Below are positions 1-64,000 of a stretch of DNA of 64,000 bases, one piece after another. Positions within the stretch are counted from its first letter, which is position 1. Each line of letters opens with the position of its first letter. The notes under the pieces are model-generated. The model did no database searches. It worked only from the letters and a program-made list of their open reading frames with translations, and had not been told where the DNA came from. The position numbers were made by a program, and so were the translations under genes. Origin of the DNA: Candidatus Margulisiibacteriota bacterium (GTDB lineage: Bacteria; Margulisbacteria; WOR-1; O2-12-FULL-45-9; XYB2-FULL-48-7); contig JALOPZ010000001.1 of NCBI GenBank assembly GCA_025453605.1, positions 365,042 to 429,041 on the forward strand, in the 5' to 3' direction.

Positions 1-1011
1 TCTGTTTTGATGTGAATTGGACTAATCCCTCCAGTTTCTTTTTGGCCGCGCCGCTGTCGATCGACTCTGCCGCCAGTTTGAGCCCCTCTTTCAGCTCTTT
101 GGCCTTGCCGCCGACATAAATGGCCGCGGCCGCGTTGAGCAGAACAACCTGCCGCCGCGCCTCTTTCTCTTCATTATCCAGGATCCGGATAGCGATCTCG
201 GCGTTCTCCTGGGCGGACCCGCCGCGCAGCGCCTCGTTGCCGACCCGGAGAAAACCAAAATCTTCCGGCTGAACGTAGAAGGTATGGAGCTTCCCCTCTT
301 TCAGCTCGGTGACCCGGCTCTTTTCGCAGAGCGAGATCTCGTCGAGGCCATCGTTGCCGTGGACGACCAGGGCGTGCTTGACGCCGAGGTTGCGCAGAAC
401 GGCCGCCATGATCTCGGTCAGCTCCTCGTGAAAAACACCCAGGACCTGAGCGCCGGCGCTGGCCGGGTTGGAGAGCGGTCCCAGAATATTAAAAACGGTA
501 CTGATGCCGATCTCCTTGCGGGTCGGGGCGGCAAAGCGCATCGCCTGGTGAAAATTCGGGGCGTAGATAAAGCCGATCCCGACCTCGTTAATGCACTCTT
601 CCACCGCTTTGGGGTCGATGTCGACCTTGACGCCGAGCGCTTCCAGGACGTCGGCGGAGCCGCAGCGGCTGGTGATCGAGCGGTTGCCGTGCTTGGCGAT
701 CGGGACGCCGGCGCCGGCCGCCACCAGGGCGGAGACGGTCGAAATATTGAACGTCCCGGCGTGGTCGCCGCCAGTCCCGCAGGTATCGACCAGGTTTTTA
801 GCGCGGGGGAAGATGCTGACCGCGTGCTCGCGCATCTTGGCGGCAAAGCCGGTGATCTCGTCGACGCTCTCTTTCTTGGTGTGGAGCGCGGTGATAAAAG
901 CCGCGATCTGCGACGGCGTGGCGTTCCCCTGCATGATGGTGTCCATCGCGATCGCCGCCTCTTCGCGGGTCAGGTTGTGGCCGTCGACAACTTTGCGGAT
1001 TGCGTCTTTCA
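1..1011 (-). CDS. trpD: Anthranilate phosphoribosyltransferase TrpD (3' end truncated by window start)
   Basis: Minus-strand translation from the ATG at 1009-1011 gives MKDAIRKVVDGHNLTREEAA...GTGGDHAGTFNISTVSALVAAGAGVPIAKHGNRS..., the glycine-rich PRPP-binding signature of TrpD. The frame stays open to base 1 (337 codons, no stop). The plus-strand ORF 284..1042 in the track is its antisense artefact. Confidence 0.85.
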
Positions 1012-1120
1012 TGGTTTTCCCGGTCTGACGCTAACATTATAGACTCAAAATCGGGGCCGGACAAGGGGAGCCCGGTTGACATCGCTCCGGCCGGATGTAA
1101 GAATGACGGGGAGAAGAGCC

Positions 1121-1639
1121 ATGGCCTACGAACGTTTTCCGAGCTGGATCCCGCTTCTATCGGTCACGCAAGCGCTGACGATCTACGCGCTTGGCGCTCT
1201 GCTGGTCGGCGGCTTCGGCCCGACGGCCGCTTTTCTTTATCTCCTCTTCTGCGTCTGGTCCGAATACCGGGTCATGCAAATGTCGTGCCGCCACTGCTGC
1301 TATTTTGGGAAACTGTGCGGCACCGGCAAAGGGATCGTCGCCCCGCTCTTCACCAGGCGGGGGGACCCGTCGCTCTTTCTGGCCAAAGCGATCGGCTGGA
1401 AAGAGCTGATCCCCGACTTCCTGGTTTTCCTGATCCCGGTCCTGGCCGGGCTGATCAACCTTTTCTTTCATTTCCGGTTTTCGACCCTCGGCCTGATCGT
1501 GCTGATCGTCATTCTGGCCCTCCCCGGTTCGGGTTTCATGCGGACCCGCCTGATCTGCGCTAATTGTCGGCAACGGGAGCTTGGCTGCCCGGCCGAAAAA
1601 CTGTTCGGCAGTAAGAAGAAGGAGGGATGTTCATGTTGA
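1121..1639 (+). CDS. Cys-rich integral membrane protein (hypothetical)
   Basis: Start chosen at the ATG 9 nt after a GGGAGAAGAG RBS, downstream of a TTGACA -35 at 1076. Several hydrophobic helices. Motifs CRHCCYFGKLC and CANCRQRELGCP. Stop overlaps the next gene. Confidence 0.5.
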   Translation: MAYERFPSWIPLLSVTQALTIYALGALLVGGFGPTAAFLYLLFCVWSEYRVMQMSCRHCCYFGKLCGTGKGIVAPLFTRRGDPSLFLAKAIGWKELIPDFLVFLIPVLAGLINLFFHFRFSTLGLIVLIVILALPGSGFMRTRLICANCRQRELGCPAEKLFGSKKKEGCSC

Positions 1640-2028
1640 AGAAGATCGGTTTGGTTATCGGGATCATTTTGGTCGTGCTCATTGTTGTCGCCGGGGTGAT
1701 GTTTATCCGCTTCCAGTCAATGGCCAGCAACGTCAAGGCGCAGTACAGCGCGCTCAAGCCGGTCGACCTGCGCCAGGTCAAAGATGGGGTCTACGAGGGG
1801 AGCTTCGGCGATTTCCTGGTTGCCGTCAAGGTCAAGGTAACGGTGAAGTATCACCGGATCCGCGAAGTAAAGATCGTGGAACAGCGGTGCGGTGCCGGCT
1901 ACGAGGCGCTCGATACGACCAGCCGGATCGTCAAAGCGCAGCAGCCCAAGGTTGACGCCGTCACCGGCGCCTCCGGGAGCAGCATGGCGATTATGATCGC
2001 CGTTAAACGGGCGCTGACCGGTAAGTAA
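1627..2028 (+). CDS. FMN-binding domain protein (membrane-anchored, extracytoplasmic)
   Basis: N-terminal TM anchor and a C-terminal DAVTGASGSS flavinylation-type motif as in RnfG/NqrC FMN_bind domains. AAGGAGGG RBS. Confidence 0.7.
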   Translation: MFMLKKIGLVIGIILVVLIVVAGVMFIRFQSMASNVKAQYSALKPVDLRQVKDGVYEGSFGDFLVAVKVKVTVKYHRIREVKIVEQRCGAGYEALDTTSRIVKAQQPKVDAVTGASGSSMAIMIAVKRALTGK

Positions 2029-2157
2029 TGGGACAAACCCAGCCCTGATCACGGTCAGCGGAGCGGCAATGGCCATCGTTTTAGCCGGCTGATGAAAAGC
2101 CCGGTCGGTCCAGCGCGCTCTTACTAGCCGTCTCCGGTTGACCATAAGGAGGGCATT

Positions 2158-2994
2158 ATGAGTTTGATCAAAAAGAACCCGGTCCTGGCCTATTATATCC
2201 TGACCTTTCTCATCTCCTGGGGCGGTTTTCTCCTCATCGGCGGTTCTGGGCTACTCACCGGCACCAACTGGCAAACCGATCCCCGGTTCCAGTTCGCGGT
2301 TTTGGCAATGCTCGCGGGCCCGCCTTTCGCCGGCCTCCTTTTATCGTTTATCGTCTCTGGCAAAGCCGGCCTGCGTGAGTTGTTCGCTCGATCGATCCGT
2401 TGGCGAGTCAGCGGCCGCTGGTATGCGTTCGCGATCCTGACTGCTCCGCTCATCCAGCTGGCGGTGCTCATCGCGCTCTCAAATTTTTCTTCGCTATTTC
2501 TCCCCAGCATTTTCGTTATAAGCGACAAAGCGGCATTACTGGTGGCCGGAATCGCGGTCGGTCTGGTTGGGGGTTTGGTGGAAGAACTCGGTTGGACCGG
2601 CTTTGCCATCCCCCGGTTAAGATCGCGCTACAGCCTTCTCACTACCGGGATCATTGTCGGCATATTCTGGGGCATGTGGCACCTATTGCAGATGTGGTGG
2701 GTAAGCATGACTTCCGCCGAAGCGATCCCGCTGGCCATCTTCGTCCCTTTATACTTCATCTCTTCAATCCTGGCATTGACCGCATTCCGGGTGTTGATGG
2801 TGCGGGTATACGACCGGACAAATAGTTTGCTGGTGGCGATCCTCATGCACGCCAGCTACATCTTCAGCACCCTCTTTGTCCTGGCCCCCCCGATAAAAGG
2901 ACCGGCTTTTTTAATTTATAACTTTGTATTCACTTTTGTTTTGTGGGCCGTCGTTGCGGCAGTCGCTCTGGCCGACCAAAAACAAATCGCATGA
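2158..2994 (+). CDS. CPBP family intramembrane metalloprotease (CAAX protease/Abi-like)
   Basis: Multi-TM protein with EELGWTGFAIPRL (EExxxR) and FWGMWH motifs. RBS TAAGGAGGG. Confidence 0.8.
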   Translation: MSLIKKNPVLAYYILTFLISWGGFLLIGGSGLLTGTNWQTDPRFQFAVLAMLAGPPFAGLLLSFIVSGKAGLRELFARSIRWRVSGRWYAFAILTAPLIQLAVLIALSNFSSLFLPSIFVISDKAALLVAGIAVGLVGGLVEELGWTGFAIPRLRSRYSLLTTGIIVGIFWGMWHLLQMWWVSMTSAEAIPLAIFVPLYFISSILALTAFRVLMVRVYDRTNSLLVAILMHASYIFSTLFVLAPPIKGPAFLIYNFVFTFVLWAVVAAVALADQKQIA

Positions 2995-3833
2995 AGAGGA
3001 TAATGGCCTTTATCAAGAATAATCCGGTCATCGCTTATTTTACCCTGACCTTCGCCATCTCCTGGGGAGCGATCCTGGTCCTGATCGCGCTCAACGGGAT
3101 GCCGACAACCATAGCCGAAGCCAACGCGCAGCTCCCGATCGCGATCGTGGCGATGCTCGGCGGCCCTTTGGTCTCCGGTTTGTTGCTGATCGGCCTGGTT
3201 GACGGCCGGGCCGGTTACCGCGATCTCCTCTCCCGGCTCTTTAAATGGCGCGTTGGCCTCAAATGGTACGCCATCGCCCTGCTGACCGCGCCAGCGGTGA
3301 TGTTGCCGGTCCAATATTTCCTGACGTTGTTTTCCCCGGCCTACCAGTTTGGTTTCCTGGGGCCTAACGGTTCAGCCTTGCTGGTCATGGCGATAATGTC
3401 CGGCCTAGTGGTCGGCATCTGCGAGGAGATCGGCTGGTTCGGCTTTGCCATACCAAAGATGCGGCTCCGTTTCACTCCACTGAAAACCGGTTTGATCGTC
3501 GGCGTCCTCTGGGGAGCGTGGCATATCATGGCTAACGATATCTGGGCGATCCAAACTTATACCGGCGATCTGAACCCGATATTATACGCGCTCCTAGCCG
3601 GGTTCAGCTATTTGATCGGCTCGCTCCCTCCCTTCCGGGTCCTGATGGTCTGGGTCTATGAGCGGACCGGCAGTTTGCTTATAATGATAATAATGCATTT
3701 CAGTCTGACCGCCTGTTCTATATCCTTTGCTTCTCAGACGGCGTCAGGGTGGCAGGTCTTTATCTACGGTTTCTCTATCGCCGCCGCGATGTGGTTGCTG
3801 GCCGGAGTAGCGGTCTGGGCTAAAAAGCTTTAG
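2991..3833 (+). CDS. CPBP family intramembrane metalloprotease, tandem paralog
   Basis: CEEIGWFGFAIPKMR and WGAWH motifs. The N-terminus (IKNNPVIAYFTLTFAISWG) parallels the upstream paralog. ATGA start/stop overlap with the upstream gene. Confidence 0.8.
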   Translation: MKRIMAFIKNNPVIAYFTLTFAISWGAILVLIALNGMPTTIAEANAQLPIAIVAMLGGPLVSGLLLIGLVDGRAGYRDLLSRLFKWRVGLKWYAIALLTAPAVMLPVQYFLTLFSPAYQFGFLGPNGSALLVMAIMSGLVVGICEEIGWFGFAIPKMRLRFTPLKTGLIVGVLWGAWHIMANDIWAIQTYTGDLNPILYALLAGFSYLIGSLPPFRVLMVWVYERTGSLLIMIIMHFSLTACSISFASQTASGWQVFIYGFSIAAAMWLLAGVAVWAKKL

Positions 3834-4539
3834 TCCCCGTTATCCTGATGATCGTCCCGGTCAGGTCGATCTCGGGAGCGGTGGTATCAACTTCGCTCAA
3901 GACCTTACGAAAGCCGCCGAGCTTGCCGGAAAAGGCGCTGGCCCCCAATCCCATCCCCCACTCGTCGCTGATCTTCCAGGTCAGGTCGAGCCCCAGGCTG
4001 CTGCAGGTCCCCGATCCCCAGCGGTTGGTATTATAGGTGGTCTTGGTGTTGTCGTTCGTCTTATTGTAATTATATCCGCCCAGCATCACGCCGGCGCCGG
4101 GGGTCACGCTGAGGAGAAAGTTCTTATTCTGGTAGAGCCGCCATTCCAGTACCAGCTGGGCGCTGCCGTAGGCAAAGAAGAGGTCTTCGTAAACTTTGGT
4201 CGCGCTCTGCCGGTAAGTATAGTTGCCCGCCCCGCCAAAGCTGCCACCGATCAGCAGCTTGTCATTGATCGGCTGGCGGACGTCAAAAGAGCCGCCGTAG
4301 AGGTTGCGGACCGCCGGCAGGCCGGGGAACGCGGCGTTGAACTGGGCCGGATCGAACAACTGCACCCCGCCGCCAAAGCGGGTGTTCTTATGCAGCCCTT
4401 CGAATTTTTTCTGCTCCAGCTTTTTCTGGAACAGTTCCGCCTGCTCCGGGGTCAGCTTGTCGACATCCTCCAGCAAACCGGCTAGCGCCGGGATCACCAG
4501 GAAACTGACCGCCAGGAGCGTTAACAATCCGTTTTTCAT
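3820..4539 (-). CDS. Secreted protein, possible small outer-membrane beta-barrel
   Basis: Signal peptide MKNGLLTLLAVSFLVIPALA. Gly/Tyr/Asn/Thr-rich alternating C-terminal region ending in aromatic Phe. No recognisable enzymatic motif. Confidence 0.45.
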   Translation of the reverse strand: MKNGLLTLLAVSFLVIPALAGLLEDVDKLTPEQAELFQKKLEQKKFEGLHKNTRFGGGVQLFDPAQFNAAFPGLPAVRNLYGGSFDVRQPINDKLLIGGSFGGAGNYTYRQSATKVYEDLFFAYGSAQLVLEWRLYQNKNFLLSVTPGAGVMLGGYNYNKTNDNTKTTYNTNRWGSGTCSSLGLDLTWKISDEWGMGLGASAFSGKLGGFRKVLSEVDTTAPEIDLTGTIIRITGTKAF

Positions 4540-4580
4540 TTGAATCCTCCTATGACTTATGACCGCAGATAATTATACTA

Positions 4581-6005
4581 ATGTCATTAGAAACATTGCA
4601 AGTCAGCCAGTTGTTCCAAGTTGACTCCCCGCCCCCACGGTGGGAAAATGGCTCCGTCATGACCATTAAGCAATTCTTCGCCGGCCGTCCGGCATCTTAC
4701 CGGCTCTTCCAGCTGGTCAAGAAACAGCTAAAAGCTCTGGGGCCGGTCAAGATCGAGGTCAGAAAAACCCAGGTTTCTTTCGGGACCAAACGGAAGTTCG
4801 CCTGGGTCTGGCTGCCGCAGATGTGGATCAAAAAGCGGCTGGCGGACAGCATCACCTTAACTTTCGCTTTGCCGCGCCGGGTCAGGCACCGGCAGATCGC
4901 GGAAGCTGTCCAACCCCGTCCCCGCCATTGGACGCACCACGTTATCATAGAAAAGCCGTCCGATCTCGGCCGGGAAGTCAGGCAGTGGCTGAAAGAGGCG
5001 TTCGCGCAAAGTTTGTCCCTTTGCTGGATAATTGCCCTTATTCTCCTTTTCAGCGCCGGCCCAACTCTGGCCGAAGATGGGGTCGACTACGGCTACTGGT
5101 GCACCGACTGCGGGAGGCAGCACGGCCCCTCTGAATCGTGCCCCAAAGCCGGCGCACCCGCCCCTTCCACCCCGGACGAGCCATACGATTGGTCTCAACC
5201 TGCTTCTTCCCCAACCCCGACCAGGAGCGAACTGACCCCGGCCGAAAAACACCGGCAGGAAGCGGCGGAGTTTAACCGGCAAGGCGAAGAATTAATGCAA
5301 TTCGGCCGGCCTGATGAGGCGTACAACAAATTCTGGAGCGCCTGGTTCATGGAAATGGACGTGCCGCTCTATAAAAGCAACCTGGAACAAGCCAAAGCGG
5401 CCCTCAGCGTCCGCCAGGCGGAGCGCGATACTAAGATCAAAGAGGCATCTGTTCGGTTAAAGAAGCTGATAATTTCCGACCCGTCGCTCGTCAACGCCCG
5501 CGACCCAAAAACGGCGGACGAAACGGTCGTCGCCCTCCTCTTTTTGACTGATACCCGGCCGGGCGGACTGTTCAAGCTGAACCCGGAACTGCCTTTCATC
5601 AATCCCCTGCGCGAGCCGGAGCGGTACAAAGCTTGGGAAGAAGCAGAGCGAAAACGGCTGCAGCTCGAAGAGTTTAACCAGAAAGCCAGGGAGCTCGATG
5701 CCGCCCGCGACCGGATCATCAGGGAAGAGAACAGGACGATCAATCGCGACCAGAAGCGGCTCTTTAAGGTGGCGGTCCGGGAATTCCAGGCTGTCCGGGG
5801 GACCGACCCGCTGACCACCTTCGCTTCGCTGGAAGCTCGGCGGATAGCCGATCCGGCCCTGCAAAAGAAACTCAATCAGATTGCCAGCGCTTACTGGCAG
5901 AAGTCGGACGCGGCTAATTTGCAAGCGAGCGAGCAGGCCATGGAGCAGATGAAATCCGAGGTCAACAAGTTCTTTCAAAGACACCCGGAGTTAGCGCGGC
6001 CCTGA
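4581..6005 (+). CDS. DUF5655-like N-terminal domain fused in frame to a TM segment and a secreted coiled-coil/Cys-motif region
   Basis: Residues about 27-143 (MTIKQFFAGRPASYRLFQLVKK...WLKEAFA) match my recollection of the DUF5655 family. A hydrophobic signal-like segment LSLCWIIALILLFSAGPTLA begins at an internal TTG preceded by AAAGAGG. A CTDCGRQHGPSESC motif and long charged coiled-coil repeats follow. The true start may be the ATG at 4659. Confidence 0.55.
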   Translation: MSLETLQVSQLFQVDSPPPRWENGSVMTIKQFFAGRPASYRLFQLVKKQLKALGPVKIEVRKTQVSFGTKRKFAWVWLPQMWIKKRLADSITLTFALPRRVRHRQIAEAVQPRPRHWTHHVIIEKPSDLGREVRQWLKEAFAQSLSLCWIIALILLFSAGPTLAEDGVDYGYWCTDCGRQHGPSESCPKAGAPAPSTPDEPYDWSQPASSPTPTRSELTPAEKHRQEAAEFNRQGEELMQFGRPDEAYNKFWSAWFMEMDVPLYKSNLEQAKAALSVRQAERDTKIKEASVRLKKLIISDPSLVNARDPKTADETVVALLFLTDTRPGGLFKLNPELPFINPLREPERYKAWEEAERKRLQLEEFNQKARELDAARDRIIREENRTINRDQKRLFKVAVREFQAVRGTDPLTTFASLEARRIADPALQKKLNQIASAYWQKSDAANLQASEQAMEQMKSEVNKFFQRHPELARP

Positions 6006-6100
6006 CCGTTCCCCTGGCTACCTCACCCTTGTGTTGACTTCACCACTCCCTAATGGGACAATTTCCTCAGCCAGAGAATAATCATAAGGATGGTGGGGAA

Positions 6101-6436
6101 ATGAAACCGCTTATCACCCTGTTCCTCTCGCTGGTCGCCGCAACCGTGGTCTTCGCTCATGCGCCGTCCGACATTAAGGCAGCCTATGATCAAAAAAACC
6201 AGTTCCTGACGATCACCGTCGCCCATCAGGTCGGCGATCCGAAAAGCCATTACGTCAACGCGGTCGAGGTCAAACTTAACGGCCGGCAGGTACTGGCCCA
6301 GCGGTTCGATCATCAGTACGGCGACAAACAACAGCTGGTCATCGCCTTCTGGCCCAATTTAAAAAGCGGAACAGAGCTGGAGATCAAGGCCGACTGTAGC
6401 CGGTTCGGGGCGAAAAATGTTCGGATCAAGCTCTAA
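6101..6436 (+). CDS. Small secreted protein (hypothetical)
   Basis: RBS AAGGATGGTGGGG, then MKPLITLFLSLVAATVVFAHA signal peptide. About 110 aa with several His residues. Family not recognised. Confidence 0.5.
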   Translation: MKPLITLFLSLVAATVVFAHAPSDIKAAYDQKNQFLTITVAHQVGDPKSHYVNAVEVKLNGRQVLAQRFDHQYGDKQQLVIAFWPNLKSGTELEIKADCSRFGAKNVRIKL

Positions 6437-6956
6437 AGATCCTTCGCTCTGGTCGCTGCTCGCTGTCAATCTCCTGACCATCGCGCTGGCGGTCAAGTTC
6501 AACTGGAGCGTCCTGGAGCTGATGTGGATCTATTGGGGGCAGAGCGTGACGATCGGCGCGTTCAACGTTGTCCGTCTGCGGCCAAATATCGGGACCGCCA
6601 CCTTCTTTGCCCTGCATTTTGGTTTTTTCCACCTGATCTACGCGATCTTCCTGTCGGTCTTCACGCTGGCCGGCGACGAGCTCTTCCCCGGCGCGGCCCC
6701 GATCGATTGGCGGACCGTGCTGGGGGTGGTCGGCATGTTCGCCGCCAACCACGGTTTTTCGTTCCTCTACAACCGGGAGCGGGACGCGGCCAGGTTCGAT
6801 GAATCGCGGCTGATGTTCTATCCCTACGTCCGGATCTTCCCGATGCACCTGACGATCATCTTCGGCGCGCTCCTAAGCGGAACCTTCCCGCTTTTGCTCT
6901 TTATGGGGCTTAAGACAGCGGCCGACCTCGCCACGCATATTCTGGAACATCGCTAG
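6417..6956 (+). CDS. Integral membrane protein (DUF6498-like, hypothetical)
   Basis: About 5 predicted TM helices. Overlaps the upstream gene end. Family assignment is from memory only. Confidence 0.45.
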   Translation: MFGSSSKDPSLWSLLAVNLLTIALAVKFNWSVLELMWIYWGQSVTIGAFNVVRLRPNIGTATFFALHFGFFHLIYAIFLSVFTLAGDELFPGAAPIDWRTVLGVVGMFAANHGFSFLYNRERDAARFDESRLMFYPYVRIFPMHLTIIFGALLSGTFPLLLFMGLKTAADLATHILEHR

Positions 6957-6972
6957 AGGGGAGAATATTTCC

Positions 6973-7968
6973 GTGCCCAAAATACTGATGCTCTTTTATC
7001 TGTTCCTTGCCCTAACCGGAGGTGTATTAGCTATGGCGCAAGCTCCCAAAACGAGCGAGAGCGGCAAGATCAAGCTCTATGACCCAAGCCTGGGGACGGT
7101 CGTCGTTGTTGACCGGGTGGTCAAGAGCGATCAGGAGTGGGAGAAACTGCTGAACCCCGCACAATATGAAGTGACGACCAAAAAAGGGACCGAGGCCCCT
7201 TTTACCTGCTCGTTTGAGCAGATCAAAGAAGCCGGCCTTTACCAGTGTGTCCGCTGCGGCACGGCGCTGTTCAAGGCCGGCACCAAGTTTGAGTCGGGGA
7301 CCGGCTGGCCGAGCTTTTACGAGCCGGTTTCGCCCCTCAACGTCCTGGAGAAGCCGGACAATTCGCTCGGAATGAAGCGGACCGAGGTTGTTTGCGCCCG
7401 TTGCGACGCGCATCTCGGCCATGTTTTTGCTGATGGCCCCCGCCCGACCGGCAAACGCTATTGCATCAACGGGGTCGCGCTCCTGTTCGTCCCCTTTGGC
7501 GCGAAAGAAAAATACCCGGCGGCGACTTTTGGCGGCGGTTGTTTCTGGCACGTGGAAGAGGAATTCCGGAAAACCAAAGGAGTGGTCGATACGGCGGTCG
7601 GTTTTGCCGGCGGGACGGTGCCGGAGCCGTCGTACGAGCGCGTCTGCCGGGGCGACACCGGGCATGCCGAGGTTGTTCATCTCAAGTTCGATCCCAATGT
7701 GATCAGCTACGACCGGCTGCTCGACGTTTTCTGGTCGATCCACGACCCGACCCAGCTTGACCGGCAGGGGCCGGACGTCGGCAAGCAATATCGATCGGTC
7801 ATTTTCTATTATGATGACGCGCAGCAGCAAGCCGCGCAGAAGTCCAAGGAAAAACTGGCCAAATCCGGTAAGTATAAGGGGGCGATCGTGACCGAGATCG
7901 TCCCCGCCGCTAACTTCTTCCGGGCCGAAGAGTATCATCAAAAGTATTTGCAGAAAAGGGGAGAATAA
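6973..7968 (+). CDS. msrAB: Secreted bifunctional peptide methionine sulfoxide reductase MsrB-MsrA fusion
   Basis: Signal peptide. MsrB half with CVRCGTALF...RTEVVCARCDAHLGHVFADGP zinc/active-site motifs. MsrA half with the GGGCFWHVEEEF active site. Confidence 0.9.
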   Translation: MPKILMLFYLFLALTGGVLAMAQAPKTSESGKIKLYDPSLGTVVVVDRVVKSDQEWEKLLNPAQYEVTTKKGTEAPFTCSFEQIKEAGLYQCVRCGTALFKAGTKFESGTGWPSFYEPVSPLNVLEKPDNSLGMKRTEVVCARCDAHLGHVFADGPRPTGKRYCINGVALLFVPFGAKEKYPAATFGGGCFWHVEEEFRKTKGVVDTAVGFAGGTVPEPSYERVCRGDTGHAEVVHLKFDPNVISYDRLLDVFWSIHDPTQLDRQGPDVGKQYRSVIFYYDDAQQQAAQKSKEKLAKSGKYKGAIVTEIVPAANFFRAEEYHQKYLQKRGE

Positions 7969-7972
7969 GCTT

Positions 7973-8434
7973 ATGAAAACATTGATCATCTGTGCTTCCT
8001 ATCATCATCAAAACACGCTGAAGGTGGCCCGGGCGATGAACGAGGTGCTTGGGGGGACGATCGTGGCGCCGGCCGATGTCGACCTCTCCACCCTGGCCGG
8101 CTACGACCTGATCGGCTTTGGCTCCGGCGCTTACAACCAATTCTTCCATCCCAGCATGCTCAAGCTGGCCGCCAAACTGCCGGAGCTGAAGGGGAAAAAA
8201 GCCTTTATTTTTTCGACCAATACGTTCGGCCTGCGGCTTTTTAACGACAAGTTCAAGCCGCTGCTGGAGCAAAAGGGGTTTTCGGTTGTTGCCGACTTTT
8301 CCTGCCGCGGCTTTATCGACTTCAGCTTCACCCGGTTCTTCTTCGGCGGCATCAGCAAAGGCCACCCCAGCGAGAAAGAGCTGCAGGCCGCGCGCGAGTT
8401 TGCCAGGCAATTGACCTTGGCGGCCGGGGGCTAA
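7973..8434 (+). CDS. Flavodoxin-family protein
   Basis: MKTLIICASYHHQNTL...IGFGSGAYNQ... flavodoxin-like fold pattern, about 150 aa. Confidence 0.65.
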   Translation: MKTLIICASYHHQNTLKVARAMNEVLGGTIVAPADVDLSTLAGYDLIGFGSGAYNQFFHPSMLKLAAKLPELKGKKAFIFSTNTFGLRLFNDKFKPLLEQKGFSVVADFSCRGFIDFSFTRFFFGGISKGHPSEKELQAAREFARQLTLAAGG

Positions 8435-8436
8435 AG

Positions 8437-8979
8437 TTATTCGTTAGGTCTAAACCCGATCCGCTTTTTCGGCTTTTCCTCAAAAGCGATGATCCGTTTA
8501 ATCTCATCAACGATTTGCAGAATAGCGCTATCGTGCCCGTCAACTCTCCCTTCTAGTTCCCTGAACTTATCAAGTATTTCTTTATGGGAAGCTAACATCG
8601 TCCGTAGCCGGGTAAAAGCCCTCATGATAGCAATATTCACCTGAATAGCCCGCTCACTATGTAAAACAGAAGAAAGCATAGCCACTCCGTTTTCCGTAAA
8701 AGCATATGGGAGATACCGACGGCCACCCCGCTTTAGGGGCACAAATTGCGACCTTATGTTTGAGGTTCCAAAATGGAACCTCAATTCCTCATATTCATGT
8801 AAAATAAGCTTAAACATAAAGTCATCCGGGAACCGACCTATATTTCTGGCAACAGCTTTATTCAGCTCCTTTGTTCTAACGCCATAAAGATCAGCTAAAT
8901 CGCTATCAAGCATGACTTTTTGCCCTCTGATGAGGAAAATCTTGTTTTCGATCCGTTCGATCGGCAGCAGTTCGCTCAT
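8437..8979 (-). CDS. ORF6N/KilA-N-like DNA-binding domain protein with a C-terminal coiled coil (phage-type)
   Basis: MSELLPIERIENKIFLIRGQKVMLDSDLADLYGV... matches the ORF6N domain. The gene has markedly lower GC than its neighbours. The track ORF is extended upstream over the conserved non-coding element. Confidence 0.75.
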   Translation of the reverse strand: MSELLPIERIENKIFLIRGQKVMLDSDLADLYGVRTKELNKAVARNIGRFPDDFMFKLILHEYEELRFHFGTSNIRSQFVPLKRGGRRYLPYAFTENGVAMLSSVLHSERAIQVNIAIMRAFTRLRTMLASHKEILDKFRELEGRVDGHDSAILQIVDEIKRIIAFEEKPKKRIGFRPNE

Positions 8980-8987
8980 GGGGAAGC

Positions 8988-9067
8988 TTACAGCAATCTT
9001 ATTGCCACCTCGACTCGCGGTCGGCACGAGGCAGCCGGCTCGCTCGGTGTAGCGTTTTTCGACACCC
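8988..9067 (-). repeat. Copy A of an ~80-nt conserved non-coding element, sense with and directly 5' of the ORF6N gene
   Basis: About 80% identical to 11511..11595 in inverted orientation. Shared blocks are CTACACCGAGCGAGC, GCCTCGTGCCGACCGC, AGTCGAGGTGG and TTGCTGTAA. Confidence 0.7.
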
Positions 9068-9079
9068 AGCCTCCCCAAC

Positions 9080-9205
9080 CCCTCATCCCTAGTCCCTAGT
9101 TCCCATAGTCCCCTAGCGCCTTAGTCCCTAGTCCCCTAGCCCCTTAGTCCCTTAGTCCCTCATTCCCCTAGTCCCTTGCCCCCTTTGTCCCCTCCCAATC
9201 CTTTG
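9080..9205. repeat. Degenerate tandem heptamer array (TAGTCCC / CCTTAGT units, about 14 copies)
   Basis: The repeat is visible directly: ccctagtccctagttcccatagtcccctagcgccttagtccctagtcccctagccccttagtcccttagtccc... Confidence 0.8.
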
Positions 9206-9231
9206 ACTTTAGTTGATGGTGGTGACAAAAT
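9203..9231 (+). promoter_or_regulatory. Sigma70-like promoter (TTGACT-17-CAAAAT) placing the transcription start at the ATG of the downstream gene (leaderless)
   Basis: -35 at 9203-9208 and -10 at 9226-9231. The ATG is at 9238, 7 nt after the -10. No SD sequence. Confidence 0.4.
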
Positions 9232-9237
9232 ACCGTT

Positions 9238-9660
9238 ATGCAAAAGCCCGGCAACGGTAAAAAGAGCCCGAACCTTCTCTGGCCCGCTTTGCTGACCTGG
9301 TTTATCCTGGCCCTGGTGGCGATCATTAACGGCTCGGTCCGCAATTTCGCTTATCGTCCGCTCGTCGGCGAGCTCCCCGCCCATCAGATCAGTACGGTCA
9401 CTTTTTGCCTGCTGTTGTTGTCCGTTGTTTACCTGTTCGTCAGGATGGCTAAACCAGCCGACCGCCAGCTCCTGCCGATCGGCCTCTCCTGGGCCGCTCT
9501 GACCGGTGCCTTCGAATTTCTGTTCGGCCATTATGTTGTCGGCCACCCCTGGTCTACCCTCCTGGCGGACTATAACCTTGGCGCCGGCCGTCTCTGGCTG
9601 GTCGTCCTGGCCATGACCATCTTCTCTCCCCTGATCGCCAGGAAAATCTTTAAGGCCTGA
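9238..9660 (+). CDS. Small integral membrane protein (hypothetical)
   Basis: 140 aa with 3-4 hydrophobic helices. No known motif. Confidence 0.45.
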   Translation: MQKPGNGKKSPNLLWPALLTWFILALVAIINGSVRNFAYRPLVGELPAHQISTVTFCLLLLSVVYLFVRMAKPADRQLLPIGLSWAALTGAFEFLFGHYVVGHPWSTLLADYNLGAGRLWLVVLAMTIFSPLIARKIFKA

Positions 9661-9681
9661 CAGCGTTGGGATGATTTAGCC

Positions 9682-10074
9682 ATGCGCCTCTGGAGCTTAC
9701 ATCCGCAATATCTCGATCCCCAGGGCCTGGTCGCCCTTTGGCGAGAGTCCTTGCTGGCGCAAAAGGTGCTGCAGGGGAAGACCAGGGGCTACAAGTATCA
9801 CCCTCAACTCGACCGCTTCAAATCTCACCCCTCTCCGCTTAAAGCGATCGCTACATATTTAAGAGCGGTTCGGCAGGAAGCATGCAAGAGAGGCTACTGC
9901 TTTGACGAACGGAAGATCGGGCCAGGGAGGACGGCTACGCGGATCACGGTCAGCAAGCGCGAGGTGAAGGCTGAGTTCGCCTGGCTGCTGACTAAGCTGA
10001 AAAAACGCGCTCCGCTACGCTACCGGCAGCTCCGGACGTTAAAACAGATCAAAAGACACCCGCTCTTTAGCTGA
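9682..10074 (+). CDS. Pyrimidine dimer DNA glycosylase / AP lyase (T4 endonuclease V-like family)
   Basis: N-terminus MRLWSLHPQYLDPQGLVALWRESLLAQKVLQGKTRGYKYHPQL matches the conserved start of the bacterial Pdg (Pyr_excise) family. Confidence 0.75.
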   Translation: MRLWSLHPQYLDPQGLVALWRESLLAQKVLQGKTRGYKYHPQLDRFKSHPSPLKAIATYLRAVRQEACKRGYCFDERKIGPGRTATRITVSKREVKAEFAWLLTKLKKRAPLRYRQLRTLKQIKRHPLFS

Positions 10075-10094
10075 GCGGTCGCGCCAGATAGTCG

Positions 10095-10247
10095 TTACTG
10101 CCCTTGCGGGGTGAAAACATTCGCTCCGGACGGGGTGTTCAATCCCTTGTGGGCTTCTTTCTCCCGCTTCATCGCCCGTTTTTCCTTGAGCGAATATTTC
10201 GCCACCTTCTTCACGTTCTTCTGGCTCCCTTGTTCTTTGTTCGCCAT
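10095..10247 (-). CDS. Small Lys-rich basic protein (50 aa, hypothetical)
   Basis: GGAGGTGA SD 7 nt upstream of the ATG. Protein MANKEQGSQKNVKKVAKYSLKEKRAMKREKEAHKGLNTPSGANVFTPQGQ. It competes with an overlapping 78-aa Glu-rich frame from the track, which I reject. Confidence 0.3.
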   Translation of the reverse strand: MANKEQGSQKNVKKVAKYSLKEKRAMKREKEAHKGLNTPSGANVFTPQGQ

Positions 10248-10277
10248 CTTCCTTCACCTCCCTGATCTGGATCAAGC

Positions 10278-11483
10278 TCAGTACACTTCGGCCGTCGAGT
10301 AACCCAAAAGATTCTTGGCCGCGCGGAGCGTGTCGTAGATCATCAGCATCTCGCCCGTATTATCGGCCCAGTTGATGACCGACGCAAAAGCCATGACCGC
10401 CACATCCTGCTTCTGATCGTAACGGGCGACCGTGACATAGCCGTCAACCCCGCCGTTGTGTCCATAACCTAAGCCGTTGACCGCGGAAACACCGAGCCCG
10501 TAAACCCCGCTGGCCGCTTCCGCCGTGATCAGATCGACCGTCGCCCGGCTCAGGCCCGCCTGACCGGAGAGGAACCGCTTGATCCAACTGGCCAGGTCGG
10601 CCGGCGTGGTGATCGCGTTCCCCTCAGCCACGTGCTTGGAAATGTTGTAGCGGGTCGCGTCGGTCAGCGTCTTATTATAGTAACCGTAACCGGTAAAATA
10701 CGGCGCGGGGAGGCTGGTATCGGGACCAAGGTGCGGAAAAGTGGTCCGGGTCAGCCCGTTGGGGGCGGCCAGGTTCTCGCTTACGAATTCTCCGTAGCTC
10801 TTCCCCGAGACCCGCTCGATGATCTTGCCGAGGAGAGAATAACCGGTGTCACTGTAGTGAAAAGAGGTATCGGGCGCAAAATAGCTCAGCTGGCTGGTCG
10901 CGTCAACGCTGACCAGTTCGTCAAAAGTGTAGGTGTGTTCAGCTGAAGCGAGCTCGGTATAATAAATGTAGCTCTGGCCGGCGTACGGGACCGGCGCGGT
11001 CGCCGGGACAACCTCGTTGTCAACGTCCCAAACCCCCGCCCGGTGCCGCAGCAGCATCCTGATCGAGATCTGGTCCTTGTAGGGGATATTGTATTCCGGG
11101 GTATTGGGGACGTACGGCTCAGTCGAGCCGGGGATCGTCGCGGTTATCTTGTCGTCAACATTAAGCTTCCCCTGCTGGTGCAGGAGCATGATCGCCGCAG
11201 CAGTAAATGTTTTCGTCACGCTGGCGCAGCGGAAATGGGCGTTCGCGTCGTTGCTCGAGGTGGTAGCGTAATACGAACCTTTGGGAGAGATGATGAAAAG
11301 GGAAAGCTCCCCGCCCCACCCTTCCCAGCTGACGGCGTAATTCCGCCAGTTGGCCGCGACCAGGGCGTTGATCGCCGGGTCACTCTGGTAGCCGGAACCC
11401 TGAGGAAAAAGCGAACTGCAGCCGGTCAGCAAGCAAACAATTATGAGGACCAGGAACGCGCCGAGCGTTCGATAGTAATTCAT
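10278..11483 (-). CDS. Serine hydrolase lipoprotein, beta-lactamase / DD-peptidase (class C-like) fold
   Basis: Lipobox LLTGC. SxxK motif SVTKTF, YSDTGY (YxN-like) and HNGGVDGY (KTG-like box). Confidence 0.8.
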   Translation of the reverse strand: MNYYRTLGAFLVLIIVCLLTGCSSLFPQGSGYQSDPAINALVAANWRNYAVSWEGWGGELSLFIISPKGSYYATTSSNDANAHFRCASVTKTFTAAAIMLLHQQGKLNVDDKITATIPGSTEPYVPNTPEYNIPYKDQISIRMLLRHRAGVWDVDNEVVPATAPVPYAGQSYIYYTELASAEHTYTFDELVSVDATSQLSYFAPDTSFHYSDTGYSLLGKIIERVSGKSYGEFVSENLAAPNGLTRTTFPHLGPDTSLPAPYFTGYGYYNKTLTDATRYNISKHVAEGNAITTPADLASWIKRFLSGQAGLSRATVDLITAEAASGVYGLGVSAVNGLGYGHNGGVDGYVTVARYDQKQDVAVMAFASVINWADNTGEMLMIYDTLRAAKNLLGYSTAEVY

Positions 11484-11510
11484 GGCTCAATTATACTCTG
11501 TCGCCGTCTT

Positions 11511-11595
11511 CGACACCACTGTCGAACTTCACTACACCGAGCGAGCTGTTCGCCTCGTGCCGACCGCAAGTCGAGGTGGTAATAAACTTGCTGTA
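11511..11595 (+). repeat. Copy B of the ~80-nt conserved non-coding element, sense with the downstream lipoprotein gene
   Basis: Inverted relative to copy A at 8988..9067. Lies in the divergent intergenic region, 73 nt upstream of the ATG at 11669. Confidence 0.7.
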
Positions 11596-11668
11596 ACTAA
11601 AGCAGCATCTTTTTACGGGAGGTTAAACAGCTAGGTCGGGGAAACCATACTTATCAGGAGGTTAACTA

Positions 11669-12319
11669 ATGAATATCAAATACGCTTCGTTCCTGCTGAT
11701 CCCGCTCCTCTTTCTCCCCGCTCTCGGTTGCGGCTCGTCCAACCGCCAGCAGGGGGATGTGACCCTGGCCGATAAGCCGGCCAAAACCGATAACCCCCAG
11801 GTCCGCGAGTTTAACCAGCAGCTCGGCGCGATCGAAGATCAGGCGAGCGCCGAAAAAGCGGTCAACTCGTTCGTCAATTACGTCGACTCCCGGCTCGCCA
11901 GGCCGACCGGTGAGGTCGGTGCCAGCTCCCTGCGCGCCCTGATGACTACCGACCTGATCAAAGCGGTCGCTCACCAGGAACTTTACGCCCGCCAGGAAGG
12001 AGCGGCCGGGGCGATGTCGAGCAACTATCCGGAGGCACCCAAACCGCTCCTCGACGTCGGCACCATCACCGACACGGTCAACGAGCTGGGCAAAGAAGCG
12101 GGTGTCCGGGTCGATGACGAAACCGTTAACAGCGTGAAAAGCGCGGTAGAAGCGTCGGTCCCCAACCTGAACCCGGCCGGCAAGGCCGAAATGACCCCGC
12201 TCAACGCCCTGGTCGTCGGCTACGCGATCGGCAGCGGTGATGACGGCTCAGCCGCGGCAGGGTCGGTCGAGATCCCGGCCGCCAAGCTTGGCGCTTTCGT
12301 CGAAACGATCACGCAGTAA
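11669..12319 (+). CDS. Lipoprotein (hypothetical)
   Basis: RBS AGGAGG. Signal plus lipobox LPALGCGS. Ala/Val/Ser-rich mature part. Confidence 0.5.
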   Translation: MNIKYASFLLIPLLFLPALGCGSSNRQQGDVTLADKPAKTDNPQVREFNQQLGAIEDQASAEKAVNSFVNYVDSRLARPTGEVGASSLRALMTTDLIKAVAHQELYARQEGAAGAMSSNYPEAPKPLLDVGTITDTVNELGKEAGVRVDDETVNSVKSAVEASVPNLNPAGKAEMTPLNALVVGYAIGSGDDGSAAAGSVEIPAAKLGAFVETITQ

Positions 12320-12325
12320 GGAGGG

Positions 12326-13249
12326 ATGAACATGAACAAGGTAAGAATTGTCCTCCTCTTTTTAACGCTGACCCTGGCTGTCACCCAGGCGGTGGCCGGC
12401 GGCGGTAAAGGCCGGTCCTCGGCCCCAACCTATTATACGCTGGAAGACCTGCGGGAGCAGTTGAAAGTGCAATGGTTTGACTTTGCCAACGCCAGCAAGC
12501 CGCCTTATGCGTTAGTCGAGCTAGGCGCGATCCCGATCTATCCGGCCAGCACTGCTAAGCGGGCGGCGCAAACCCGGTCACTGCTGGCGAATCCCTCGGC
12601 CTACCGGGTCAAGGCTTCCCGCTTGAACGCCAGCTGGATCGACTACGATAACCGCACCTTCGACTGGCCGACTTTCAGCGGCAACGGGGGCCTCAAGGGG
12701 GACCTTGTCTTCCTCCGTTCCAACGGGATCGGGGCTGACGTGGTTAAGATCTTCTCGAACTGGACCCATGTCGCCATCGTTGTCGATCCCTGGGGGAAAA
12801 CAGTCTTCGAGTCAACTCCGGGAACCGGCGTCAATGTTAATTACGCGCCGTCAACCTGGAGCACGGTCTCGTATTACACCTGCAAGCGGATCAGGCCCTA
12901 CAGCAGCGGCCTGGTCGCTTCGCTGGTAGATAAGGGGATAGCGGCGTTCAGAGGATTGCCCTACTTCCCCAAATTCAGCACGACCAGAGGGAATGTAACC
13001 GAGTTCACCTTTGCCTGGTCGAATAAGGAAGACCTCTCTTCGATGTATTGCTCCAAGCTGGTCTATCAGACGTTCAAAAATTATGTTTCCTTCGACACCA
13101 ACAACACCAGCGTGACGAACAGTCTGTATCAGGAGCGGGCTGGAGGGAGCCCGGCTTTTAGCTGGATCGGCGTCTCGCCCGACGATGTCTATTATTGCGC
13201 CGATCTTGATCACGATTTCTGCTATTCCCCCAACCTCCGGTACATATGA
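12326..13249 (+). CDS. Secreted permuted papain-fold cysteine hydrolase (YiiX/C92-like)
   Basis: Signal peptide. His-containing block WTHVAIVVDPWGKTVFESTP comes before the Cys block MYCSKLVYQTF, the His-before-Cys order of permuted NlpC/P60-like enzymes. Family call is from memory of motifs. Confidence 0.5.
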   Translation: MNMNKVRIVLLFLTLTLAVTQAVAGGGKGRSSAPTYYTLEDLREQLKVQWFDFANASKPPYALVELGAIPIYPASTAKRAAQTRSLLANPSAYRVKASRLNASWIDYDNRTFDWPTFSGNGGLKGDLVFLRSNGIGADVVKIFSNWTHVAIVVDPWGKTVFESTPGTGVNVNYAPSTWSTVSYYTCKRIRPYSSGLVASLVDKGIAAFRGLPYFPKFSTTRGNVTEFTFAWSNKEDLSSMYCSKLVYQTFKNYVSFDTNNTSVTNSLYQERAGGSPAFSWIGVSPDDVYYCADLDHDFCYSPNLRYI

Positions 13250-14376
13250 TCGTGCGCTGGCTGCTCATTTTACTGGTCCTTAACGCCTTTAGCGGCGGCG
13301 CCCTGGCTTCCCCGGGGCGCTCCGCCTATGCCCTGCGCTTTACCGCCCGCCAGACCTGGCTTGATCGTTTTGATCCCGATCGCGACGAGATCATTGGCCG
13401 CCGCCCGCTAAAGGAAAATTGCGGCTATAACAATTTTGTCGTTGATGAAACGGGCGGCTGCTACCTGGCGCAATACCGTTATGGCGGCAGTCTCTACGGC
13501 CGTCGGGTGGATCATTACGATCCTGAGCGGGCCCGTCTCTCAACCTTCCTGAAGCTGGGCAATTGTTTCGGCCCCCGTTATCTTGTTCTGACCAAGGATC
13601 AGCTGATCGTCGAAGTCCGCGGGAACGATGATTCGCGACTATTCAGCGGGCTGATCTTTATCGACCGCCGTCAGCGGCGGATCACCAGGCGCCTGTTCAT
13701 TCGCGAGAACGATCCCGCCCTGTCACAAGCCAATCTTAACGAGCTTTATTACGATGGCGGCCGATACCTGCTCTGTTCCACGTTTTACTGCGCCCGCGAT
13801 CCTAACGGCACGCTGGAAGCGGCGGCCTTGCCGGAAGACGGTCACGGCGATATTCTGATCATCGACGTCGTGGCCCGGGCTTTGCTCGGCAGGATCATCG
13901 TGCCGCGCCAATATTTCCCGGTCGATGGCGTTTGCCTGATCGGCGATAAAGTGTACGTCGCCGCCCTGGAAAAGGGGCGTCGGGCCAGCAGCGGCTCTGC
14001 CCCGGCCAACCAGGAGCTGCTTGTTTTTAGTCTGGCCAGCCGGAAATTGCTCAAAACTATCCCGGTCGCTCCCTTTCCCTACAAATTGGCTGCTGACCCC
14101 TCGGTCGGCAAACTCTATGTCCAGCACCTGTACGGCTCGACCGTCGAAGTGCTCTCGACCGTTAATGACCGGATCATCAAACGGTTGGAAATACCGGCTG
14201 TCCTAATGGCCGCGGTGGTCAAACCGGGCAAACTGTACGTTTCGACCGGAGACATGCTCTGGGAAAAACGTCCGGTCAAAGCCGGCCTGCTCATCATCGA
14301 CACGCGGACGGATAAGATCATCAAGCGGTTTGACGGCGAGTACAAGGGGATCTCGGAGAAGTCGTTCGTTGAGTAA
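13246..14376 (+). CDS. Secreted beta-propeller-like repeat protein (hypothetical)
   Basis: Signal peptide. Repeated KxYV..xxxxxVxVL/I blocks (KVYVAALEKG, KLYVQHLYGSTVEVL, KLYVSTGD). ATGA overlap with the upstream gene. Confidence 0.45.
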   Translation: MIVRWLLILLVLNAFSGGALASPGRSAYALRFTARQTWLDRFDPDRDEIIGRRPLKENCGYNNFVVDETGGCYLAQYRYGGSLYGRRVDHYDPERARLSTFLKLGNCFGPRYLVLTKDQLIVEVRGNDDSRLFSGLIFIDRRQRRITRRLFIRENDPALSQANLNELYYDGGRYLLCSTFYCARDPNGTLEAAALPEDGHGDILIIDVVARALLGRIIVPRQYFPVDGVCLIGDKVYVAALEKGRRASSGSAPANQELLVFSLASRKLLKTIPVAPFPYKLAADPSVGKLYVQHLYGSTVEVLSTVNDRIIKRLEIPAVLMAAVVKPGKLYVSTGDMLWEKRPVKAGLLIIDTRTDKIIKRFDGEYKGISEKSFVE

Positions 14377-15685
14377 GGTCAGCTTGATCGCGCTCGGGGT
14401 ATTTCTCCTGCTGGCGGCCCTGCCGAATCCGCTCGCCCACGCGCCGCTCCTGATCTTTGCCGCCTTTGTCCCGCTCCTGGTCGGGAACCAAAAGTTGACG
14501 GGCTGGCCGCGCGTCCGGTTCAATTTTGCTTTCTGTTATCTCTCATTTATCGGGCTGACGTCCCCGCTCGACTCGGCAGCGCTCGGAGTGACAGGCAACG
14601 ATCTGCTGGTCCTCGCCGCCGCTTTCGGTCTGGCCGCGCTCCTCTACACTGTTATCTTCGCTGTCACCGCCGCACTGGCCGACCGGGGCCCTGGCTGGGC
14701 TTTTCCGCTTTACTGGAGCGCCGGCTGGCTGATAAGCCAATGGCTCTGCCAGAACCTCCCTTTCCTGATCCCCGGGCCGATCGAAACCGCCCTCGTCCCC
14801 TGGCCGGTCATCCTCCAGTCGGCCAACATCTTTGGTGCGACGGTGATCGGCGGCCTGATCTTTTTGACTAACGCCGTGCTGGCGTTCGCGCTAGCCGACC
14901 GCTCCCACGCCGCGTCGATCTGGCTGCTGGTCGTGACCCTTCTCCATCTCGGCAATCTCGGTTATGGCTGGTCGGCTTTGCGGTCAGACTTACCCGCCGA
15001 TGAAACGGTCACGGTCGCGCTGGTCCAGCCAAACATCAGCGCCGCCGCCTACCAGAAAGCGGCCCAGAACAAATTATTGGAATACGGTTTTTGGCGGGAA
15101 TTGGAGAAGTTGACCGCGCTCGCGTCGGACCAGGGGGCGGAATTGGTCATCTGGCCGGAACTGTCGGGAACTGCTCTTCCGGCAAAGCCAGCGCGCGCCA
15201 GGACAGCTGAACTGTTGTACGGCACGATCAGCGGCGGCGCCAACGCGGCGGTCATCGGGCAGCCGGACGGTTCGCTCAGTCAGCCTTACTGCAAAACTAT
15301 CCTCTTCCCCTTCGCCGAGTCGTTCACTTATCGGGCGGGACGAGCTTATCAACCATTGCCGTCCGCCACCCGGCTGGAACGGGTCGGCGCCCTGATCTGC
15401 CTCGAATCGCTTTACCCGGCGGTCGCCCAAAAACTGGTCCGCCACGGCGCCGCCTGCCTGGCGTTGCTGTCGACCGACGCCGCTTTCGGCAATTCGACCC
15501 TCCCCTACATCCACAAGAACGCGCTCGCTTTGCGGGCGATCGAGAATAACCGTTACGCGTTCCATGTCAGCAACACCGGCCCGTCGGCAGCTTTTGATGA
15601 GCGGGGGAGAGAGTTGGCGTTGATCCCGTACGGGGAACGGGGCTTCGTTCTGGTCGGTGTTCCTGCCGCCCGGCTTATTTTCTGA
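14330..15685 (+). CDS. lnt: Apolipoprotein N-acyltransferase (Lnt)
   Basis: Six N-terminal TM helices, then a CN-hydrolase domain with LVQPNI...K, LVIWPEL (Glu), YCKTILFPFAE, the ALICLES catalytic Cys and the LSTDAAFGNSTLPYIHKNALALRAIEN tail. The start may be the downstream TTG at 14369. Confidence 0.8.
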   Translation: MTASTRGSRRSRSLSKVSLIALGVFLLLAALPNPLAHAPLLIFAAFVPLLVGNQKLTGWPRVRFNFAFCYLSFIGLTSPLDSAALGVTGNDLLVLAAAFGLAALLYTVIFAVTAALADRGPGWAFPLYWSAGWLISQWLCQNLPFLIPGPIETALVPWPVILQSANIFGATVIGGLIFLTNAVLAFALADRSHAASIWLLVVTLLHLGNLGYGWSALRSDLPADETVTVALVQPNISAAAYQKAAQNKLLEYGFWRELEKLTALASDQGAELVIWPELSGTALPAKPARARTAELLYGTISGGANAAVIGQPDGSLSQPYCKTILFPFAESFTYRAGRAYQPLPSATRLERVGALICLESLYPAVAQKLVRHGAACLALLSTDAAFGNSTLPYIHKNALALRAIENNRYAFHVSNTGPSAAFDERGRELALIPYGERGFVLVGVPAARLIF

Positions 15686-16337
15686 CCCGGCGGTAGACAG
15701 CGGCGTAGAGCGTCAGCAGGGTAAAGTTATATAAGAAATCCTCCAGCGGGATCGTTCCGACTCTCAGGTTCAGGATGGCATTGGGACCATAGGTCACGAC
15801 CGGCAGGGCGGTCAGGACCGCGTTAAAGATAAAGAAGAGGACCATCCCGATCCCGATCCAGGCCCAGTACAGGCGCGAGGAGACCAGCGGCTGATGATAG
15901 ACCGGCACGCTCAGGCACCACGCTCCGGTCGCCAGCAAAACAAGCACAGTGTAACCTTTATCGGACGCGAGAAGCGCCCCGGTCAGGCAAGCCAGCGCCG
16001 CCCAGTAGAAGAGCCGCCGGTTGACGGCGATCTCGCCGTCCCTCAGGTAAGTGAGCATCTGCTCGTAAAGAAACAGACAGCTGTACGGCACGGTCACAAA
16101 AAAGAGCCATTCCTCGATCGGCAAACCGAGCAATTTGGCGCCGGTCACATACCGGGGATTAAAGGCCCAGTGACCGAGCCCGGTGACCAGCACGTCCCAA
16201 ATGATGAACAGCAGGCCGACCGTCAGGATAGAGATCAGTAACGGCCGCCAGCGCCGGTAAAAGCGGAACCCGGGGAGAAAAGTCAGCAGCAGGGGCCCGG
16301 CAATGATCGCCAGGTTAATGGCCAGATAGGTTCTCAT
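15675..16337 (-). CDS. Lycopene cyclase domain protein (fused CrtYc/CrtYd-type)
   Basis: Two repeats of the xPxEE motif (LPIEEWLFF and IPLEDFLYNF) in a 7-TM protein. The ATG overlaps the crtB stop (ATGA). Confidence 0.75.
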   Translation of the reverse strand: MRTYLAINLAIIAGPLLLTFLPGFRFYRRWRPLLISILTVGLLFIIWDVLVTGLGHWAFNPRYVTGAKLLGLPIEEWLFFVTVPYSCLFLYEQMLTYLRDGEIAVNRRLFYWAALACLTGALLASDKGYTVLVLLATGAWCLSVPVYHQPLVSSRLYWAWIGIGMVLFFIFNAVLTALPVVTYGPNAILNLRVGTIPLEDFLYNFTLLTLYAAVYRRVRK

Positions 16338-17161
16338 CGGGCGGTCACCAGATTGTAAAGAACCCGGGCGACGATCCGGGCGCGCGACGGCTTGACGACC
16401 CGACGGTATACCTGCAGCGGCTCCCGCTCGATCTCCGCCGCGGTCCACCGGTACATGTCGGCCGCCGTCTTGACCGGGATCAGGTAGCGGCGTGGGATAA
16501 AATGGTACCCTTCTTCCGCCCTCGCCTGCCATTGTCGGTAACGGGTCAACTGCAACTCGATGAACCGCCGGAACTGCTCGGCCTTACTCTCCGCTTCGGC
16601 CGGCCGGAGCGAGTTAAGGCCGAACTGCGCCAGCTCAGCACCGGGTAAATAGGTCCGCCCGAGTTTCTGGTCTTCATTTATGTCACGGATAAAATTGACA
16701 TACTGCATCGCTTTGCCCAGATACCGGGCCGGTTCCAGCGCGGCTTCGGGGAGGTTAAGGATCCGGGCCATCATCAGACCGACCACTTCGGCCGAGCCGT
16801 AAATATATTCCTCCGTTTCGCCGATCGTCCGATACTCTTGCTTGTGCGTATCCAGCTCCATCGAGTAAAGGAACGACTCGACCCACTGGGGATCGAACCG
16901 TTTTCGTCTGAGTAAGTCGATAAAGCTGTCGATCACCAGATCGCCGGAGGGTCCAGCCGCCAGCGCCCGGGCATAGCGCTCGGCAAAAGCATTGAACCCG
17001 TCCTTGTCCTGCGGGAGGGAATCAACATAGTTGTCGGCCTGACGGACGAACGCATAAAGGATCGAGACGTCGGCCCGGACCGGCGCGGGGAAAAAAAGAG
17101 CGCTGTAAAAGTAGGTCCGGCTCCCCGCCCGGAAGATCGCCCGCTGCCGGCTAACGTCCAT
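16334..17161 (-). CDS. crtB: Phytoene synthase
   Basis: Squalene/phytoene synthase signatures: YAFVRQADNYVDS, YIYGSAEVVGLMMARIL and MQYVNFIRDINEDQKLGRTYLP. Confidence 0.9.
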   Translation of the reverse strand: MDVSRQRAIFRAGSRTYFYSALFFPAPVRADVSILYAFVRQADNYVDSLPQDKDGFNAFAERYARALAAGPSGDLVIDSFIDLLRRKRFDPQWVESFLYSMELDTHKQEYRTIGETEEYIYGSAEVVGLMMARILNLPEAALEPARYLGKAMQYVNFIRDINEDQKLGRTYLPGAELAQFGLNSLRPAEAESKAEQFRRFIELQLTRYRQWQARAEEGYHFIPRRYLIPVKTAADMYRWTAAEIEREPLQVYRRVVKPSRARIVARVLYNLVTAR

Positions 17162-18635
17162 GGCCCTGGCTGATCAGGTTGCTGACGATCTGGGCGGAGA
17201 TGATCACCATCGGCACGCCGATCCCCGGGTGAGTGTAGCTGCCGGTGTAATAAAGATTACGCAGCTTCTTGCTCCGGTGGGAGGGCCGGAAGATGGCGGT
17301 CTGGAAGAGGGTGTGGGCCAGGCCGAGCGCCGTTCCTTTGTAGGCGTTATAGGCCATGGTAAAAGCGCGCTGGGCGAAGATCTGCCGGTAGACAATGCTT
17401 CCTCTGATCTCGGTACCGAGCAATTTCTCCAGGTGATCAACCGTCCGGTCAAACATCTTTTCCCTGACCACCGCCGTATCGTCGAGTCCGGCCGCGACCG
17501 GGACGAGGATGAAAAGCGCTTCACCGCCGGGCGGAGCGGTCTGCGGGTCGGTCCTGGATGTGCAGCTGAAATAGTAGGAATATGCCTCCGGCCAAGCCGG
17601 CCGGTCAAAGATCGCCTTAAAGTGTTCGTCCCACGACGGGTCGAGGTAAAGGTTGTGGTGCAGAGCGCCGTCCAGCTTTTTGTTCAGGCCAAGGTAGATC
17701 AGGAAAGCGGATGGCCCCATTTTCCGGCTCTCCCAGTAAGCGGGCGGATAAGAAACGTCTTCGGCCGCGAGCAGCTCAGTCTCGGCGTGGTGATAATCGG
17801 CGTTGACCAGAACGATGTCGGCCGCATAAGTCCCTTTATCGGTCACCACCCGCTTCGCCTCGCCCCGTTCGCTCTCGATCCGGCGGACCGTCTGGCCGGT
17901 CACGATCTTGACCCCCTGCTCGTCGTTCAAACGGACCAGCGCCTTAACGACCGAACCGATCCCCTCGTCCGGATACCAGACCCCGAGGTTAAAATCGACG
18001 TGCGACATGATCGAATAAAGGGCTGGCGTGTTGTCGGGCGAGCCGCCGAGAAAAACGACCGTGTATTCCAGGATCTTCCGGATCCGGTCGCTCCGGAAAA
18101 ACCGGCGGACATAACGGTCCAACCCCTCAAAAATATGGAGCCGCGGCCCCTTGGTGATGATTTCCCAGTTAAGGAAATCGAAGATCGTCCGGTAGGCGCG
18201 GTAGATAAAGCTTTTCATCGCTGTTCGGTACTGGAATTCGGCGCTGCGCATGAACCGGTCGAGCTTTTTCCGCCCGCCCGGCTCCAGCTGTTCGAACAGC
18301 GCCCCGGTTTTTTCCCGGTCGGCCGGGATGTCGACCTGCTGGTCGCCGAAAAATACCCGGTAGTTCGGATCGAGCCGCCGCAGACCGTAATAGTCGCCGA
18401 CCTTCTTACCAAAAAGGGCAAAGTAATTCTCGAACACTTCCGGCATCAGATACCAGGAGGGGCCCAGGTCAAAGGTGAAACCGTTCGTCTTCATGATCCG
18501 GGCCCGGCCGCCCGGCTCGGTGTTCTTTTCCAGCACGGTGACCTGAAAACCGTCCCTGGCCAGCAGTGCCGCCGCCGCCAGCCCGCCGCAACCTGCCCCG
18601 ATCACGACTACTTTTTTCCCGTTCATAATCATCAT
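17151..18635 (-). CDS. crtI: Phytoene desaturase
   Basis: N-terminal FAD fold KKVVVIGAGCGGLAAAALLARDGFQVTVLEKN. CrtI family length and C-terminal ...YYTGSYTHPGIGVPMVIISAQ. Confidence 0.9.
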   Translation of the reverse strand: MMIMNGKKVVVIGAGCGGLAAAALLARDGFQVTVLEKNTEPGGRARIMKTNGFTFDLGPSWYLMPEVFENYFALFGKKVGDYYGLRRLDPNYRVFFGDQQVDIPADREKTGALFEQLEPGGRKKLDRFMRSAEFQYRTAMKSFIYRAYRTIFDFLNWEIITKGPRLHIFEGLDRYVRRFFRSDRIRKILEYTVVFLGGSPDNTPALYSIMSHVDFNLGVWYPDEGIGSVVKALVRLNDEQGVKIVTGQTVRRIESERGEAKRVVTDKGTYAADIVLVNADYHHAETELLAAEDVSYPPAYWESRKMGPSAFLIYLGLNKKLDGALHHNLYLDPSWDEHFKAIFDRPAWPEAYSYYFSCTSRTDPQTAPPGGEALFILVPVAAGLDDTAVVREKMFDRTVDHLEKLLGTEIRGSIVYRQIFAQRAFTMAYNAYKGTALGLAHTLFQTAIFRPSHRSKKLRNLYYTGSYTHPGIGVPMVIISAQIVSNLISQGHGR

Positions 18636-18678
18636 ATTCTATCGCTTGAAGCCGGGAAGTCAATGTTATAATAGGCGC

Positions 18679-19527
18679 ATGGAGATCGTCGTCGCCCAGC
18701 ATTCCGGTTTTTGCGAAGGAGTGGAACGGGCTTTCCAGATCGCCCTGCAGCAGGCGCAAGCCGGTCAACCGGTCTATATGCTAGGCAACCTGGTCCACAA
18801 CAAGCAGGTGGTCGATAAATTAAAGGCCGGCGGGATCCGGTCGGTCGCCACGGTCGCCGAGATACCGGCCGAACTTGACAGCATCATTCTGATCTCCGCC
18901 CACGGCGTCCCTCCCGAGGTTTACGACGAGGCCAAGGCCAAAGGGCTGAAGATCGTCGACACGACCTGCCCCTGGGTCAAGCGGGCACAGAACCTGGCCG
19001 GCAAGCTGGCTAACGAGGGGTGTGCCGTGGTGATCGTCGGCGACAAAGGCCACGCTGAGGTCCAGGGACTCGTCGGCTGGAGCCGCGGGCTGGCCAGGGT
19101 CGTCCAGACCGTGGCCGATATTGAGGCGCTCGACCTGGCCCCCGACCAGTGCGTCGGCCTGATCGCCCAGACGACCCAGGCCGAAGCTCATTTTCAGACC
19201 CTGGCCGCCGCCATGAAAAGCCGGGTACCGGCGGTCGAGGTCCACAACACGATCTGCGGCGCCACCCACAAGCGGCAGTCAGCAGCGGTCGAGGTCGCCC
19301 GGCAAGTGGATCTAATGCTGGTGATCGGCGATAAAATGAGCGCCAACACCAAGCGGCTGACCGAACTCTGCACGGCAACCGGAACGGAAACCCACCAGAT
19401 CGAGACCGCTTTTGATCTTGACGAAAAATGGTATGACGGTAAAAAGCGGATCGGCGTCACCGGCGGCGCCTCCACCCCTGATTGGGTGATCGCCGAGGTG
19501 CTTACAGTTCTTCGCTCGGCTCCCTGA
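18679..19527 (+). CDS. ispH: 4-hydroxy-3-methylbut-2-enyl diphosphate reductase
   Basis: MEIVVAQHSGFCEGVERA (Cys ligand), SAHGV, TTCPWV and HNTICGAT motifs. Confidence 0.9.
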   Translation: MEIVVAQHSGFCEGVERAFQIALQQAQAGQPVYMLGNLVHNKQVVDKLKAGGIRSVATVAEIPAELDSIILISAHGVPPEVYDEAKAKGLKIVDTTCPWVKRAQNLAGKLANEGCAVVIVGDKGHAEVQGLVGWSRGLARVVQTVADIEALDLAPDQCVGLIAQTTQAEAHFQTLAAAMKSRVPAVEVHNTICGATHKRQSAAVEVARQVDLMLVIGDKMSANTKRLTELCTATGTETHQIETAFDLDEKWYDGKKRIGVTGGASTPDWVIAEVLTVLRSAP

Positions 19528-19609
19528 GGACCCGCCAGAAGCAGTAGAGGTTCAGCCCGATTATCAACCCCCAGGAAATGACGATAAAGGTCCAACCGTA
19601 GGCGTTCAC
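19502..19609 (-). CDS. 35-aa hydrophobic mini-protein, translationally coupled to the NSS transporter (MetS-like accessory subunit candidate)
   Basis: A GTG start overlaps the transporter's TGA stop (GTGA). AAGGAGAA SD 6 nt upstream. Protein (V)NAYGWTFIVISWGLIIGLNLYCFWRVLREPSEEL has a single TM helix. Confidence 0.35.
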   Translation of the reverse strand: MNAYGWTFIVISWGLIIGLNLYCFWRVLREPSEEL

Positions 19610-21126
19610 GCTGCTTTCTCCTTATTCCGGTAATAGGCGAGTCTGACCAGCAGCGCGATCGCCGCAAAGAGGATGACCAGGCCGAGCCTGGTCGCCAGCA
19701 CATAGGGTCTGTTCGCCTCCGGCACCCCCCGCATCATGATCACCGGCACTCCCTGCTGCCAGAACCACGACCCGAGGATCAAAAAGAGGAACGTCGGTGT
19801 AACGTACTTGATGATCGGCCGGTAAAACCGGGGGATCGTCAGCTCCGCGCCGCGATGCATCTCGTCCCACGCCTTATCCATACCGAAGACCCAGACAAAG
19901 AGGACTGTCTCGATCGTGCCAAAGAGGACCAGCGCAAATGTCCCCCCCCAGAAATCGAGCTCGTCGACCACTCCCTGCCCCAGAAAAAAGATCGAGAACT
20001 GACAAAGCAGGAAAAGGGCGAGGCCCAGGCGGAGAACGGCGCGCTTTCTCTCCAGCTTGAACTCGTCGACGATAAAGGCGACCGCCGGTTCCGCCAGGGA
20101 GACCGACGAAGTGATCCCGGCCAGGAAAAGAAGCAGGAACCAGAGCAGGGCGAACACGGCGCCGAACGAGAGCTGGCCGAAGATCAGCGGCATCGTGACA
20201 AAGCCGAGATTAAAGGCCCCGCTCGCCGCCGCCTGGCTTGCCCCCGCCGCGCCGAGAAAAACGAAGGCCGCCGGAATGACGATCGAGCCGCCCAGGACAA
20301 CTTCGGCCAGCTCGTTGGTCGAAGCGGCGGTTAAACCGGAGAGGACAACGTCATCCCCGTGCTTCAGGTAGCTGGCATAGGTCAGGATCACGCCGATCCC
20401 GACACTTAGGGTAAAAAATATCTGGCCGGCCGCCGCCATCCAAACCTTGGCACTCCCCAGGACGGAAAAATCCGGGTTCCAGAGGTAACCCAATCCCTCG
20501 GTAATGTTCGGCATCATTAAGATCCGGCCGGCCAGGATAAAACCGCAAACAAAGAGGACCGGCATGGCGATCTTGCAGAGGATCTCGATCCCCCCCCGGA
20601 CACCCCGGTAGAGAAAATAGAAGTTGACGGCAAAAGTCAGCAGAAAGAAAAGGTAGGCGGTCCAGATATTGCTCCCCGGCGCTAATCCCTGGTAAGCGGC
20701 CAGAAAACCTTTCATCCCCTCCGGCGAGACGTTAGCAAAAAGCTGTCCCGTCAGGGCGAAAAAGGCGTAACCGAGCAGCCACGACTCAATATATGTGTAA
20801 TAGATAAAGATCACGACCGGACCAAAGATCCCGATCACTCCCAGATATTTGACGATCCGGTGCTGGGATAACCGGTTCAGAATGAACGGGGCGCTGCCGT
20901 GGCCAAACAGGCCGCCGTGCCGGCCGATCGCCCACTCGATCCACATCAGCGGGATGCCGAGAAGGAGGAAGGAGATAAAATAGGGGATCATAAAGGCGCC
21001 GCCGCCGTTCTGCGCCGCCTGGACCGGGAAACGGAGAAAATTGCCGAGGCCGACGGCCGAACCGGCCACCGCCAGGATTATTCCCAGCTTGTTCCCCCAC
21101 ACTTCCCGTGGTTTGCCCGCGGCCAT
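19606..21126 (-). CDS. Sodium-dependent transporter, neurotransmitter:sodium symporter (NSS/SNF) family
   Basis: N-terminal WGNKLGIILAVAGSAVGLGNFLRFP signature. 12-TM architecture. Confidence 0.85.
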   Translation of the reverse strand: MAAGKPREVWGNKLGIILAVAGSAVGLGNFLRFPVQAAQNGGGAFMIPYFISFLLLGIPLMWIEWAIGRHGGLFGHGSAPFILNRLSQHRIVKYLGVIGIFGPVVIFIYYTYIESWLLGYAFFALTGQLFANVSPEGMKGFLAAYQGLAPGSNIWTAYLFFLLTFAVNFYFLYRGVRGGIEILCKIAMPVLFVCGFILAGRILMMPNITEGLGYLWNPDFSVLGSAKVWMAAAGQIFFTLSVGIGVILTYASYLKHGDDVVLSGLTAASTNELAEVVLGGSIVIPAAFVFLGAAGASQAAASGAFNLGFVTMPLIFGQLSFGAVFALLWFLLLFLAGITSSVSLAEPAVAFIVDEFKLERKRAVLRLGLALFLLCQFSIFFLGQGVVDELDFWGGTFALVLFGTIETVLFVWVFGMDKAWDEMHRGAELTIPRFYRPIIKYVTPTFLFLILGSWFWQQGVPVIMMRGVPEANRPYVLATRLGLVILFAAIALLVRLAYYRNKEKAA

Positions 21127-21146
21127 AGCGGTGTTATAATACCCCT

Positions 21147-22637
21147 GTGAAAAAGATTATGCAATTGACCGCGCTGGTCCTCTGCTGCGCCGGTCTGCTC
21201 TCCCCCGCCTGGAGCCTCACCCTGCAAAAGATCCGCTTTGGTTACTATCCCGACAAGATCCGGGCGGCGCTCGACTTCGACGGCCCGTTCACCTATACTC
21301 TCGACGAATCGCGGGAACGGATCATCATCAACCTGCCGCAGACGGAAGCCGCGCCCGAGATCAGCAATTACATTGAATCGAGCGACCTGATCGTCCGTTA
21401 TTTTGAGATCGAAAAGATCGACGACGGCCTGAAGGTGACCGTCCCGCTCAGCGAGCCGGTCCCCTACAGCGTTTATACGCTATCCGATCCCGCCCGGCTG
21501 GTGCTCGATTTCAAGCGCGACTTCACCAACATCATCTCCGGCGGGACGATCGTCGACGGGGTCGAGCATCTCAAAGTCTCCCGGGGAACGGCCAGCGGCC
21601 GGATCACCGCCGACGTCCTCAAGGTTGACCTGAACAAAGCGAGTGTCGCCCCCGCCCTGGCGCTTAAGAACAAACCGAACGCACTGGAATCGTTCATTAA
21701 CACCGTCTCACCCTGGCGCAACGTCGACGACGACAAACACTTTTTCCGGGCGCGCGTCAGCACCATCGCCGACCAGCAGGGGGCAGTGGCGGCGGTCAAT
21801 GGCACCTACTTTGCCTACACCGGCAAGCCGCTCGGCACCCTGCTGATCGACAAGGAGATGGTCTCCTCGCCGATCTACGACCGAACGGCGCTGATCATCA
21901 ATGATGAACGCCAGGCGTTCATCGACAACGTCCTGATCGACAGCTACTTTAAGACCGCGGGCAACCTGCGCTACAACATCGGCGGCGTCAATCAGGGGCG
22001 CAAGGACAACTCCTTTGTCCTCTACACGCCGGCCTGGGGGGAGAAGACCGGGACCGATACCAGCGGGATCGAACTGATCCTCTCCGGTTCGGTGGTCAGG
22101 GAGATCAGGCTCGGCAACTCAATCATCCCGGCCGACGGCTATGTCCTCTCGCTTTGCGGTCCGGCCAGCCAGTTCGTCAACGAGAACGTCAAGGTCGGCG
22201 ATCGGCTCGACGTCCACCTGAAGATCATCCCCTACACCACCCCGCTCAAGAGCGTCCTGCACATGATCTCCGGCGGGCCCCGGCTGGTCAAGGAGGGAGT
22301 GGCCTACGTCTCCAAGCAGGAAGAAAAGTTCAAGGCTGATGTCGCGCTCGGCCGGGCCGCGCGGACGGCGGTCGGCCTGACCAAGGACGGCAAGATCCTC
22401 CTGGTCACGGTCGACGGCGCGCCGCGCGCCAAAGGGAGCCGCAACGATCGGAGCAGCATCGGGATCTCGCTGGAGGACCTGGCCGAAATGCTGATCAGTC
22501 TGGGGGCGGTGGAAGCGATGAACCTGGACGGAGGCGGCTCGTCAACCATGTGGATCGACGGCCGGGTGGTCAATAAACCGGCCAACGGCTACGAGGTGGG
22601 CGTCAGCAACGCGCTGGTCGTCAAACCGCGTTTTTAA
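21147..22637 (+). CDS. AMIN-domain protein fused to a phosphodiester glycosidase (NAGPA-like) domain
   Basis: Signal peptide. N-terminal AMIN-like beta-rich region. C-terminal AMNLDGGGSSTMW signature of the phosphodiester glycosidase family. Confidence 0.65.
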   Translation: MKKIMQLTALVLCCAGLLSPAWSLTLQKIRFGYYPDKIRAALDFDGPFTYTLDESRERIIINLPQTEAAPEISNYIESSDLIVRYFEIEKIDDGLKVTVPLSEPVPYSVYTLSDPARLVLDFKRDFTNIISGGTIVDGVEHLKVSRGTASGRITADVLKVDLNKASVAPALALKNKPNALESFINTVSPWRNVDDDKHFFRARVSTIADQQGAVAAVNGTYFAYTGKPLGTLLIDKEMVSSPIYDRTALIINDERQAFIDNVLIDSYFKTAGNLRYNIGGVNQGRKDNSFVLYTPAWGEKTGTDTSGIELILSGSVVREIRLGNSIIPADGYVLSLCGPASQFVNENVKVGDRLDVHLKIIPYTTPLKSVLHMISGGPRLVKEGVAYVSKQEEKFKADVALGRAARTAVGLTKDGKILLVTVDGAPRAKGSRNDRSSIGISLEDLAEMLISLGAVEAMNLDGGGSSTMWIDGRVVNKPANGYEVGVSNALVVKPRF

Positions 22638-22936
22638 TCGTTGACCGGGCCGGAGAATTGCGCGAAGTACTGCTTGAAATCCTCGGAGAGCGGCACGACG
22701 CCGTCCCAGCGTTTGACGATGCTGCCGTTCTGCTCGATCACGGTCGCCGGGATCTTGCTGACCTCGTAGAACGCTCCCTCCGCCAGTCCGTCCATGGTGG
22801 TTTCCATGTCAAAGAACGAGAGCTTGACCTTGCTGTCGTCAATGTTCCAGCGGCCGAAGAACGTCTCGAACTTCTTCATCGTCGTCTTGCAATACTCGCA
22901 GCCCGGCTTGCCGAACACTTTTACTTCCATGGTCAT
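22634..22936 (-). CDS. Thioredoxin/glutaredoxin-like small protein (CxxC)
   Basis: VKVFGKPGCEYCK active-site motif in a Trx-fold-sized protein (100 aa). Confidence 0.6.
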   Translation of the reverse strand: MTMEVKVFGKPGCEYCKTTMKKFETFFGRWNIDDSKVKLSFFDMETTMDGLAEGAFYEVSKIPATVIEQNGSIVKRWDGVVPLSEDFKQYFAQFSGPVND

Positions 22937-23253
22937 GACCTCTCTTCCAAGACTTTTTTGATCGCCAGGAACTGGACCAGCAACCCGCTGAACAGGCAGA
23001 TGTTGAACACCAGGTACATCAGCTCCTGGACCAGCCGCGAAGGATTGTAAACGCTGTAATCGGCGAAGAAATTATAGACGTGCAGCACGGCAATGACCAG
23101 GACCGCCGGCAGGATGTACTTCCACCCCTTGGCCAGGACGTAATTGTCCTTCATTCCCAGGCAGCGGATGATCTCCAGCGCCAGGAACGCCGAGCCGAAG
23201 ATCAACACGATGTTGACGCCGACCAGCACATCGGTGAACAGCTCGAGCATCAT
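22933..23253 (-). CDS. Small 3-4 TM membrane protein (DoxX/MauE-like?, hypothetical)
   Basis: Start set at MMLELF. A TATAAT -10 lies 9 nt upstream, so the mRNA may be leaderless. Overlaps the downstream Trx-like gene by 4 nt. Confidence 0.4.
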   Translation of the reverse strand: MMLELFTDVLVGVNIVLIFGSAFLALEIIRCLGMKDNYVLAKGWKYILPAVLVIAVLHVYNFFADYSVYNPSRLVQELMYLVFNICLFSGLLVQFLAIKKVLEERS

Positions 23254-23302
23254 GATAAAAAAATTATACTCCAATTAACCTTGCTGTCAAGCCGGGCCGC
23301 GG

Positions 23303-23331
23303 TTGACTTAAGCCGGCGTCCATTATATATT
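23303..23331 (+). promoter_or_regulatory. Sigma70-like promoter (TTGACT-17-TATATA) for the pilus ATPase gene
   Basis: -35 at 23303-23308 and -10 at 23326-23331. ATG at 23346. Confidence 0.45.
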
Positions 23332-23345
23332 TAGTCCGAAGAGCG

Positions 23346-25031
23346 ATGCAGCAAACCCGCAAGACCGTCGGCGAATATCTGGTCGAGAATCGGCTGCTCA
23401 GTGTAGCCCAGCTGCAGACTGCCCGGCTGGAATCGGAAAAGACCGGCGAATCGCTCAGCCATGTCCTGATCCGCCTCGGCCTGGTACCGGAAGAGCGGAT
23501 CCTGGAATATTACACCGACCACTGCCTGATCCCGACCGGCGACGTCAAAAAGCTCGACCCGCAGGTCCTCCCCCTCATCCCCGAAGCGACGGCCAAGAGA
23601 TACCACCTGTTGCCGCTCGCCCGCAAGGACAACCGGCTGATCATGGCGCTCTCCGACCCGCTCAACGTCATCGTCCTGGACGAGATCAAGTTCCGGACCG
23701 GGCTGGAGATCGAGGTCCGGGTGGCGCGCGAATCGGAGATCGCCCAGGCGATCGCCCAGTACTACGGCGCGCAGGGGTCGGTCGGCGAACTGATCAAGAA
23801 CATCGATCTCCGCTCGGTCGCGGTCGGCGACGAGGACCTCGATCTCTCCAAGCTGCAGAGCCTGGCGGAAGAGGCGCCGATCATCAAGCTGCTCAACACC
23901 TTCATCACCCAGGCTTTTCATGATCGCGCCTCCGACCTGCACATCGAGCCGGACGAGAATATCCTGCGCGTCCGTCACCGGATCGACGGGGTCCTCTACG
24001 ACGTCGCCACTTTGCCTAAATACCTGCAGCCGGCGATCATCTCGCGCGCCAAGATCATGGCCGAGATGAACATCGCCGTCAAACGGGCGCCGCAGGACGG
24101 CCGCTTTCAGATCGACATCGAAGGGAATCCGATCGATGTCCGCGTTTCCAGCTTCCCGACGATCTACGGCGAGAACATCGTCATGCGGCTGCTCGACACC
24201 CGCTCCATCCTGCTCGGTCTGGACGAGGTCGGCTTCTCGCCGGAAGATCTGGCCCGGTTCAATTCGCTGCTCAAATACCCCAACGGCATCATCCTGGTGA
24301 CCGGGCCGACCGGCTGCGGTAAAACGACCACCCTCTATTCCGCGCTCAACACGCTCAACTCGCCGAAAAAGAACATTATGACGATCGAGGACCCGGTCGA
24401 GTACCATCTGTTCGGCATCCGCCAGGCGCAGATCAACGTCAAGGCCGGGCTAACGTTCGCCACCGGCCTCCGCTCCATCCTCCGTCAGGACCCCGACATC
24501 ATCATGGTCGGTGAGATCCGTGACCTGGAAACCGCCGAGATCGCCGTCCAGGCGGCGCTGACCGGCCACCTGGTGTTGAGCACGCTCCACACCAACGACG
24601 CCCCCTCTGCCCTGACCCGGCTGGTCGACATGGGGGTGGAGCCGTTCCTGATCGCTTCTTCGGTCATCGGCATCGTAGCGCAGCGCCTGGTCCGGACGAT
24701 CTGCAAAGAATGCAAAACTTCGTTCCACCCCGCTCCACCGGTCCTCGAAGAACTGCACGCTGACCTGCGCGGCCAGGATGTGGCCTTTTTTGCCGGTAAA
24801 GGGTGTAAGGCGTGCAAGGAGACCGGCTATCGCGGCCGGACCGGGATCATCGAGCTGCTGGCGATGAACGAACCGATCAAAGAGCTGATCATTGCCAAAG
24901 CGTCAGCCGGCGCGATCTTAAAAGCAGCTGAGGCAGCGGGGATGCGTTCGATGCGGACCGCCGGTATCACTAAAGCGCTGGCCGGGATCACGACGATCGA
25001 CGAAGTCCTGCAGGTAACGAGGGTCGAATAA
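23346..25031 (+). CDS. pilB: Type IV pilus assembly ATPase PilB (GspE family)
   Basis: N-terminal T2SSE_N-like domain, Walker A GPTGCGKTTT, Asp/His boxes and a C-terminal tetracysteine cluster (CKEC...CKAC). Confidence 0.9.
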   Translation: MQQTRKTVGEYLVENRLLSVAQLQTARLESEKTGESLSHVLIRLGLVPEERILEYYTDHCLIPTGDVKKLDPQVLPLIPEATAKRYHLLPLARKDNRLIMALSDPLNVIVLDEIKFRTGLEIEVRVARESEIAQAIAQYYGAQGSVGELIKNIDLRSVAVGDEDLDLSKLQSLAEEAPIIKLLNTFITQAFHDRASDLHIEPDENILRVRHRIDGVLYDVATLPKYLQPAIISRAKIMAEMNIAVKRAPQDGRFQIDIEGNPIDVRVSSFPTIYGENIVMRLLDTRSILLGLDEVGFSPEDLARFNSLLKYPNGIILVTGPTGCGKTTTLYSALNTLNSPKKNIMTIEDPVEYHLFGIRQAQINVKAGLTFATGLRSILRQDPDIIMVGEIRDLETAEIAVQAALTGHLVLSTLHTNDAPSALTRLVDMGVEPFLIASSVIGIVAQRLVRTICKECKTSFHPAPPVLEELHADLRGQDVAFFAGKGCKACKETGYRGRTGIIELLAMNEPIKELIIAKASAGAILKAAEAAGMRSMRTAGITKALAGITTIDEVLQVTRVE

Positions 25032-25034
25032 GCC

Positions 25035-26249
25035 ATGAGCGAATTCGCTTACAAGGTCAGGGACGATAAAGGGCGGCTGGTCGCCGGCCGGATGCCGGGC
25101 GCAACCTCCGGCGAAGTGGTCGACCGTCTGCACAATCTCGGCTACACGGTCGTCTCCGTCAAACCGGCCGCGGCGGGCTTTGCGCTCGACTTTTCGCTCC
25201 CCTCCTTTAGCCGGATCAAGACGGAGGATTACGTCATGCTCGCCTCTCAGCTGGCGGCAATGCTGGCGGCCGGGGTGGCGCTGACCGCAGCACTTGATGT
25301 CATTGTCGAGCAGACCGAGAACCCGCGCCTGCGCGCGGCGCTCCAGCGGACCTCGGACGACGTCAAAGCCGGCAGCTCTCTGGCCGACGCGCTGCGTAAA
25401 CACCACGGGACCTTTCCGACCTTATTCGTCAATATGGTGGCAGCCGGTGAAGTAGCCGGGAACCTGGAAGAAGTCCTGGCGCGGCTTTCGGTCTTCATGG
25501 AAAAGCAGGCCGATTTCCAGCAAAAAGTGCTGACGGCAATGTTCTACCCGATCATTCTCCTCTGCTTCAGTCTGGCGGTCATCATCCTGGTCATCCTGAC
25601 CCTGCTCCCCGCGTTCGTTAAGATGTTCAAAGATGCCGGCGTACCGCTCCCCGGGCCGACCCAGTTCCTGTATAATGTTAATCTGCTGGTCCGCAATTAC
25701 TGGCTCTTCCTGCTGCTCGGCCTCTCCGGGCTCTTCCTCGGTCTCCGTTATTTCCTGCGGACCCCGTTCGGTCGGGCGTTATTTGACCGGCTGACCCTTG
25801 ACCTCCCCGTCTGGGGAACGCTCAGCCGCAAGGTCGCGATCGCTCGCATCTTCCGCACGCTGGCGTCGCTCCTGACCGCCGGCGTCCCGATCCTCAAGGC
25901 GCTGGAAACGCTGGAAAAAACGACCGAGAACACCGTCTATGCCGGAGTGATCAGGGAGGCGCAGCACAACGTCAGCAAAGGGGGGAGCCTGGCCGAACAA
26001 CTGCGGGCGAGCGGGGAGTTCCCGACGATGGCGGTCAAGATGGCGGCGGTGGGCGAAGAAGCCGGCTCACTCGACAAGATGCTCGCCAAGGTCGCCGACT
26101 TTTACGAGCTGTCGGTTGATTACGCCGTCAAGCGCCTGACCGCCCTGATGGAGCCGTTCTTTCTCGTCGTGGTCGGCGGGGTGGTCGGTTTTATCCTCGC
26201 TTCGGTCATCATGCCGATCTTCCAGATGGTTTCGACGCTCCGCCGCTAG
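25035..26249 (+). CDS. pilC: Type IV pilus inner-membrane platform protein PilC (GspF family)
   Basis: Duplicated GspF domains and 3 TM segments. Immediately downstream of pilB. Confidence 0.9.
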   Translation: MSEFAYKVRDDKGRLVAGRMPGATSGEVVDRLHNLGYTVVSVKPAAAGFALDFSLPSFSRIKTEDYVMLASQLAAMLAAGVALTAALDVIVEQTENPRLRAALQRTSDDVKAGSSLADALRKHHGTFPTLFVNMVAAGEVAGNLEEVLARLSVFMEKQADFQQKVLTAMFYPIILLCFSLAVIILVILTLLPAFVKMFKDAGVPLPGPTQFLYNVNLLVRNYWLFLLLGLSGLFLGLRYFLRTPFGRALFDRLTLDLPVWGTLSRKVAIARIFRTLASLLTAGVPILKALETLEKTTENTVYAGVIREAQHNVSKGGSLAEQLRASGEFPTMAVKMAAVGEEAGSLDKMLAKVADFYELSVDYAVKRLTALMEPFFLVVVGGVVGFILASVIMPIFQMVSTLRR

Positions 26250-26254
26250 AGGCC

Positions 26255-26710
26255 CTATTGCGGCCGCAGGGCGACGCCGATCTTCGCAAAAATATAGACT
26301 GACACCAGCAGCAGGACGATCCCCAGGCTAAAGCGCGAGCTCAGGGCGATCCGGTCCATCAATAAAACGTCCTGGTCAGAGAGCCGGGAAAGCCGGAGCA
26401 TCCAGTCCGGCCAAAAAAGGTAAAGCAGGCCGACCGCGATGATCAGCGCGCCCCCGGCCACGAAGCCGAGATAATAACCGGGATAATCCCAGAGCGAATG
26501 AATGATCCACCCGCCGCCCGCGATCAGCAACAGGCCGAAAACCAGATTGTGCCGGCGCAGGCTGACCTCAACATGGAAGAGCGGGAGGTTGCAGAGGGCG
26601 TTCAACCAGCGCCAAAACCCGAGCGGGAGAAGCAGAAAGAGAAAGCCGAAGAATGCACTGACCGCGCCGGCCGCCAGGACCAAATTGATCATGCCCCCAT
26701 TGTAAAACAC
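26255..26710 (-). CDS. Small integral membrane protein (hypothetical)
   Basis: 4 hydrophobic helices. A CTCTTGACA -35 and TACAAT -10 lie directly at its 5' end. Confidence 0.45.
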   Translation of the reverse strand: MFYNGGMINLVLAAGAVSAFFGFLFLLLPLGFWRWLNALCNLPLFHVEVSLRRHNLVFGLLLIAGGGWIIHSLWDYPGYYLGFVAGGALIIAVGLLYLFWPDWMLRLSRLSDQDVLLMDRIALSSRFSLGIVLLLVSVYIFAKIGVALRPQ

Positions 26711-26739
26711 CGGGCGGGAATGTCAAGAGCGGGGATATC

Positions 26740-26768
26740 TTGACTTTACCTTGTCCATCTGGCAATAT
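26740..26768 (+). promoter_or_regulatory. Sigma70-like promoter (TTGACT-17-CAATAT) for the major pilin gene
   Basis: -35 at 26740-26745 and -10 at 26763-26768. AAAGGGGGAG RBS. ATG at 26796. Confidence 0.5.
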
Positions 26769-26795
26769 TCATAGTAAGTAAAGGGGGAGTTATTC

Positions 26796-27227
26796 ATGAA
26801 TTTGAAAAAAGCTTTTTCGATCGTTGAGCTCCTGATCGTTATGGCCGTGATCGCGATCCTGGTCAGTATCGCTATCCCGAGCTTCCGGGCAATGCAGACC
26901 GAGGCTTGGAAAGCCAAAGCCCAGGGCGACGTCCGGGTCCTGAAGATCGCGCTGGAAAGCTACTTCAAGAACCACGGTTCGTTCCCGGCGGTCGCTAATT
27001 ACCAGACCACCCTGCTGGCAGAGACCCCGCCGGTGCTGGAATCAACTCTTTACGATCCGTTCGGCGCCAGCAGCACAACCGCTTATTCTTACGTTGTTTC
27101 CACCAGCGGCAAATATTACGCCGTCTATTCCGTCGGGTATGGCGGGACCGGCGCGCTGACCGTCGCGGACACCGGTGCCGTCGCCACAACGGCCGGCACC
27201 CCGATATACGCCACGAACGGCCGCTGA
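26796..27227 (+). CDS. Type IV pilin / pseudopilin (prepilin-type N-terminal cleavage/methylation domain), probable major pilin
   Basis: MNLKKAFSIVELLIVMAVIAILVSIAIP class-III signal with Glu+5. Unusual Ala (not Gly) at -1. Own strong promoter and RBS. Confidence 0.8.
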   Translation: MNLKKAFSIVELLIVMAVIAILVSIAIPSFRAMQTEAWKAKAQGDVRVLKIALESYFKNHGSFPAVANYQTTLLAETPPVLESTLYDPFGASSTTAYSYVVSTSGKYYAVYSVGYGGTGALTVADTGAVATTAGTPIYATNGR

Positions 27228-27242
27228 CCGCGTTCAGCCTGA

Positions 27243-27602
27243 ATGGTTAAACGGGGCTTTTCGCTTGTTGAGCTCCTGATCGCCGTTGCGCTGATCGTGA
27301 CCGCGCTGATCCCACTCCTCCAGGCGCTCGGCAGTACGCTGATCGCTTCTACTTCCTCCGTGACCGAAGCGACCGCCCTCAATCTGGCCGGCAATAAAAT
27401 GGAAGAGCTTAAAAGCTTGACCTTCGCCGCACTCACGGCCGAAGCGAAAAGCTCCCTCCCCAACCAACCAAACCTGCAGCGCTCGGTCAGCGTTGACTCG
27501 CCGGCCGTCAATCTGAAACGTGTCGCTGTGACCGTCTCCTGGGCAACGGCGGCCAGCAGCGAAAGCGCCGTTACCCTGGAAACCTATGTCGCGAATTTCT
27601 AA
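27243..27602 (+). CDS. Minor pilin with prepilin-type N-terminal domain
   Basis: KRGFSLVELLIAVALIV signal. Confidence 0.75.
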   Translation: MVKRGFSLVELLIAVALIVTALIPLLQALGSTLIASTSSVTEATALNLAGNKMEELKSLTFAALTAEAKSSLPNQPNLQRSVSVDSPAVNLKRVAVTVSWATAASSESAVTLETYVANF

Positions 27603-28065
27603 AGGCTTTACCCTGGTCGAGGTGCTCCTCGCCTCCCTCCTCTCCGGCCTCCTGATCGTACTCGTCATCTCCGCTTATTTGGCCGGCGCCCGGCTCTTTG
27701 AGAATGAGCTCAGCCAGTCGGATCTTTTCTGGTCGGGCCAGCAGGCAGCCGAGACCATGGCCGCTCGGATCAGGGAGAGCCAGGCGGCGACCGATCCACA
27801 GAGCGATCGGCTCACCCTCTGGTGGCGCGACCTGGACAACGACGCTTCGGCCGAAGCCGACGAACTGCTCACCTATTCGGTTTCCGGCGAAAGTTTGCTG
27901 GAAACCACGGGCGGGACCGGCCGCGGTCTGGCCAGAGCCGTCCACTCACTGGTCTTTTCCTACGACGGCCTGACCGACCCCAAACTGGTCACCGCGACCC
28001 TGACCTTGAGCAGCGAAAGCACGGTCATCACGATCGAGTCGGTCGCCCGGATCAGAAATCAATGA
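27586..28065 (+). CDS. Minor pilin with prepilin-type N-terminal domain (PilW/GspJ-like)
   Basis: SKGFTLVEVLLASLLSGLLIV signal. ATGA overlap with the next gene. Confidence 0.75.
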   Translation: MSRISKGFTLVEVLLASLLSGLLIVLVISAYLAGARLFENELSQSDLFWSGQQAAETMAARIRESQAATDPQSDRLTLWWRDLDNDASAEADELLTYSVSGESLLETTGGTGRGLARAVHSLVFSYDGLTDPKLVTATLTLSSESTVITIESVARIRNQ

Positions 28066-29222
28066 TGAAAAAGGGGAACATCTTACCGCTTACGTTCATC
28101 CTGATCAGCGCCCTGGCGGCGATCGTCTTTAGTTACTCCTACCTGACGGTCACCAGCCTGAAAAACAGCGGCCGCGCCGTCAGCCAGGCGCAAGCCCTCT
28201 GTCTGGCCGAAGCCGGCCTGGCGAAAGCGACCTGGTATTTGATGACGCCGGTCGTATCCGGCGGCAAGGGAATAACCTGGCGAACGCCGGGGACGACCGA
28301 AAGTTTCGCCGGCGGCAGTTATACCCTGCGGATCAACGACCCCTCCAGCGGTAATATTCTGATCACGGCAGAAGGGACGGTTGGCAGCGTCAACCGGGTG
28401 ATCCAGGCTGAATATAACCAGTACCCGGCCGCCGTTAAGTACGGGATCTTCGGCAGTAATTACCTTGGGATCGGCGATCGCACCCGGGTCAGGGGGGATA
28501 TCTACAATAATGGCGATGTTCAGATCGATCCGGGCGCTATTGTTTCCGGCGAAGTGGTCGTGACCCCCGGGCACTCGATCTCCGGCGGCGGCACCTGGAC
28601 TCCGGGCTCCCTCCCAGCAGACCCGCCCGCCTTCCCCTGGCTGGACACCACCTACTACGATGCCGAGATCGCCGCCGCCGCTGCCCAGAACTTAAACATC
28701 AATAAATATTATTACGGGACGGTCAATCTCGCCGGCGGCAAGCTCTACGACAAGAACAACATGACCATCTATGGGACCATCGTCGGTCCGGGTGTGATCG
28801 CCGCCGCCTATGATCTGACAATTAAGTTCGGGGCGACGATCGACCAGCGCGTTACGCTGATCGCCGGACGCAATTTGAAGTTCGAGAACAGCATCAGCCT
28901 CGGCGGTGACAGCACGATGTTCGGCCGCACCAGCATCTCCTTTTTCGACAACATCGCCATTGCCAACCGGGTCTCCCTGCTTTCCCCAAATCTGGTCTCA
29001 ATTGGCAACTGGCAAACCATCAATGGTATAATCTACGGCGGTCAGGTTTCCATCGGCAATCACAGCGTGGTCAGGGGGAATTTGATCGGCGGGGCGACCG
29101 GCGCTGTTAGCCTGGGGGATGATTCATATTTCTCCTTTGATCCGATCAGGCGGCCCAGCACGCCACCCCCGGGGCTGGACACCAGTTTTTCGTTCCGGAA
29201 CGGCTCCTGGAAGGAATTATAA
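28062..29222 (+). CDS. PilX-like large minor pilin / pilus tip protein with a repetitive C-terminal region
   Basis: N-terminal hydrophobic segment, then AQALCLAEAGLAKA (the PilX_N A-x-AL-x-AEAG motif). C-terminus rich in G-x-I/V repeats, suggesting a beta-helix. Confidence 0.6.
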   Translation: MMKKGNILPLTFILISALAAIVFSYSYLTVTSLKNSGRAVSQAQALCLAEAGLAKATWYLMTPVVSGGKGITWRTPGTTESFAGGSYTLRINDPSSGNILITAEGTVGSVNRVIQAEYNQYPAAVKYGIFGSNYLGIGDRTRVRGDIYNNGDVQIDPGAIVSGEVVVTPGHSISGGGTWTPGSLPADPPAFPWLDTTYYDAEIAAAAAQNLNINKYYYGTVNLAGGKLYDKNNMTIYGTIVGPGVIAAAYDLTIKFGATIDQRVTLIAGRNLKFENSISLGGDSTMFGRTSISFFDNIAIANRVSLLSPNLVSIGNWQTINGIIYGGQVSIGNHSVVRGNLIGGATGAVSLGDDSYFSFDPIRRPSTPPPGLDTSFSFRNGSWKEL

Positions 29223-30778
29223 TGCTCGGACTGGACATTGGCGATAAACGGATCAAAATAGTTGAGCTCAAGGAGATGCCGGCCGGTCCGACCCTGACCG
29301 GCTACGCCATCAGCGAGGTCCTGATCAAGATGGAGGGAGAAGACCAGTCTCAGGCCCTCGCCCGCACGATCGCCACCGCCGTTAAGGCCCACCGTCTGGA
29401 AGGGAAAGAAGTCTTTTCCGTTATTTCCGGCCCCAAAGTCCAGACCAGGCGGCTCTCCCTGCCGCACATGCCGCCGCAGGAGCTGAGCCAGGCCGTGGTC
29501 TGGGAAGCCAAGAACTTTATCTCTTTTCCGGTAGAGAACGCCGTTATCGACCACTACGTGCTGGATAAAGCGCCCGGTCAGGGAGACAAGCTCGATGTCA
29601 TCGTCGTGGCGGTCGAGGCCGACACCCTGAAAAAACACGTCGCCACGATCGAAGCGGCCGGTCTCAAGTGCAGCGGCGTGACGATCCCGCCGTTCGCCAT
29701 TCTGGAAACCGTCAAGCTCCTCCCTCAGGTCGTCAAGTCCGACCTGGTCGCGCTGATCGACTGGGGAGAGCGGACGGCCAGCCTGAATATTTTCCGCAAC
29801 GACCTGCTCCTCTTCACCCGCGAGATCACCCTGGCCGGCGCCGACATCACCGGCGCGATCGCCAAGGAGCTCGCGCTCGACCTGCCCGCTGCCGAGAACC
29901 TCAAGACTAACTGCGGTCTGCCGGCCCGCGACGACCTCTCGCAAACCTGCGAAGGGATCGCCCTGCCGGTCATCCGTGAGGCGATGGTCACCATCCTGAC
30001 CCGGCTGCAGAACGAGATCGTTTCGTCGTTCGATTATTTTCGCGAGCATTTCGGCGACGAGAAGGTCGCCCGGATCTTCCTCTCGGGCGGTTCCAGCAAA
30101 CTGAAGAACGTCGAGGACCATCTGAGCGCGGAGCTCGGCACCCTGGTCACGGTTGTCGATCCGACCAAGGTCGTCCGCCTTGATCCGGGGCTCGACCTAG
30201 CCGCGCTGAACGGCGACGCCCCCTTTCTGACCCTGGCGATCGGGGCGGTCCTCGGCCGGGAGCGGGAGATCAATTTCCTGAAGATCAAAGAAAAGAAAAC
30301 GAACTCGCCGGTTAATTTTGTCTCTCAGCTGCTCGACCGCATCCAGATCCCCAACGCCTCGATCATTGCCGCCCTGTTCCTGCTGGCGGCCCTGCTGGTC
30401 GGCTTTAATTTCTACCTGAACTGGACGATCGAGGACACCCGCAAGGAGCTTAGCGTCAAGAGCCTGAAATTGAGCCAGCTGGTCAAGTACCGCGACCGCA
30501 AGATCGCTTTCCAGGACATCACCAACAAGGAGATCGACGTCAAGCAGCTGCTCGTCCGGGTCGACACTCTGATGCCCAAGAGCCTCTCACTCGCCTATTT
30601 TCTCTTTGATAACAGCAAAGGGGAGGTCGAGATCGCCGGCGAAAGCGAGAATCCGCAACCGGTCTCCGATTTCTCGAAAAAACTGGAAGATTCACCCTAC
30701 TTCCACAAGATCCGGCTGATCGAGATCAAAAAAGTCGGTCTCGTGACCACTTTTCGGATCGGTTTTCAGGTCAATTAA
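29222..30778 (+). CDS. PilM-PilN fusion protein (actin-like ATPase fold plus TM/coiled-coil PilN)
   Basis: N-terminal MLGLDIGDKRIKIVEL... (PilM/FtsA-like). The C-terminal third has a single TM (IIAALFLLAALLVGFNFYL) and a coiled coil, like PilN. Confidence 0.8.
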   Translation: MLGLDIGDKRIKIVELKEMPAGPTLTGYAISEVLIKMEGEDQSQALARTIATAVKAHRLEGKEVFSVISGPKVQTRRLSLPHMPPQELSQAVVWEAKNFISFPVENAVIDHYVLDKAPGQGDKLDVIVVAVEADTLKKHVATIEAAGLKCSGVTIPPFAILETVKLLPQVVKSDLVALIDWGERTASLNIFRNDLLLFTREITLAGADITGAIAKELALDLPAAENLKTNCGLPARDDLSQTCEGIALPVIREAMVTILTRLQNEIVSSFDYFREHFGDEKVARIFLSGGSSKLKNVEDHLSAELGTLVTVVDPTKVVRLDPGLDLAALNGDAPFLTLAIGAVLGREREINFLKIKEKKTNSPVNFVSQLLDRIQIPNASIIAALFLLAALLVGFNFYLNWTIEDTRKELSVKSLKLSQLVKYRDRKIAFQDITNKEIDVKQLLVRVDTLMPKSLSLAYFLFDNSKGEVEIAGESENPQPVSDFSKKLEDSPYFHKIRLIEIKKVGLVTTFRIGFQVN

Positions 30779-30780
30779 CC

Positions 30781-31641
30781 ATGCTGAAAGAAAAAATAAT
30801 TAAGATCAGTACCCTGGGCCTGATCCTGCTGCTCGGTTTCATGCTCTATCGCGTTTTTATCATCCCCAAGCGCGAAGGGATCAAGAACCTGAAGCGGTCG
30901 CTCAAGAACATCGAGTTCCAGATGAACCGCTTCCTCGGCGAGGAGGTGGCGCAGCGCGGCGGGTCAATGGAAAAAGACCAGCTCGAACAGGAACTGGCCA
31001 AACTGGTCTCACGGATCCCGTCCGAGCGGGACCTGCCGCGGATCATCGACCAGATCCTGATCCAGGCCGGTAAGGGATTAAAGATCGAATACACGCGGAT
31101 CGAGCCGAAGGAGTCCAAGCGTGAGGGAAGCTACCTTAATTTACCGATCGAGATCGAGTTCCTTTGTTCCTACCAGGACTTGTTCACTTATCTGACCCAG
31201 CTCAAGGCGCTCCCCGAGGTGACCGTGACCAACGCCCTCGACCTGCGGCGGCTCCCCGACCAGCCTGACCGGCTGGCGGTCCGGCTCCTCCTCTCCGCCT
31301 TTGTCGTTCCCGAAGAAGAGGAGGAACGGGCCACAGCGATCAACCAGGAACTTCCGGCGGGGACCCCGAGCCTAAATCCGTTCAAGCCCCGCTATGCCCC
31401 CGCTGCCACCAGTTCCGCCCCCCTTCCGGTCAAGGTCGCCTCGACCGACACGACCTCGCGGCCAGCAGAGGTCATGACCCTGGAGGGGATCGTTAAAGGA
31501 GAGTTCAGCGCGGCGCTGATCAACGGGCAAGTCATCTATGTCGGTGATAAATATAACGGGTACGAGCTGATCAATATCCGGCAAAACAGCGCGATCCTCC
31601 GCAAAGGGGGGCGCACCATCACCCTGCAGCAGAAGGATTAG
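30781..31641 (+). CDS. PilO-like protein with a C-terminal PilP-like beta domain (fusion)
   Basis: TM plus coiled coil plus the GLKIEYTRIEP PilO core. The C-terminal LEGIVKGEFSAALINGQVIYVGDKYNGYELINIRQNSAILRKGGRTITL resembles the PilP beta-sandwich. Confidence 0.6.
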   Translation: MLKEKIIKISTLGLILLLGFMLYRVFIIPKREGIKNLKRSLKNIEFQMNRFLGEEVAQRGGSMEKDQLEQELAKLVSRIPSERDLPRIIDQILIQAGKGLKIEYTRIEPKESKREGSYLNLPIEIEFLCSYQDLFTYLTQLKALPEVTVTNALDLRRLPDQPDRLAVRLLLSAFVVPEEEEERATAINQELPAGTPSLNPFKPRYAPAATSSAPLPVKVASTDTTSRPAEVMTLEGIVKGEFSAALINGQVIYVGDKYNGYELINIRQNSAILRKGGRTITLQQKD

Positions 31642-33773
31642 CTGACGGTCAGACTGCCGTCCCGGTGGCGGTCACGTAGTTCCGCGATCTTCCCCTTGTT
31701 CCACCCCGGCACCCGCGAAAAATAACCGGTGATCCGCGTGATCCCTTCGATGTTGGCCGAACTGCAGGCGGGACAGGCCGCATGCAGGCCGCGAGCAGTC
31801 CGCCCGCAGTCGGCGCAGGCGGTGAACTCTGGCGAAAAGGCGATCTGGCCGTTCAGCGTGGTCCGGAAAGTCTTGATCACGAAATTGGCGATCGACTCCG
31901 CATTCGGCCGGGCTTCGCCGAGCCAGATGTGGGTCAGCGCGCCGGCATCGATCAGCGGGTGGAATATCCCCTCCTGCCGGACCCGGTCGATCGGGCTCAT
32001 CTGGTGGCTGACGTTAAAATAGGTCGAGTTGGTGTAATAGATCTCTGCCGTGCCGGGATTCCCCTTCAGGACCTGGCCGGCCTGTTCCGGAAAATGCTCG
32101 CGGTCGAGCCGGGCAAAGCGGTAGGCGGTCGATTCCGCCGGCGTCTGCTCCAGAACAAAATGGAGGTCGTACTTCTCCGACAGCTCCTGGCATTTTAGCT
32201 TCATGAAAGAGATGACCTTGAGGCCAAGCTTGAGCGCGTCCGGCCCTTCGTGCAGCTCCTTACCCAGGTGATACTGGACCAGTTCGTTGAGGCCGAGGAT
32301 CCCGATCAGGTGCGTGACGCGCCGCAGGCGCAGGTACATCTCCCCGTCGCGCTTGGTCGCCAGGAGCGAAAGCGGCCCGTCCGCTCCCTCTTTGAGCAGC
32401 GCTTCGATAAAGTTCCGTTTCTCGCGGTGGGCCTGGGCGGCGATCCGCAGTTTCTGTTCGATCTCCTGAAAAAGGCGGTCGTCATCGTGATCGGCGACAT
32501 AAGCCGCCCGCGGCAGGTTGATCGTTACGTTCTGGATCGCCGAGTAGCGCATCCGCCACGGCTCTTTGGCGTCCTGCAGATCGGAGTATTCCAGCTTGAA
32601 CGCCAGCCGGCAGCACTCGGAGATCTTGGCCGTTTCGCCCCGGTCAAAAACAAAGTAGGTGTTCCCCTTTTCCGCGGCGACCTCGCAGATCAGCCGGAGG
32701 AATTCCTCGTGCCCCGGGGTCTGGAAGAATTTTTCCGTCATGTGGACGAGCGGTTTGGGAAAAAAGAACGGCCGGCCCGCCCCATCGCCTTCCAGGTAGA
32801 CCTCGAACATCGCGGTAGCGAACTGCTGGGCCAGGTGATTGTAAGCGGCGTAAGTTTTGCCGGTGTAGACCCCGCCCGCCCCCATCGCCGGGACCGCTTC
32901 AAAGTGCTTGGGCGTTTCCCAGTAAATATTCAAATCGGAAAACAGCCCCTGGCCGCCGCGGGAAACGGCCACCGTGGCGAATTCGTAGATCAGTTTGCGG
33001 GCCAGTTTCTTTATCTCTTCGTAGGTCAGCCCCTCCAGCAGCGGCGAGAGGAAGAGGTTGACCGCGTCCCAGCCGATCGCCCCGGCAAAATGGCCATGCA
33101 GCGCGACGGAGAACTTGACGATCTGCGAGATCAGCGCGTCGGCATCCTGCGCCGGCTTCTCCGCCTTGCCGGCATCCGGCAGATCGAGCCCGAACTTCTT
33201 GACGAACTCGATCGACTGCCCGCTGCAGTACGGCCGGTCGACAAAGCCGAGGTCGTGCAGGTGGATCTCCCCCGCCATGTGGGCGTCAGCGACCGGGAGG
33301 GAAAAGACGCTGAGGAGGGCGTACTCCTTTTTGATGTTCTCGGCGAGCGTCAGGTTGGTCGCTTCCGGCGAATGCGGCGAGTTGGCGTTCTCCTTGTTCT
33401 TGTGGAAGATGATCCGGTTAACGTCGTAGACCGGCACGCCCAGGCGGGTATGCTTGCGTCGCGCGTCCTCCAGCCCGTACTCCAGCAGCTTGACGTCGAC
33501 CAGCTCGCGGATCAGCGGCGCGGTGATGTTGCGGACCGCCATCGCTTTGATCTGCTTCTCCACCTCAATAGCGATGATCCCGGCGATCTCCGGATTAAGA
33601 CCGGTCTCCTTGTGGAGCGCGGCGACAATCTTCTCTTTGTCCCAGGCGATGATGTCGTCGGTCGACGTCCGGACAAAGACCGACAGGTCGGTCGCTTCTT
33701 CCGCCGGCGCCTCCGCCGGCCGTCGGTTAATTGTTGTTAAGCTGCCCACTCCGGTACCTGTCTTTGAGCTCAC
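31638..33773 (-). CDS. nrdD: Anaerobic ribonucleoside-triphosphate reductase (class III) paralog 1
   Basis: About 710 aa. C-terminal Zn ribbon CADCGRTARGLHAACPACSS followed by the glycyl-radical motif RITGYFSR. Adjacent nrdR. The start overlaps the paralog's 3' end, so it may lie further downstream. Confidence 0.85.
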   Translation of the reverse strand: MSSKTGTGVGSLTTINRRPAEAPAEEATDLSVFVRTSTDDIIAWDKEKIVAALHKETGLNPEIAGIIAIEVEKQIKAMAVRNITAPLIRELVDVKLLEYGLEDARRKHTRLGVPVYDVNRIIFHKNKENANSPHSPEATNLTLAENIKKEYALLSVFSLPVADAHMAGEIHLHDLGFVDRPYCSGQSIEFVKKFGLDLPDAGKAEKPAQDADALISQIVKFSVALHGHFAGAIGWDAVNLFLSPLLEGLTYEEIKKLARKLIYEFATVAVSRGGQGLFSDLNIYWETPKHFEAVPAMGAGGVYTGKTYAAYNHLAQQFATAMFEVYLEGDGAGRPFFFPKPLVHMTEKFFQTPGHEEFLRLICEVAAEKGNTYFVFDRGETAKISECCRLAFKLEYSDLQDAKEPWRMRYSAIQNVTINLPRAAYVADHDDDRLFQEIEQKLRIAAQAHREKRNFIEALLKEGADGPLSLLATKRDGEMYLRLRRVTHLIGILGLNELVQYHLGKELHEGPDALKLGLKVISFMKLKCQELSEKYDLHFVLEQTPAESTAYRFARLDREHFPEQAGQVLKGNPGTAEIYYTNSTYFNVSHQMSPIDRVRQEGIFHPLIDAGALTHIWLGEARPNAESIANFVIKTFRTTLNGQIAFSPEFTACADCGRTARGLHAACPACSSANIEGITRITGYFSRVPGWNKGKIAELRDRHRDGSLTVS

Positions 33774-35862
33774 CGGTCTTGCCTCGGTTCCAGCCGGGGA
33801 TCCGGGAGAAATACCCGGTGATCCGGGTTATCCCCTCGATATTGCTCGAGCTGCAGCTCGGGCAGGCGTCCTTCAGGCCGCGCGTGATCTTGCCGCACGC
33901 ATTGCAGGAGGTGAACTCCGGCGAAAAAGCGATCTGACCGTTCTGCGTGGTGCGAAACGTCTTGGTCACGAAATTGGCGATCGATTCGGGGTTCGGGCGG
34001 CTCTCGCCGAGCCAGACGTGGGTCAGCGCCCCGGCATCGATCAGCGGATGGAACATCCCCTCCTGGCGGACCCGGTCGATCGGGTTCATCGGGTGGCTGA
34101 CGTTGAAGTAGGTCGAGTTGGTGTAGTAGATCTCGTTCGTCTCCCGGTGCCCTTTGACGACCCGGTCGGCAAAGCGCGGGAAATGCTCCTTGTCGAGCTT
34201 GGCAAAGCGGTAAGCGGTCGACTCGGCCGGCGTCTGCTCCAGGACAAAGTGCATGCTGTAGCGTTTGGAGAGCTCCTCGCACTTGAGCTTCATGAACGAG
34301 ATGACCTTGAGGCCAAGCTTGAGCGCGTCCGGCCCTTCGTGCAGCTCCTTGCCCAGATGCGCCTGGACCAGCTCGTTGAGGCCGAGGATGCCGACCAGGT
34401 AGCTGACGCGCCACATTCTTAAATAGGGCTGGCCGTCGCGCTGCATCGCCAGAAGCGAGAGCGGCCCGCGCTGCCCGGCAGCCATGATCTCGTCAATGAA
34501 CTTCTTCTTCTGCAGATGCGCCCGGGCGACCATCTCCAGCGCCTGGTCGATCAGGTCGAACAGCCGGCTGGTCGAGCCGCTCGCCTTAAAGGCGAGGCGC
34601 GGCAGATTGATCGTCACGTTCTGCAGCGCCGAATAGCGCATCCGCCACGGCTCTTTGGCGTCGTCAAGGTCCGATTGCTCCAGCTTGAACGAAAGCCGGC
34701 AGCATTCGGAGATCTTGGCGGTCTCCCCCCGGTCGAACACAAAATAGGTATTCCCCATCCCGGCGGCGCACTCGGAGATATGCAGCAGGAATTCTTCGTG
34801 CCGCGGCGTGTTGAAGAATTTTTCGGTCATGTGCACGAGCGGTTTGGGAAAGAAGAACGGCCGCCCGGAACCATCTCCGGCCTTATATACATTAAAGAGC
34901 GCCCAGACAAACCGCTGCGCTTCATCCAGATAATCGCCGTACTTTTTCCCGGTGTAGGTCCCGCCCGGCCCGATCGCCGGCACGTTCTCAAAGTGTTTGG
35001 GGATCTCCCAGTAAAGGTTGATGTCGGAAAAGATCGCCTGGCCGCCGCGGGCGACCGCCTGCTGGCTGTACTCGTAGATCATCATCTGGGCGATCTGCTC
35101 GATCTCGCTGTCGGACATGCCGACCAGGAACGGCGCAAAGAAGAGGTTGACGGCGTCCCAGCCGATCGCGCCGGCAAAGACCCCCTGGAGCGCGGCGGAG
35201 AATTTGACCATCTGCGCCAGGAGCACTTCGGCGTGCCGGGCCGGCTTGGCGATGGAGAGAGCATTAGGCAGGTCGAGGCCGAATTTTTTAACGTATTCCA
35301 CCGACTGGCCGCTGCAATACGGCCGGTCGATGAACCCGAGATCGTGCAGGTGCAGGTCGCCGCGCATGTGGGCATCGGCGATATCCTGGGTAAAAACGGA
35401 CAACAGGGCGAACTCTTTCTTGATGTTCTCGGCCAGCGTCAGGTTGGTCGCCTCCGGCCCGTGCGGCACGTTGGCGTTCTCTTTGTTCGGGTTGAAAATG
35501 ATGTTCCTGACGTCGTAGAGCGGCGAACCGAGCCGGGTGTGCCGCCGGCGCGCCTCTTCCAGGCCGTATTCCAGCAGTTTGACATCGACCAGTTCGCGGA
35601 TCAACGGCGCGGTGATATTCTTGATCTTCATCGAGCGGATCTGGTTCTCGACCTCGACCCCGATCTCTTCGGCCAGCTCGCGGTTCAGCTCCGTCTCCTT
35701 GATCAGGGCCTCGACGATCTTTTCCCGGCTCCAGCCGACAATATCATCGCCGGAGGTCCGGACAAATAATGACAGATCGGTCGAATCCGGCCGGCCGGCC
35801 GGCGGGTCACTCACTTTTTTCTCAGCCATGGTCTGGGTCATCTTATTACCTCCCTCTTTCAT
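33727..35862 (-). CDS. nrdD: Anaerobic ribonucleoside-triphosphate reductase (class III) paralog 2
   Basis: About 75% identical to paralog 1, with the same C-terminal CNACGKITRGLKDACPSCSS and RITGYFSR motifs. An identical 53-nt tract is shared with paralog 1. Confidence 0.85.
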   Translation of the reverse strand: MKEGGNKMTQTMAEKKVSDPPAGRPDSTDLSLFVRTSGDDIVGWSREKIVEALIKETELNRELAEEIGVEVENQIRSMKIKNITAPLIRELVDVKLLEYGLEEARRRHTRLGSPLYDVRNIIFNPNKENANVPHGPEATNLTLAENIKKEFALLSVFTQDIADAHMRGDLHLHDLGFIDRPYCSGQSVEYVKKFGLDLPNALSIAKPARHAEVLLAQMVKFSAALQGVFAGAIGWDAVNLFFAPFLVGMSDSEIEQIAQMMIYEYSQQAVARGGQAIFSDINLYWEIPKHFENVPAIGPGGTYTGKKYGDYLDEAQRFVWALFNVYKAGDGSGRPFFFPKPLVHMTEKFFNTPRHEEFLLHISECAAGMGNTYFVFDRGETAKISECCRLSFKLEQSDLDDAKEPWRMRYSALQNVTINLPRLAFKASGSTSRLFDLIDQALEMVARAHLQKKKFIDEIMAAGQRGPLSLLAMQRDGQPYLRMWRVSYLVGILGLNELVQAHLGKELHEGPDALKLGLKVISFMKLKCEELSKRYSMHFVLEQTPAESTAYRFAKLDKEHFPRFADRVVKGHRETNEIYYTNSTYFNVSHPMNPIDRVRQEGMFHPLIDAGALTHVWLGESRPNPESIANFVTKTFRTTQNGQIAFSPEFTSCNACGKITRGLKDACPSCSSSNIEGITRITGYFSRIPGWNRGKTGELKDRYRSGQLNNN

Positions 35863-35870
35863 CTGCCCGA

Positions 35871-36332
35871 CTATTCGACGGGCGCCGCCGTTAACTCTTT
35901 AACTTCTTTAAGAAACTCGGACACGTGCTCGAACTTGCGGTAGACCGAAGCGAACCGGACGTACGCCACCTTGTCGACCGCCTGCATTTTTTCCATGATC
36001 AATTCGCCGATCTTGGAGCTTTGGACCTCGCGGCCCGCTTCGCGGTGGATCTCGCGCTCGATCTCGTCAACGATCGTCTCGATCGTCTCCAGCGAGACCG
36101 GGCGTTTCTGGCAGGCGTGCAGGATCCCGCGAATGACCTTGTCCCGGTTGAACTGCTCGCGCCGGCCGTCCCGCTTGATCACCATGATCGGGCGCTCCTC
36201 GATCCGCTCGTAAGAGGTAAAACGGCCCCGGCAGGAGAGACATTCGCGGCGGCGGCGGATAACCATCCCTTCGTCAACTTCGCGCGACTCCAAGACCTTA
36301 TCTTCAATTGTGTCACAGAATGGGCATTTCAT
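35871..36332 (-). CDS. nrdR: Transcriptional repressor NrdR
   Basis: MKCPFCDTIEDKVLESR...CLSCRGRFTSYE zinc ribbon plus an ATP-cone. Confidence 0.9.
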   Translation of the reverse strand: MKCPFCDTIEDKVLESREVDEGMVIRRRRECLSCRGRFTSYERIEERPIMVIKRDGRREQFNRDKVIRGILHACQKRPVSLETIETIVDEIEREIHREAGREVQSSKIGELIMEKMQAVDKVAYVRFASVYRKFEHVSEFLKEVKELTAAPVE

Positions 36333-36339
36333 ATAGATT

Positions 36340-36375
36340 TAGGGTGAGTGAGAGATTAACACACCATATCTGGGG
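36340..36375 (-). promoter_or_regulatory. nrdR-nrdD promoter (TTGACA-17-TGTTAATCT) with a candidate NrdR half-box ACACCATAT
   Basis: The minus-strand reading is CTCTTGACAcccccagatatggtgTGTTAATCT. Only a partial match to the acaCwAtATaTwGtgt consensus. Confidence 0.35.
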
Positions 36376-36398
36376 GTGTCAAGAGCCTTTTTTGTCGT

Positions 36399-45907: not shown

Positions 45908-47069
45908 CCAAGATCCTGTTGGCGATCTCCGACTTCGGTAATTTCGGCAGGTTTTCGACCTTGCCGGCCTGATTGATGATGCTGACGGTCGCCTGCTCGC
46001 TGCCGAACGTGTCCGGCCCGTTAGCCACGATCAAGTCTAAACCTTTGTTCTTCATTTTGAGTTTTGCATTTTGAATTAAGTCTTCCGTCTCCAGCGCAAA
46101 ACCGATCAGCTTCCGTCCCTTTTTTCCTTTTTGCTTAGCAACAGTCGCGATAATGTCGGCATTCTCTTCTAATTCCAGATCGATCTTCCCTGCATTCTTT
46201 TTGACTTTTGACTTTTGATTTTTGACTTTGAAGTCCCCCACCGCCGCCGCCATGATGATCGCGTCAGCCTTCCCCTGATTGTCCATTACAACCCCCAGCA
46301 TCTCAGCGGCAGACCCGACCTTAACCGGTTTAATATCCAACGGAGCCGGCCGGTCAACGTTAGCCGCGATCAAAGTGACGGTCGCCCCGCGGGCCCGGGC
46401 CGCTTCGGCGAGCGCGTAACCCATCTTGCCGGACGAATGATTAGCGATATATCTGACCGGATCGATCGCTTCCCTCGTCCCTCCCGCCGTAACCAGTATG
46501 TGCTTGCCTTTCAAATCATCCGAACCACCCAACCACCTAACCACCTCTTCAAGGATGGTTTCGGGCTCGGCCATCCGCCCGATATCGTCGTCGCCGCAAG
46601 CGAGCTTCCCTTCGACCGGGCCGACGAATTTAATTGCCTGGTCCTTTAACTTTTTGAGGTTTTCCTGGACGCCCCGGTTGCGCCACATTTCGCAGTTCAT
46701 CGCCGGCGCCAGCAGCTTGGGGGCGGTCGCAGCGAGCGCGATGGTCGTCAATGCATCGTCGGCCAGACCGTGCGCCATTTTACCGATGACGTTAGCGGTA
46801 CAGGGGGCGATAACGAGCAGGTCGGCTTTTTTGGCGAGGGTGATATGCGGGACCGGCAGACCGGCGATTTCTTCGGCAAACAGGTCGGTGATGACCGGGT
46901 TGCCGGACAAGGTGCGAAAAGTGAGCGGGCCGACCAGCTTGGTCGCCTCAGCCGTCATCACGACCCAAACGTCAGCTCCCAGGTTTTTAAGTCGGGAAAC
47001 CAGAGTCGCGGATTTGTAAGCGGCGATGCCGCCGGTCACACCAAGGATAACCGTTTTCCCTTTTAACAT
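45888..47069 (-). CDS. coaBC: Bifunctional phosphopantothenoylcysteine decarboxylase / phosphopantothenate-cysteine ligase
   Basis: The CoaC half starts LKGKTVILGVTGGIAAYK. The CoaB half starts KGKHILVTAGGTREAIDPVRYIANHSSGKMG. The track uses a GTG at 47078. I place the start at the ATG at 47067-47069. Confidence 0.9.
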   Translation of the reverse strand: MLKGKTVILGVTGGIAAYKSATLVSRLKNLGADVWVVMTAEATKLVGPLTFRTLSGNPVITDLFAEEIAGLPVPHITLAKKADLLVIAPCTANVIGKMAHGLADDALTTIALAATAPKLLAPAMNCEMWRNRGVQENLKKLKDQAIKFVGPVEGKLACGDDDIGRMAEPETILEEVVRWLGGSDDLKGKHILVTAGGTREAIDPVRYIANHSSGKMGYALAEAARARGATVTLIAANVDRPAPLDIKPVKVGSAAEMLGVVMDNQGKADAIIMAAAVGDFKVKNQKSKVKKNAGKIDLELEENADIIATVAKQKGKKGRKLIGFALETEDLIQNAKLKMKNKGLDLIVANGPDTFGSEQATVSIINQAGKVENLPKLPKSEIANRILDAVLRL

Positions 47070-47130
47070 CCCAACCACCTAACCACCTGGGTGTCCTGCG
47101 GGTTAACCAACCACCAGGGAGGGTTAATCC
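47070..47130. repeat. Cluster of palindromic motifs (CCAACCACCTAACCACC, CACCTGGGTG, GGTTAACC) in the rpoZ-coaBC spacer
   Basis: The first 19 nt duplicate 46528..46546 inside coaBC. The GGTTAACCAACCACC and TAACCACCTGGG motifs recur at 63215-63240 and 63700-63760. Confidence 0.6.
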
Positions 47131-47453
47131 TTAGCCTTCTTTTTCTTCTTCGGCGCCGGGGCGACGTCTTTCTTCCCCTTGGCCAACCGCTCCATCGCCG
47201 ACGGCGGGGCGTCATCGTCGTCCACGCTCAGGATCTCCTGGGCTTTTTTGGACGGACCGCTCAACACCTTGATCCTGATCTTATCGGCCGCGATCTCGCG
47301 CAGAGCGGTGATCACCGGATTGGTCGGGTCAAAGTTATCGATGTACGGCAGGGATCCCTCGGAAACCTGTTTGGCGCGGCCGGCCGCCGCGTTCACCAGC
47401 AGAAACTTGTTCTTCGCCTTGGACAATAAATTATCGATCGTTAGTTCTGTCAT
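47124..47453 (-). CDS. rpoZ: DNA-directed RNA polymerase subunit omega
   Basis: N-terminus LLSKAKNKFLLVNAAAGRAKQV matches RpoZ. Lys-rich tail. Confidence 0.85.
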   Translation of the reverse strand: MTELTIDNLLSKAKNKFLLVNAAAGRAKQVSEGSLPYIDNFDPTNPVITALREIAADKIRIKVLSGPSKKAQEILSVDDDDAPPSAMERLAKGKKDVAPAPKKKKKAKD

Positions 47454-47454
47454 G

Positions 47455-48066
47455 TTAGTTTAGTAGTGTCCTCTCCTTTTCGACATTGATTATCGCCTTG
47501 ATCTTATCGGCCGCCGACTCGACCTTGTCGTTGACCACGATGTAATCGTACTTTTCCATCACCTGCAGCTCAGCGATGGCTGCCCGCAGGCGGTAGTTGA
47601 CCAGCTCCTCGTCTTCGGTCTTTCTTTTTTTCAGCCGGAAGGCCAAAATATCGACCGAGGGCGGGATCAGAAAAACGAAGACGGTCGCCGCTTTCAGCTT
47701 CCCCTCTTCGGTTAACCGCTTGACCGAGGCCGCCCCCTGAACATCGACCTCCAGGATCACGGTCTGACCCTTGGTCAGCATATCATCGATGAAACTTTTC
47801 GGCGTGCCGTAATAGCAGCCGTGGACCTTGGCCCACTCCAGGAACTCGTGCTTCTTGACCTTATGGTCGAACTCTTCCTCGGTCACAAAGAAGTAGTGCT
47901 GGCCGTGGACCTCGCCGGGCCGCGGCGGCCGGGTCGTCGACGAGATCGACATCAAGAGATCAGGGTCCACCTTAAAGAGCCGGCGGACGACGGTCGATTT
48001 CCCCACTCCCGACGGCCCGGAGATCACGACCAGCAAGCCGCGCTTGCGCTTCGCTCTTTTCGGCAT
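47455..48066 (-). CDS. gmk: Guanylate kinase
   Basis: P-loop GPSGVGKST. Conserved gmk-rpoZ-coaBC order. Confidence 0.9.
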   Translation of the reverse strand: MPKRAKRKRGLLVVISGPSGVGKSTVVRRLFKVDPDLLMSISSTTRPPRPGEVHGQHYFFVTEEEFDHKVKKHEFLEWAKVHGCYYGTPKSFIDDMLTKGQTVILEVDVQGAASVKRLTEEGKLKAATVFVFLIPPSVDILAFRLKKRKTEDEELVNYRLRAAIAELQVMEKYDYIVVNDKVESAADKIKAIINVEKERTLLN

Positions 48067-48150
48067 GGATACGGTAATTTTAACACAGTCGGCTTGACAA
48101 ATCAACCGCCGGTGCTACAATTTCCCTACTTTTCACAAGGAGGAAAGCAC

Positions 48151-49242
48151 ATGAAGAAGTTTTTAGTCGCGCTCCTGTTCGTCTCCCTCTGCACCTCGTT
48201 CGTCTCCGCACAAATGTTGATCGGTGGCCGCGGAGCCGGCATGGGTGGCGCCGGGGTCGCCGCCAGTCACGGTCTTGACGCCGCTTACTACAACCCGGCC
48301 TGTCTGATGCGCAGCGACGTCAAAGCGACCGAACTCGACATCGCCCTGGGAGCCGGCTATTCCGATCTCAATAAGCTCTCCAGCGCCCTGAGCAATGTCT
48401 CCTCGCCCGCCAAATTCCTGCTTGATAATTACGCCACCAACCTCAGCTTCAGTGGCGATCTGGCCGGCCTGGTCGGCCTCAACATCCGCAAGGTCGGGAT
48501 CAGCGTGATCCCCCTGCTGCAGGCCAATGTTAACAAACCGGCCAACAGCCTGGGCGGCACCGTCACGGCTAACGGCATGTACAACGGCGTCCTGACCCTC
48601 GGCAACACCTTCTCCGTCCCCTTCCTGCCGGCGGCGCTTGACTTCGGGGCTAACCTGAAAGCGGTCAATGCCGCCCAGGGGAACGCCACTGTGTCCGCGG
48701 CGGTCGGCTCCACCACCGCAACCGGAACGCAGGTCTACGGCACCGGGACCGGCGTCGGCTGCGACCTTGGCGTACTGACCACTTTTGACGTGCCGTACGT
48801 CTCCAAACTGGCGGTCGGCGCCGTCATCCGCGACCTGGCCGAAAGCTATACCTTGAAGTCGAACACCCGCAGCGTCACCCTTAACCAACTGACCGGAGTG
48901 GTGACCGAAGGGCCGGAAACCGCTCTGCCCGATCAGACCGTGACCGTCGACAGCTCGACCGCGATCGGCGCCTACGCGACCATCCCGGTGGTCGGGCTCG
49001 GTGTCGCCGCGGACCTCGAAATGACCAAGACCGCCACCAACACCCACCTCGGTCTTGAGTATCCGCTGCTGCTTAACACGATCTACCTGCGGGCCGGTAT
49101 CGCTTCCGGACCGAACCTCGGTCTGACCACCTACGGCGCGGAAGTCGACCTGCGGGTGGTGAAGATCGCCCTGGTCGCCGCTTCGGACAGCAAGAACAGC
49201 GGCTTGACCCGCACCTACGCTGACATCAAGATCGGATTATAA
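48151..49242 (+). CDS. FadL/OmpP1/TodX-family outer membrane transport protein
   Basis: Signal peptide. N-terminal GRGAGMGGAGVAASHGLDAAYYNPACL resembles the FadL hatch-domain signature. Gly/Thr-rich beta-barrel body. RBS AAGGAGGAAAG. Confidence 0.6.
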   Translation: MKKFLVALLFVSLCTSFVSAQMLIGGRGAGMGGAGVAASHGLDAAYYNPACLMRSDVKATELDIALGAGYSDLNKLSSALSNVSSPAKFLLDNYATNLSFSGDLAGLVGLNIRKVGISVIPLLQANVNKPANSLGGTVTANGMYNGVLTLGNTFSVPFLPAALDFGANLKAVNAAQGNATVSAAVGSTTATGTQVYGTGTGVGCDLGVLTTFDVPYVSKLAVGAVIRDLAESYTLKSNTRSVTLNQLTGVVTEGPETALPDQTVTVDSSTAIGAYATIPVVGLGVAADLEMTKTATNTHLGLEYPLLLNTIYLRAGIASGPNLGLTTYGAEVDLRVVKIALVAASDSKNSGLTRTYADIKIGL

Positions 49243-49253
49243 GGAGATAAAAG

Positions 49254-50039
49254 ATGAAAAAATATCTGCTCGCCTCTTTACTGTTCGTCCTGGCGGTCGC
49301 GACCTTGACCGGTTGCGGTTCGTCCACTTCTTCGTCCAGCACGACGACCAGCGCGGTTCCGCCGGCGAGCATCGCCGGCTCGGTCGGCGTCGCTTCCAAG
49401 GACCTGCTGGCGATCGATAACAGCATTCTCGGCGTGGTCACCTCCGCCGGGATCAAAGCTGCCGCCGTTTCCGATCTCGCCTACTCCGGCGGCTGGTGGA
49501 GCGGGACCAACGATTACTCCTCTTCTTATGAGGGTGTTGTTTACGGCTATGTCTATACTTACAACTTCCGGGTCTGGGATGCCGGCGGCAACGAGCTGAC
49601 CACGCTCGCCTCTTTACGCGGGGTCGGTGATGATGCGGTGGCCGGGATCAGCCGGATCTGGACCTACACCACCCTCAATACCACCATCGGCAGCGCCAGC
49701 TATTCCTCGACCTACGGGAACAGCAAGGACGACCCGCTCAAGTTCGACGGGGTCGGGGCGTCCGGCTCAACGGTGACCGGAACGGTCAAGTTCGCCGGCA
49801 GCTATTCCACGACCAGTTACACCATGACCTTCACCTACTCCAGTCTGGGGATGACCGCCAGCGGTTATCCGAACGGTTCGATAACCTTTACCATGACCGA
49901 GGGCGGGGCGACTACCGCCACCGGCTCGATCACCTATAACGGGACCCGGTATTGCACGATCGCCATCACCACTGGGGGCACCAGCTACAGTTACACCTGT
50001 GACCTGACCGACGGGAGCGTCACGGCCGCGGCCCTTTAG
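49254..50039 (+). CDS. Ser/Thr/Gly/Tyr-rich lipoprotein (hypothetical)
   Basis: Lipobox LTGCGSS. Low-complexity S/T-rich mature region. RBS AAGGAG. Confidence 0.55.
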   Translation: MKKYLLASLLFVLAVATLTGCGSSTSSSSTTTSAVPPASIAGSVGVASKDLLAIDNSILGVVTSAGIKAAAVSDLAYSGGWWSGTNDYSSSYEGVVYGYVYTYNFRVWDAGGNELTTLASLRGVGDDAVAGISRIWTYTTLNTTIGSASYSSTYGNSKDDPLKFDGVGASGSTVTGTVKFAGSYSTTSYTMTFTYSSLGMTASGYPNGSITFTMTEGGATTATGSITYNGTRYCTIAITTGGTSYSYTCDLTDGSVTAAAL

Positions 50040-50060
50040 CCTGATTAGTTCTGCTTAACA

Positions 50061-50098
50061 AAGGCGGCCAGCCGCAAGGTTGGCCGCCTTGCTTTTTA
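50061..50098 (+). terminator. Rho-independent terminator hairpin
   Basis: AAGGCGGCCA-gccgcaaggt-TGGCCGCCTT stem-loop followed by GCTTTTTAT. Confidence 0.6.
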
Positions 50099-50123
50099 TC
50101 CGTCGATAAGCTATATTTTTGCC

Positions 50124-50480
50124 ATGTGGGAAACGGCGGGAACGCTGGCCAGCGCCGCTTTTGGCGGAGCGGTCTTTATCCATTATTTGCGCAACCTTAT
50201 CCTGAGAGAATCGCTCCCTCTCGCCTGGGATTGGGACGGACTGCTGGAACGGCCGGCGATCGCCTATATCGTGACCGCCCTCCCCGCCTATTGGTACCTG
50301 GTCCCGGTGATCGTCCTCATCAAACTGCTGGTCCGTTTGGTCGGAATATCTTCGATCAAGTGGCTTGGCCGGCGTCGGGAGCCGGGGGCCGCTTACCAAA
50401 AAGTGACGCTGAAAGCTGAGCTCGCTTTTGAGCTGATCGCCTCCCCCTTCTTTGCCATCCTGGTCGGGGTCATTTTCTAA
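50124..50480 (+). CDS. Small membrane protein (hypothetical, weak call)
   Basis: Two hydrophobic helices. Lies between a terminator and tamB. The competing antisense ORF 50055..50561 looks like a composition artefact. Confidence 0.3.
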   Translation: MWETAGTLASAAFGGAVFIHYLRNLILRESLPLAWDWDGLLERPAIAYIVTALPAYWYLVPVIVLIKLLVRLVGISSIKWLGRRREPGAAYQKVTLKAELAFELIASPFFAILVGVIF

Positions 50481-50481
50481 G

Positions 50482-53400
50482 ATGCGCCGTTTTCTTCCCT
50501 GCTTCTCCCTGCTCCTCCTTATTTTCCTCGTCACTCCTTGTGCCTGGGGCTTCTCGGTCAAAGAATGGAGCGCTTCGCTCTACAGTTCGGTCAGACAGGA
50601 GGCAGAAAAGAGCTTTTCCGCGCTGCTTGGCAAACCGGTCACGATCGAGCGGGCGGGCGGCGTGCTCGTCGGCCAGATCGACCTTTACGGGGTGACCTTC
50701 CCCGGGCTCGGGCGAGCGGAAAAAGTCATCCTGACCTATAATCCGCTGGAGTACGCGCTCAATAAGGGCGACATGGTCAAAGCCCTGACCAAGATCACGG
50801 TCGATCAGGCGACGGTGCGGATCGAACGCGACCGGCGCGGCCGCTGGAACGTCCTCTCGCTGCTGGCGCCGGACAGCAAGCAGGAGAGCGGGCCGCCGCC
50901 GTTCCGGGGTTGGCTGGTCCTGCAGGCCTGCCGCGTCGATTATAGCGACGAGATCGGTTTCCGGCCTAACGCCCCCCGCTTCGCCGTCCGGGCTGAGGAC
51001 GTCAACGGACGCGTCAACCTGCGCCGCCTGGACAAGATCACCTTCAGCCTGACCGGCGCGCTGCCGGAAAAGGTTATCGCCAGCGGCTCTTTTGATCAGC
51101 CGAGCGGGCGCTTTGATCTGCAGGTCACGGCGGAAAAACTGCCGGCCGACCCCTGGGTCAATTATACCGTGCCGTTGCCCGATCTGGTCGCGCGGCACGG
51201 TCAGGTTGATGTGCTGCTCCAATTAGCACCGGCTAAAACGCCGGGCTGGCCGGTCGCTCTGACCGGCAAATTCACTCTGCACGACGCGGCGGCCGGTTAT
51301 CAGCAGGTGTCCGCCTCCGGCATTAACGGCGAGCTCTTCTTAGTCGATGATAGCCTTAGCTTTCGCAACGTCAGAGGCCGGGTCAACGACCTGCAGGTTA
51401 CCGTCAACGGTCGCTTATTCGATTTTGCCGCTCTAAAACTTGACTCCCAGGTCATTGTTCATCAGGGAAAGATCTACGATCAAGCCGTGCGCGGCACGTT
51501 CGCCGCCAACCTCCGCAAAAATCTCCTGCAGTTGACCACTAGCGACCTCGGCCTCTACGGCGGCCGCGCGACGGTCCGGGCAGCGCTGGATCTAGCCGGC
51601 GCCCAGCCGCGGCTCGAATTGGACGGCAAATTTTCCGGCCTGAACCTGGCGCTTCTGGCCCGCTCGGCACCGGGCGTGGAAGGGACCGCGACCGGCACGC
51701 TGGATCTGCGCGGCCCGCTCAACGCGCTCCGGGGCCAGGTCAACGCCAAATTAAATAAGGGGTTGGTCCTCGGTCAACCGATGGACTCGCTCGACGCGAC
51801 GTTCCGCCTTAAAGACAACAACTTTCTGCTCGACCAGTGCGGCGCCCGGGGAGGGAACGCCCTCTTCATCGCCAACGGCGAATTGACCCGCGACTTCCGG
51901 TTCAAGCTGAATGCCGAAGCGGCGGGGCTGCGCCTGGCCGGCCGCGGCCCGGCCGGCCGGATGGGCGCCACGCTTAATTCTTTCCGCGGTTCGCTGGGCG
52001 GCCGGCTCGATCAGTTCTTTCTGGCCACCCCGCTCAAACACCTGACCGCCGACGGCCAGGTCGAACTGGTTGGCGGTTTTGTCGGAGAACAAACCTTTGA
52101 CCGCGCCGCCGGCAAGCTGAGCATCGGGGGCGGCCGGATCAGCATCAGCGACGCCGCGATCAGCAACGGCAGTTCTGCCGTGGCGGTCGACGGCGTGACC
52201 GGGATAGGCTGCCCGACCGACCTGAAGATCGCCGGCCCGCTGGTCGATCTGGAAGAACTGAAAATCCTTAATCTCTTCCTGCCCGAAGAGCTGCGCGACC
52301 CCATCGGCCTGGTCTCGTTCGAAGCGGCGCTGACCGGCGCTTTGTCGGCGGAGACAGAGCTGACGGCTCTTGATCCGCTCCTCGATCTGAACCTGGTCAG
52401 CCGCGTCACTCTCCGGGACGGACGGATCGCCGAGGTTCCGATCGATTACGCCGAGGCCTCATTCAGCTGGCAGGCGCGCGCGTTGACCGTAGCCGATACT
52501 TGCTTGTACCTGCCCGATTCGTCGCTCGAGCTCAACCTGACCCTCAGCCGGAACGGCCAGATCCGCGGCCTGCTGACCGGCGTGACCGATCTCGCCCTGC
52601 TGCAGCGCTTAACGACCAATTACGGCCGGCTGAGCGGGCTGGCCGGTTTCAGTTTGTTATTGACCGGCGAGGCAGCCGCCCCGGCAGGGAGCGCCGCTTT
52701 TTGGCTGCAGGAATTCTCCCTCAATGATCTGCATCTTGACCGGGTCGAAGGGAGCGTCGCCTGGCACAACGACCGACTGATCGTCCTGCGGCCGATCAGT
52801 CTGACGCTGGGCGCCGATCGCTATTCATTCACCGGCGACTTCTCCGCCGCCGGCCTGACGGTTGATTTCCGGGTGGTCCAGGCCGATCTCGGCTCCGCTT
52901 TCAACCTTTACCAGAAAGGCCAGGCGGAATTTTTCCGTCGCTTTTCTCCGCCGGCGCAGCACGGTCGCGCGGTCATCGACCTGGCCGGGTTTCAGCTCCC
53001 GCAGTTGTCAGCCTTCGCCGACAACGGCACCTTCAGGTTGTATCAGGGCGAGCAGCCGAAATATTTTCTCCAGCGTTTCGCCCAGGTTCGCAAGGACTTT
53101 GAAAGACAACTCGCCAAATCGCCAGCCGAGACGCTGGGCGGGACGCTGACCGGCGAGGTCAAATTGGCCGGCGTGCTCCCCCATTTGACCGGCGAAGTCC
53201 GGGCCGCGGTCGACCGGGGAGAGTTACGGGCCTATCGGTTTGATGACCTGCAATTCGTCGGGCGGCTCCAGCCGGGGAAATTCAAGATCGACCGGGCGGT
53301 GCTGCACAAGAACGGCGGCGAGCTGACCATCCGCGGCGACTATGATCTGGCTGACACCCTGTTCCTCCACCTGATCGCCAATAATCTGCCGGTCGACCTG

Positions 53401-55263
53401 CTGGAACTGATCTTCCCCGGCAAAAAATACCGGGGGAATTTCAACATGAACGCCGGGATCGACGGACCGATAAGCGCCCCGCGCTTTACGCTGGCGGCGG
53501 CCGGTCGGGGGATCTCTCTGGCGGGCGCCGATTTTGACGAAGTAACTATTTCCGCCACCAAGCGCGGTCCCTATTTTTACCTGCACGAGCTCTCTCTCCT
53601 GCAGGAGGGGCGGTTATCCAAAGCTTATGGTTCGGTCGCGCTGACGACCCCGGGGAAGATCGCGCTGGAGGCGGACCTGCAGGGGAATGCCCTGGGCCTG
53701 CTTAACCTGTTCACCGATCAGGTTGAATGGCGCCAGGGCGATTCGACCGTAAAACTGAAGATGACAGGCAGTTTGCTTGATCCGCAGATCAGCGGGCGGG
53801 CGACCGTCACTCAAGGGCGCCTTTTTGTCCGGGCGCTCGACTCCGAGCTCCATGATCTGCAGGGATCCGCCTCGATCGAAAGCAATCTGTTGTCCATCCA
53901 CAGCCTAACCGGGATCTGGCAAGGCAAAAGGACCAGGGAAGTGGCTAATCCGCTCGGTCTGGCCGGAACGATCGACCTGAGCCGGGCACTGAACGAAACC
54001 GGCGAGCTCGATCTTGATCTCCGGTTCAGCCCGACCCGGGTCTACGCCGCGTTTCCCAATCTGTACGTCGGGGCCCTCGGGATCGAGCGGCTCTCTCTGA
54101 CCGGGCCGCTCCGTTTTGACCTGAGCCAGGGGCCGCAACTAACAGGCAAACTGGCGGTCGCCGACGCGGTGATCACCTTGACCCAGGACGGCAGCGGCGG
54201 CCGCCCCTTCCCGCTCGACCTCGACCTAACCGTTGACCTGAACAAGAACGTCTATGCCGCTATGGGCGACGTGACGACCCTCAACCTGAGCAACATCCTG
54301 ATGAACCTGGAGATCGCCGGCACCGGCTTAAAGATCAGCGGCAGTCTGGCCCAACCGGTCATGCTCGGCCAGATCGACGTCAAGCGCGGGACGGTCAACA
54401 TTTTCAACCGCGAGTTCAATCTGCTCAATCTCGAACAGCAAAAACGTTATTATCCGTATGACGCTGATAAGGTCCAGGCCAACCGGGCGCTCTTTAAAGG
54501 CCGTGAGAGTGTGGCCGGGATCATGCCGGAACTGAATATCGCCGCCAGCGTGATCGTCGACAACACGACCAGGGACGCCGAAGGTAAATCGGTCAACAAG
54601 CCGATCAACATCGTCGCCAAACTGACCGGAACGATCGGCGCGCGGGAAGAATCCCAGGCCTTGAAGATCGGCCTGGCCGCTTTTAACGAGGATAAGACCA
54701 AATCACCGCCGGAAATGGTGCCGGTCAACTATAATGAGCAGGACCTCAAGGTCATGCTCCTCCCCGACTTCATTAAATCGCTCGCCGGGATCGGCCGGCC
54801 GGAGCAGGTCAACCAGGAAAAGAGCGACACCAACGCGATCGTCGCCGACTACCTGAGCAGCCGGGTCCAGTCGCTCCTCTTCCGCGGCCTGGAGCGCGAG
54901 GTCGAATCCAAGCTCGGCCTGGAAAGCCTAACGCTGGAATACAATTTCGGGCCCAGGTTCCGCGAGGCGATGGGGATCCGCGACATCAAGGGGTTCGAAA
55001 GCGAAAAGCCGGCCTGGAGCGTCGGCTTTGTTAAAGGCTTTTTCGACCGGCTGTACGTCGACGTCCGTTATTCCCAGGCGATGGAGCAGACCTCAAGCAG
55101 CGCCAGCGAGGGGAGCGCGGCCGCGACCAGCTTTAATTATCAGCTGACCTATAAATTAACTCCGATTTGGTCTATAATATATTATCGGGAGCCGTTAAGC
55201 ATGCAGCAGGTCTCGACCGGCTATTCCAAGCTCACGCTGAAAGCCGGTTTTTCTTTTTGGTAG
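50482..55263 (+). CDS. tamB: Translocation and assembly module protein TamB (AsmA-like / DUF490)
   Basis: 1590-aa protein with an N-terminal signal anchor MRRFLPCFSLLLLIFLV, an extended repetitive beta-rich body and a C-terminal DUF490-like region. Immediately upstream of an Omp85 gene. Confidence 0.7.
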   Translation: MRRFLPCFSLLLLIFLVTPCAWGFSVKEWSASLYSSVRQEAEKSFSALLGKPVTIERAGGVLVGQIDLYGVTFPGLGRAEKVILTYNPLEYALNKGDMVKALTKITVDQATVRIERDRRGRWNVLSLLAPDSKQESGPPPFRGWLVLQACRVDYSDEIGFRPNAPRFAVRAEDVNGRVNLRRLDKITFSLTGALPEKVIASGSFDQPSGRFDLQVTAEKLPADPWVNYTVPLPDLVARHGQVDVLLQLAPAKTPGWPVALTGKFTLHDAAAGYQQVSASGINGELFLVDDSLSFRNVRGRVNDLQVTVNGRLFDFAALKLDSQVIVHQGKIYDQAVRGTFAANLRKNLLQLTTSDLGLYGGRATVRAALDLAGAQPRLELDGKFSGLNLALLARSAPGVEGTATGTLDLRGPLNALRGQVNAKLNKGLVLGQPMDSLDATFRLKDNNFLLDQCGARGGNALFIANGELTRDFRFKLNAEAAGLRLAGRGPAGRMGATLNSFRGSLGGRLDQFFLATPLKHLTADGQVELVGGFVGEQTFDRAAGKLSIGGGRISISDAAISNGSSAVAVDGVTGIGCPTDLKIAGPLVDLEELKILNLFLPEELRDPIGLVSFEAALTGALSAETELTALDPLLDLNLVSRVTLRDGRIAEVPIDYAEASFSWQARALTVADTCLYLPDSSLELNLTLSRNGQIRGLLTGVTDLALLQRLTTNYGRLSGLAGFSLLLTGEAAAPAGSAAFWLQEFSLNDLHLDRVEGSVAWHNDRLIVLRPISLTLGADRYSFTGDFSAAGLTVDFRVVQADLGSAFNLYQKGQAEFFRRFSPPAQHGRAVIDLAGFQLPQLSAFADNGTFRLYQGEQPKYFLQRFAQVRKDFERQLAKSPAETLGGTLTGEVKLAGVLPHLTGEVRAAVDRGELRAYRFDDLQFVGRLQPGKFKIDRAVLHKNGGELTIRGDYDLADTLFLHLIANNLPVDLLELIFPGKKYRGNFNMNAGIDGPISAPRFTLAAAGRGISLAGADFDEVTISATKRGPYFYLHELSLLQEGRLSKAYGSVALTTPGKIALEADLQGNALGLLNLFTDQVEWRQGDSTVKLKMTGSLLDPQISGRATVTQGRLFVRALDSELHDLQGSASIESNLLSIHSLTGIWQGKRTREVANPLGLAGTIDLSRALNETGELDLDLRFSPTRVYAAFPNLYVGALGIERLSLTGPLRFDLSQGPQLTGKLAVADAVITLTQDGSGGRPFPLDLDLTVDLNKNVYAAMGDVTTLNLSNILMNLEIAGTGLKISGSLAQPVMLGQIDVKRGTVNIFNREFNLLNLEQQKRYYPYDADKVQANRALFKGRESVAGIMPELNIAASVIVDNTTRDAEGKSVNKPINIVAKLTGTIGAREESQALKIGLAAFNEDKTKSPPEMVPVNYNEQDLKVMLLPDFIKSLAGIGRPEQVNQEKSDTNAIVADYLSSRVQSLLFRGLEREVESKLGLESLTLEYNFGPRFREAMGIRDIKGFESEKPAWSVGFVKGFFDRLYVDVRYSQAMEQTSSSASEGSAAATSFNYQLTYKLTPIWSIIYYREPLSMQQVSTGYSKLTLKAGFSFW

Positions 55264-55265
55264 TC

Positions 55266-64000: not shown

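What the first reader, a model, noticed from the sequence alone, without database searches (positions are those of the whole stretch)
4581..6005. DUF5655 domain fused in frame to a signal-peptide/coiled-coil exported region with an internal start signal
The first about 140 residues form a complete DUF5655-type cytosolic domain. With no intervening stop, the frame continues into LSLCWIIALILLFSAGPTLA. This signal-peptide-like segment begins at a TTG that has its own AAAGAGG Shine-Dalgarno 12 nt upstream.

A CTDCGRQHGPSESC motif and about 300 aa of charged coiled coil follow.

Three explanations fit:
- a real two-topology fusion;
- a lost stop codon that merged two genes;
- dual initiation producing both a fusion protein and a secreted protein.
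Basis: seen in the sequence. Interest (0 to 1): 0.5.

Follow-up and report, generated by a model that had tools for sequence, protein, structure and literature searches.

The report
Two neighbouring genes fused into one
In this Margulisbacteria genome, a small cytoplasmic gene of unknown function (DUF5655) and the gene after it, which encodes an exported protein, have merged into one reading frame; this is a real but one-off local mutation, not a conserved design.

Summary
The ORF 4581-6005 (474 aa) exists as described. A complete DUF5655 domain (aa 30-143) runs without a stop into LSLCWIIALILLFSAGPTLA, a 3-Cys motif and a helical region. The identical ORF occurs on five contigs from at least two metagenome samples and several assemblies, with identical DNA, so it is not a one-off assembly error.

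The fusion is a singleton:
- About 50 relatives of the C-terminal part are stand-alone proteins that start with a classical signal peptide (M-x-K-x-K, hydrophobic core, A-x-A|D/E-E). None carries DUF5655.
- About 100 DUF5655 relatives are stand-alone, 90-187 aa (most 120-146), and those aligned end 3-5 residues after WLKEAY, at the junction.
- A syntenic Margulisbacteria contig has a different, separate upstream gene (DUF5661).

Removing any single base in 5004-5028 restores two overlapping genes. One is a 123-aa DUF5655 ending at TAA 5029. The other is a 339-aa protein from GTG 4985 with a proper positively charged signal peptide. These relics occur by chance in about 3% of synonymous recodings.

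Best reading: a recent boundary mutation, probably a 1-nt frameshift. It turned a signal peptide into an internal signal-anchor.

The "internal RBS" is weak: it encodes conserved K-E-A and lies 14 nt from the TTG. Interest is low to moderate.

The parts
4581..6005 (+). Fusion ORF, 474 aa. NCBI annotates 448 aa starting at ATG 4659 (protein MCU0640797.1).
4552..4579 (+). Promoter-like site ATGACT-16-TATACT. A GATAAT hexamer also ends 7 nt before ATG 4581, the same geometry as the leaderless-looking genes of this window.
4621..4649 (+). Second promoter-like site, TTGACT-17-GAAAAT (TG-extended), ending 9 nt before ATG 4659, the start annotated by NCBI.
   Evidence: Two DUF5655 relatives start at the equivalent MTIK.
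4668..5009 (+). Complete DUF5655 domain (aa 30-143). All 26 invariant columns of the family alignment are, by construction, also present in the window sequence. An alpha/beta fold is predicted.
4985..4987 (+). GTG in frame +2 relative to the ORF. Candidate original start of the exported protein. It gives MAERGVRAK... once one base is removed downstream. In the present sequence it opens only a 49-codon junk ORF.
4992..4998 (+). These are the codons K-E-A of the conserved WLKEA motif, 14 nt upstream of TTG 5013.
5004..5028 (+). Interval in which deleting any one base restores two separate genes. It contains short homopolymers: AAA 5008-5010, TTT 5012-5014, CCC 5017-5019, TTT 5020-5022.
5013..5072 (+). 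Hydrophobic segment LSLCWIIALILLFSAGPTLA. It is the h- and c-regions of the former signal peptide and now lies internally. TTG 5013 is its first codon. By alignment with relatives, signal-peptidase cleavage would fall after TLA (5072|5073).
5029..5031 (+). TAA in frame +1. Candidate original stop of the DUF5655 gene, which would give a 123-aa protein, a typical length for the family.
5100..5141 (+). Conserved Cys motif CTDCGRQHGPSESC (C-x2-C-x9-C). Predicted as a small beta-hairpin.
5142..5228 (+). Pro/Ser/Thr/Ala-rich low-confidence linker.
5238..5468 (+). Helical bundle with one TPR-like hairpin (aa 220-296).
5580..5639 (+). Family signature NPELPFINPLREPERYKAWE, the most conserved block of the exported family.
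5616..5981 (+). Two long helices with a short one between them (aa 346-467). The protein ends with the conserved motif FFQRHPEL.

Best explanation
The ORF is a real fusion of two formerly independent neighbouring genes, specific to this clonal population. The upstream gene encoded a soluble protein of about 123 aa made of a single DUF5655 domain. The downstream gene encoded a Sec-exported protein of about 340 aa from an unnamed family. That family has a signal peptide, a YGYWCxxCGRQHGPGESCP motif, a Pro/Thr linker, a TPR-like hairpin, an NPLREPERYKAWE motif and long helices.

A small mutation at their boundary removed the separation. The most likely event (about 50%) is a one-base insertion inside a short overlap of the two genes. 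In that scenario:
- the DUF5655 frame now bypasses its own stop (TAA 5029) and reads into the hydrophobic core of the signal peptide;
- the exported protein's own start (GTG 4985) and basic n-region (AERGVRAK) are left out of frame.

Inferred consequence, not shown: translation from the DUF5655 start yields an N-in/C-out membrane protein. The old signal-peptide core would act as a signal-anchor, with positive residues R131, R134 and K138 on the cytoplasmic side. Signal peptidase I may still cut after TLA164 and release the periplasmic domain. If so, the mutation would be tolerated rather than adaptive.

Sub-claim probabilities:
- real sequence, 0.9;
- derived from two separate genes, 0.9;
- origin by frameshift, 0.5;
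- membrane insertion with cleavage, 0.5.
For: Real sequence:
- The identical product is on five contigs from at least two JGI samples, a Logan assembly and two NCBI records, and the four fetched contigs are identical in DNA to the window.

Two separate genes in all relatives:
- The 13 word-indexed relatives of the C-terminal part lack DUF5655 (P0011 is a fragment that runs into NadA).
- Of 46 members scanned with Pfam, only this one has DUF5655.
- Five further metagenome loci are stand-alone and start MAKLK, MPKAK, MKKT, MSKGK or MNKNR.
- No DUF5655 is found in any locus that carries a stand-alone relative.
- 106 DUF5655 relatives are 90-187 aa; the 16 aligned end 3-5 aa or more after WLKEAY, at the junction, and the eight longest inspected have no hydrophobic tail.

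Synteny:
- Window 1076-3833 is collinear with a Margulisbacteria contig. There a separate DUF5661 gene, a 2-nt spacer and an ATG precede the relative.

Frameshift relics:
- Deleting one base anywhere in 5004-5028 gives a 123-aa DUF5655 and a 339-aa protein starting MAERGVRAK + LCWIIALILLFSAGPTLA|EDG.
- The three relics together occur at 0.35% of codon positions in the window's genes.
- They occur in 3.1% of synonymous recodings of the same peptide.

Both halves look intact:
- The invariant and near-invariant family residues reported by the alignments include the window sequence, so it has not departed at any of them.
- GC and GC3 are the same in both halves and match the window.

Anchor:
- Hydropathy is 2.1 over 19 residues.
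- AlphaFold2 draws one continuous helix, aa 131-158, from the last DUF5655 helix into the hydrophobic segment.
Against: - No closer relative than about 50-57% identity exists in any collection searched, so the pre-fusion state of this lineage is not observed.
- The restored arrangement needs a 47-nt overlap. That is longer than the overlaps of up to about 20 nt seen among adjacent ORFs in the window (for the DUF6498 start at 6417).
- Given the conserved Q-W codons, the frame +2 GTG is expected in 92% of recodings. The real weight rests on the charge (10%) and the frame +1 stop (32%).
- No strong SD precedes GTG 4985.
- The block 3834-5012 is specific to this lineage, and its right edge coincides with the junction. 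This also fits a single recombination that joined the genes in frame.
- Export and cleavage of the fusion are inferred only.
Confidence: 0.6

Rival explanations
1. The fusion arose in frame by a short deletion or an illegitimate recombination. The event removed the DUF5655 stop, the spacer, the start codon and the basic n-region of the exported gene. It may have been the same event that brought the block 3834-5012 (the 239-aa gene on the minus strand plus DUF5655) next to the exported gene.
For: - The lineage-specific block ends at the junction. The syntenic relative has DUF5661 in its place.
- The n-region is absent from frame 0.
- Only an in-frame join, or an internal start, would keep the exported protein expressed, so selection would filter for such joins (inference).
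Against: - Both breakpoints would have to fall within a few codons of the natural ends of both genes.
- A usable start, a basic n-region and a stop would all have to sit in the right alternative frames by chance. That happens in 3.1% of recodings and at 0.35% of positions genome-wide.
Confidence: 0.3
2. Dual initiation: besides the fusion protein, ribosomes start at TTG 5013 and make the exported protein separately (MSLCWIIALILLFSAGPTLA...), so that both original functions are kept.
For: - The TTG is in frame at the first codon of the hydrophobic core.
- A relative appears to use a TTG start that overlaps the upstream stop.
- A purine-rich AAAGAGG lies upstream.
Against: - The spacing is 14 nt, against 5-9 nt for strong SD sites in the window.
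- The motif is imposed by the conserved K-E-A codons and occurs 25 times in the window.
- The product would have no basic residue before the hydrophobic core, unlike 14 of 14 relatives with a recognisable signal peptide.
- No internal promoter-like site lies before 5013.
Confidence: 0.15
3. Sequencing or assembly artefact: a homopolymer indel or a chimeric join created the fusion in silico.
For: - The junction lies among 3-nt homopolymers.
- A single base restores two normal genes.
Against: - The same sequence is recovered on five contigs from two samples and at least three assembly pipelines, including a k-mer-graph Logan assembly of raw reads. The four fetched contigs show 0 differences from the window.
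- The five other overlapping same-strand ORF pairs tested in the window showed no split domains.
Confidence: 0.05
4. A selected, functional two-topology architecture: DUF5655 is meant to be membrane-tethered and coupled to the periplasmic domain.
For: - Both domains are intact.
- The topology obeys the positive-inside rule.
Against: - It is a singleton among about 50 relatives of the exported family and about 100 DUF5655 relatives.
- The two families are not even neighbours in any other locus.
- The population is clonal, so persistence is not demonstrated.
Confidence: 0.05

Closest known systems
Fusion ORFs created by a frameshift or stop loss between adjacent or overlapping bacterial genes
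   Same: - Two complete, otherwise independent genes are joined at their natural boundary.
- The event is a singleton in one lineage.
- Relics of the old start and stop remain in other frames.
   Different: The downstream partner is an exported protein, so the fusion turns an N-terminal signal peptide into an internal hydrophobic segment and changes the predicted topology of the product.
Type II (N-in/C-out) signal-anchor membrane proteins, and Sec signal peptides cut by signal peptidase I
   Same: - A hydrophobic core of about 13 residues is followed by a small-x-small motif (T-L-A).
- Basic residues lie on the N-terminal side.
   Different: - A folded domain of about 118-144 aa precedes the segment.
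- Targeting and cleavage are untested.
- The segment descends from a cleavable signal peptide, not from a dedicated anchor.
DUF5655 (Pfam PF18899) stand-alone proteins
   Same: - Full-length domain match.
- Up to 64% identity to proteins of 120-146 aa.
   Different: - The relatives aligned end at the junction, and the longest relatives inspected have hydrophilic tails.
- The function of the family is unknown. There is no significant PDB match by sequence or by fold.
Unnamed exported family (P0002-P0014 and about 24 strong representatives)
   Same: The window protein from aa 165 on aligns end to end at 42-57% identity with its closest members (49-57% with the five closest) and keeps the conserved residues.
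   Different: - It is the only member without its own basic n-region and the only one with an N-terminal domain.
- The family has no Pfam or NCBIfam model.
Genes with in-frame internal starts that give two isoforms (for example IF2, ClpB, CheA; cited from general knowledge)
   Same: An in-frame alternative start codon lies inside a longer ORF.
   Different: There is no conserved or well-spaced ribosome-binding site and no conservation of the arrangement.

Membership tests
DUF5655 (PF18899) | Match to the Pfam model above the gathering score, over the whole model | tested here: met
   59.3 bits against a cut-off of 24. Model positions 2-108 of 109 match aa 30-143.
DUF5655 (PF18899) | The close relatives of this sequence are small stand-alone soluble proteins | tested here: not met
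   106 relatives are 90-187 aa; the 16 aligned end at or just after the junction, and the eight longest inspected have no hydrophobic tail. The window protein continues for 330 more residues.
Sec signal peptide (signal peptidase I type) | N-terminal position with a basic n-region | tested here: not met
   - In the sequence as it stands, the hydrophobic core starts at aa 145 of the ORF.
- From TTG 5013 the n-region would be Met-Ser only.
- The feature is met only after removing one base, which gives MAERGVRAK.
Sec signal peptide (signal peptidase I type) | Hydrophobic core of 10-15 residues followed by a small-x-small cleavage motif | tested here: met
   - LCWIIALILLF is followed by SAGPTLA|ED.
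- It aligns with the A-x-A|D/E-E sites of the relatives.
- Hydropathy is 2.1.
- No dedicated signal-peptide predictor was available.
Lipoprotein signal peptide (signal peptidase II type) | Lipobox L-[AS]-[GA]-C at the end of the hydrophobic core | tested here: not met
   The only Cys nearby (LSLC, aa 145-148) is at the start of the core and has Leu at position -1.
Unnamed exported family (relatives P0002-P0014) | Shared motifs: YGYWCxxCGRQHGP.E.CP, NPLREPERYKAWE, and C-terminal FxQRHPE | tested here: met
   All are present. E-values reach 5e-92 to relatives, with 93-99% coverage for the full-length close members.
TPR proteins | Match to Pfam TPR models above the cut-off | tested here: not met
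   - No TPR hit for the window protein.
- Only local similarity of 47-60 residues, by fold at E > 0.27 or by profile.
- 6 of 46 proteins retrieved with the family profile do hit TPR_1 or TPR_2.
Coiled-coil protein | Heptad periodicity or a coiled-coil predictor score | not tested
   Only AlphaFold2 secondary structure is available: helices of 61 and 43 residues.
Dual-initiation gene | Internal start codon with a functional ribosome-binding site at working distance, conserved in relatives | tested here: not met
   14-nt spacing against 5-9 nt in this window. The motif is explained by conserved codons. No relative shares the arrangement.

The most novel reading that the evidence does not exclude
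The fusion is expressed and works as a new bitopic protein. DUF5655 would be held at the inner face of the membrane by the former signal peptide. The periplasmic domain would either stay attached or be released by signal peptidase, possibly supplemented by weak initiation at TTG 5013. This would be a natural, freshly born example of a cytoplasmic domain gaining membrane tethering through capture of a neighbour's signal peptide.
Probability: 0.25. Interest if true: 0.4.

Novelty: new member of a known kind. Interest (0 to 1): 0.25.

Why it matters
The main value is for annotation. The product should not be read as a conserved 'DUF5655 + exported domain' architecture, and no function should be transferred from one half to the other.

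It is also a clean, datable-looking example of how a one-base change at a gene boundary can turn a cleavable signal peptide into an internal signal-anchor. That could serve as a natural test case for the targeting of internal signal sequences.

As a by-product, the work defines an exported protein family that has no Pfam or NCBIfam model. It occurs in MAGs labelled Margulisbacteria, delta proteobacterium, Nitrospirota and Bacteroidales.

Tried and rejected
- **Independent assemblies and closer relatives.** A degenerate DNA pattern on YGYWCxxCGRQHGP in JGI metagenomes gave five loci, all stand-alone and about 50% identical over most of the protein (one short fragment 66%). A scan of GTDB species genomes gave five loci, none fused. 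Its automatic pattern P[LW]INPLREP could not match the window's own PFINPLREP.
- **Exact look-up of the 448-aa NCBI product.** Not on record. The 474-aa version was found.
- **Frame +1 as the source of the n-region (KRRSRK).** Rejected: no start codon follows the TGA at 4990.
- **Function by structure.** Foldseek against the PDB found nothing significant for either half. The best results were TPR-like local hits at E > 0.27 for the exported part, and E > 0.1 for DUF5655. Profile searches of PDB sequences were likewise negative.
- **Conserved gene neighbours of the exported family.** None. The upstream gene is variously a beta-lactamase-like gene, DUF5661, an MFS transporter, a PgaB-like gene or cytochrome c552.
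- **Signs of an error-prone assembly.** The five other overlapping same-strand ORF pairs tested in the window have complete, unrelated Pfam domains rather than split ones.
- **Literature.** No paper mentions the sample or assembly identifiers. One unrelated paper mentions DUF5655.
- **Compositional discontinuity at the junction.** None: GC is 0.58 and 0.59, and GC3 is 0.74 and 0.71.
Full report
**1. Observation**

The ORF at 4581-6005 on the plus strand is open for 474 codons. Pfam places a complete DUF5655 domain at aa 30-143, covering model positions 2-108 of 109 at 59.3 bits against a cut-off of 24.

The same frame continues into LSLCWIIALILLFSAGPTLA (aa 145-164, nt 5013-5072). This is the most hydrophobic 19-residue window of the protein, with a Kyte-Doolittle mean of 2.1. 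It is followed by:
- EDGVDYGYW and the motif CTDCGRQHGPSESC (aa 174-187);
- a Pro/Ser/Thr linker;
- helical regions.

The TTG at 5013 is codon 145. AAAGAGG is at 4992-4998, which is 14 nt before the TTG, not 12.

The source is a Candidatus Margulisbacteria MAG. NCBI protein MCU0640797.1 is annotated from ATG 4659 as 448 aa, a 'DUF5655 domain-containing protein'.

**2. Is the sequence real?**

The exact 474-aa product is on record on five contigs:
- JGI 3300037461 (790,553 bp);
- JGI 3300037408 (16,382 bp);
- Logan SRR12684589 (9,130 bp);
- NCBI GCA_025490975.1 (15,149 bp);
- the window's own MAG contig (783,540 bp).

The four fetched loci are identical to the window at every base over 3.9-4.4 kb. 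Two samples and several assemblers, one of them a k-mer graph built straight from the reads, make a random assembly or sequencing error unlikely. The identity also shows that this is one clonal population, so nothing can be said about long-term persistence. The five other overlapping same-strand ORF pairs tested in the window carry complete, unrelated domains, so there is no sign of a frameshift-prone assembly.

**3. Both halves are independent proteins everywhere else**

*C-terminal part (aa 145-474).* A search of 5.8 billion proteins found 14 relatives. Only the window's own protein carries PF18899. The close relatives (258-403 aa, about 40-57% identical in alignment) begin with a textbook signal peptide. 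Examples are MSKQK-LLFLLIMIVILFCCGAARA|DE, MSKLK-FFLLIASTILLFSYIATQA|DE and MAKLG-SLVLIFAAILLFGGGAVRA|ED. This is followed directly by (G)QDYGYWCxxCGRQHGPGESCP.

An exhaustive profile search of 1.84 billion cluster representatives found 197 hits, 24 of them below 1e-30. The weaker multi-stretch hits are TPR repeat proteins. Of 46 members scanned with Pfam, one (the window protein) has DUF5655. A degenerate DNA pattern found five further metagenome loci. All are stand-alone and start MAKLK, MPKAK, MKKT, MSKGK or MNKNR.

*DUF5655 part.* It has 106 relatives of 90-187 aa, up to 64% identical. The 16 aligned end three to five residues or more after the conserved WL(K/R)EA(Y/F), which is exactly at the junction. 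The eight longest, where inspected, have basic hydrophilic tails, never a hydrophobic one.

*Adjacency.* A DUF5655 profile finds nothing in any of the 15 loci that carry a stand-alone relative of the exported protein.

**4. Synteny**

Window genes 1076-3833 encode a 187-aa protein, an FMN_bind protein and two Rce1-like proteins. They are collinear with contig JAQUOB010000112.1 of another Margulisbacteria MAG.
- On that contig, the next genes are a separate DUF5661 gene, a 2-nt spacer and the exported relative, which starts with ATG.
- In the window, the corresponding interval 3834-5012 holds a 239-aa gene on the minus strand and DUF5655.

In a third Margulisbacteria genome, a beta-lactamase-like gene lies upstream, and the relative most probably starts at a TTG that overlaps its stop (TTGA). 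Gene callers had picked an internal ATG and truncated the signal peptide.

The upstream neighbour is therefore variable. The DUF5655 neighbour is specific to this lineage.

**5. How the fusion arose**

In frame 0 the basic n-region, which 14 of 14 relatives with a recognisable signal peptide have, is missing. The DUF5655 C-terminus abuts the hydrophobic core. The other two frames hold what is missing:
- Frame +2 has GTG at 4985, followed by AERGVRAKF.
- Frame +1 has TAA at 5029-5031.

Deleting any single base in 5004-5028 yields two ordinary genes. That stretch contains AAA, TTT, CCC and TTT runs. The two restored genes are:
- a 123-aa DUF5655 protein (from ATG 4659), which is the family's typical length;
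- a 339-aa protein beginning M-AERGVRAK-(F/L)..LCWIIALILLFSAGPTLA|EDG, a canonical signal peptide.

I tested how often such relics arise by chance.
- Across 17,052 codon positions of the window's genes, the three features co-occur at 0.35% of positions. The features are: an upstream frame +2 start 4-14 codons away with no intervening stop, net charge of at least +2, and a frame +1 stop within 7 codons.
- The fairer null keeps the amino-acid sequence and resamples synonymous codons with the window's codon usage. It gives 3.1%.
- Under that null the individual rates are: start 92%, because conserved Q-W nearly forces a GTG; start plus charge 10%; stop 32%.

This favours the frameshift model by roughly 30-fold. 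It is not proof.

Points against the frameshift model:
- The restored genes would overlap by 47 nt. Adjacent ORFs elsewhere in the window overlap by up to about 20 nt.
- GTG 4985 has no good SD.
- The right edge of the lineage-specific block coincides with the junction. This also suits a single in-frame recombination or deletion.

I put the frameshift origin at about 0.5 and an in-frame deletion or recombination at about 0.3.

**6. The internal start signal**

Genes in the window with a strong AGGAGG-type site have aligned spacings of 5-9 nt. The AAAGAGG here is 14 nt away. It is simply AAA GAG GCG, the codons for K-E-A of the conserved WLKEA motif. Two DUF5655 genes from elsewhere have AAGGAAG and AAAGAAG at the same place. 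The heptamer occurs 25 times in the window, against 9.7 expected from shuffles, including once more inside this ORF.

No promoter-like site precedes 5013. The promoter-like sites lie at 4552-4579 and 4621-4649, upstream of the two candidate DUF5655 starts. Initiation at TTG 5013 cannot be excluded, because a relative probably uses a TTG. It would, however, give a signal peptide with no basic residue.

**7. What the product probably does (inferred)**

AlphaFold2 models the DUF5655 part as a confident alpha/beta domain (pLDDT 81, pTM 0.70). The first 26 residues are disordered. The last helix (aa 131-158) runs straight into the hydrophobic segment. With R131, R134 and K138 on the N-terminal side, the segment should insert N-in/C-out as a signal-anchor. 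The T-L-A|E-D site aligns with the relatives' cleavage sites, so signal peptidase I could still release the periplasmic part.

The exported part (pLDDT 75) is predicted as:
- a beta-hairpin at the Cys motif;
- a flexible linker;
- a helical bundle with one TPR-like hairpin;
- a disordered stretch;
- the NPELPFINPLREPERYKAWE signature;
- two long helices.

Neither half has a significant relative in the PDB by fold or by sequence. No gene neighbour is conserved across the exported family. Its molecular function therefore stays open. A periplasmic binding or scaffold role is only a guess based on the TPR-like element.

Both halves have not departed at any of the invariant family positions reported by the alignments and share the genome's composition. 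This fits a recent, tolerated event.

**8. Verdict**

The interpretation 'two genes merged' is right. The merging is most likely a one-base frameshift that bypasses a still-present stop, not the loss of a stop codon. The 'internal RBS' is incidental. The architecture is a singleton, not a family trait.

It is a new member of a well-known kind of event, boundary-mutation gene fusion, with a modestly interesting twist: a signal peptide converted to an internal anchor. Interest is 0.25.

Noticed in passing
window, e.g. ATG at 44807(-), 42764(-), 11483(-), 26692(-), 18679(+), 61804(+), 61763(-), 57531(+), 4581(+): Fourteen ATG-initiated ORFs of 100 aa or more (at least one a likely non-coding shadow ORF) have a TATAAT-like hexamer ending 6-9 nt before the ATG, which suggests widespread leaderless mRNAs in this Margulisbacteria genome. 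Only about eight genes show a strong AGGAGG-type SD at 5-9 nt.
   Followed up: partly
P0011 (JGI, 2,251-bp contig; not in the window): A 212-aa protein starts with a 78%-identical copy of the conserved ...LLFLTD...NPELPFINPLREPERYKAWEEEERKRLQLE block of this family. It then continues in frame into quinolinate synthase (NadA, PF02445). This is another odd junction involving the same family. It could be a chimera or a remnant.
   Followed up: no
window 5073-6005; loci L001, L004, L005, L008, L010, L014-L018: The exported part belongs to a family with no Pfam or NCBIfam model.
- Signature motifs are YGYWCxxCGRQHGPGESCP, DPSVVDLRD, NPExPxINPLREPERYKAWE and a C-terminal KFxQRHPE.
- There are about 24 strong representatives among 1.84 billion proteins.
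- It occurs in MAGs labelled Margulisbacteria, delta proteobacterium, Nitrospirota and Bacteroidales.
- Distant members (P0010, P0012) replace the 3-Cys motif with two DnaJ-like CxxCxGxG motifs.
- L005 has two tandem paralogues.
   Followed up: partly
L001 4207-5238 (same gene in L002, L003, L006, L016): Gene callers start the relative P0002 at an internal ATG (MLICVSGASLA...). A TTG at 4207 that overlaps the stop of the upstream beta-lactamase-like gene (TTGA) restores a normal signal peptide, MKKTILLLIFAAMLICVSGASLA|EEG.
   Followed up: yes
window 3820-4539 (-): A 239-aa protein with an N-terminal signal peptide has no Pfam hit and no counterpart in the syntenic Margulisbacteria contig. Together with DUF5655 it forms the lineage-specific block 3834-5012. 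It has a strong AGGAGG 6 nt before its ATG.
   Followed up: partly
window 6053-8434: Downstream genes are all on the same strand.
- A small exported protein, probably starting at ATG 6101 (MKPLITLFLSLVAATVVFAHA).
- A DUF6498 membrane protein, which overlaps the previous gene by 20 nt.
- An exported protein of 331 aa; JGI's precomputed Pfam hits for the same gene are SelR + PMSR (MsrB-MsrA).
- A 153-aa ORF, not examined further.
- A promoter-like TTGACT-17-GACAAT at 6034-6062 suggests that these genes are transcribed separately from the fusion ORF.
   Followed up: no
window 15675-17161 (-): Adjacent genes for a lycopene cyclase domain protein and a squalene/phytoene synthase. This indicates carotenoid or related isoprenoid biosynthesis in this non-photosynthetic sister lineage of the Cyanobacteria.
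   Followed up: no

What the first reader, a model, noticed from the sequence alone, without database searches (positions are those of the whole stretch)
23346..31641. Secretin-less type IV pilus cluster with PilM-PilN and PilO-PilP-like fusions and an Ala(-1) major pilin
The cluster carries pilB, pilC, a major pilin with its own promoter, two minor pilins and a PilX-like protein with the AQALCLAEAGLAKA motif. It then carries a 518-aa PilM protein fused to a PilN TM/coiled-coil part, and a PilO protein fused to a PilP-like beta domain. ATGA coupling is seen at 28062-28065.

No PilQ secretin, PilD peptidase or PilT retraction ATPase is present in this 8 kb. The organism is nonetheless diderm (BamA, TamB, Lnt, FadL).

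The major pilin has Ala rather than Gly at the -1 cleavage position. A PilP-like domain without an adjacent secretin is unusual and may point to a non-canonical outer-membrane conduit.
Basis: partly seen in the sequence, partly recalled or inferred. Interest (0 to 1): 0.55.

Follow-up and report, generated by a model that had tools for sequence, protein, structure and literature searches.

The report
Type IV pilus cluster, fused alignment proteins
This is a real type IV pilus gene cluster from an uncultured Margulisbacterium in which four "alignment" proteins are fused into two. Its missing outer-membrane pore gene is best explained by loss from this site in one lineage, not by a new kind of pore.

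Summary
Window 23346-31641 encodes PilB, PilC, a major pilin with Ala at -1, two minor pilins, a PilX-like protein, a PilM-PilN fusion (518 aa) and a PilO protein (286 aa) with an extra C-terminal beta domain.

No secretin, PilD or PilT lies in the 64-kb window.

The "non-canonical conduit" idea is not supported. The contig comes from a Candidatus Margulisbacteria genome. In more distant relatives the same cluster ends with a TPR-secretin gene that overlaps the PilO-PilP gene. In the window's clade (five loci) that gene is absent.

Two sibling MAGs with the same secretin-less locus carry a second pilus-like locus elsewhere (PilMN, PilO, separate PilP-like protein, ~430-aa secretin). The PilP-like domain is as conserved as the PilO domain in the secretin-less clade, so it probably still docks on a secretin encoded elsewhere.

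I could not reach the rest of this genome to show that directly.

Ala(-1) and PilM-PilN fusion are both documented elsewhere. The PilO-PilP fusion is widespread in metagenomes, but I did not find it described.

The parts
23303..23331 (+). Sigma-70-like promoter match (TTGACT-17-TATATT) upstream of pilB
   Evidence: Consensus scan, 10 of 12 matches. Not evidence of function.
23346..25031 (+). PilB/GspE-type assembly ATPase (561 aa) with an N-terminal MshEN domain, Walker A GPTGCGKTT and a tetracysteine CxxC...CxxC motif
   Evidence: Pfam T2SSE 1.2e-135 and MshEN 2.2e-21. NCBIfam GspE 629 bits and PilB 621 bits. Motifs read from the translation.
25035..26249 (+). PilC/GspF platform protein (404 aa)
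   Evidence: Pfam T2SSF 3.3e-64, two repeats. GspF and PilC NCBIfam models score about 340 bits.
26255..26710 (-). Small multi-pass membrane ORF (145-151 aa) of unknown function, opposite strand. It is conserved at this position in the window's clade only. Whether it belongs to the system is uncertain.
   Evidence: No family hit. Homologous minus-strand ORFs occur in L001, L004, L009, L102 and weakly in L008. It is absent from L005 and L010. It has no GxGDxK peptidase motif.
26740..26769 (+). Sigma-70-like promoter match upstream of the major pilin, followed by a GGGGGAG ribosome-binding site
   Evidence: Consensus scan, 9 of 12 matches. Sequence read.
26796..27227 (+). [quoted passage not shown] No cysteines. 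The alpha1C region is GspG-like.
   Evidence: N_methyl 1.4e-5 and T2SSG 0.017. TIGR01710 gspG 9.9e-10, below its cut-off. Orthologues are 61-66% identical in L020 and L008.
27243..27602 (+). Minor pilin 1 (119 aa), G|FSLVE, weakly PilV/GspI-like
   Evidence: N_methyl 4.2e-5. PilV 3e-4 and GspI 5e-4, both sub-threshold.
27586..28065 (+). Minor pilin 2 (159 aa), G|FTLVE. It overlaps minor pilin 1 by 17 nt.
   Evidence: N_methyl 8.8e-4. Coordinates.
28062..29222 (+). PilX-like large pilin-like protein (386 aa). It has an N-terminal hydrophobic helix without Glu5, an AQALCLAEAGLAKA motif and a beta-helix-like repeat body. It is probably a tip or priming subunit. Its start overlaps the upstream stop (ATGA).
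   Evidence: No family hit for the window protein itself. Of six family members, 2 hit PilX_N (2.6e-4), 2 hit DUF7305 (5.8e-6) and 3 hit bactofilin. The profile gives weak left-handed beta-helix matches in PDB. ATGA read.
29222..30778 (+). PilM-PilN fusion (518 aa). The parts are: actin-like PilM domain (residues 3-344); junction peptide E-I-N-F-L-K (residues 349-354), equivalent to the PilN N-terminal INLLP motif; one TM segment (about 373-403); coiled coil; and the periplasmic PilN domain (residues 449-515).
   Evidence: PilM_2 4.4e-41 and PilN 1.2e-6. TIGR01175 passes its cut-off. Junction alignment and TM scan.
30781..31641 (+). PilO-PilP fusion (286 aa). The parts are: N-terminal TM segment (4-30), coiled coil, PilO ferredoxin-like domain (64-173), a poorly conserved disordered linker (176-231), and a C-terminal HR/PilP-fold domain (232-286).
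   Evidence: PilO 6.4e-12. AF2 full-length model: linker pLDDT below 50, both domains about 80.
31474..31638 (+). HR/PilP-fold beta domain (residues 232-286 of the PilO-PilP fusion), the presumed secretin-N0-binding module
   Evidence: - Pfam over 13 homologues: Y4YQ_C 11, T2SSB 10, CdsD_C 9, T2SSC 2.
- Separate-gene homologue: blastp 2.6e-6 to the separate 154-aa protein that sits between the PilO-like gene and the secretin in L014.
- Gene position: the domain's HMM marks the gene just upstream of the secretin in most secretin loci where that gene is present.

Best explanation
The region is the main type IVa-like pilus locus of a diderm Candidatus Margulisbacteria bacterium.

Proposed working:
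- PilB (assembly ATPase) and PilC (platform) polymerise a small GspG-like pilin that has an Ala(-1) class III signal peptide.
- Polymerisation is primed by two minor pilins and a large PilX-like subunit.
- The PilMNOP alignment subcomplex is built from two polypeptides instead of four.
- In PilM-PilN, the cytoplasmic actin-like domain is tethered to its own INLLP-type peptide, TM helix and periplasmic PilN domain. This is the same arrangement as GspL.
- In PilO-PilP, a flexible linker of about 55 residues carries an HR/PilP-fold domain that reaches the N0 domain of an outer-membrane secretin.

Ancestrally that secretin was encoded immediately downstream and carried an N-terminal TPR module. 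In the window's clade the gene has been lost from the locus. In the window, L009 and L102 the nrdD-nrdD-nrdR genes now lie there. The machine most likely uses a secretin encoded elsewhere, probably the ~430-aa secretin of a second pilus-like locus found in sibling genomes.

Shown here: the gene content, the two fusions, the fold of the C-terminal domain, the presence of the secretin in relatives and its absence in this clade, and the second secretin locus in two sibling MAGs.

Inferred: binding of the HR domain to a secretin, use of a remote secretin in this genome, and pilus (rather than secretion) function.
For: Identity and origin:
- The contig is JGI Ga0392394_0000001 (790,553 bp). NCBI names the same proteins as Candidatus Margulisbacteria.

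Components and fusions:
- The INLLP-type junction motif is conserved in seven PilMN fusions, and there is a single TM segment.

HR/PilP fold of the C-terminal domain:
- Pfam over 13 homologues gives T2SSB, T2SSC, CdsD_C and Y4YQ_C.
- The same domain is a separate TM-anchored 154-170-aa protein between the PilO-like gene and the secretin in L014, L017 and L018. The L018 protein carries a weak T2SSC hit.
- The domain HMM finds the gene just upstream of the secretin in most secretin loci where that gene is present, including canonical PilM|PilN|PilO|PilP-position|PilQ loci.

Secretin in relatives:
- L005, L010, L013, L032 and L033 have PilMN, then PilO-PilP, then TPR-secretin with overlapping stop and start. 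L038 (a short contig, PilMN not present) shows PilO-PilP followed by the secretin.
- L010 also has PilT in the cluster.

Loss in the window's clade:
- L008: PilO-PilP is followed directly by fmt.
- Window, L009 and L102: nrdD-nrdD-nrdR lie between PilO-PilP and fmt.
- L020: an extra PilX-like gene and then nrdD follow.

Second secretin locus in sibling MAGs:
- GCA_043812255.1 carries L009 plus L017.
- GCA_043816785.1 carries L102 plus secretin P0312. The link rests on neighbouring accession numbers.

Constraint on the HR domain:
- Within the secretin-less clade, mean pairwise identity is 57% for the HR domain, 57% for the PilO domain and 34% for the linker.
Against: - No secretin, PilD or PilT of this genome was actually seen. 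Only about 74 kb of a 790-kb contig could be read, and other contigs of the genome could not be reached.
- None of the 120 best secretin homologues lies on a contig of 790,553 bp. A secretin is therefore probably not on this contig and would have to be on another one.
- The metagenome scan returned no contig from this sample.
- Pfam's PilP model (PF04351) does not hit the domain, and a sequence-profile search of PDB is not significant (best relevant hit GspC 2lnv, E = 1.6). The PilP-like call therefore rests on fold and gene position.
- The second locus has its own PilMN, PilO and PilP-like proteins, so sharing of its secretin is a hypothesis.
- PilB and PilC score equally well as GspE and GspF, so a secretion-type pseudopilus cannot be excluded.
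Confidence: 0.72

Rival explanations
1. The locus is a type II secretion-like pseudopilus system, not a surface pilus. The order E-F-G-(I-J-K-like)-L-like-M/C-like mirrors gsp operons. A fused PilMN equals GspL, and PilO plus an HR domain equals GspM plus GspC.
For: - GspE (629 bits, cut-off 630) and GspF (343 bits) score as well as PilB and PilC.
- The pilin's best NCBIfam hit is GspG (9.9e-10).
- The HR domain's best structural match is GspC rather than PilP.
- No PilT lies in the window.
Against: - The alignment proteins match PilM_2, PilN and PilO above their thresholds. GspL and GspM give only E = 0.047 and 0.028.
- PMC6916266, citing Denise et al. 2019, treats PilM, PilN and PilO as specific to type IVa pili.
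- A related cluster (L010) contains a PilT retraction ATPase.
- No GspH-like pseudopilin and no candidate substrates lie in the locus.
Confidence: 0.13
2. After losing its secretin the machine works without any secretin. It would either form a periplasmic endopilus (for example for DNA uptake or envelope functions) or use a non-secretin outer-membrane conduit.
For: - No secretin lies in the window or its downstream flank.
- None appears on the 790-kb contig among the top 120 database hits.
- Five loci of the clade lack it at the locus.
Against: - The HR/PilP-fold domain is known as a secretin N0-binding module in GspC, PilP and GspB (top matches; PMC9239104 for GspB). It is as conserved as the PilO domain in this clade.
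- Both sibling MAGs that could be checked do carry a secretin, with N0, Secretin_N and Secretin domains, in a second locus.
- No candidate alternative conduit gene lies in the cluster.
Confidence: 0.08
3. The locus is decaying: a remnant left after the secretin was lost.
For: The secretin is absent. L009 also lacks the PilX-like gene, and L102 has a DUF559 gene inserted in the operon.
Against: - All nine genes are intact, with overlapping or closely spaced starts and stops.
- The orthologous sets stay intact across a clade that has diverged to 43-48% identity.
- Domain-level conservation is unchanged.
Confidence: 0.05

Closest known systems
Type IVa pilus machinery of diderm bacteria (PilBCD, PilA, minor pilins, PilMNOP, PilQ; Pseudomonas, Myxococcus and Thermus models)
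   Same: It shares the assembly ATPase, platform protein, class III signal-peptide pilins and a minor-pilin set with a PilX-like member. It also shares the PilM, PilN and PilO domains and a PilP-fold domain at the position that links to the secretin.
   Different: - PilM+PilN and PilO+PilP are each one polypeptide.
- The PilP-like module is anchored through PilO's TM helix instead of a lipid anchor.
- No pilQ, pilD or pilT lies at the locus.
- The pilin has Ala at -1 and no disulfide.
- Relatives' secretins are short (510-555 aa) and carry an N-terminal TPR module.
Type II secretion system inner-membrane assembly platform (GspL, GspM, GspC)
   Same: [quoted passage not shown]
- The gene order resembles gspE-F-G...L-M.
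   Different: - Sequence families are PilM_2, PilN and PilO, not T2SSL and T2SSM.
- The HR domain is fused to the PilO/GspM-like protein rather than to a separate GspC with a PDZ or coiled-coil domain.
- A PilT lies in a related cluster.
Clostridioides difficile type IV pilus cluster with fused PilMN
   Same: [quoted passage not shown]
   Different: C. difficile is monoderm and has no PilP or secretin. According to PMC6916266 the monoderm PilM-PilN contact may use a different motif, whereas here the diderm-type INLLP-like peptide is kept at the junction.
Cyanobacterial pilMNOQ system (sister phylum)
   Same: The lineages are related, both are diderm, and the alignment-complex and secretin genes are clustered. 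PilP is not a separate gene in the cluster.
   Different: In cyanobacteria pilP is a separate gene encoded away from pilMNOQ (PMC12288463). Here the PilP-like module is fused to PilO. Cyanobacterial PilM and PilN are described as separate genes in that review.
GspB/OutB scaffolding protein of Dickeya
   Different: GspB is a separate protein without a PilO domain. The T2SSB hit of the window protein is below Pfam's cut-off (23.1 against 28.4 bits).

Membership tests
Type IVa pilus system | PilB-type assembly ATPase and PilC-type platform protein | tested here: met
   T2SSE 1.2e-135 and T2SSF 3.3e-64. The PilB and GspE equivalog models both score just below their cut-offs.
Type IVa pilus system | [quoted passage not shown] | tested here: met
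   Three genes match N_methyl / TIGR02532. The motifs were read directly. The major pilin has Ala at -1.
Type IVa pilus system | PilM, PilN and PilO assembly/alignment proteins | tested here: met
   PilM_2 141 bits, PilN 28.9 bits and PilO 46.3 bits are all above Pfam's cut-offs. TIGR01175 scores 166 against 133. PilM and PilN are fused.
Type IVa pilus system | PilP linker to the secretin | tested here: inconclusive
   The fold matches PilP and GspC-HR, and the gene position in relatives is the PilP position. Pfam PilP PF04351 gives no hit. There is no lipobox; the module is anchored through PilO.
Type IVa pilus system | PilQ secretin | tested here: not met
   This verdict applies to the window only.
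- No secretin lies in the 64-kb window or its downstream flank.
- A secretin is present next to the cluster in relatives.
- A secretin is present in a second locus of two sibling MAGs.
- The rest of this genome could not be tested.
Type IVa pilus system | PilD prepilin peptidase | tested here: not met
   This verdict applies to the window only. No GxGDxK-bearing membrane ORF occurs in the window, and no Peptidase_A24 hit appears in the scans. The rest of the genome could not be tested.
Type IVa pilus system | PilT retraction ATPase | tested here: not met
   This verdict applies to the window only. No second T2SSE-type ATPase lies in the window. A PilT (351 aa) lies inside the related cluster of L010.
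Type II secretion system | GspL and GspM family proteins | tested here: not met
   TIGR01709 gspL gives E = 0.047 (12.8 bits against a cut-off of 65). GspM_XpsM gives E = 0.028 (14.1 against 60).
Type II secretion system | GspD secretin and GspC with an HR domain | tested here: inconclusive
   An HR fold is present but is fused to PilO. No secretin lies in the window. Relatives' secretins carry GspD-like N0, Secretin_N and Secretin domains.
Com (ComG) competence pseudopilus | A comGA-GG-type operon | tested here: not met
   The ComGA, ComGB, ComGC and ComGE models are hit far below their cut-offs. PilM, PilN and PilO are present in this locus.

The most novel reading that the evidence does not exclude
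A whole Margulisbacteria clade has discarded the dedicated TPR-secretin of its main pilus locus but keeps a conserved secretin-binding (HR/PilP) module on PilO. The most novel reading not excluded is that this machine has no secretin of its own kind at all. In that case the HR domain has been re-targeted, either to a non-secretin outer-membrane or peptidoglycan partner, or to make a purely periplasmic filament.
Probability: 0.08. Interest if true: 0.7.

Novelty: new variant of a known kind. Interest (0 to 1): 0.35.

Why it matters
- **Two-protein alignment complex.** The four-protein PilMNOP complex that links the cytoplasmic motor to the outer-membrane pore can be reduced to two polypeptides. 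This fixes the PilM:PilN and PilO:PilP stoichiometry at 1:1. [quoted passage not shown]
- **How common it is.** The PilO-PilP fusion is common in metagenomes: more than 100 clusters at 50% identity among the best 150 hits. I did not find it described in the searchable literature.
- **Structural use.** Fused, minimal machines are attractive for structural work.
- **Secretin sharing.** The clade-wide loss of the adjacent secretin, together with a second secretin-bearing locus, offers a test case for secretin sharing between two pilus-like systems in a phylum sister to Cyanobacteria.
- **Limits.** The components and their logic are otherwise ordinary.

Tried and rejected
Attempts to find this genome's own secretin, PilD or PilT:
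1. tblastn and motif scans of the window found nothing.
2. The downstream 10-kb flank contains no pil genes.
3. The first ORF of the window is not on record, so the upstream flank could not be read.
4. In the search with a relative's secretin, none of the 120 hits listed lies on the 790,553-bp contig, and none carries an MCU06... accession like the window's NCBI proteins.
5. The search with the window's PilMN found no second PilMN on the contig. That search works on shared words and gave only 29 hits.
6. The JGI metagenome scan with a secretin alignment returned 80 loci, none from sample 3300037461 or 3300037408.
7. P0131, on a 743-kb contig, turned out to come from another sample.

Other dead ends:
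- The genome-contig scan with the PilO-PilP alignment gave only one locus, L020, because the pattern chosen was narrow.
- The PDB sequence-profile search with the HR domain was not significant.
- Pfam PilP never hits these domains, not even the PilP-position proteins of canonical loci.
- Lookup of ten distant PilO-HR representatives returned no organism names.
- Searching papers for 'PilOP' gave only unrelated hits.
- Searching papers for Margulisbacteria pili gave nothing specific.

Ideas rejected:
- The 151-aa minus-strand membrane ORF as a short prepilin peptidase. It has no A24 family hit and no GxGDxK motif.
- The MshEN N-terminus of PilB as an established c-di-GMP receptor. The motif model scores 35.2 bits against a cut-off of 38, and as I read the sequence the key Arg and Gly positions of the motif are substituted.

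Full report
**1. What is in the sequence**

The plus strand from 23346 to 31641 carries nine tightly packed ORFs. One small ORF on the opposite strand lies between pilC and the pilin gene.

- 23346-25031 is a PilB/GspE-type ATPase. Pfam gives T2SSE 1.2e-135 and an N-terminal MshEN domain. GspE scores 629 bits and PilB 621 bits, both just below the equivalog cut-offs. The translation shows Walker A GPTGCGKTT and a CxxC...CxxC motif.
- 25035-26249 is PilC/GspF (T2SSF 3.3e-64).
- 26796-27227 is a 143-aa pilin starting MNLKKA|FSIVELL.
- 27243-27602 and 27586-28065 are minor pilins (G|FSLVE and G|FTLVE).
- 28062-29222 encodes a 386-aa protein with a pilin-like hydrophobic N-terminus that lacks Glu5.
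- 29222-30778 is PilM_2 (residues 3-344, 4.4e-41) plus PilN (residues 449-515, 1.2e-6) in one chain.
- 30781-31641 is PilO (residues 64-173, 6.4e-12) plus an unassigned C-terminal region.

The ATGA overlap at 28062-28065 is real. Sigma-70-like matches precede pilB and the pilin gene. These are consensus matches only.

**2. Nothing else pilus-related lies in the window**

- Pfam scans of the other large ORFs show housekeeping genes plus Omp85/POTRA and TamB, which confirms a diderm envelope.
- tblastn with a relative's secretin finds nothing in the window.
- Six-frame motif scans find no prepilin-peptidase GxGDxK motif in a real ORF and no further prepilins.

**3. Where the window comes from**

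The window is part of JGI contig Ga0392394_0000001 (790,553 bp). The same proteins occur in NCBI as "Candidatus Margulisbacteria bacterium" (MCU0640826 and MCU0640827).

**4. The C-terminal domain of the PilO protein**

- Nine homologues align over the full length. They share a conserved block of about 55 residues of the type LxLQGIxKG..AAIIN..V.VGD.IeGY.V..I....VVL.KGG....L.L.
- AlphaFold2 on the domain alone gives pLDDT 86.7 and six strands.
- Pfam scans of 13 such domains give Y4YQ_C in 11, T2SSB in 10, CdsD_C in 9 and T2SSC in 2.
- Pfam's PilP model is never hit, and a PDB sequence-profile search is not significant.
- The full-length model shows a disordered linker at residues 176-229.

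By sequence it sits nearer the GspB/GspC-HR models.

**5. Relatives explain the missing secretin**

In more distant relatives the PilO-PilP gene is followed by a 510-555-aa secretin with overlapping stop and start. These are L005, L010/L011 and L013 (PilO-PilP 39%, 29% and 31% identical in BLASTP alignments), and also L032, L033 and L038. The secretin carries a signal peptide, 2-3 TPR repeats, an N0/STN domain, Secretin_N and Secretin. Where the contig reaches far enough upstream, PilMN precedes PilO-PilP. L010 additionally has PilT and a second PilB inside the cluster.

In the window's own clade the secretin gene is absent:
- L008: fmt follows PilO-PilP directly. In L005 the order is secretin and then fmt.
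- Window, L009 and L102: nrdD-nrdD-nrdR lie between PilO-PilP and fmt.
- L020: a second PilX-like gene and then nrdD follow.

The simplest reading is one ancestral loss of the secretin from the locus in this clade.

**6. A second pilus-like locus with a secretin**

Margulisbacteria and Saganbacteria commonly carry another locus. Its order is three minor pilins, a DUF7305/PilX-like protein, a PilMN fusion (525-547 aa), a PilO-like protein (~170 aa), a TM-anchored protein of 154-170 aa, a ~425-455-aa secretin, and then gpsA and plsY. No ATPase or platform gene lies nearby.

The C-terminus of the 154-170-aa protein is homologous to the window's HR domain (blastp 2.6e-6). The L018 version carries a weak T2SSC hit.

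This locus occurs in the same MAG as a window-type secretin-less locus in two cases:
- GCA_043812255.1 holds L009 and L017.
- GCA_043816785.1 holds L102 and secretin P0312.

The contig of L005 carries both secretin types.

**7. Is the HR domain still needed without an adjacent secretin?**

Within the secretin-less clade, mean pairwise identity is 57% for the PilO part, 34% for the linker and 57% for the HR domain. In the secretin-linked group the values are 44%, 30% and 55%. There is no sign of relaxed constraint. This argues for a retained partner, most simply the other secretin.

**8. The fusions in context**

- The PilM-PilN junction keeps a PilN-type N-terminal peptide: EINFLK in the window and KINLLP in L014. 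A single TM helix follows. [quoted passage not shown]
- PilM-PilN fusion is already known from C. difficile (PMC6916266, PMC7057214). The PilMN pair is regarded as the counterpart of GspL (PMC4471445).
- In the fetched loci, PilMN fusions occur in all Margulisbacteria-type clusters and in several more distant ones. Canonical loci have separate PilM, PilN, PilO and a PilP-position gene that my HR-domain HMM detects.
- The PilO-HR fusion is not rare. A profile search of 1.84 billion representatives gave 211 hits at E ≤ 1e-10. More than 100 of the best 150 cover the whole profile at 265-330 aa. Their taxonomy is unknown.
- I found no description of a PilO-PilP fusion.
- In Cyanobacteria, the sister phylum, pilP is a separate gene away from pilMNOQ (PMC12288463).

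**9. Ala(-1)**

The orthologous major pilins have Ala in the window, L010 and L013, and Gly in L005, L008 and L009. Pneumococcal ComGC is cleaved after Ala15 and N-methylated (PMC3694846). PilD is described as cleaving after glycine or alanine (PMC3244431), although one review states that the leader "invariably ends with a Gly" in bacteria (PMC4471445). Ala(-1) is a tolerated variant and not a sign of a different processing route.

**10. The PilX-like protein**

The window protein has no significant family hit. Across six family members there are PilX_N hits (2 of 6, best 2.6e-4), DUF7305 hits (2 of 6) and bactofilin or left-handed beta-helix-like hits. A tip or priming pilin with a beta-helical body is plausible but not shown.

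**11. Pilus or secretion?**

PilM, PilN and PilO pass their curated cut-offs, while GspL and GspM do not. A related cluster also includes PilT. I therefore place the system with type IVa pili. The GspE, GspF and GspG scores are equally good, so I keep a T2SS-like function as a rival at about 0.13.

**12. What remains open**

I could not read the rest of this genome. No secretin among the top 120 homologues sits on the 790,553-bp contig, and the metagenome scan did not include this sample. If a secretin exists it is probably on another contig. The same holds for PilD and PilT.

**Verdict**

The domain assignments are correct. The "unusual conduit" inference is not supported. This is a lineage-specific variant of a known machine, with a compact two-protein alignment complex. 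Interest is moderate to low.

Noticed in passing
L005:10846-12378; L010:10001-11659; L013:4022-5689 (relatives, not in the window): The secretins next to the related clusters are short (510-555 aa). They carry 2-3 N-terminal TPR repeats in front of the N0, N1 and secretin domains. From memory, the TPR lipoproteins PilF, PilW and Tgl act as secretin pilotins in model type IV pilus systems, so this looks like a pilotin-like module fused to its secretin. I did not find this described.
   Followed up: partly
L014:4783-11281; L017:4706-11296; L018:7335-11368: Margulisbacteria carry a second pilus-like locus. It has minor pilins, a PilX-like protein, PilMN, PilO, a PilP-like protein and a ~430-aa secretin, but no ATPase, platform protein or obvious major pilin. 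It may depend on the PilB and PilC of the main locus, or the two loci may share parts.
   Followed up: partly
window 31638-36332 (minus strand): Two tandem 711-aa class III ribonucleotide reductase genes (NrdD) and nrdR lie where relatives have the secretin. The stop of the first nrdD overlaps the stop of the PilO-PilP gene by 4 nt. In L005 and L008, nrdD and nrdR lie upstream of the cluster instead, so a local rearrangement accompanied or followed the secretin loss.
   Followed up: partly
window 21147-22637 (+): A 496-aa protein with an AMIN domain and a NAGPA (phosphodiester glycosidase) domain lies just upstream of the cluster. It holds the same position in L001, L009 and L102. From memory, AMIN domains also occur at the N-terminus of PilQ secretins and in amidases that bind peptidoglycan. 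A link to the pilus system is untested.
   Followed up: no
window 26255-26710 (-), with a TTGACA-16-TACAAT match at 26726-26699: A conserved small membrane ORF (145-151 aa) with no family lies between pilC and the pilin gene, diverging from the pilin promoter region. It is found only in the secretin-less clade. The promoter-like site ends about where the JGI-called ATG (26692) lies, so the mRNA may be leaderless.
   Followed up: partly
window 23346-23780 (N-terminus of PilB): The MshEN domain of PilB scores just under the NCBIfam c-di-GMP-binding motif model (35.2 against 38 bits). As I read the sequence, several key positions of the motif are substituted. c-di-GMP control of the ATPase is possible but unproven.
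   Followed up: no
L102:8210-8665; L009:6814-8861; L020:4787-5866: The minor-pilin part of the operon varies within the clade. L102 has a DUF559 gene inserted before the PilX-like gene. L009 lacks the PilX-like gene. L020 has a second PilX-like copy after PilO-PilP.
   Followed up: no
window 22634-23274 (-): A thioredoxin-fold 100-aa protein and a 113-aa membrane protein are encoded divergently from pilB. A perfect TTGACA-16-TATAAT match lies at 23290-23263 on the minus strand. The pair is conserved next to the cluster in L001, L009 and L102.
   Followed up: no
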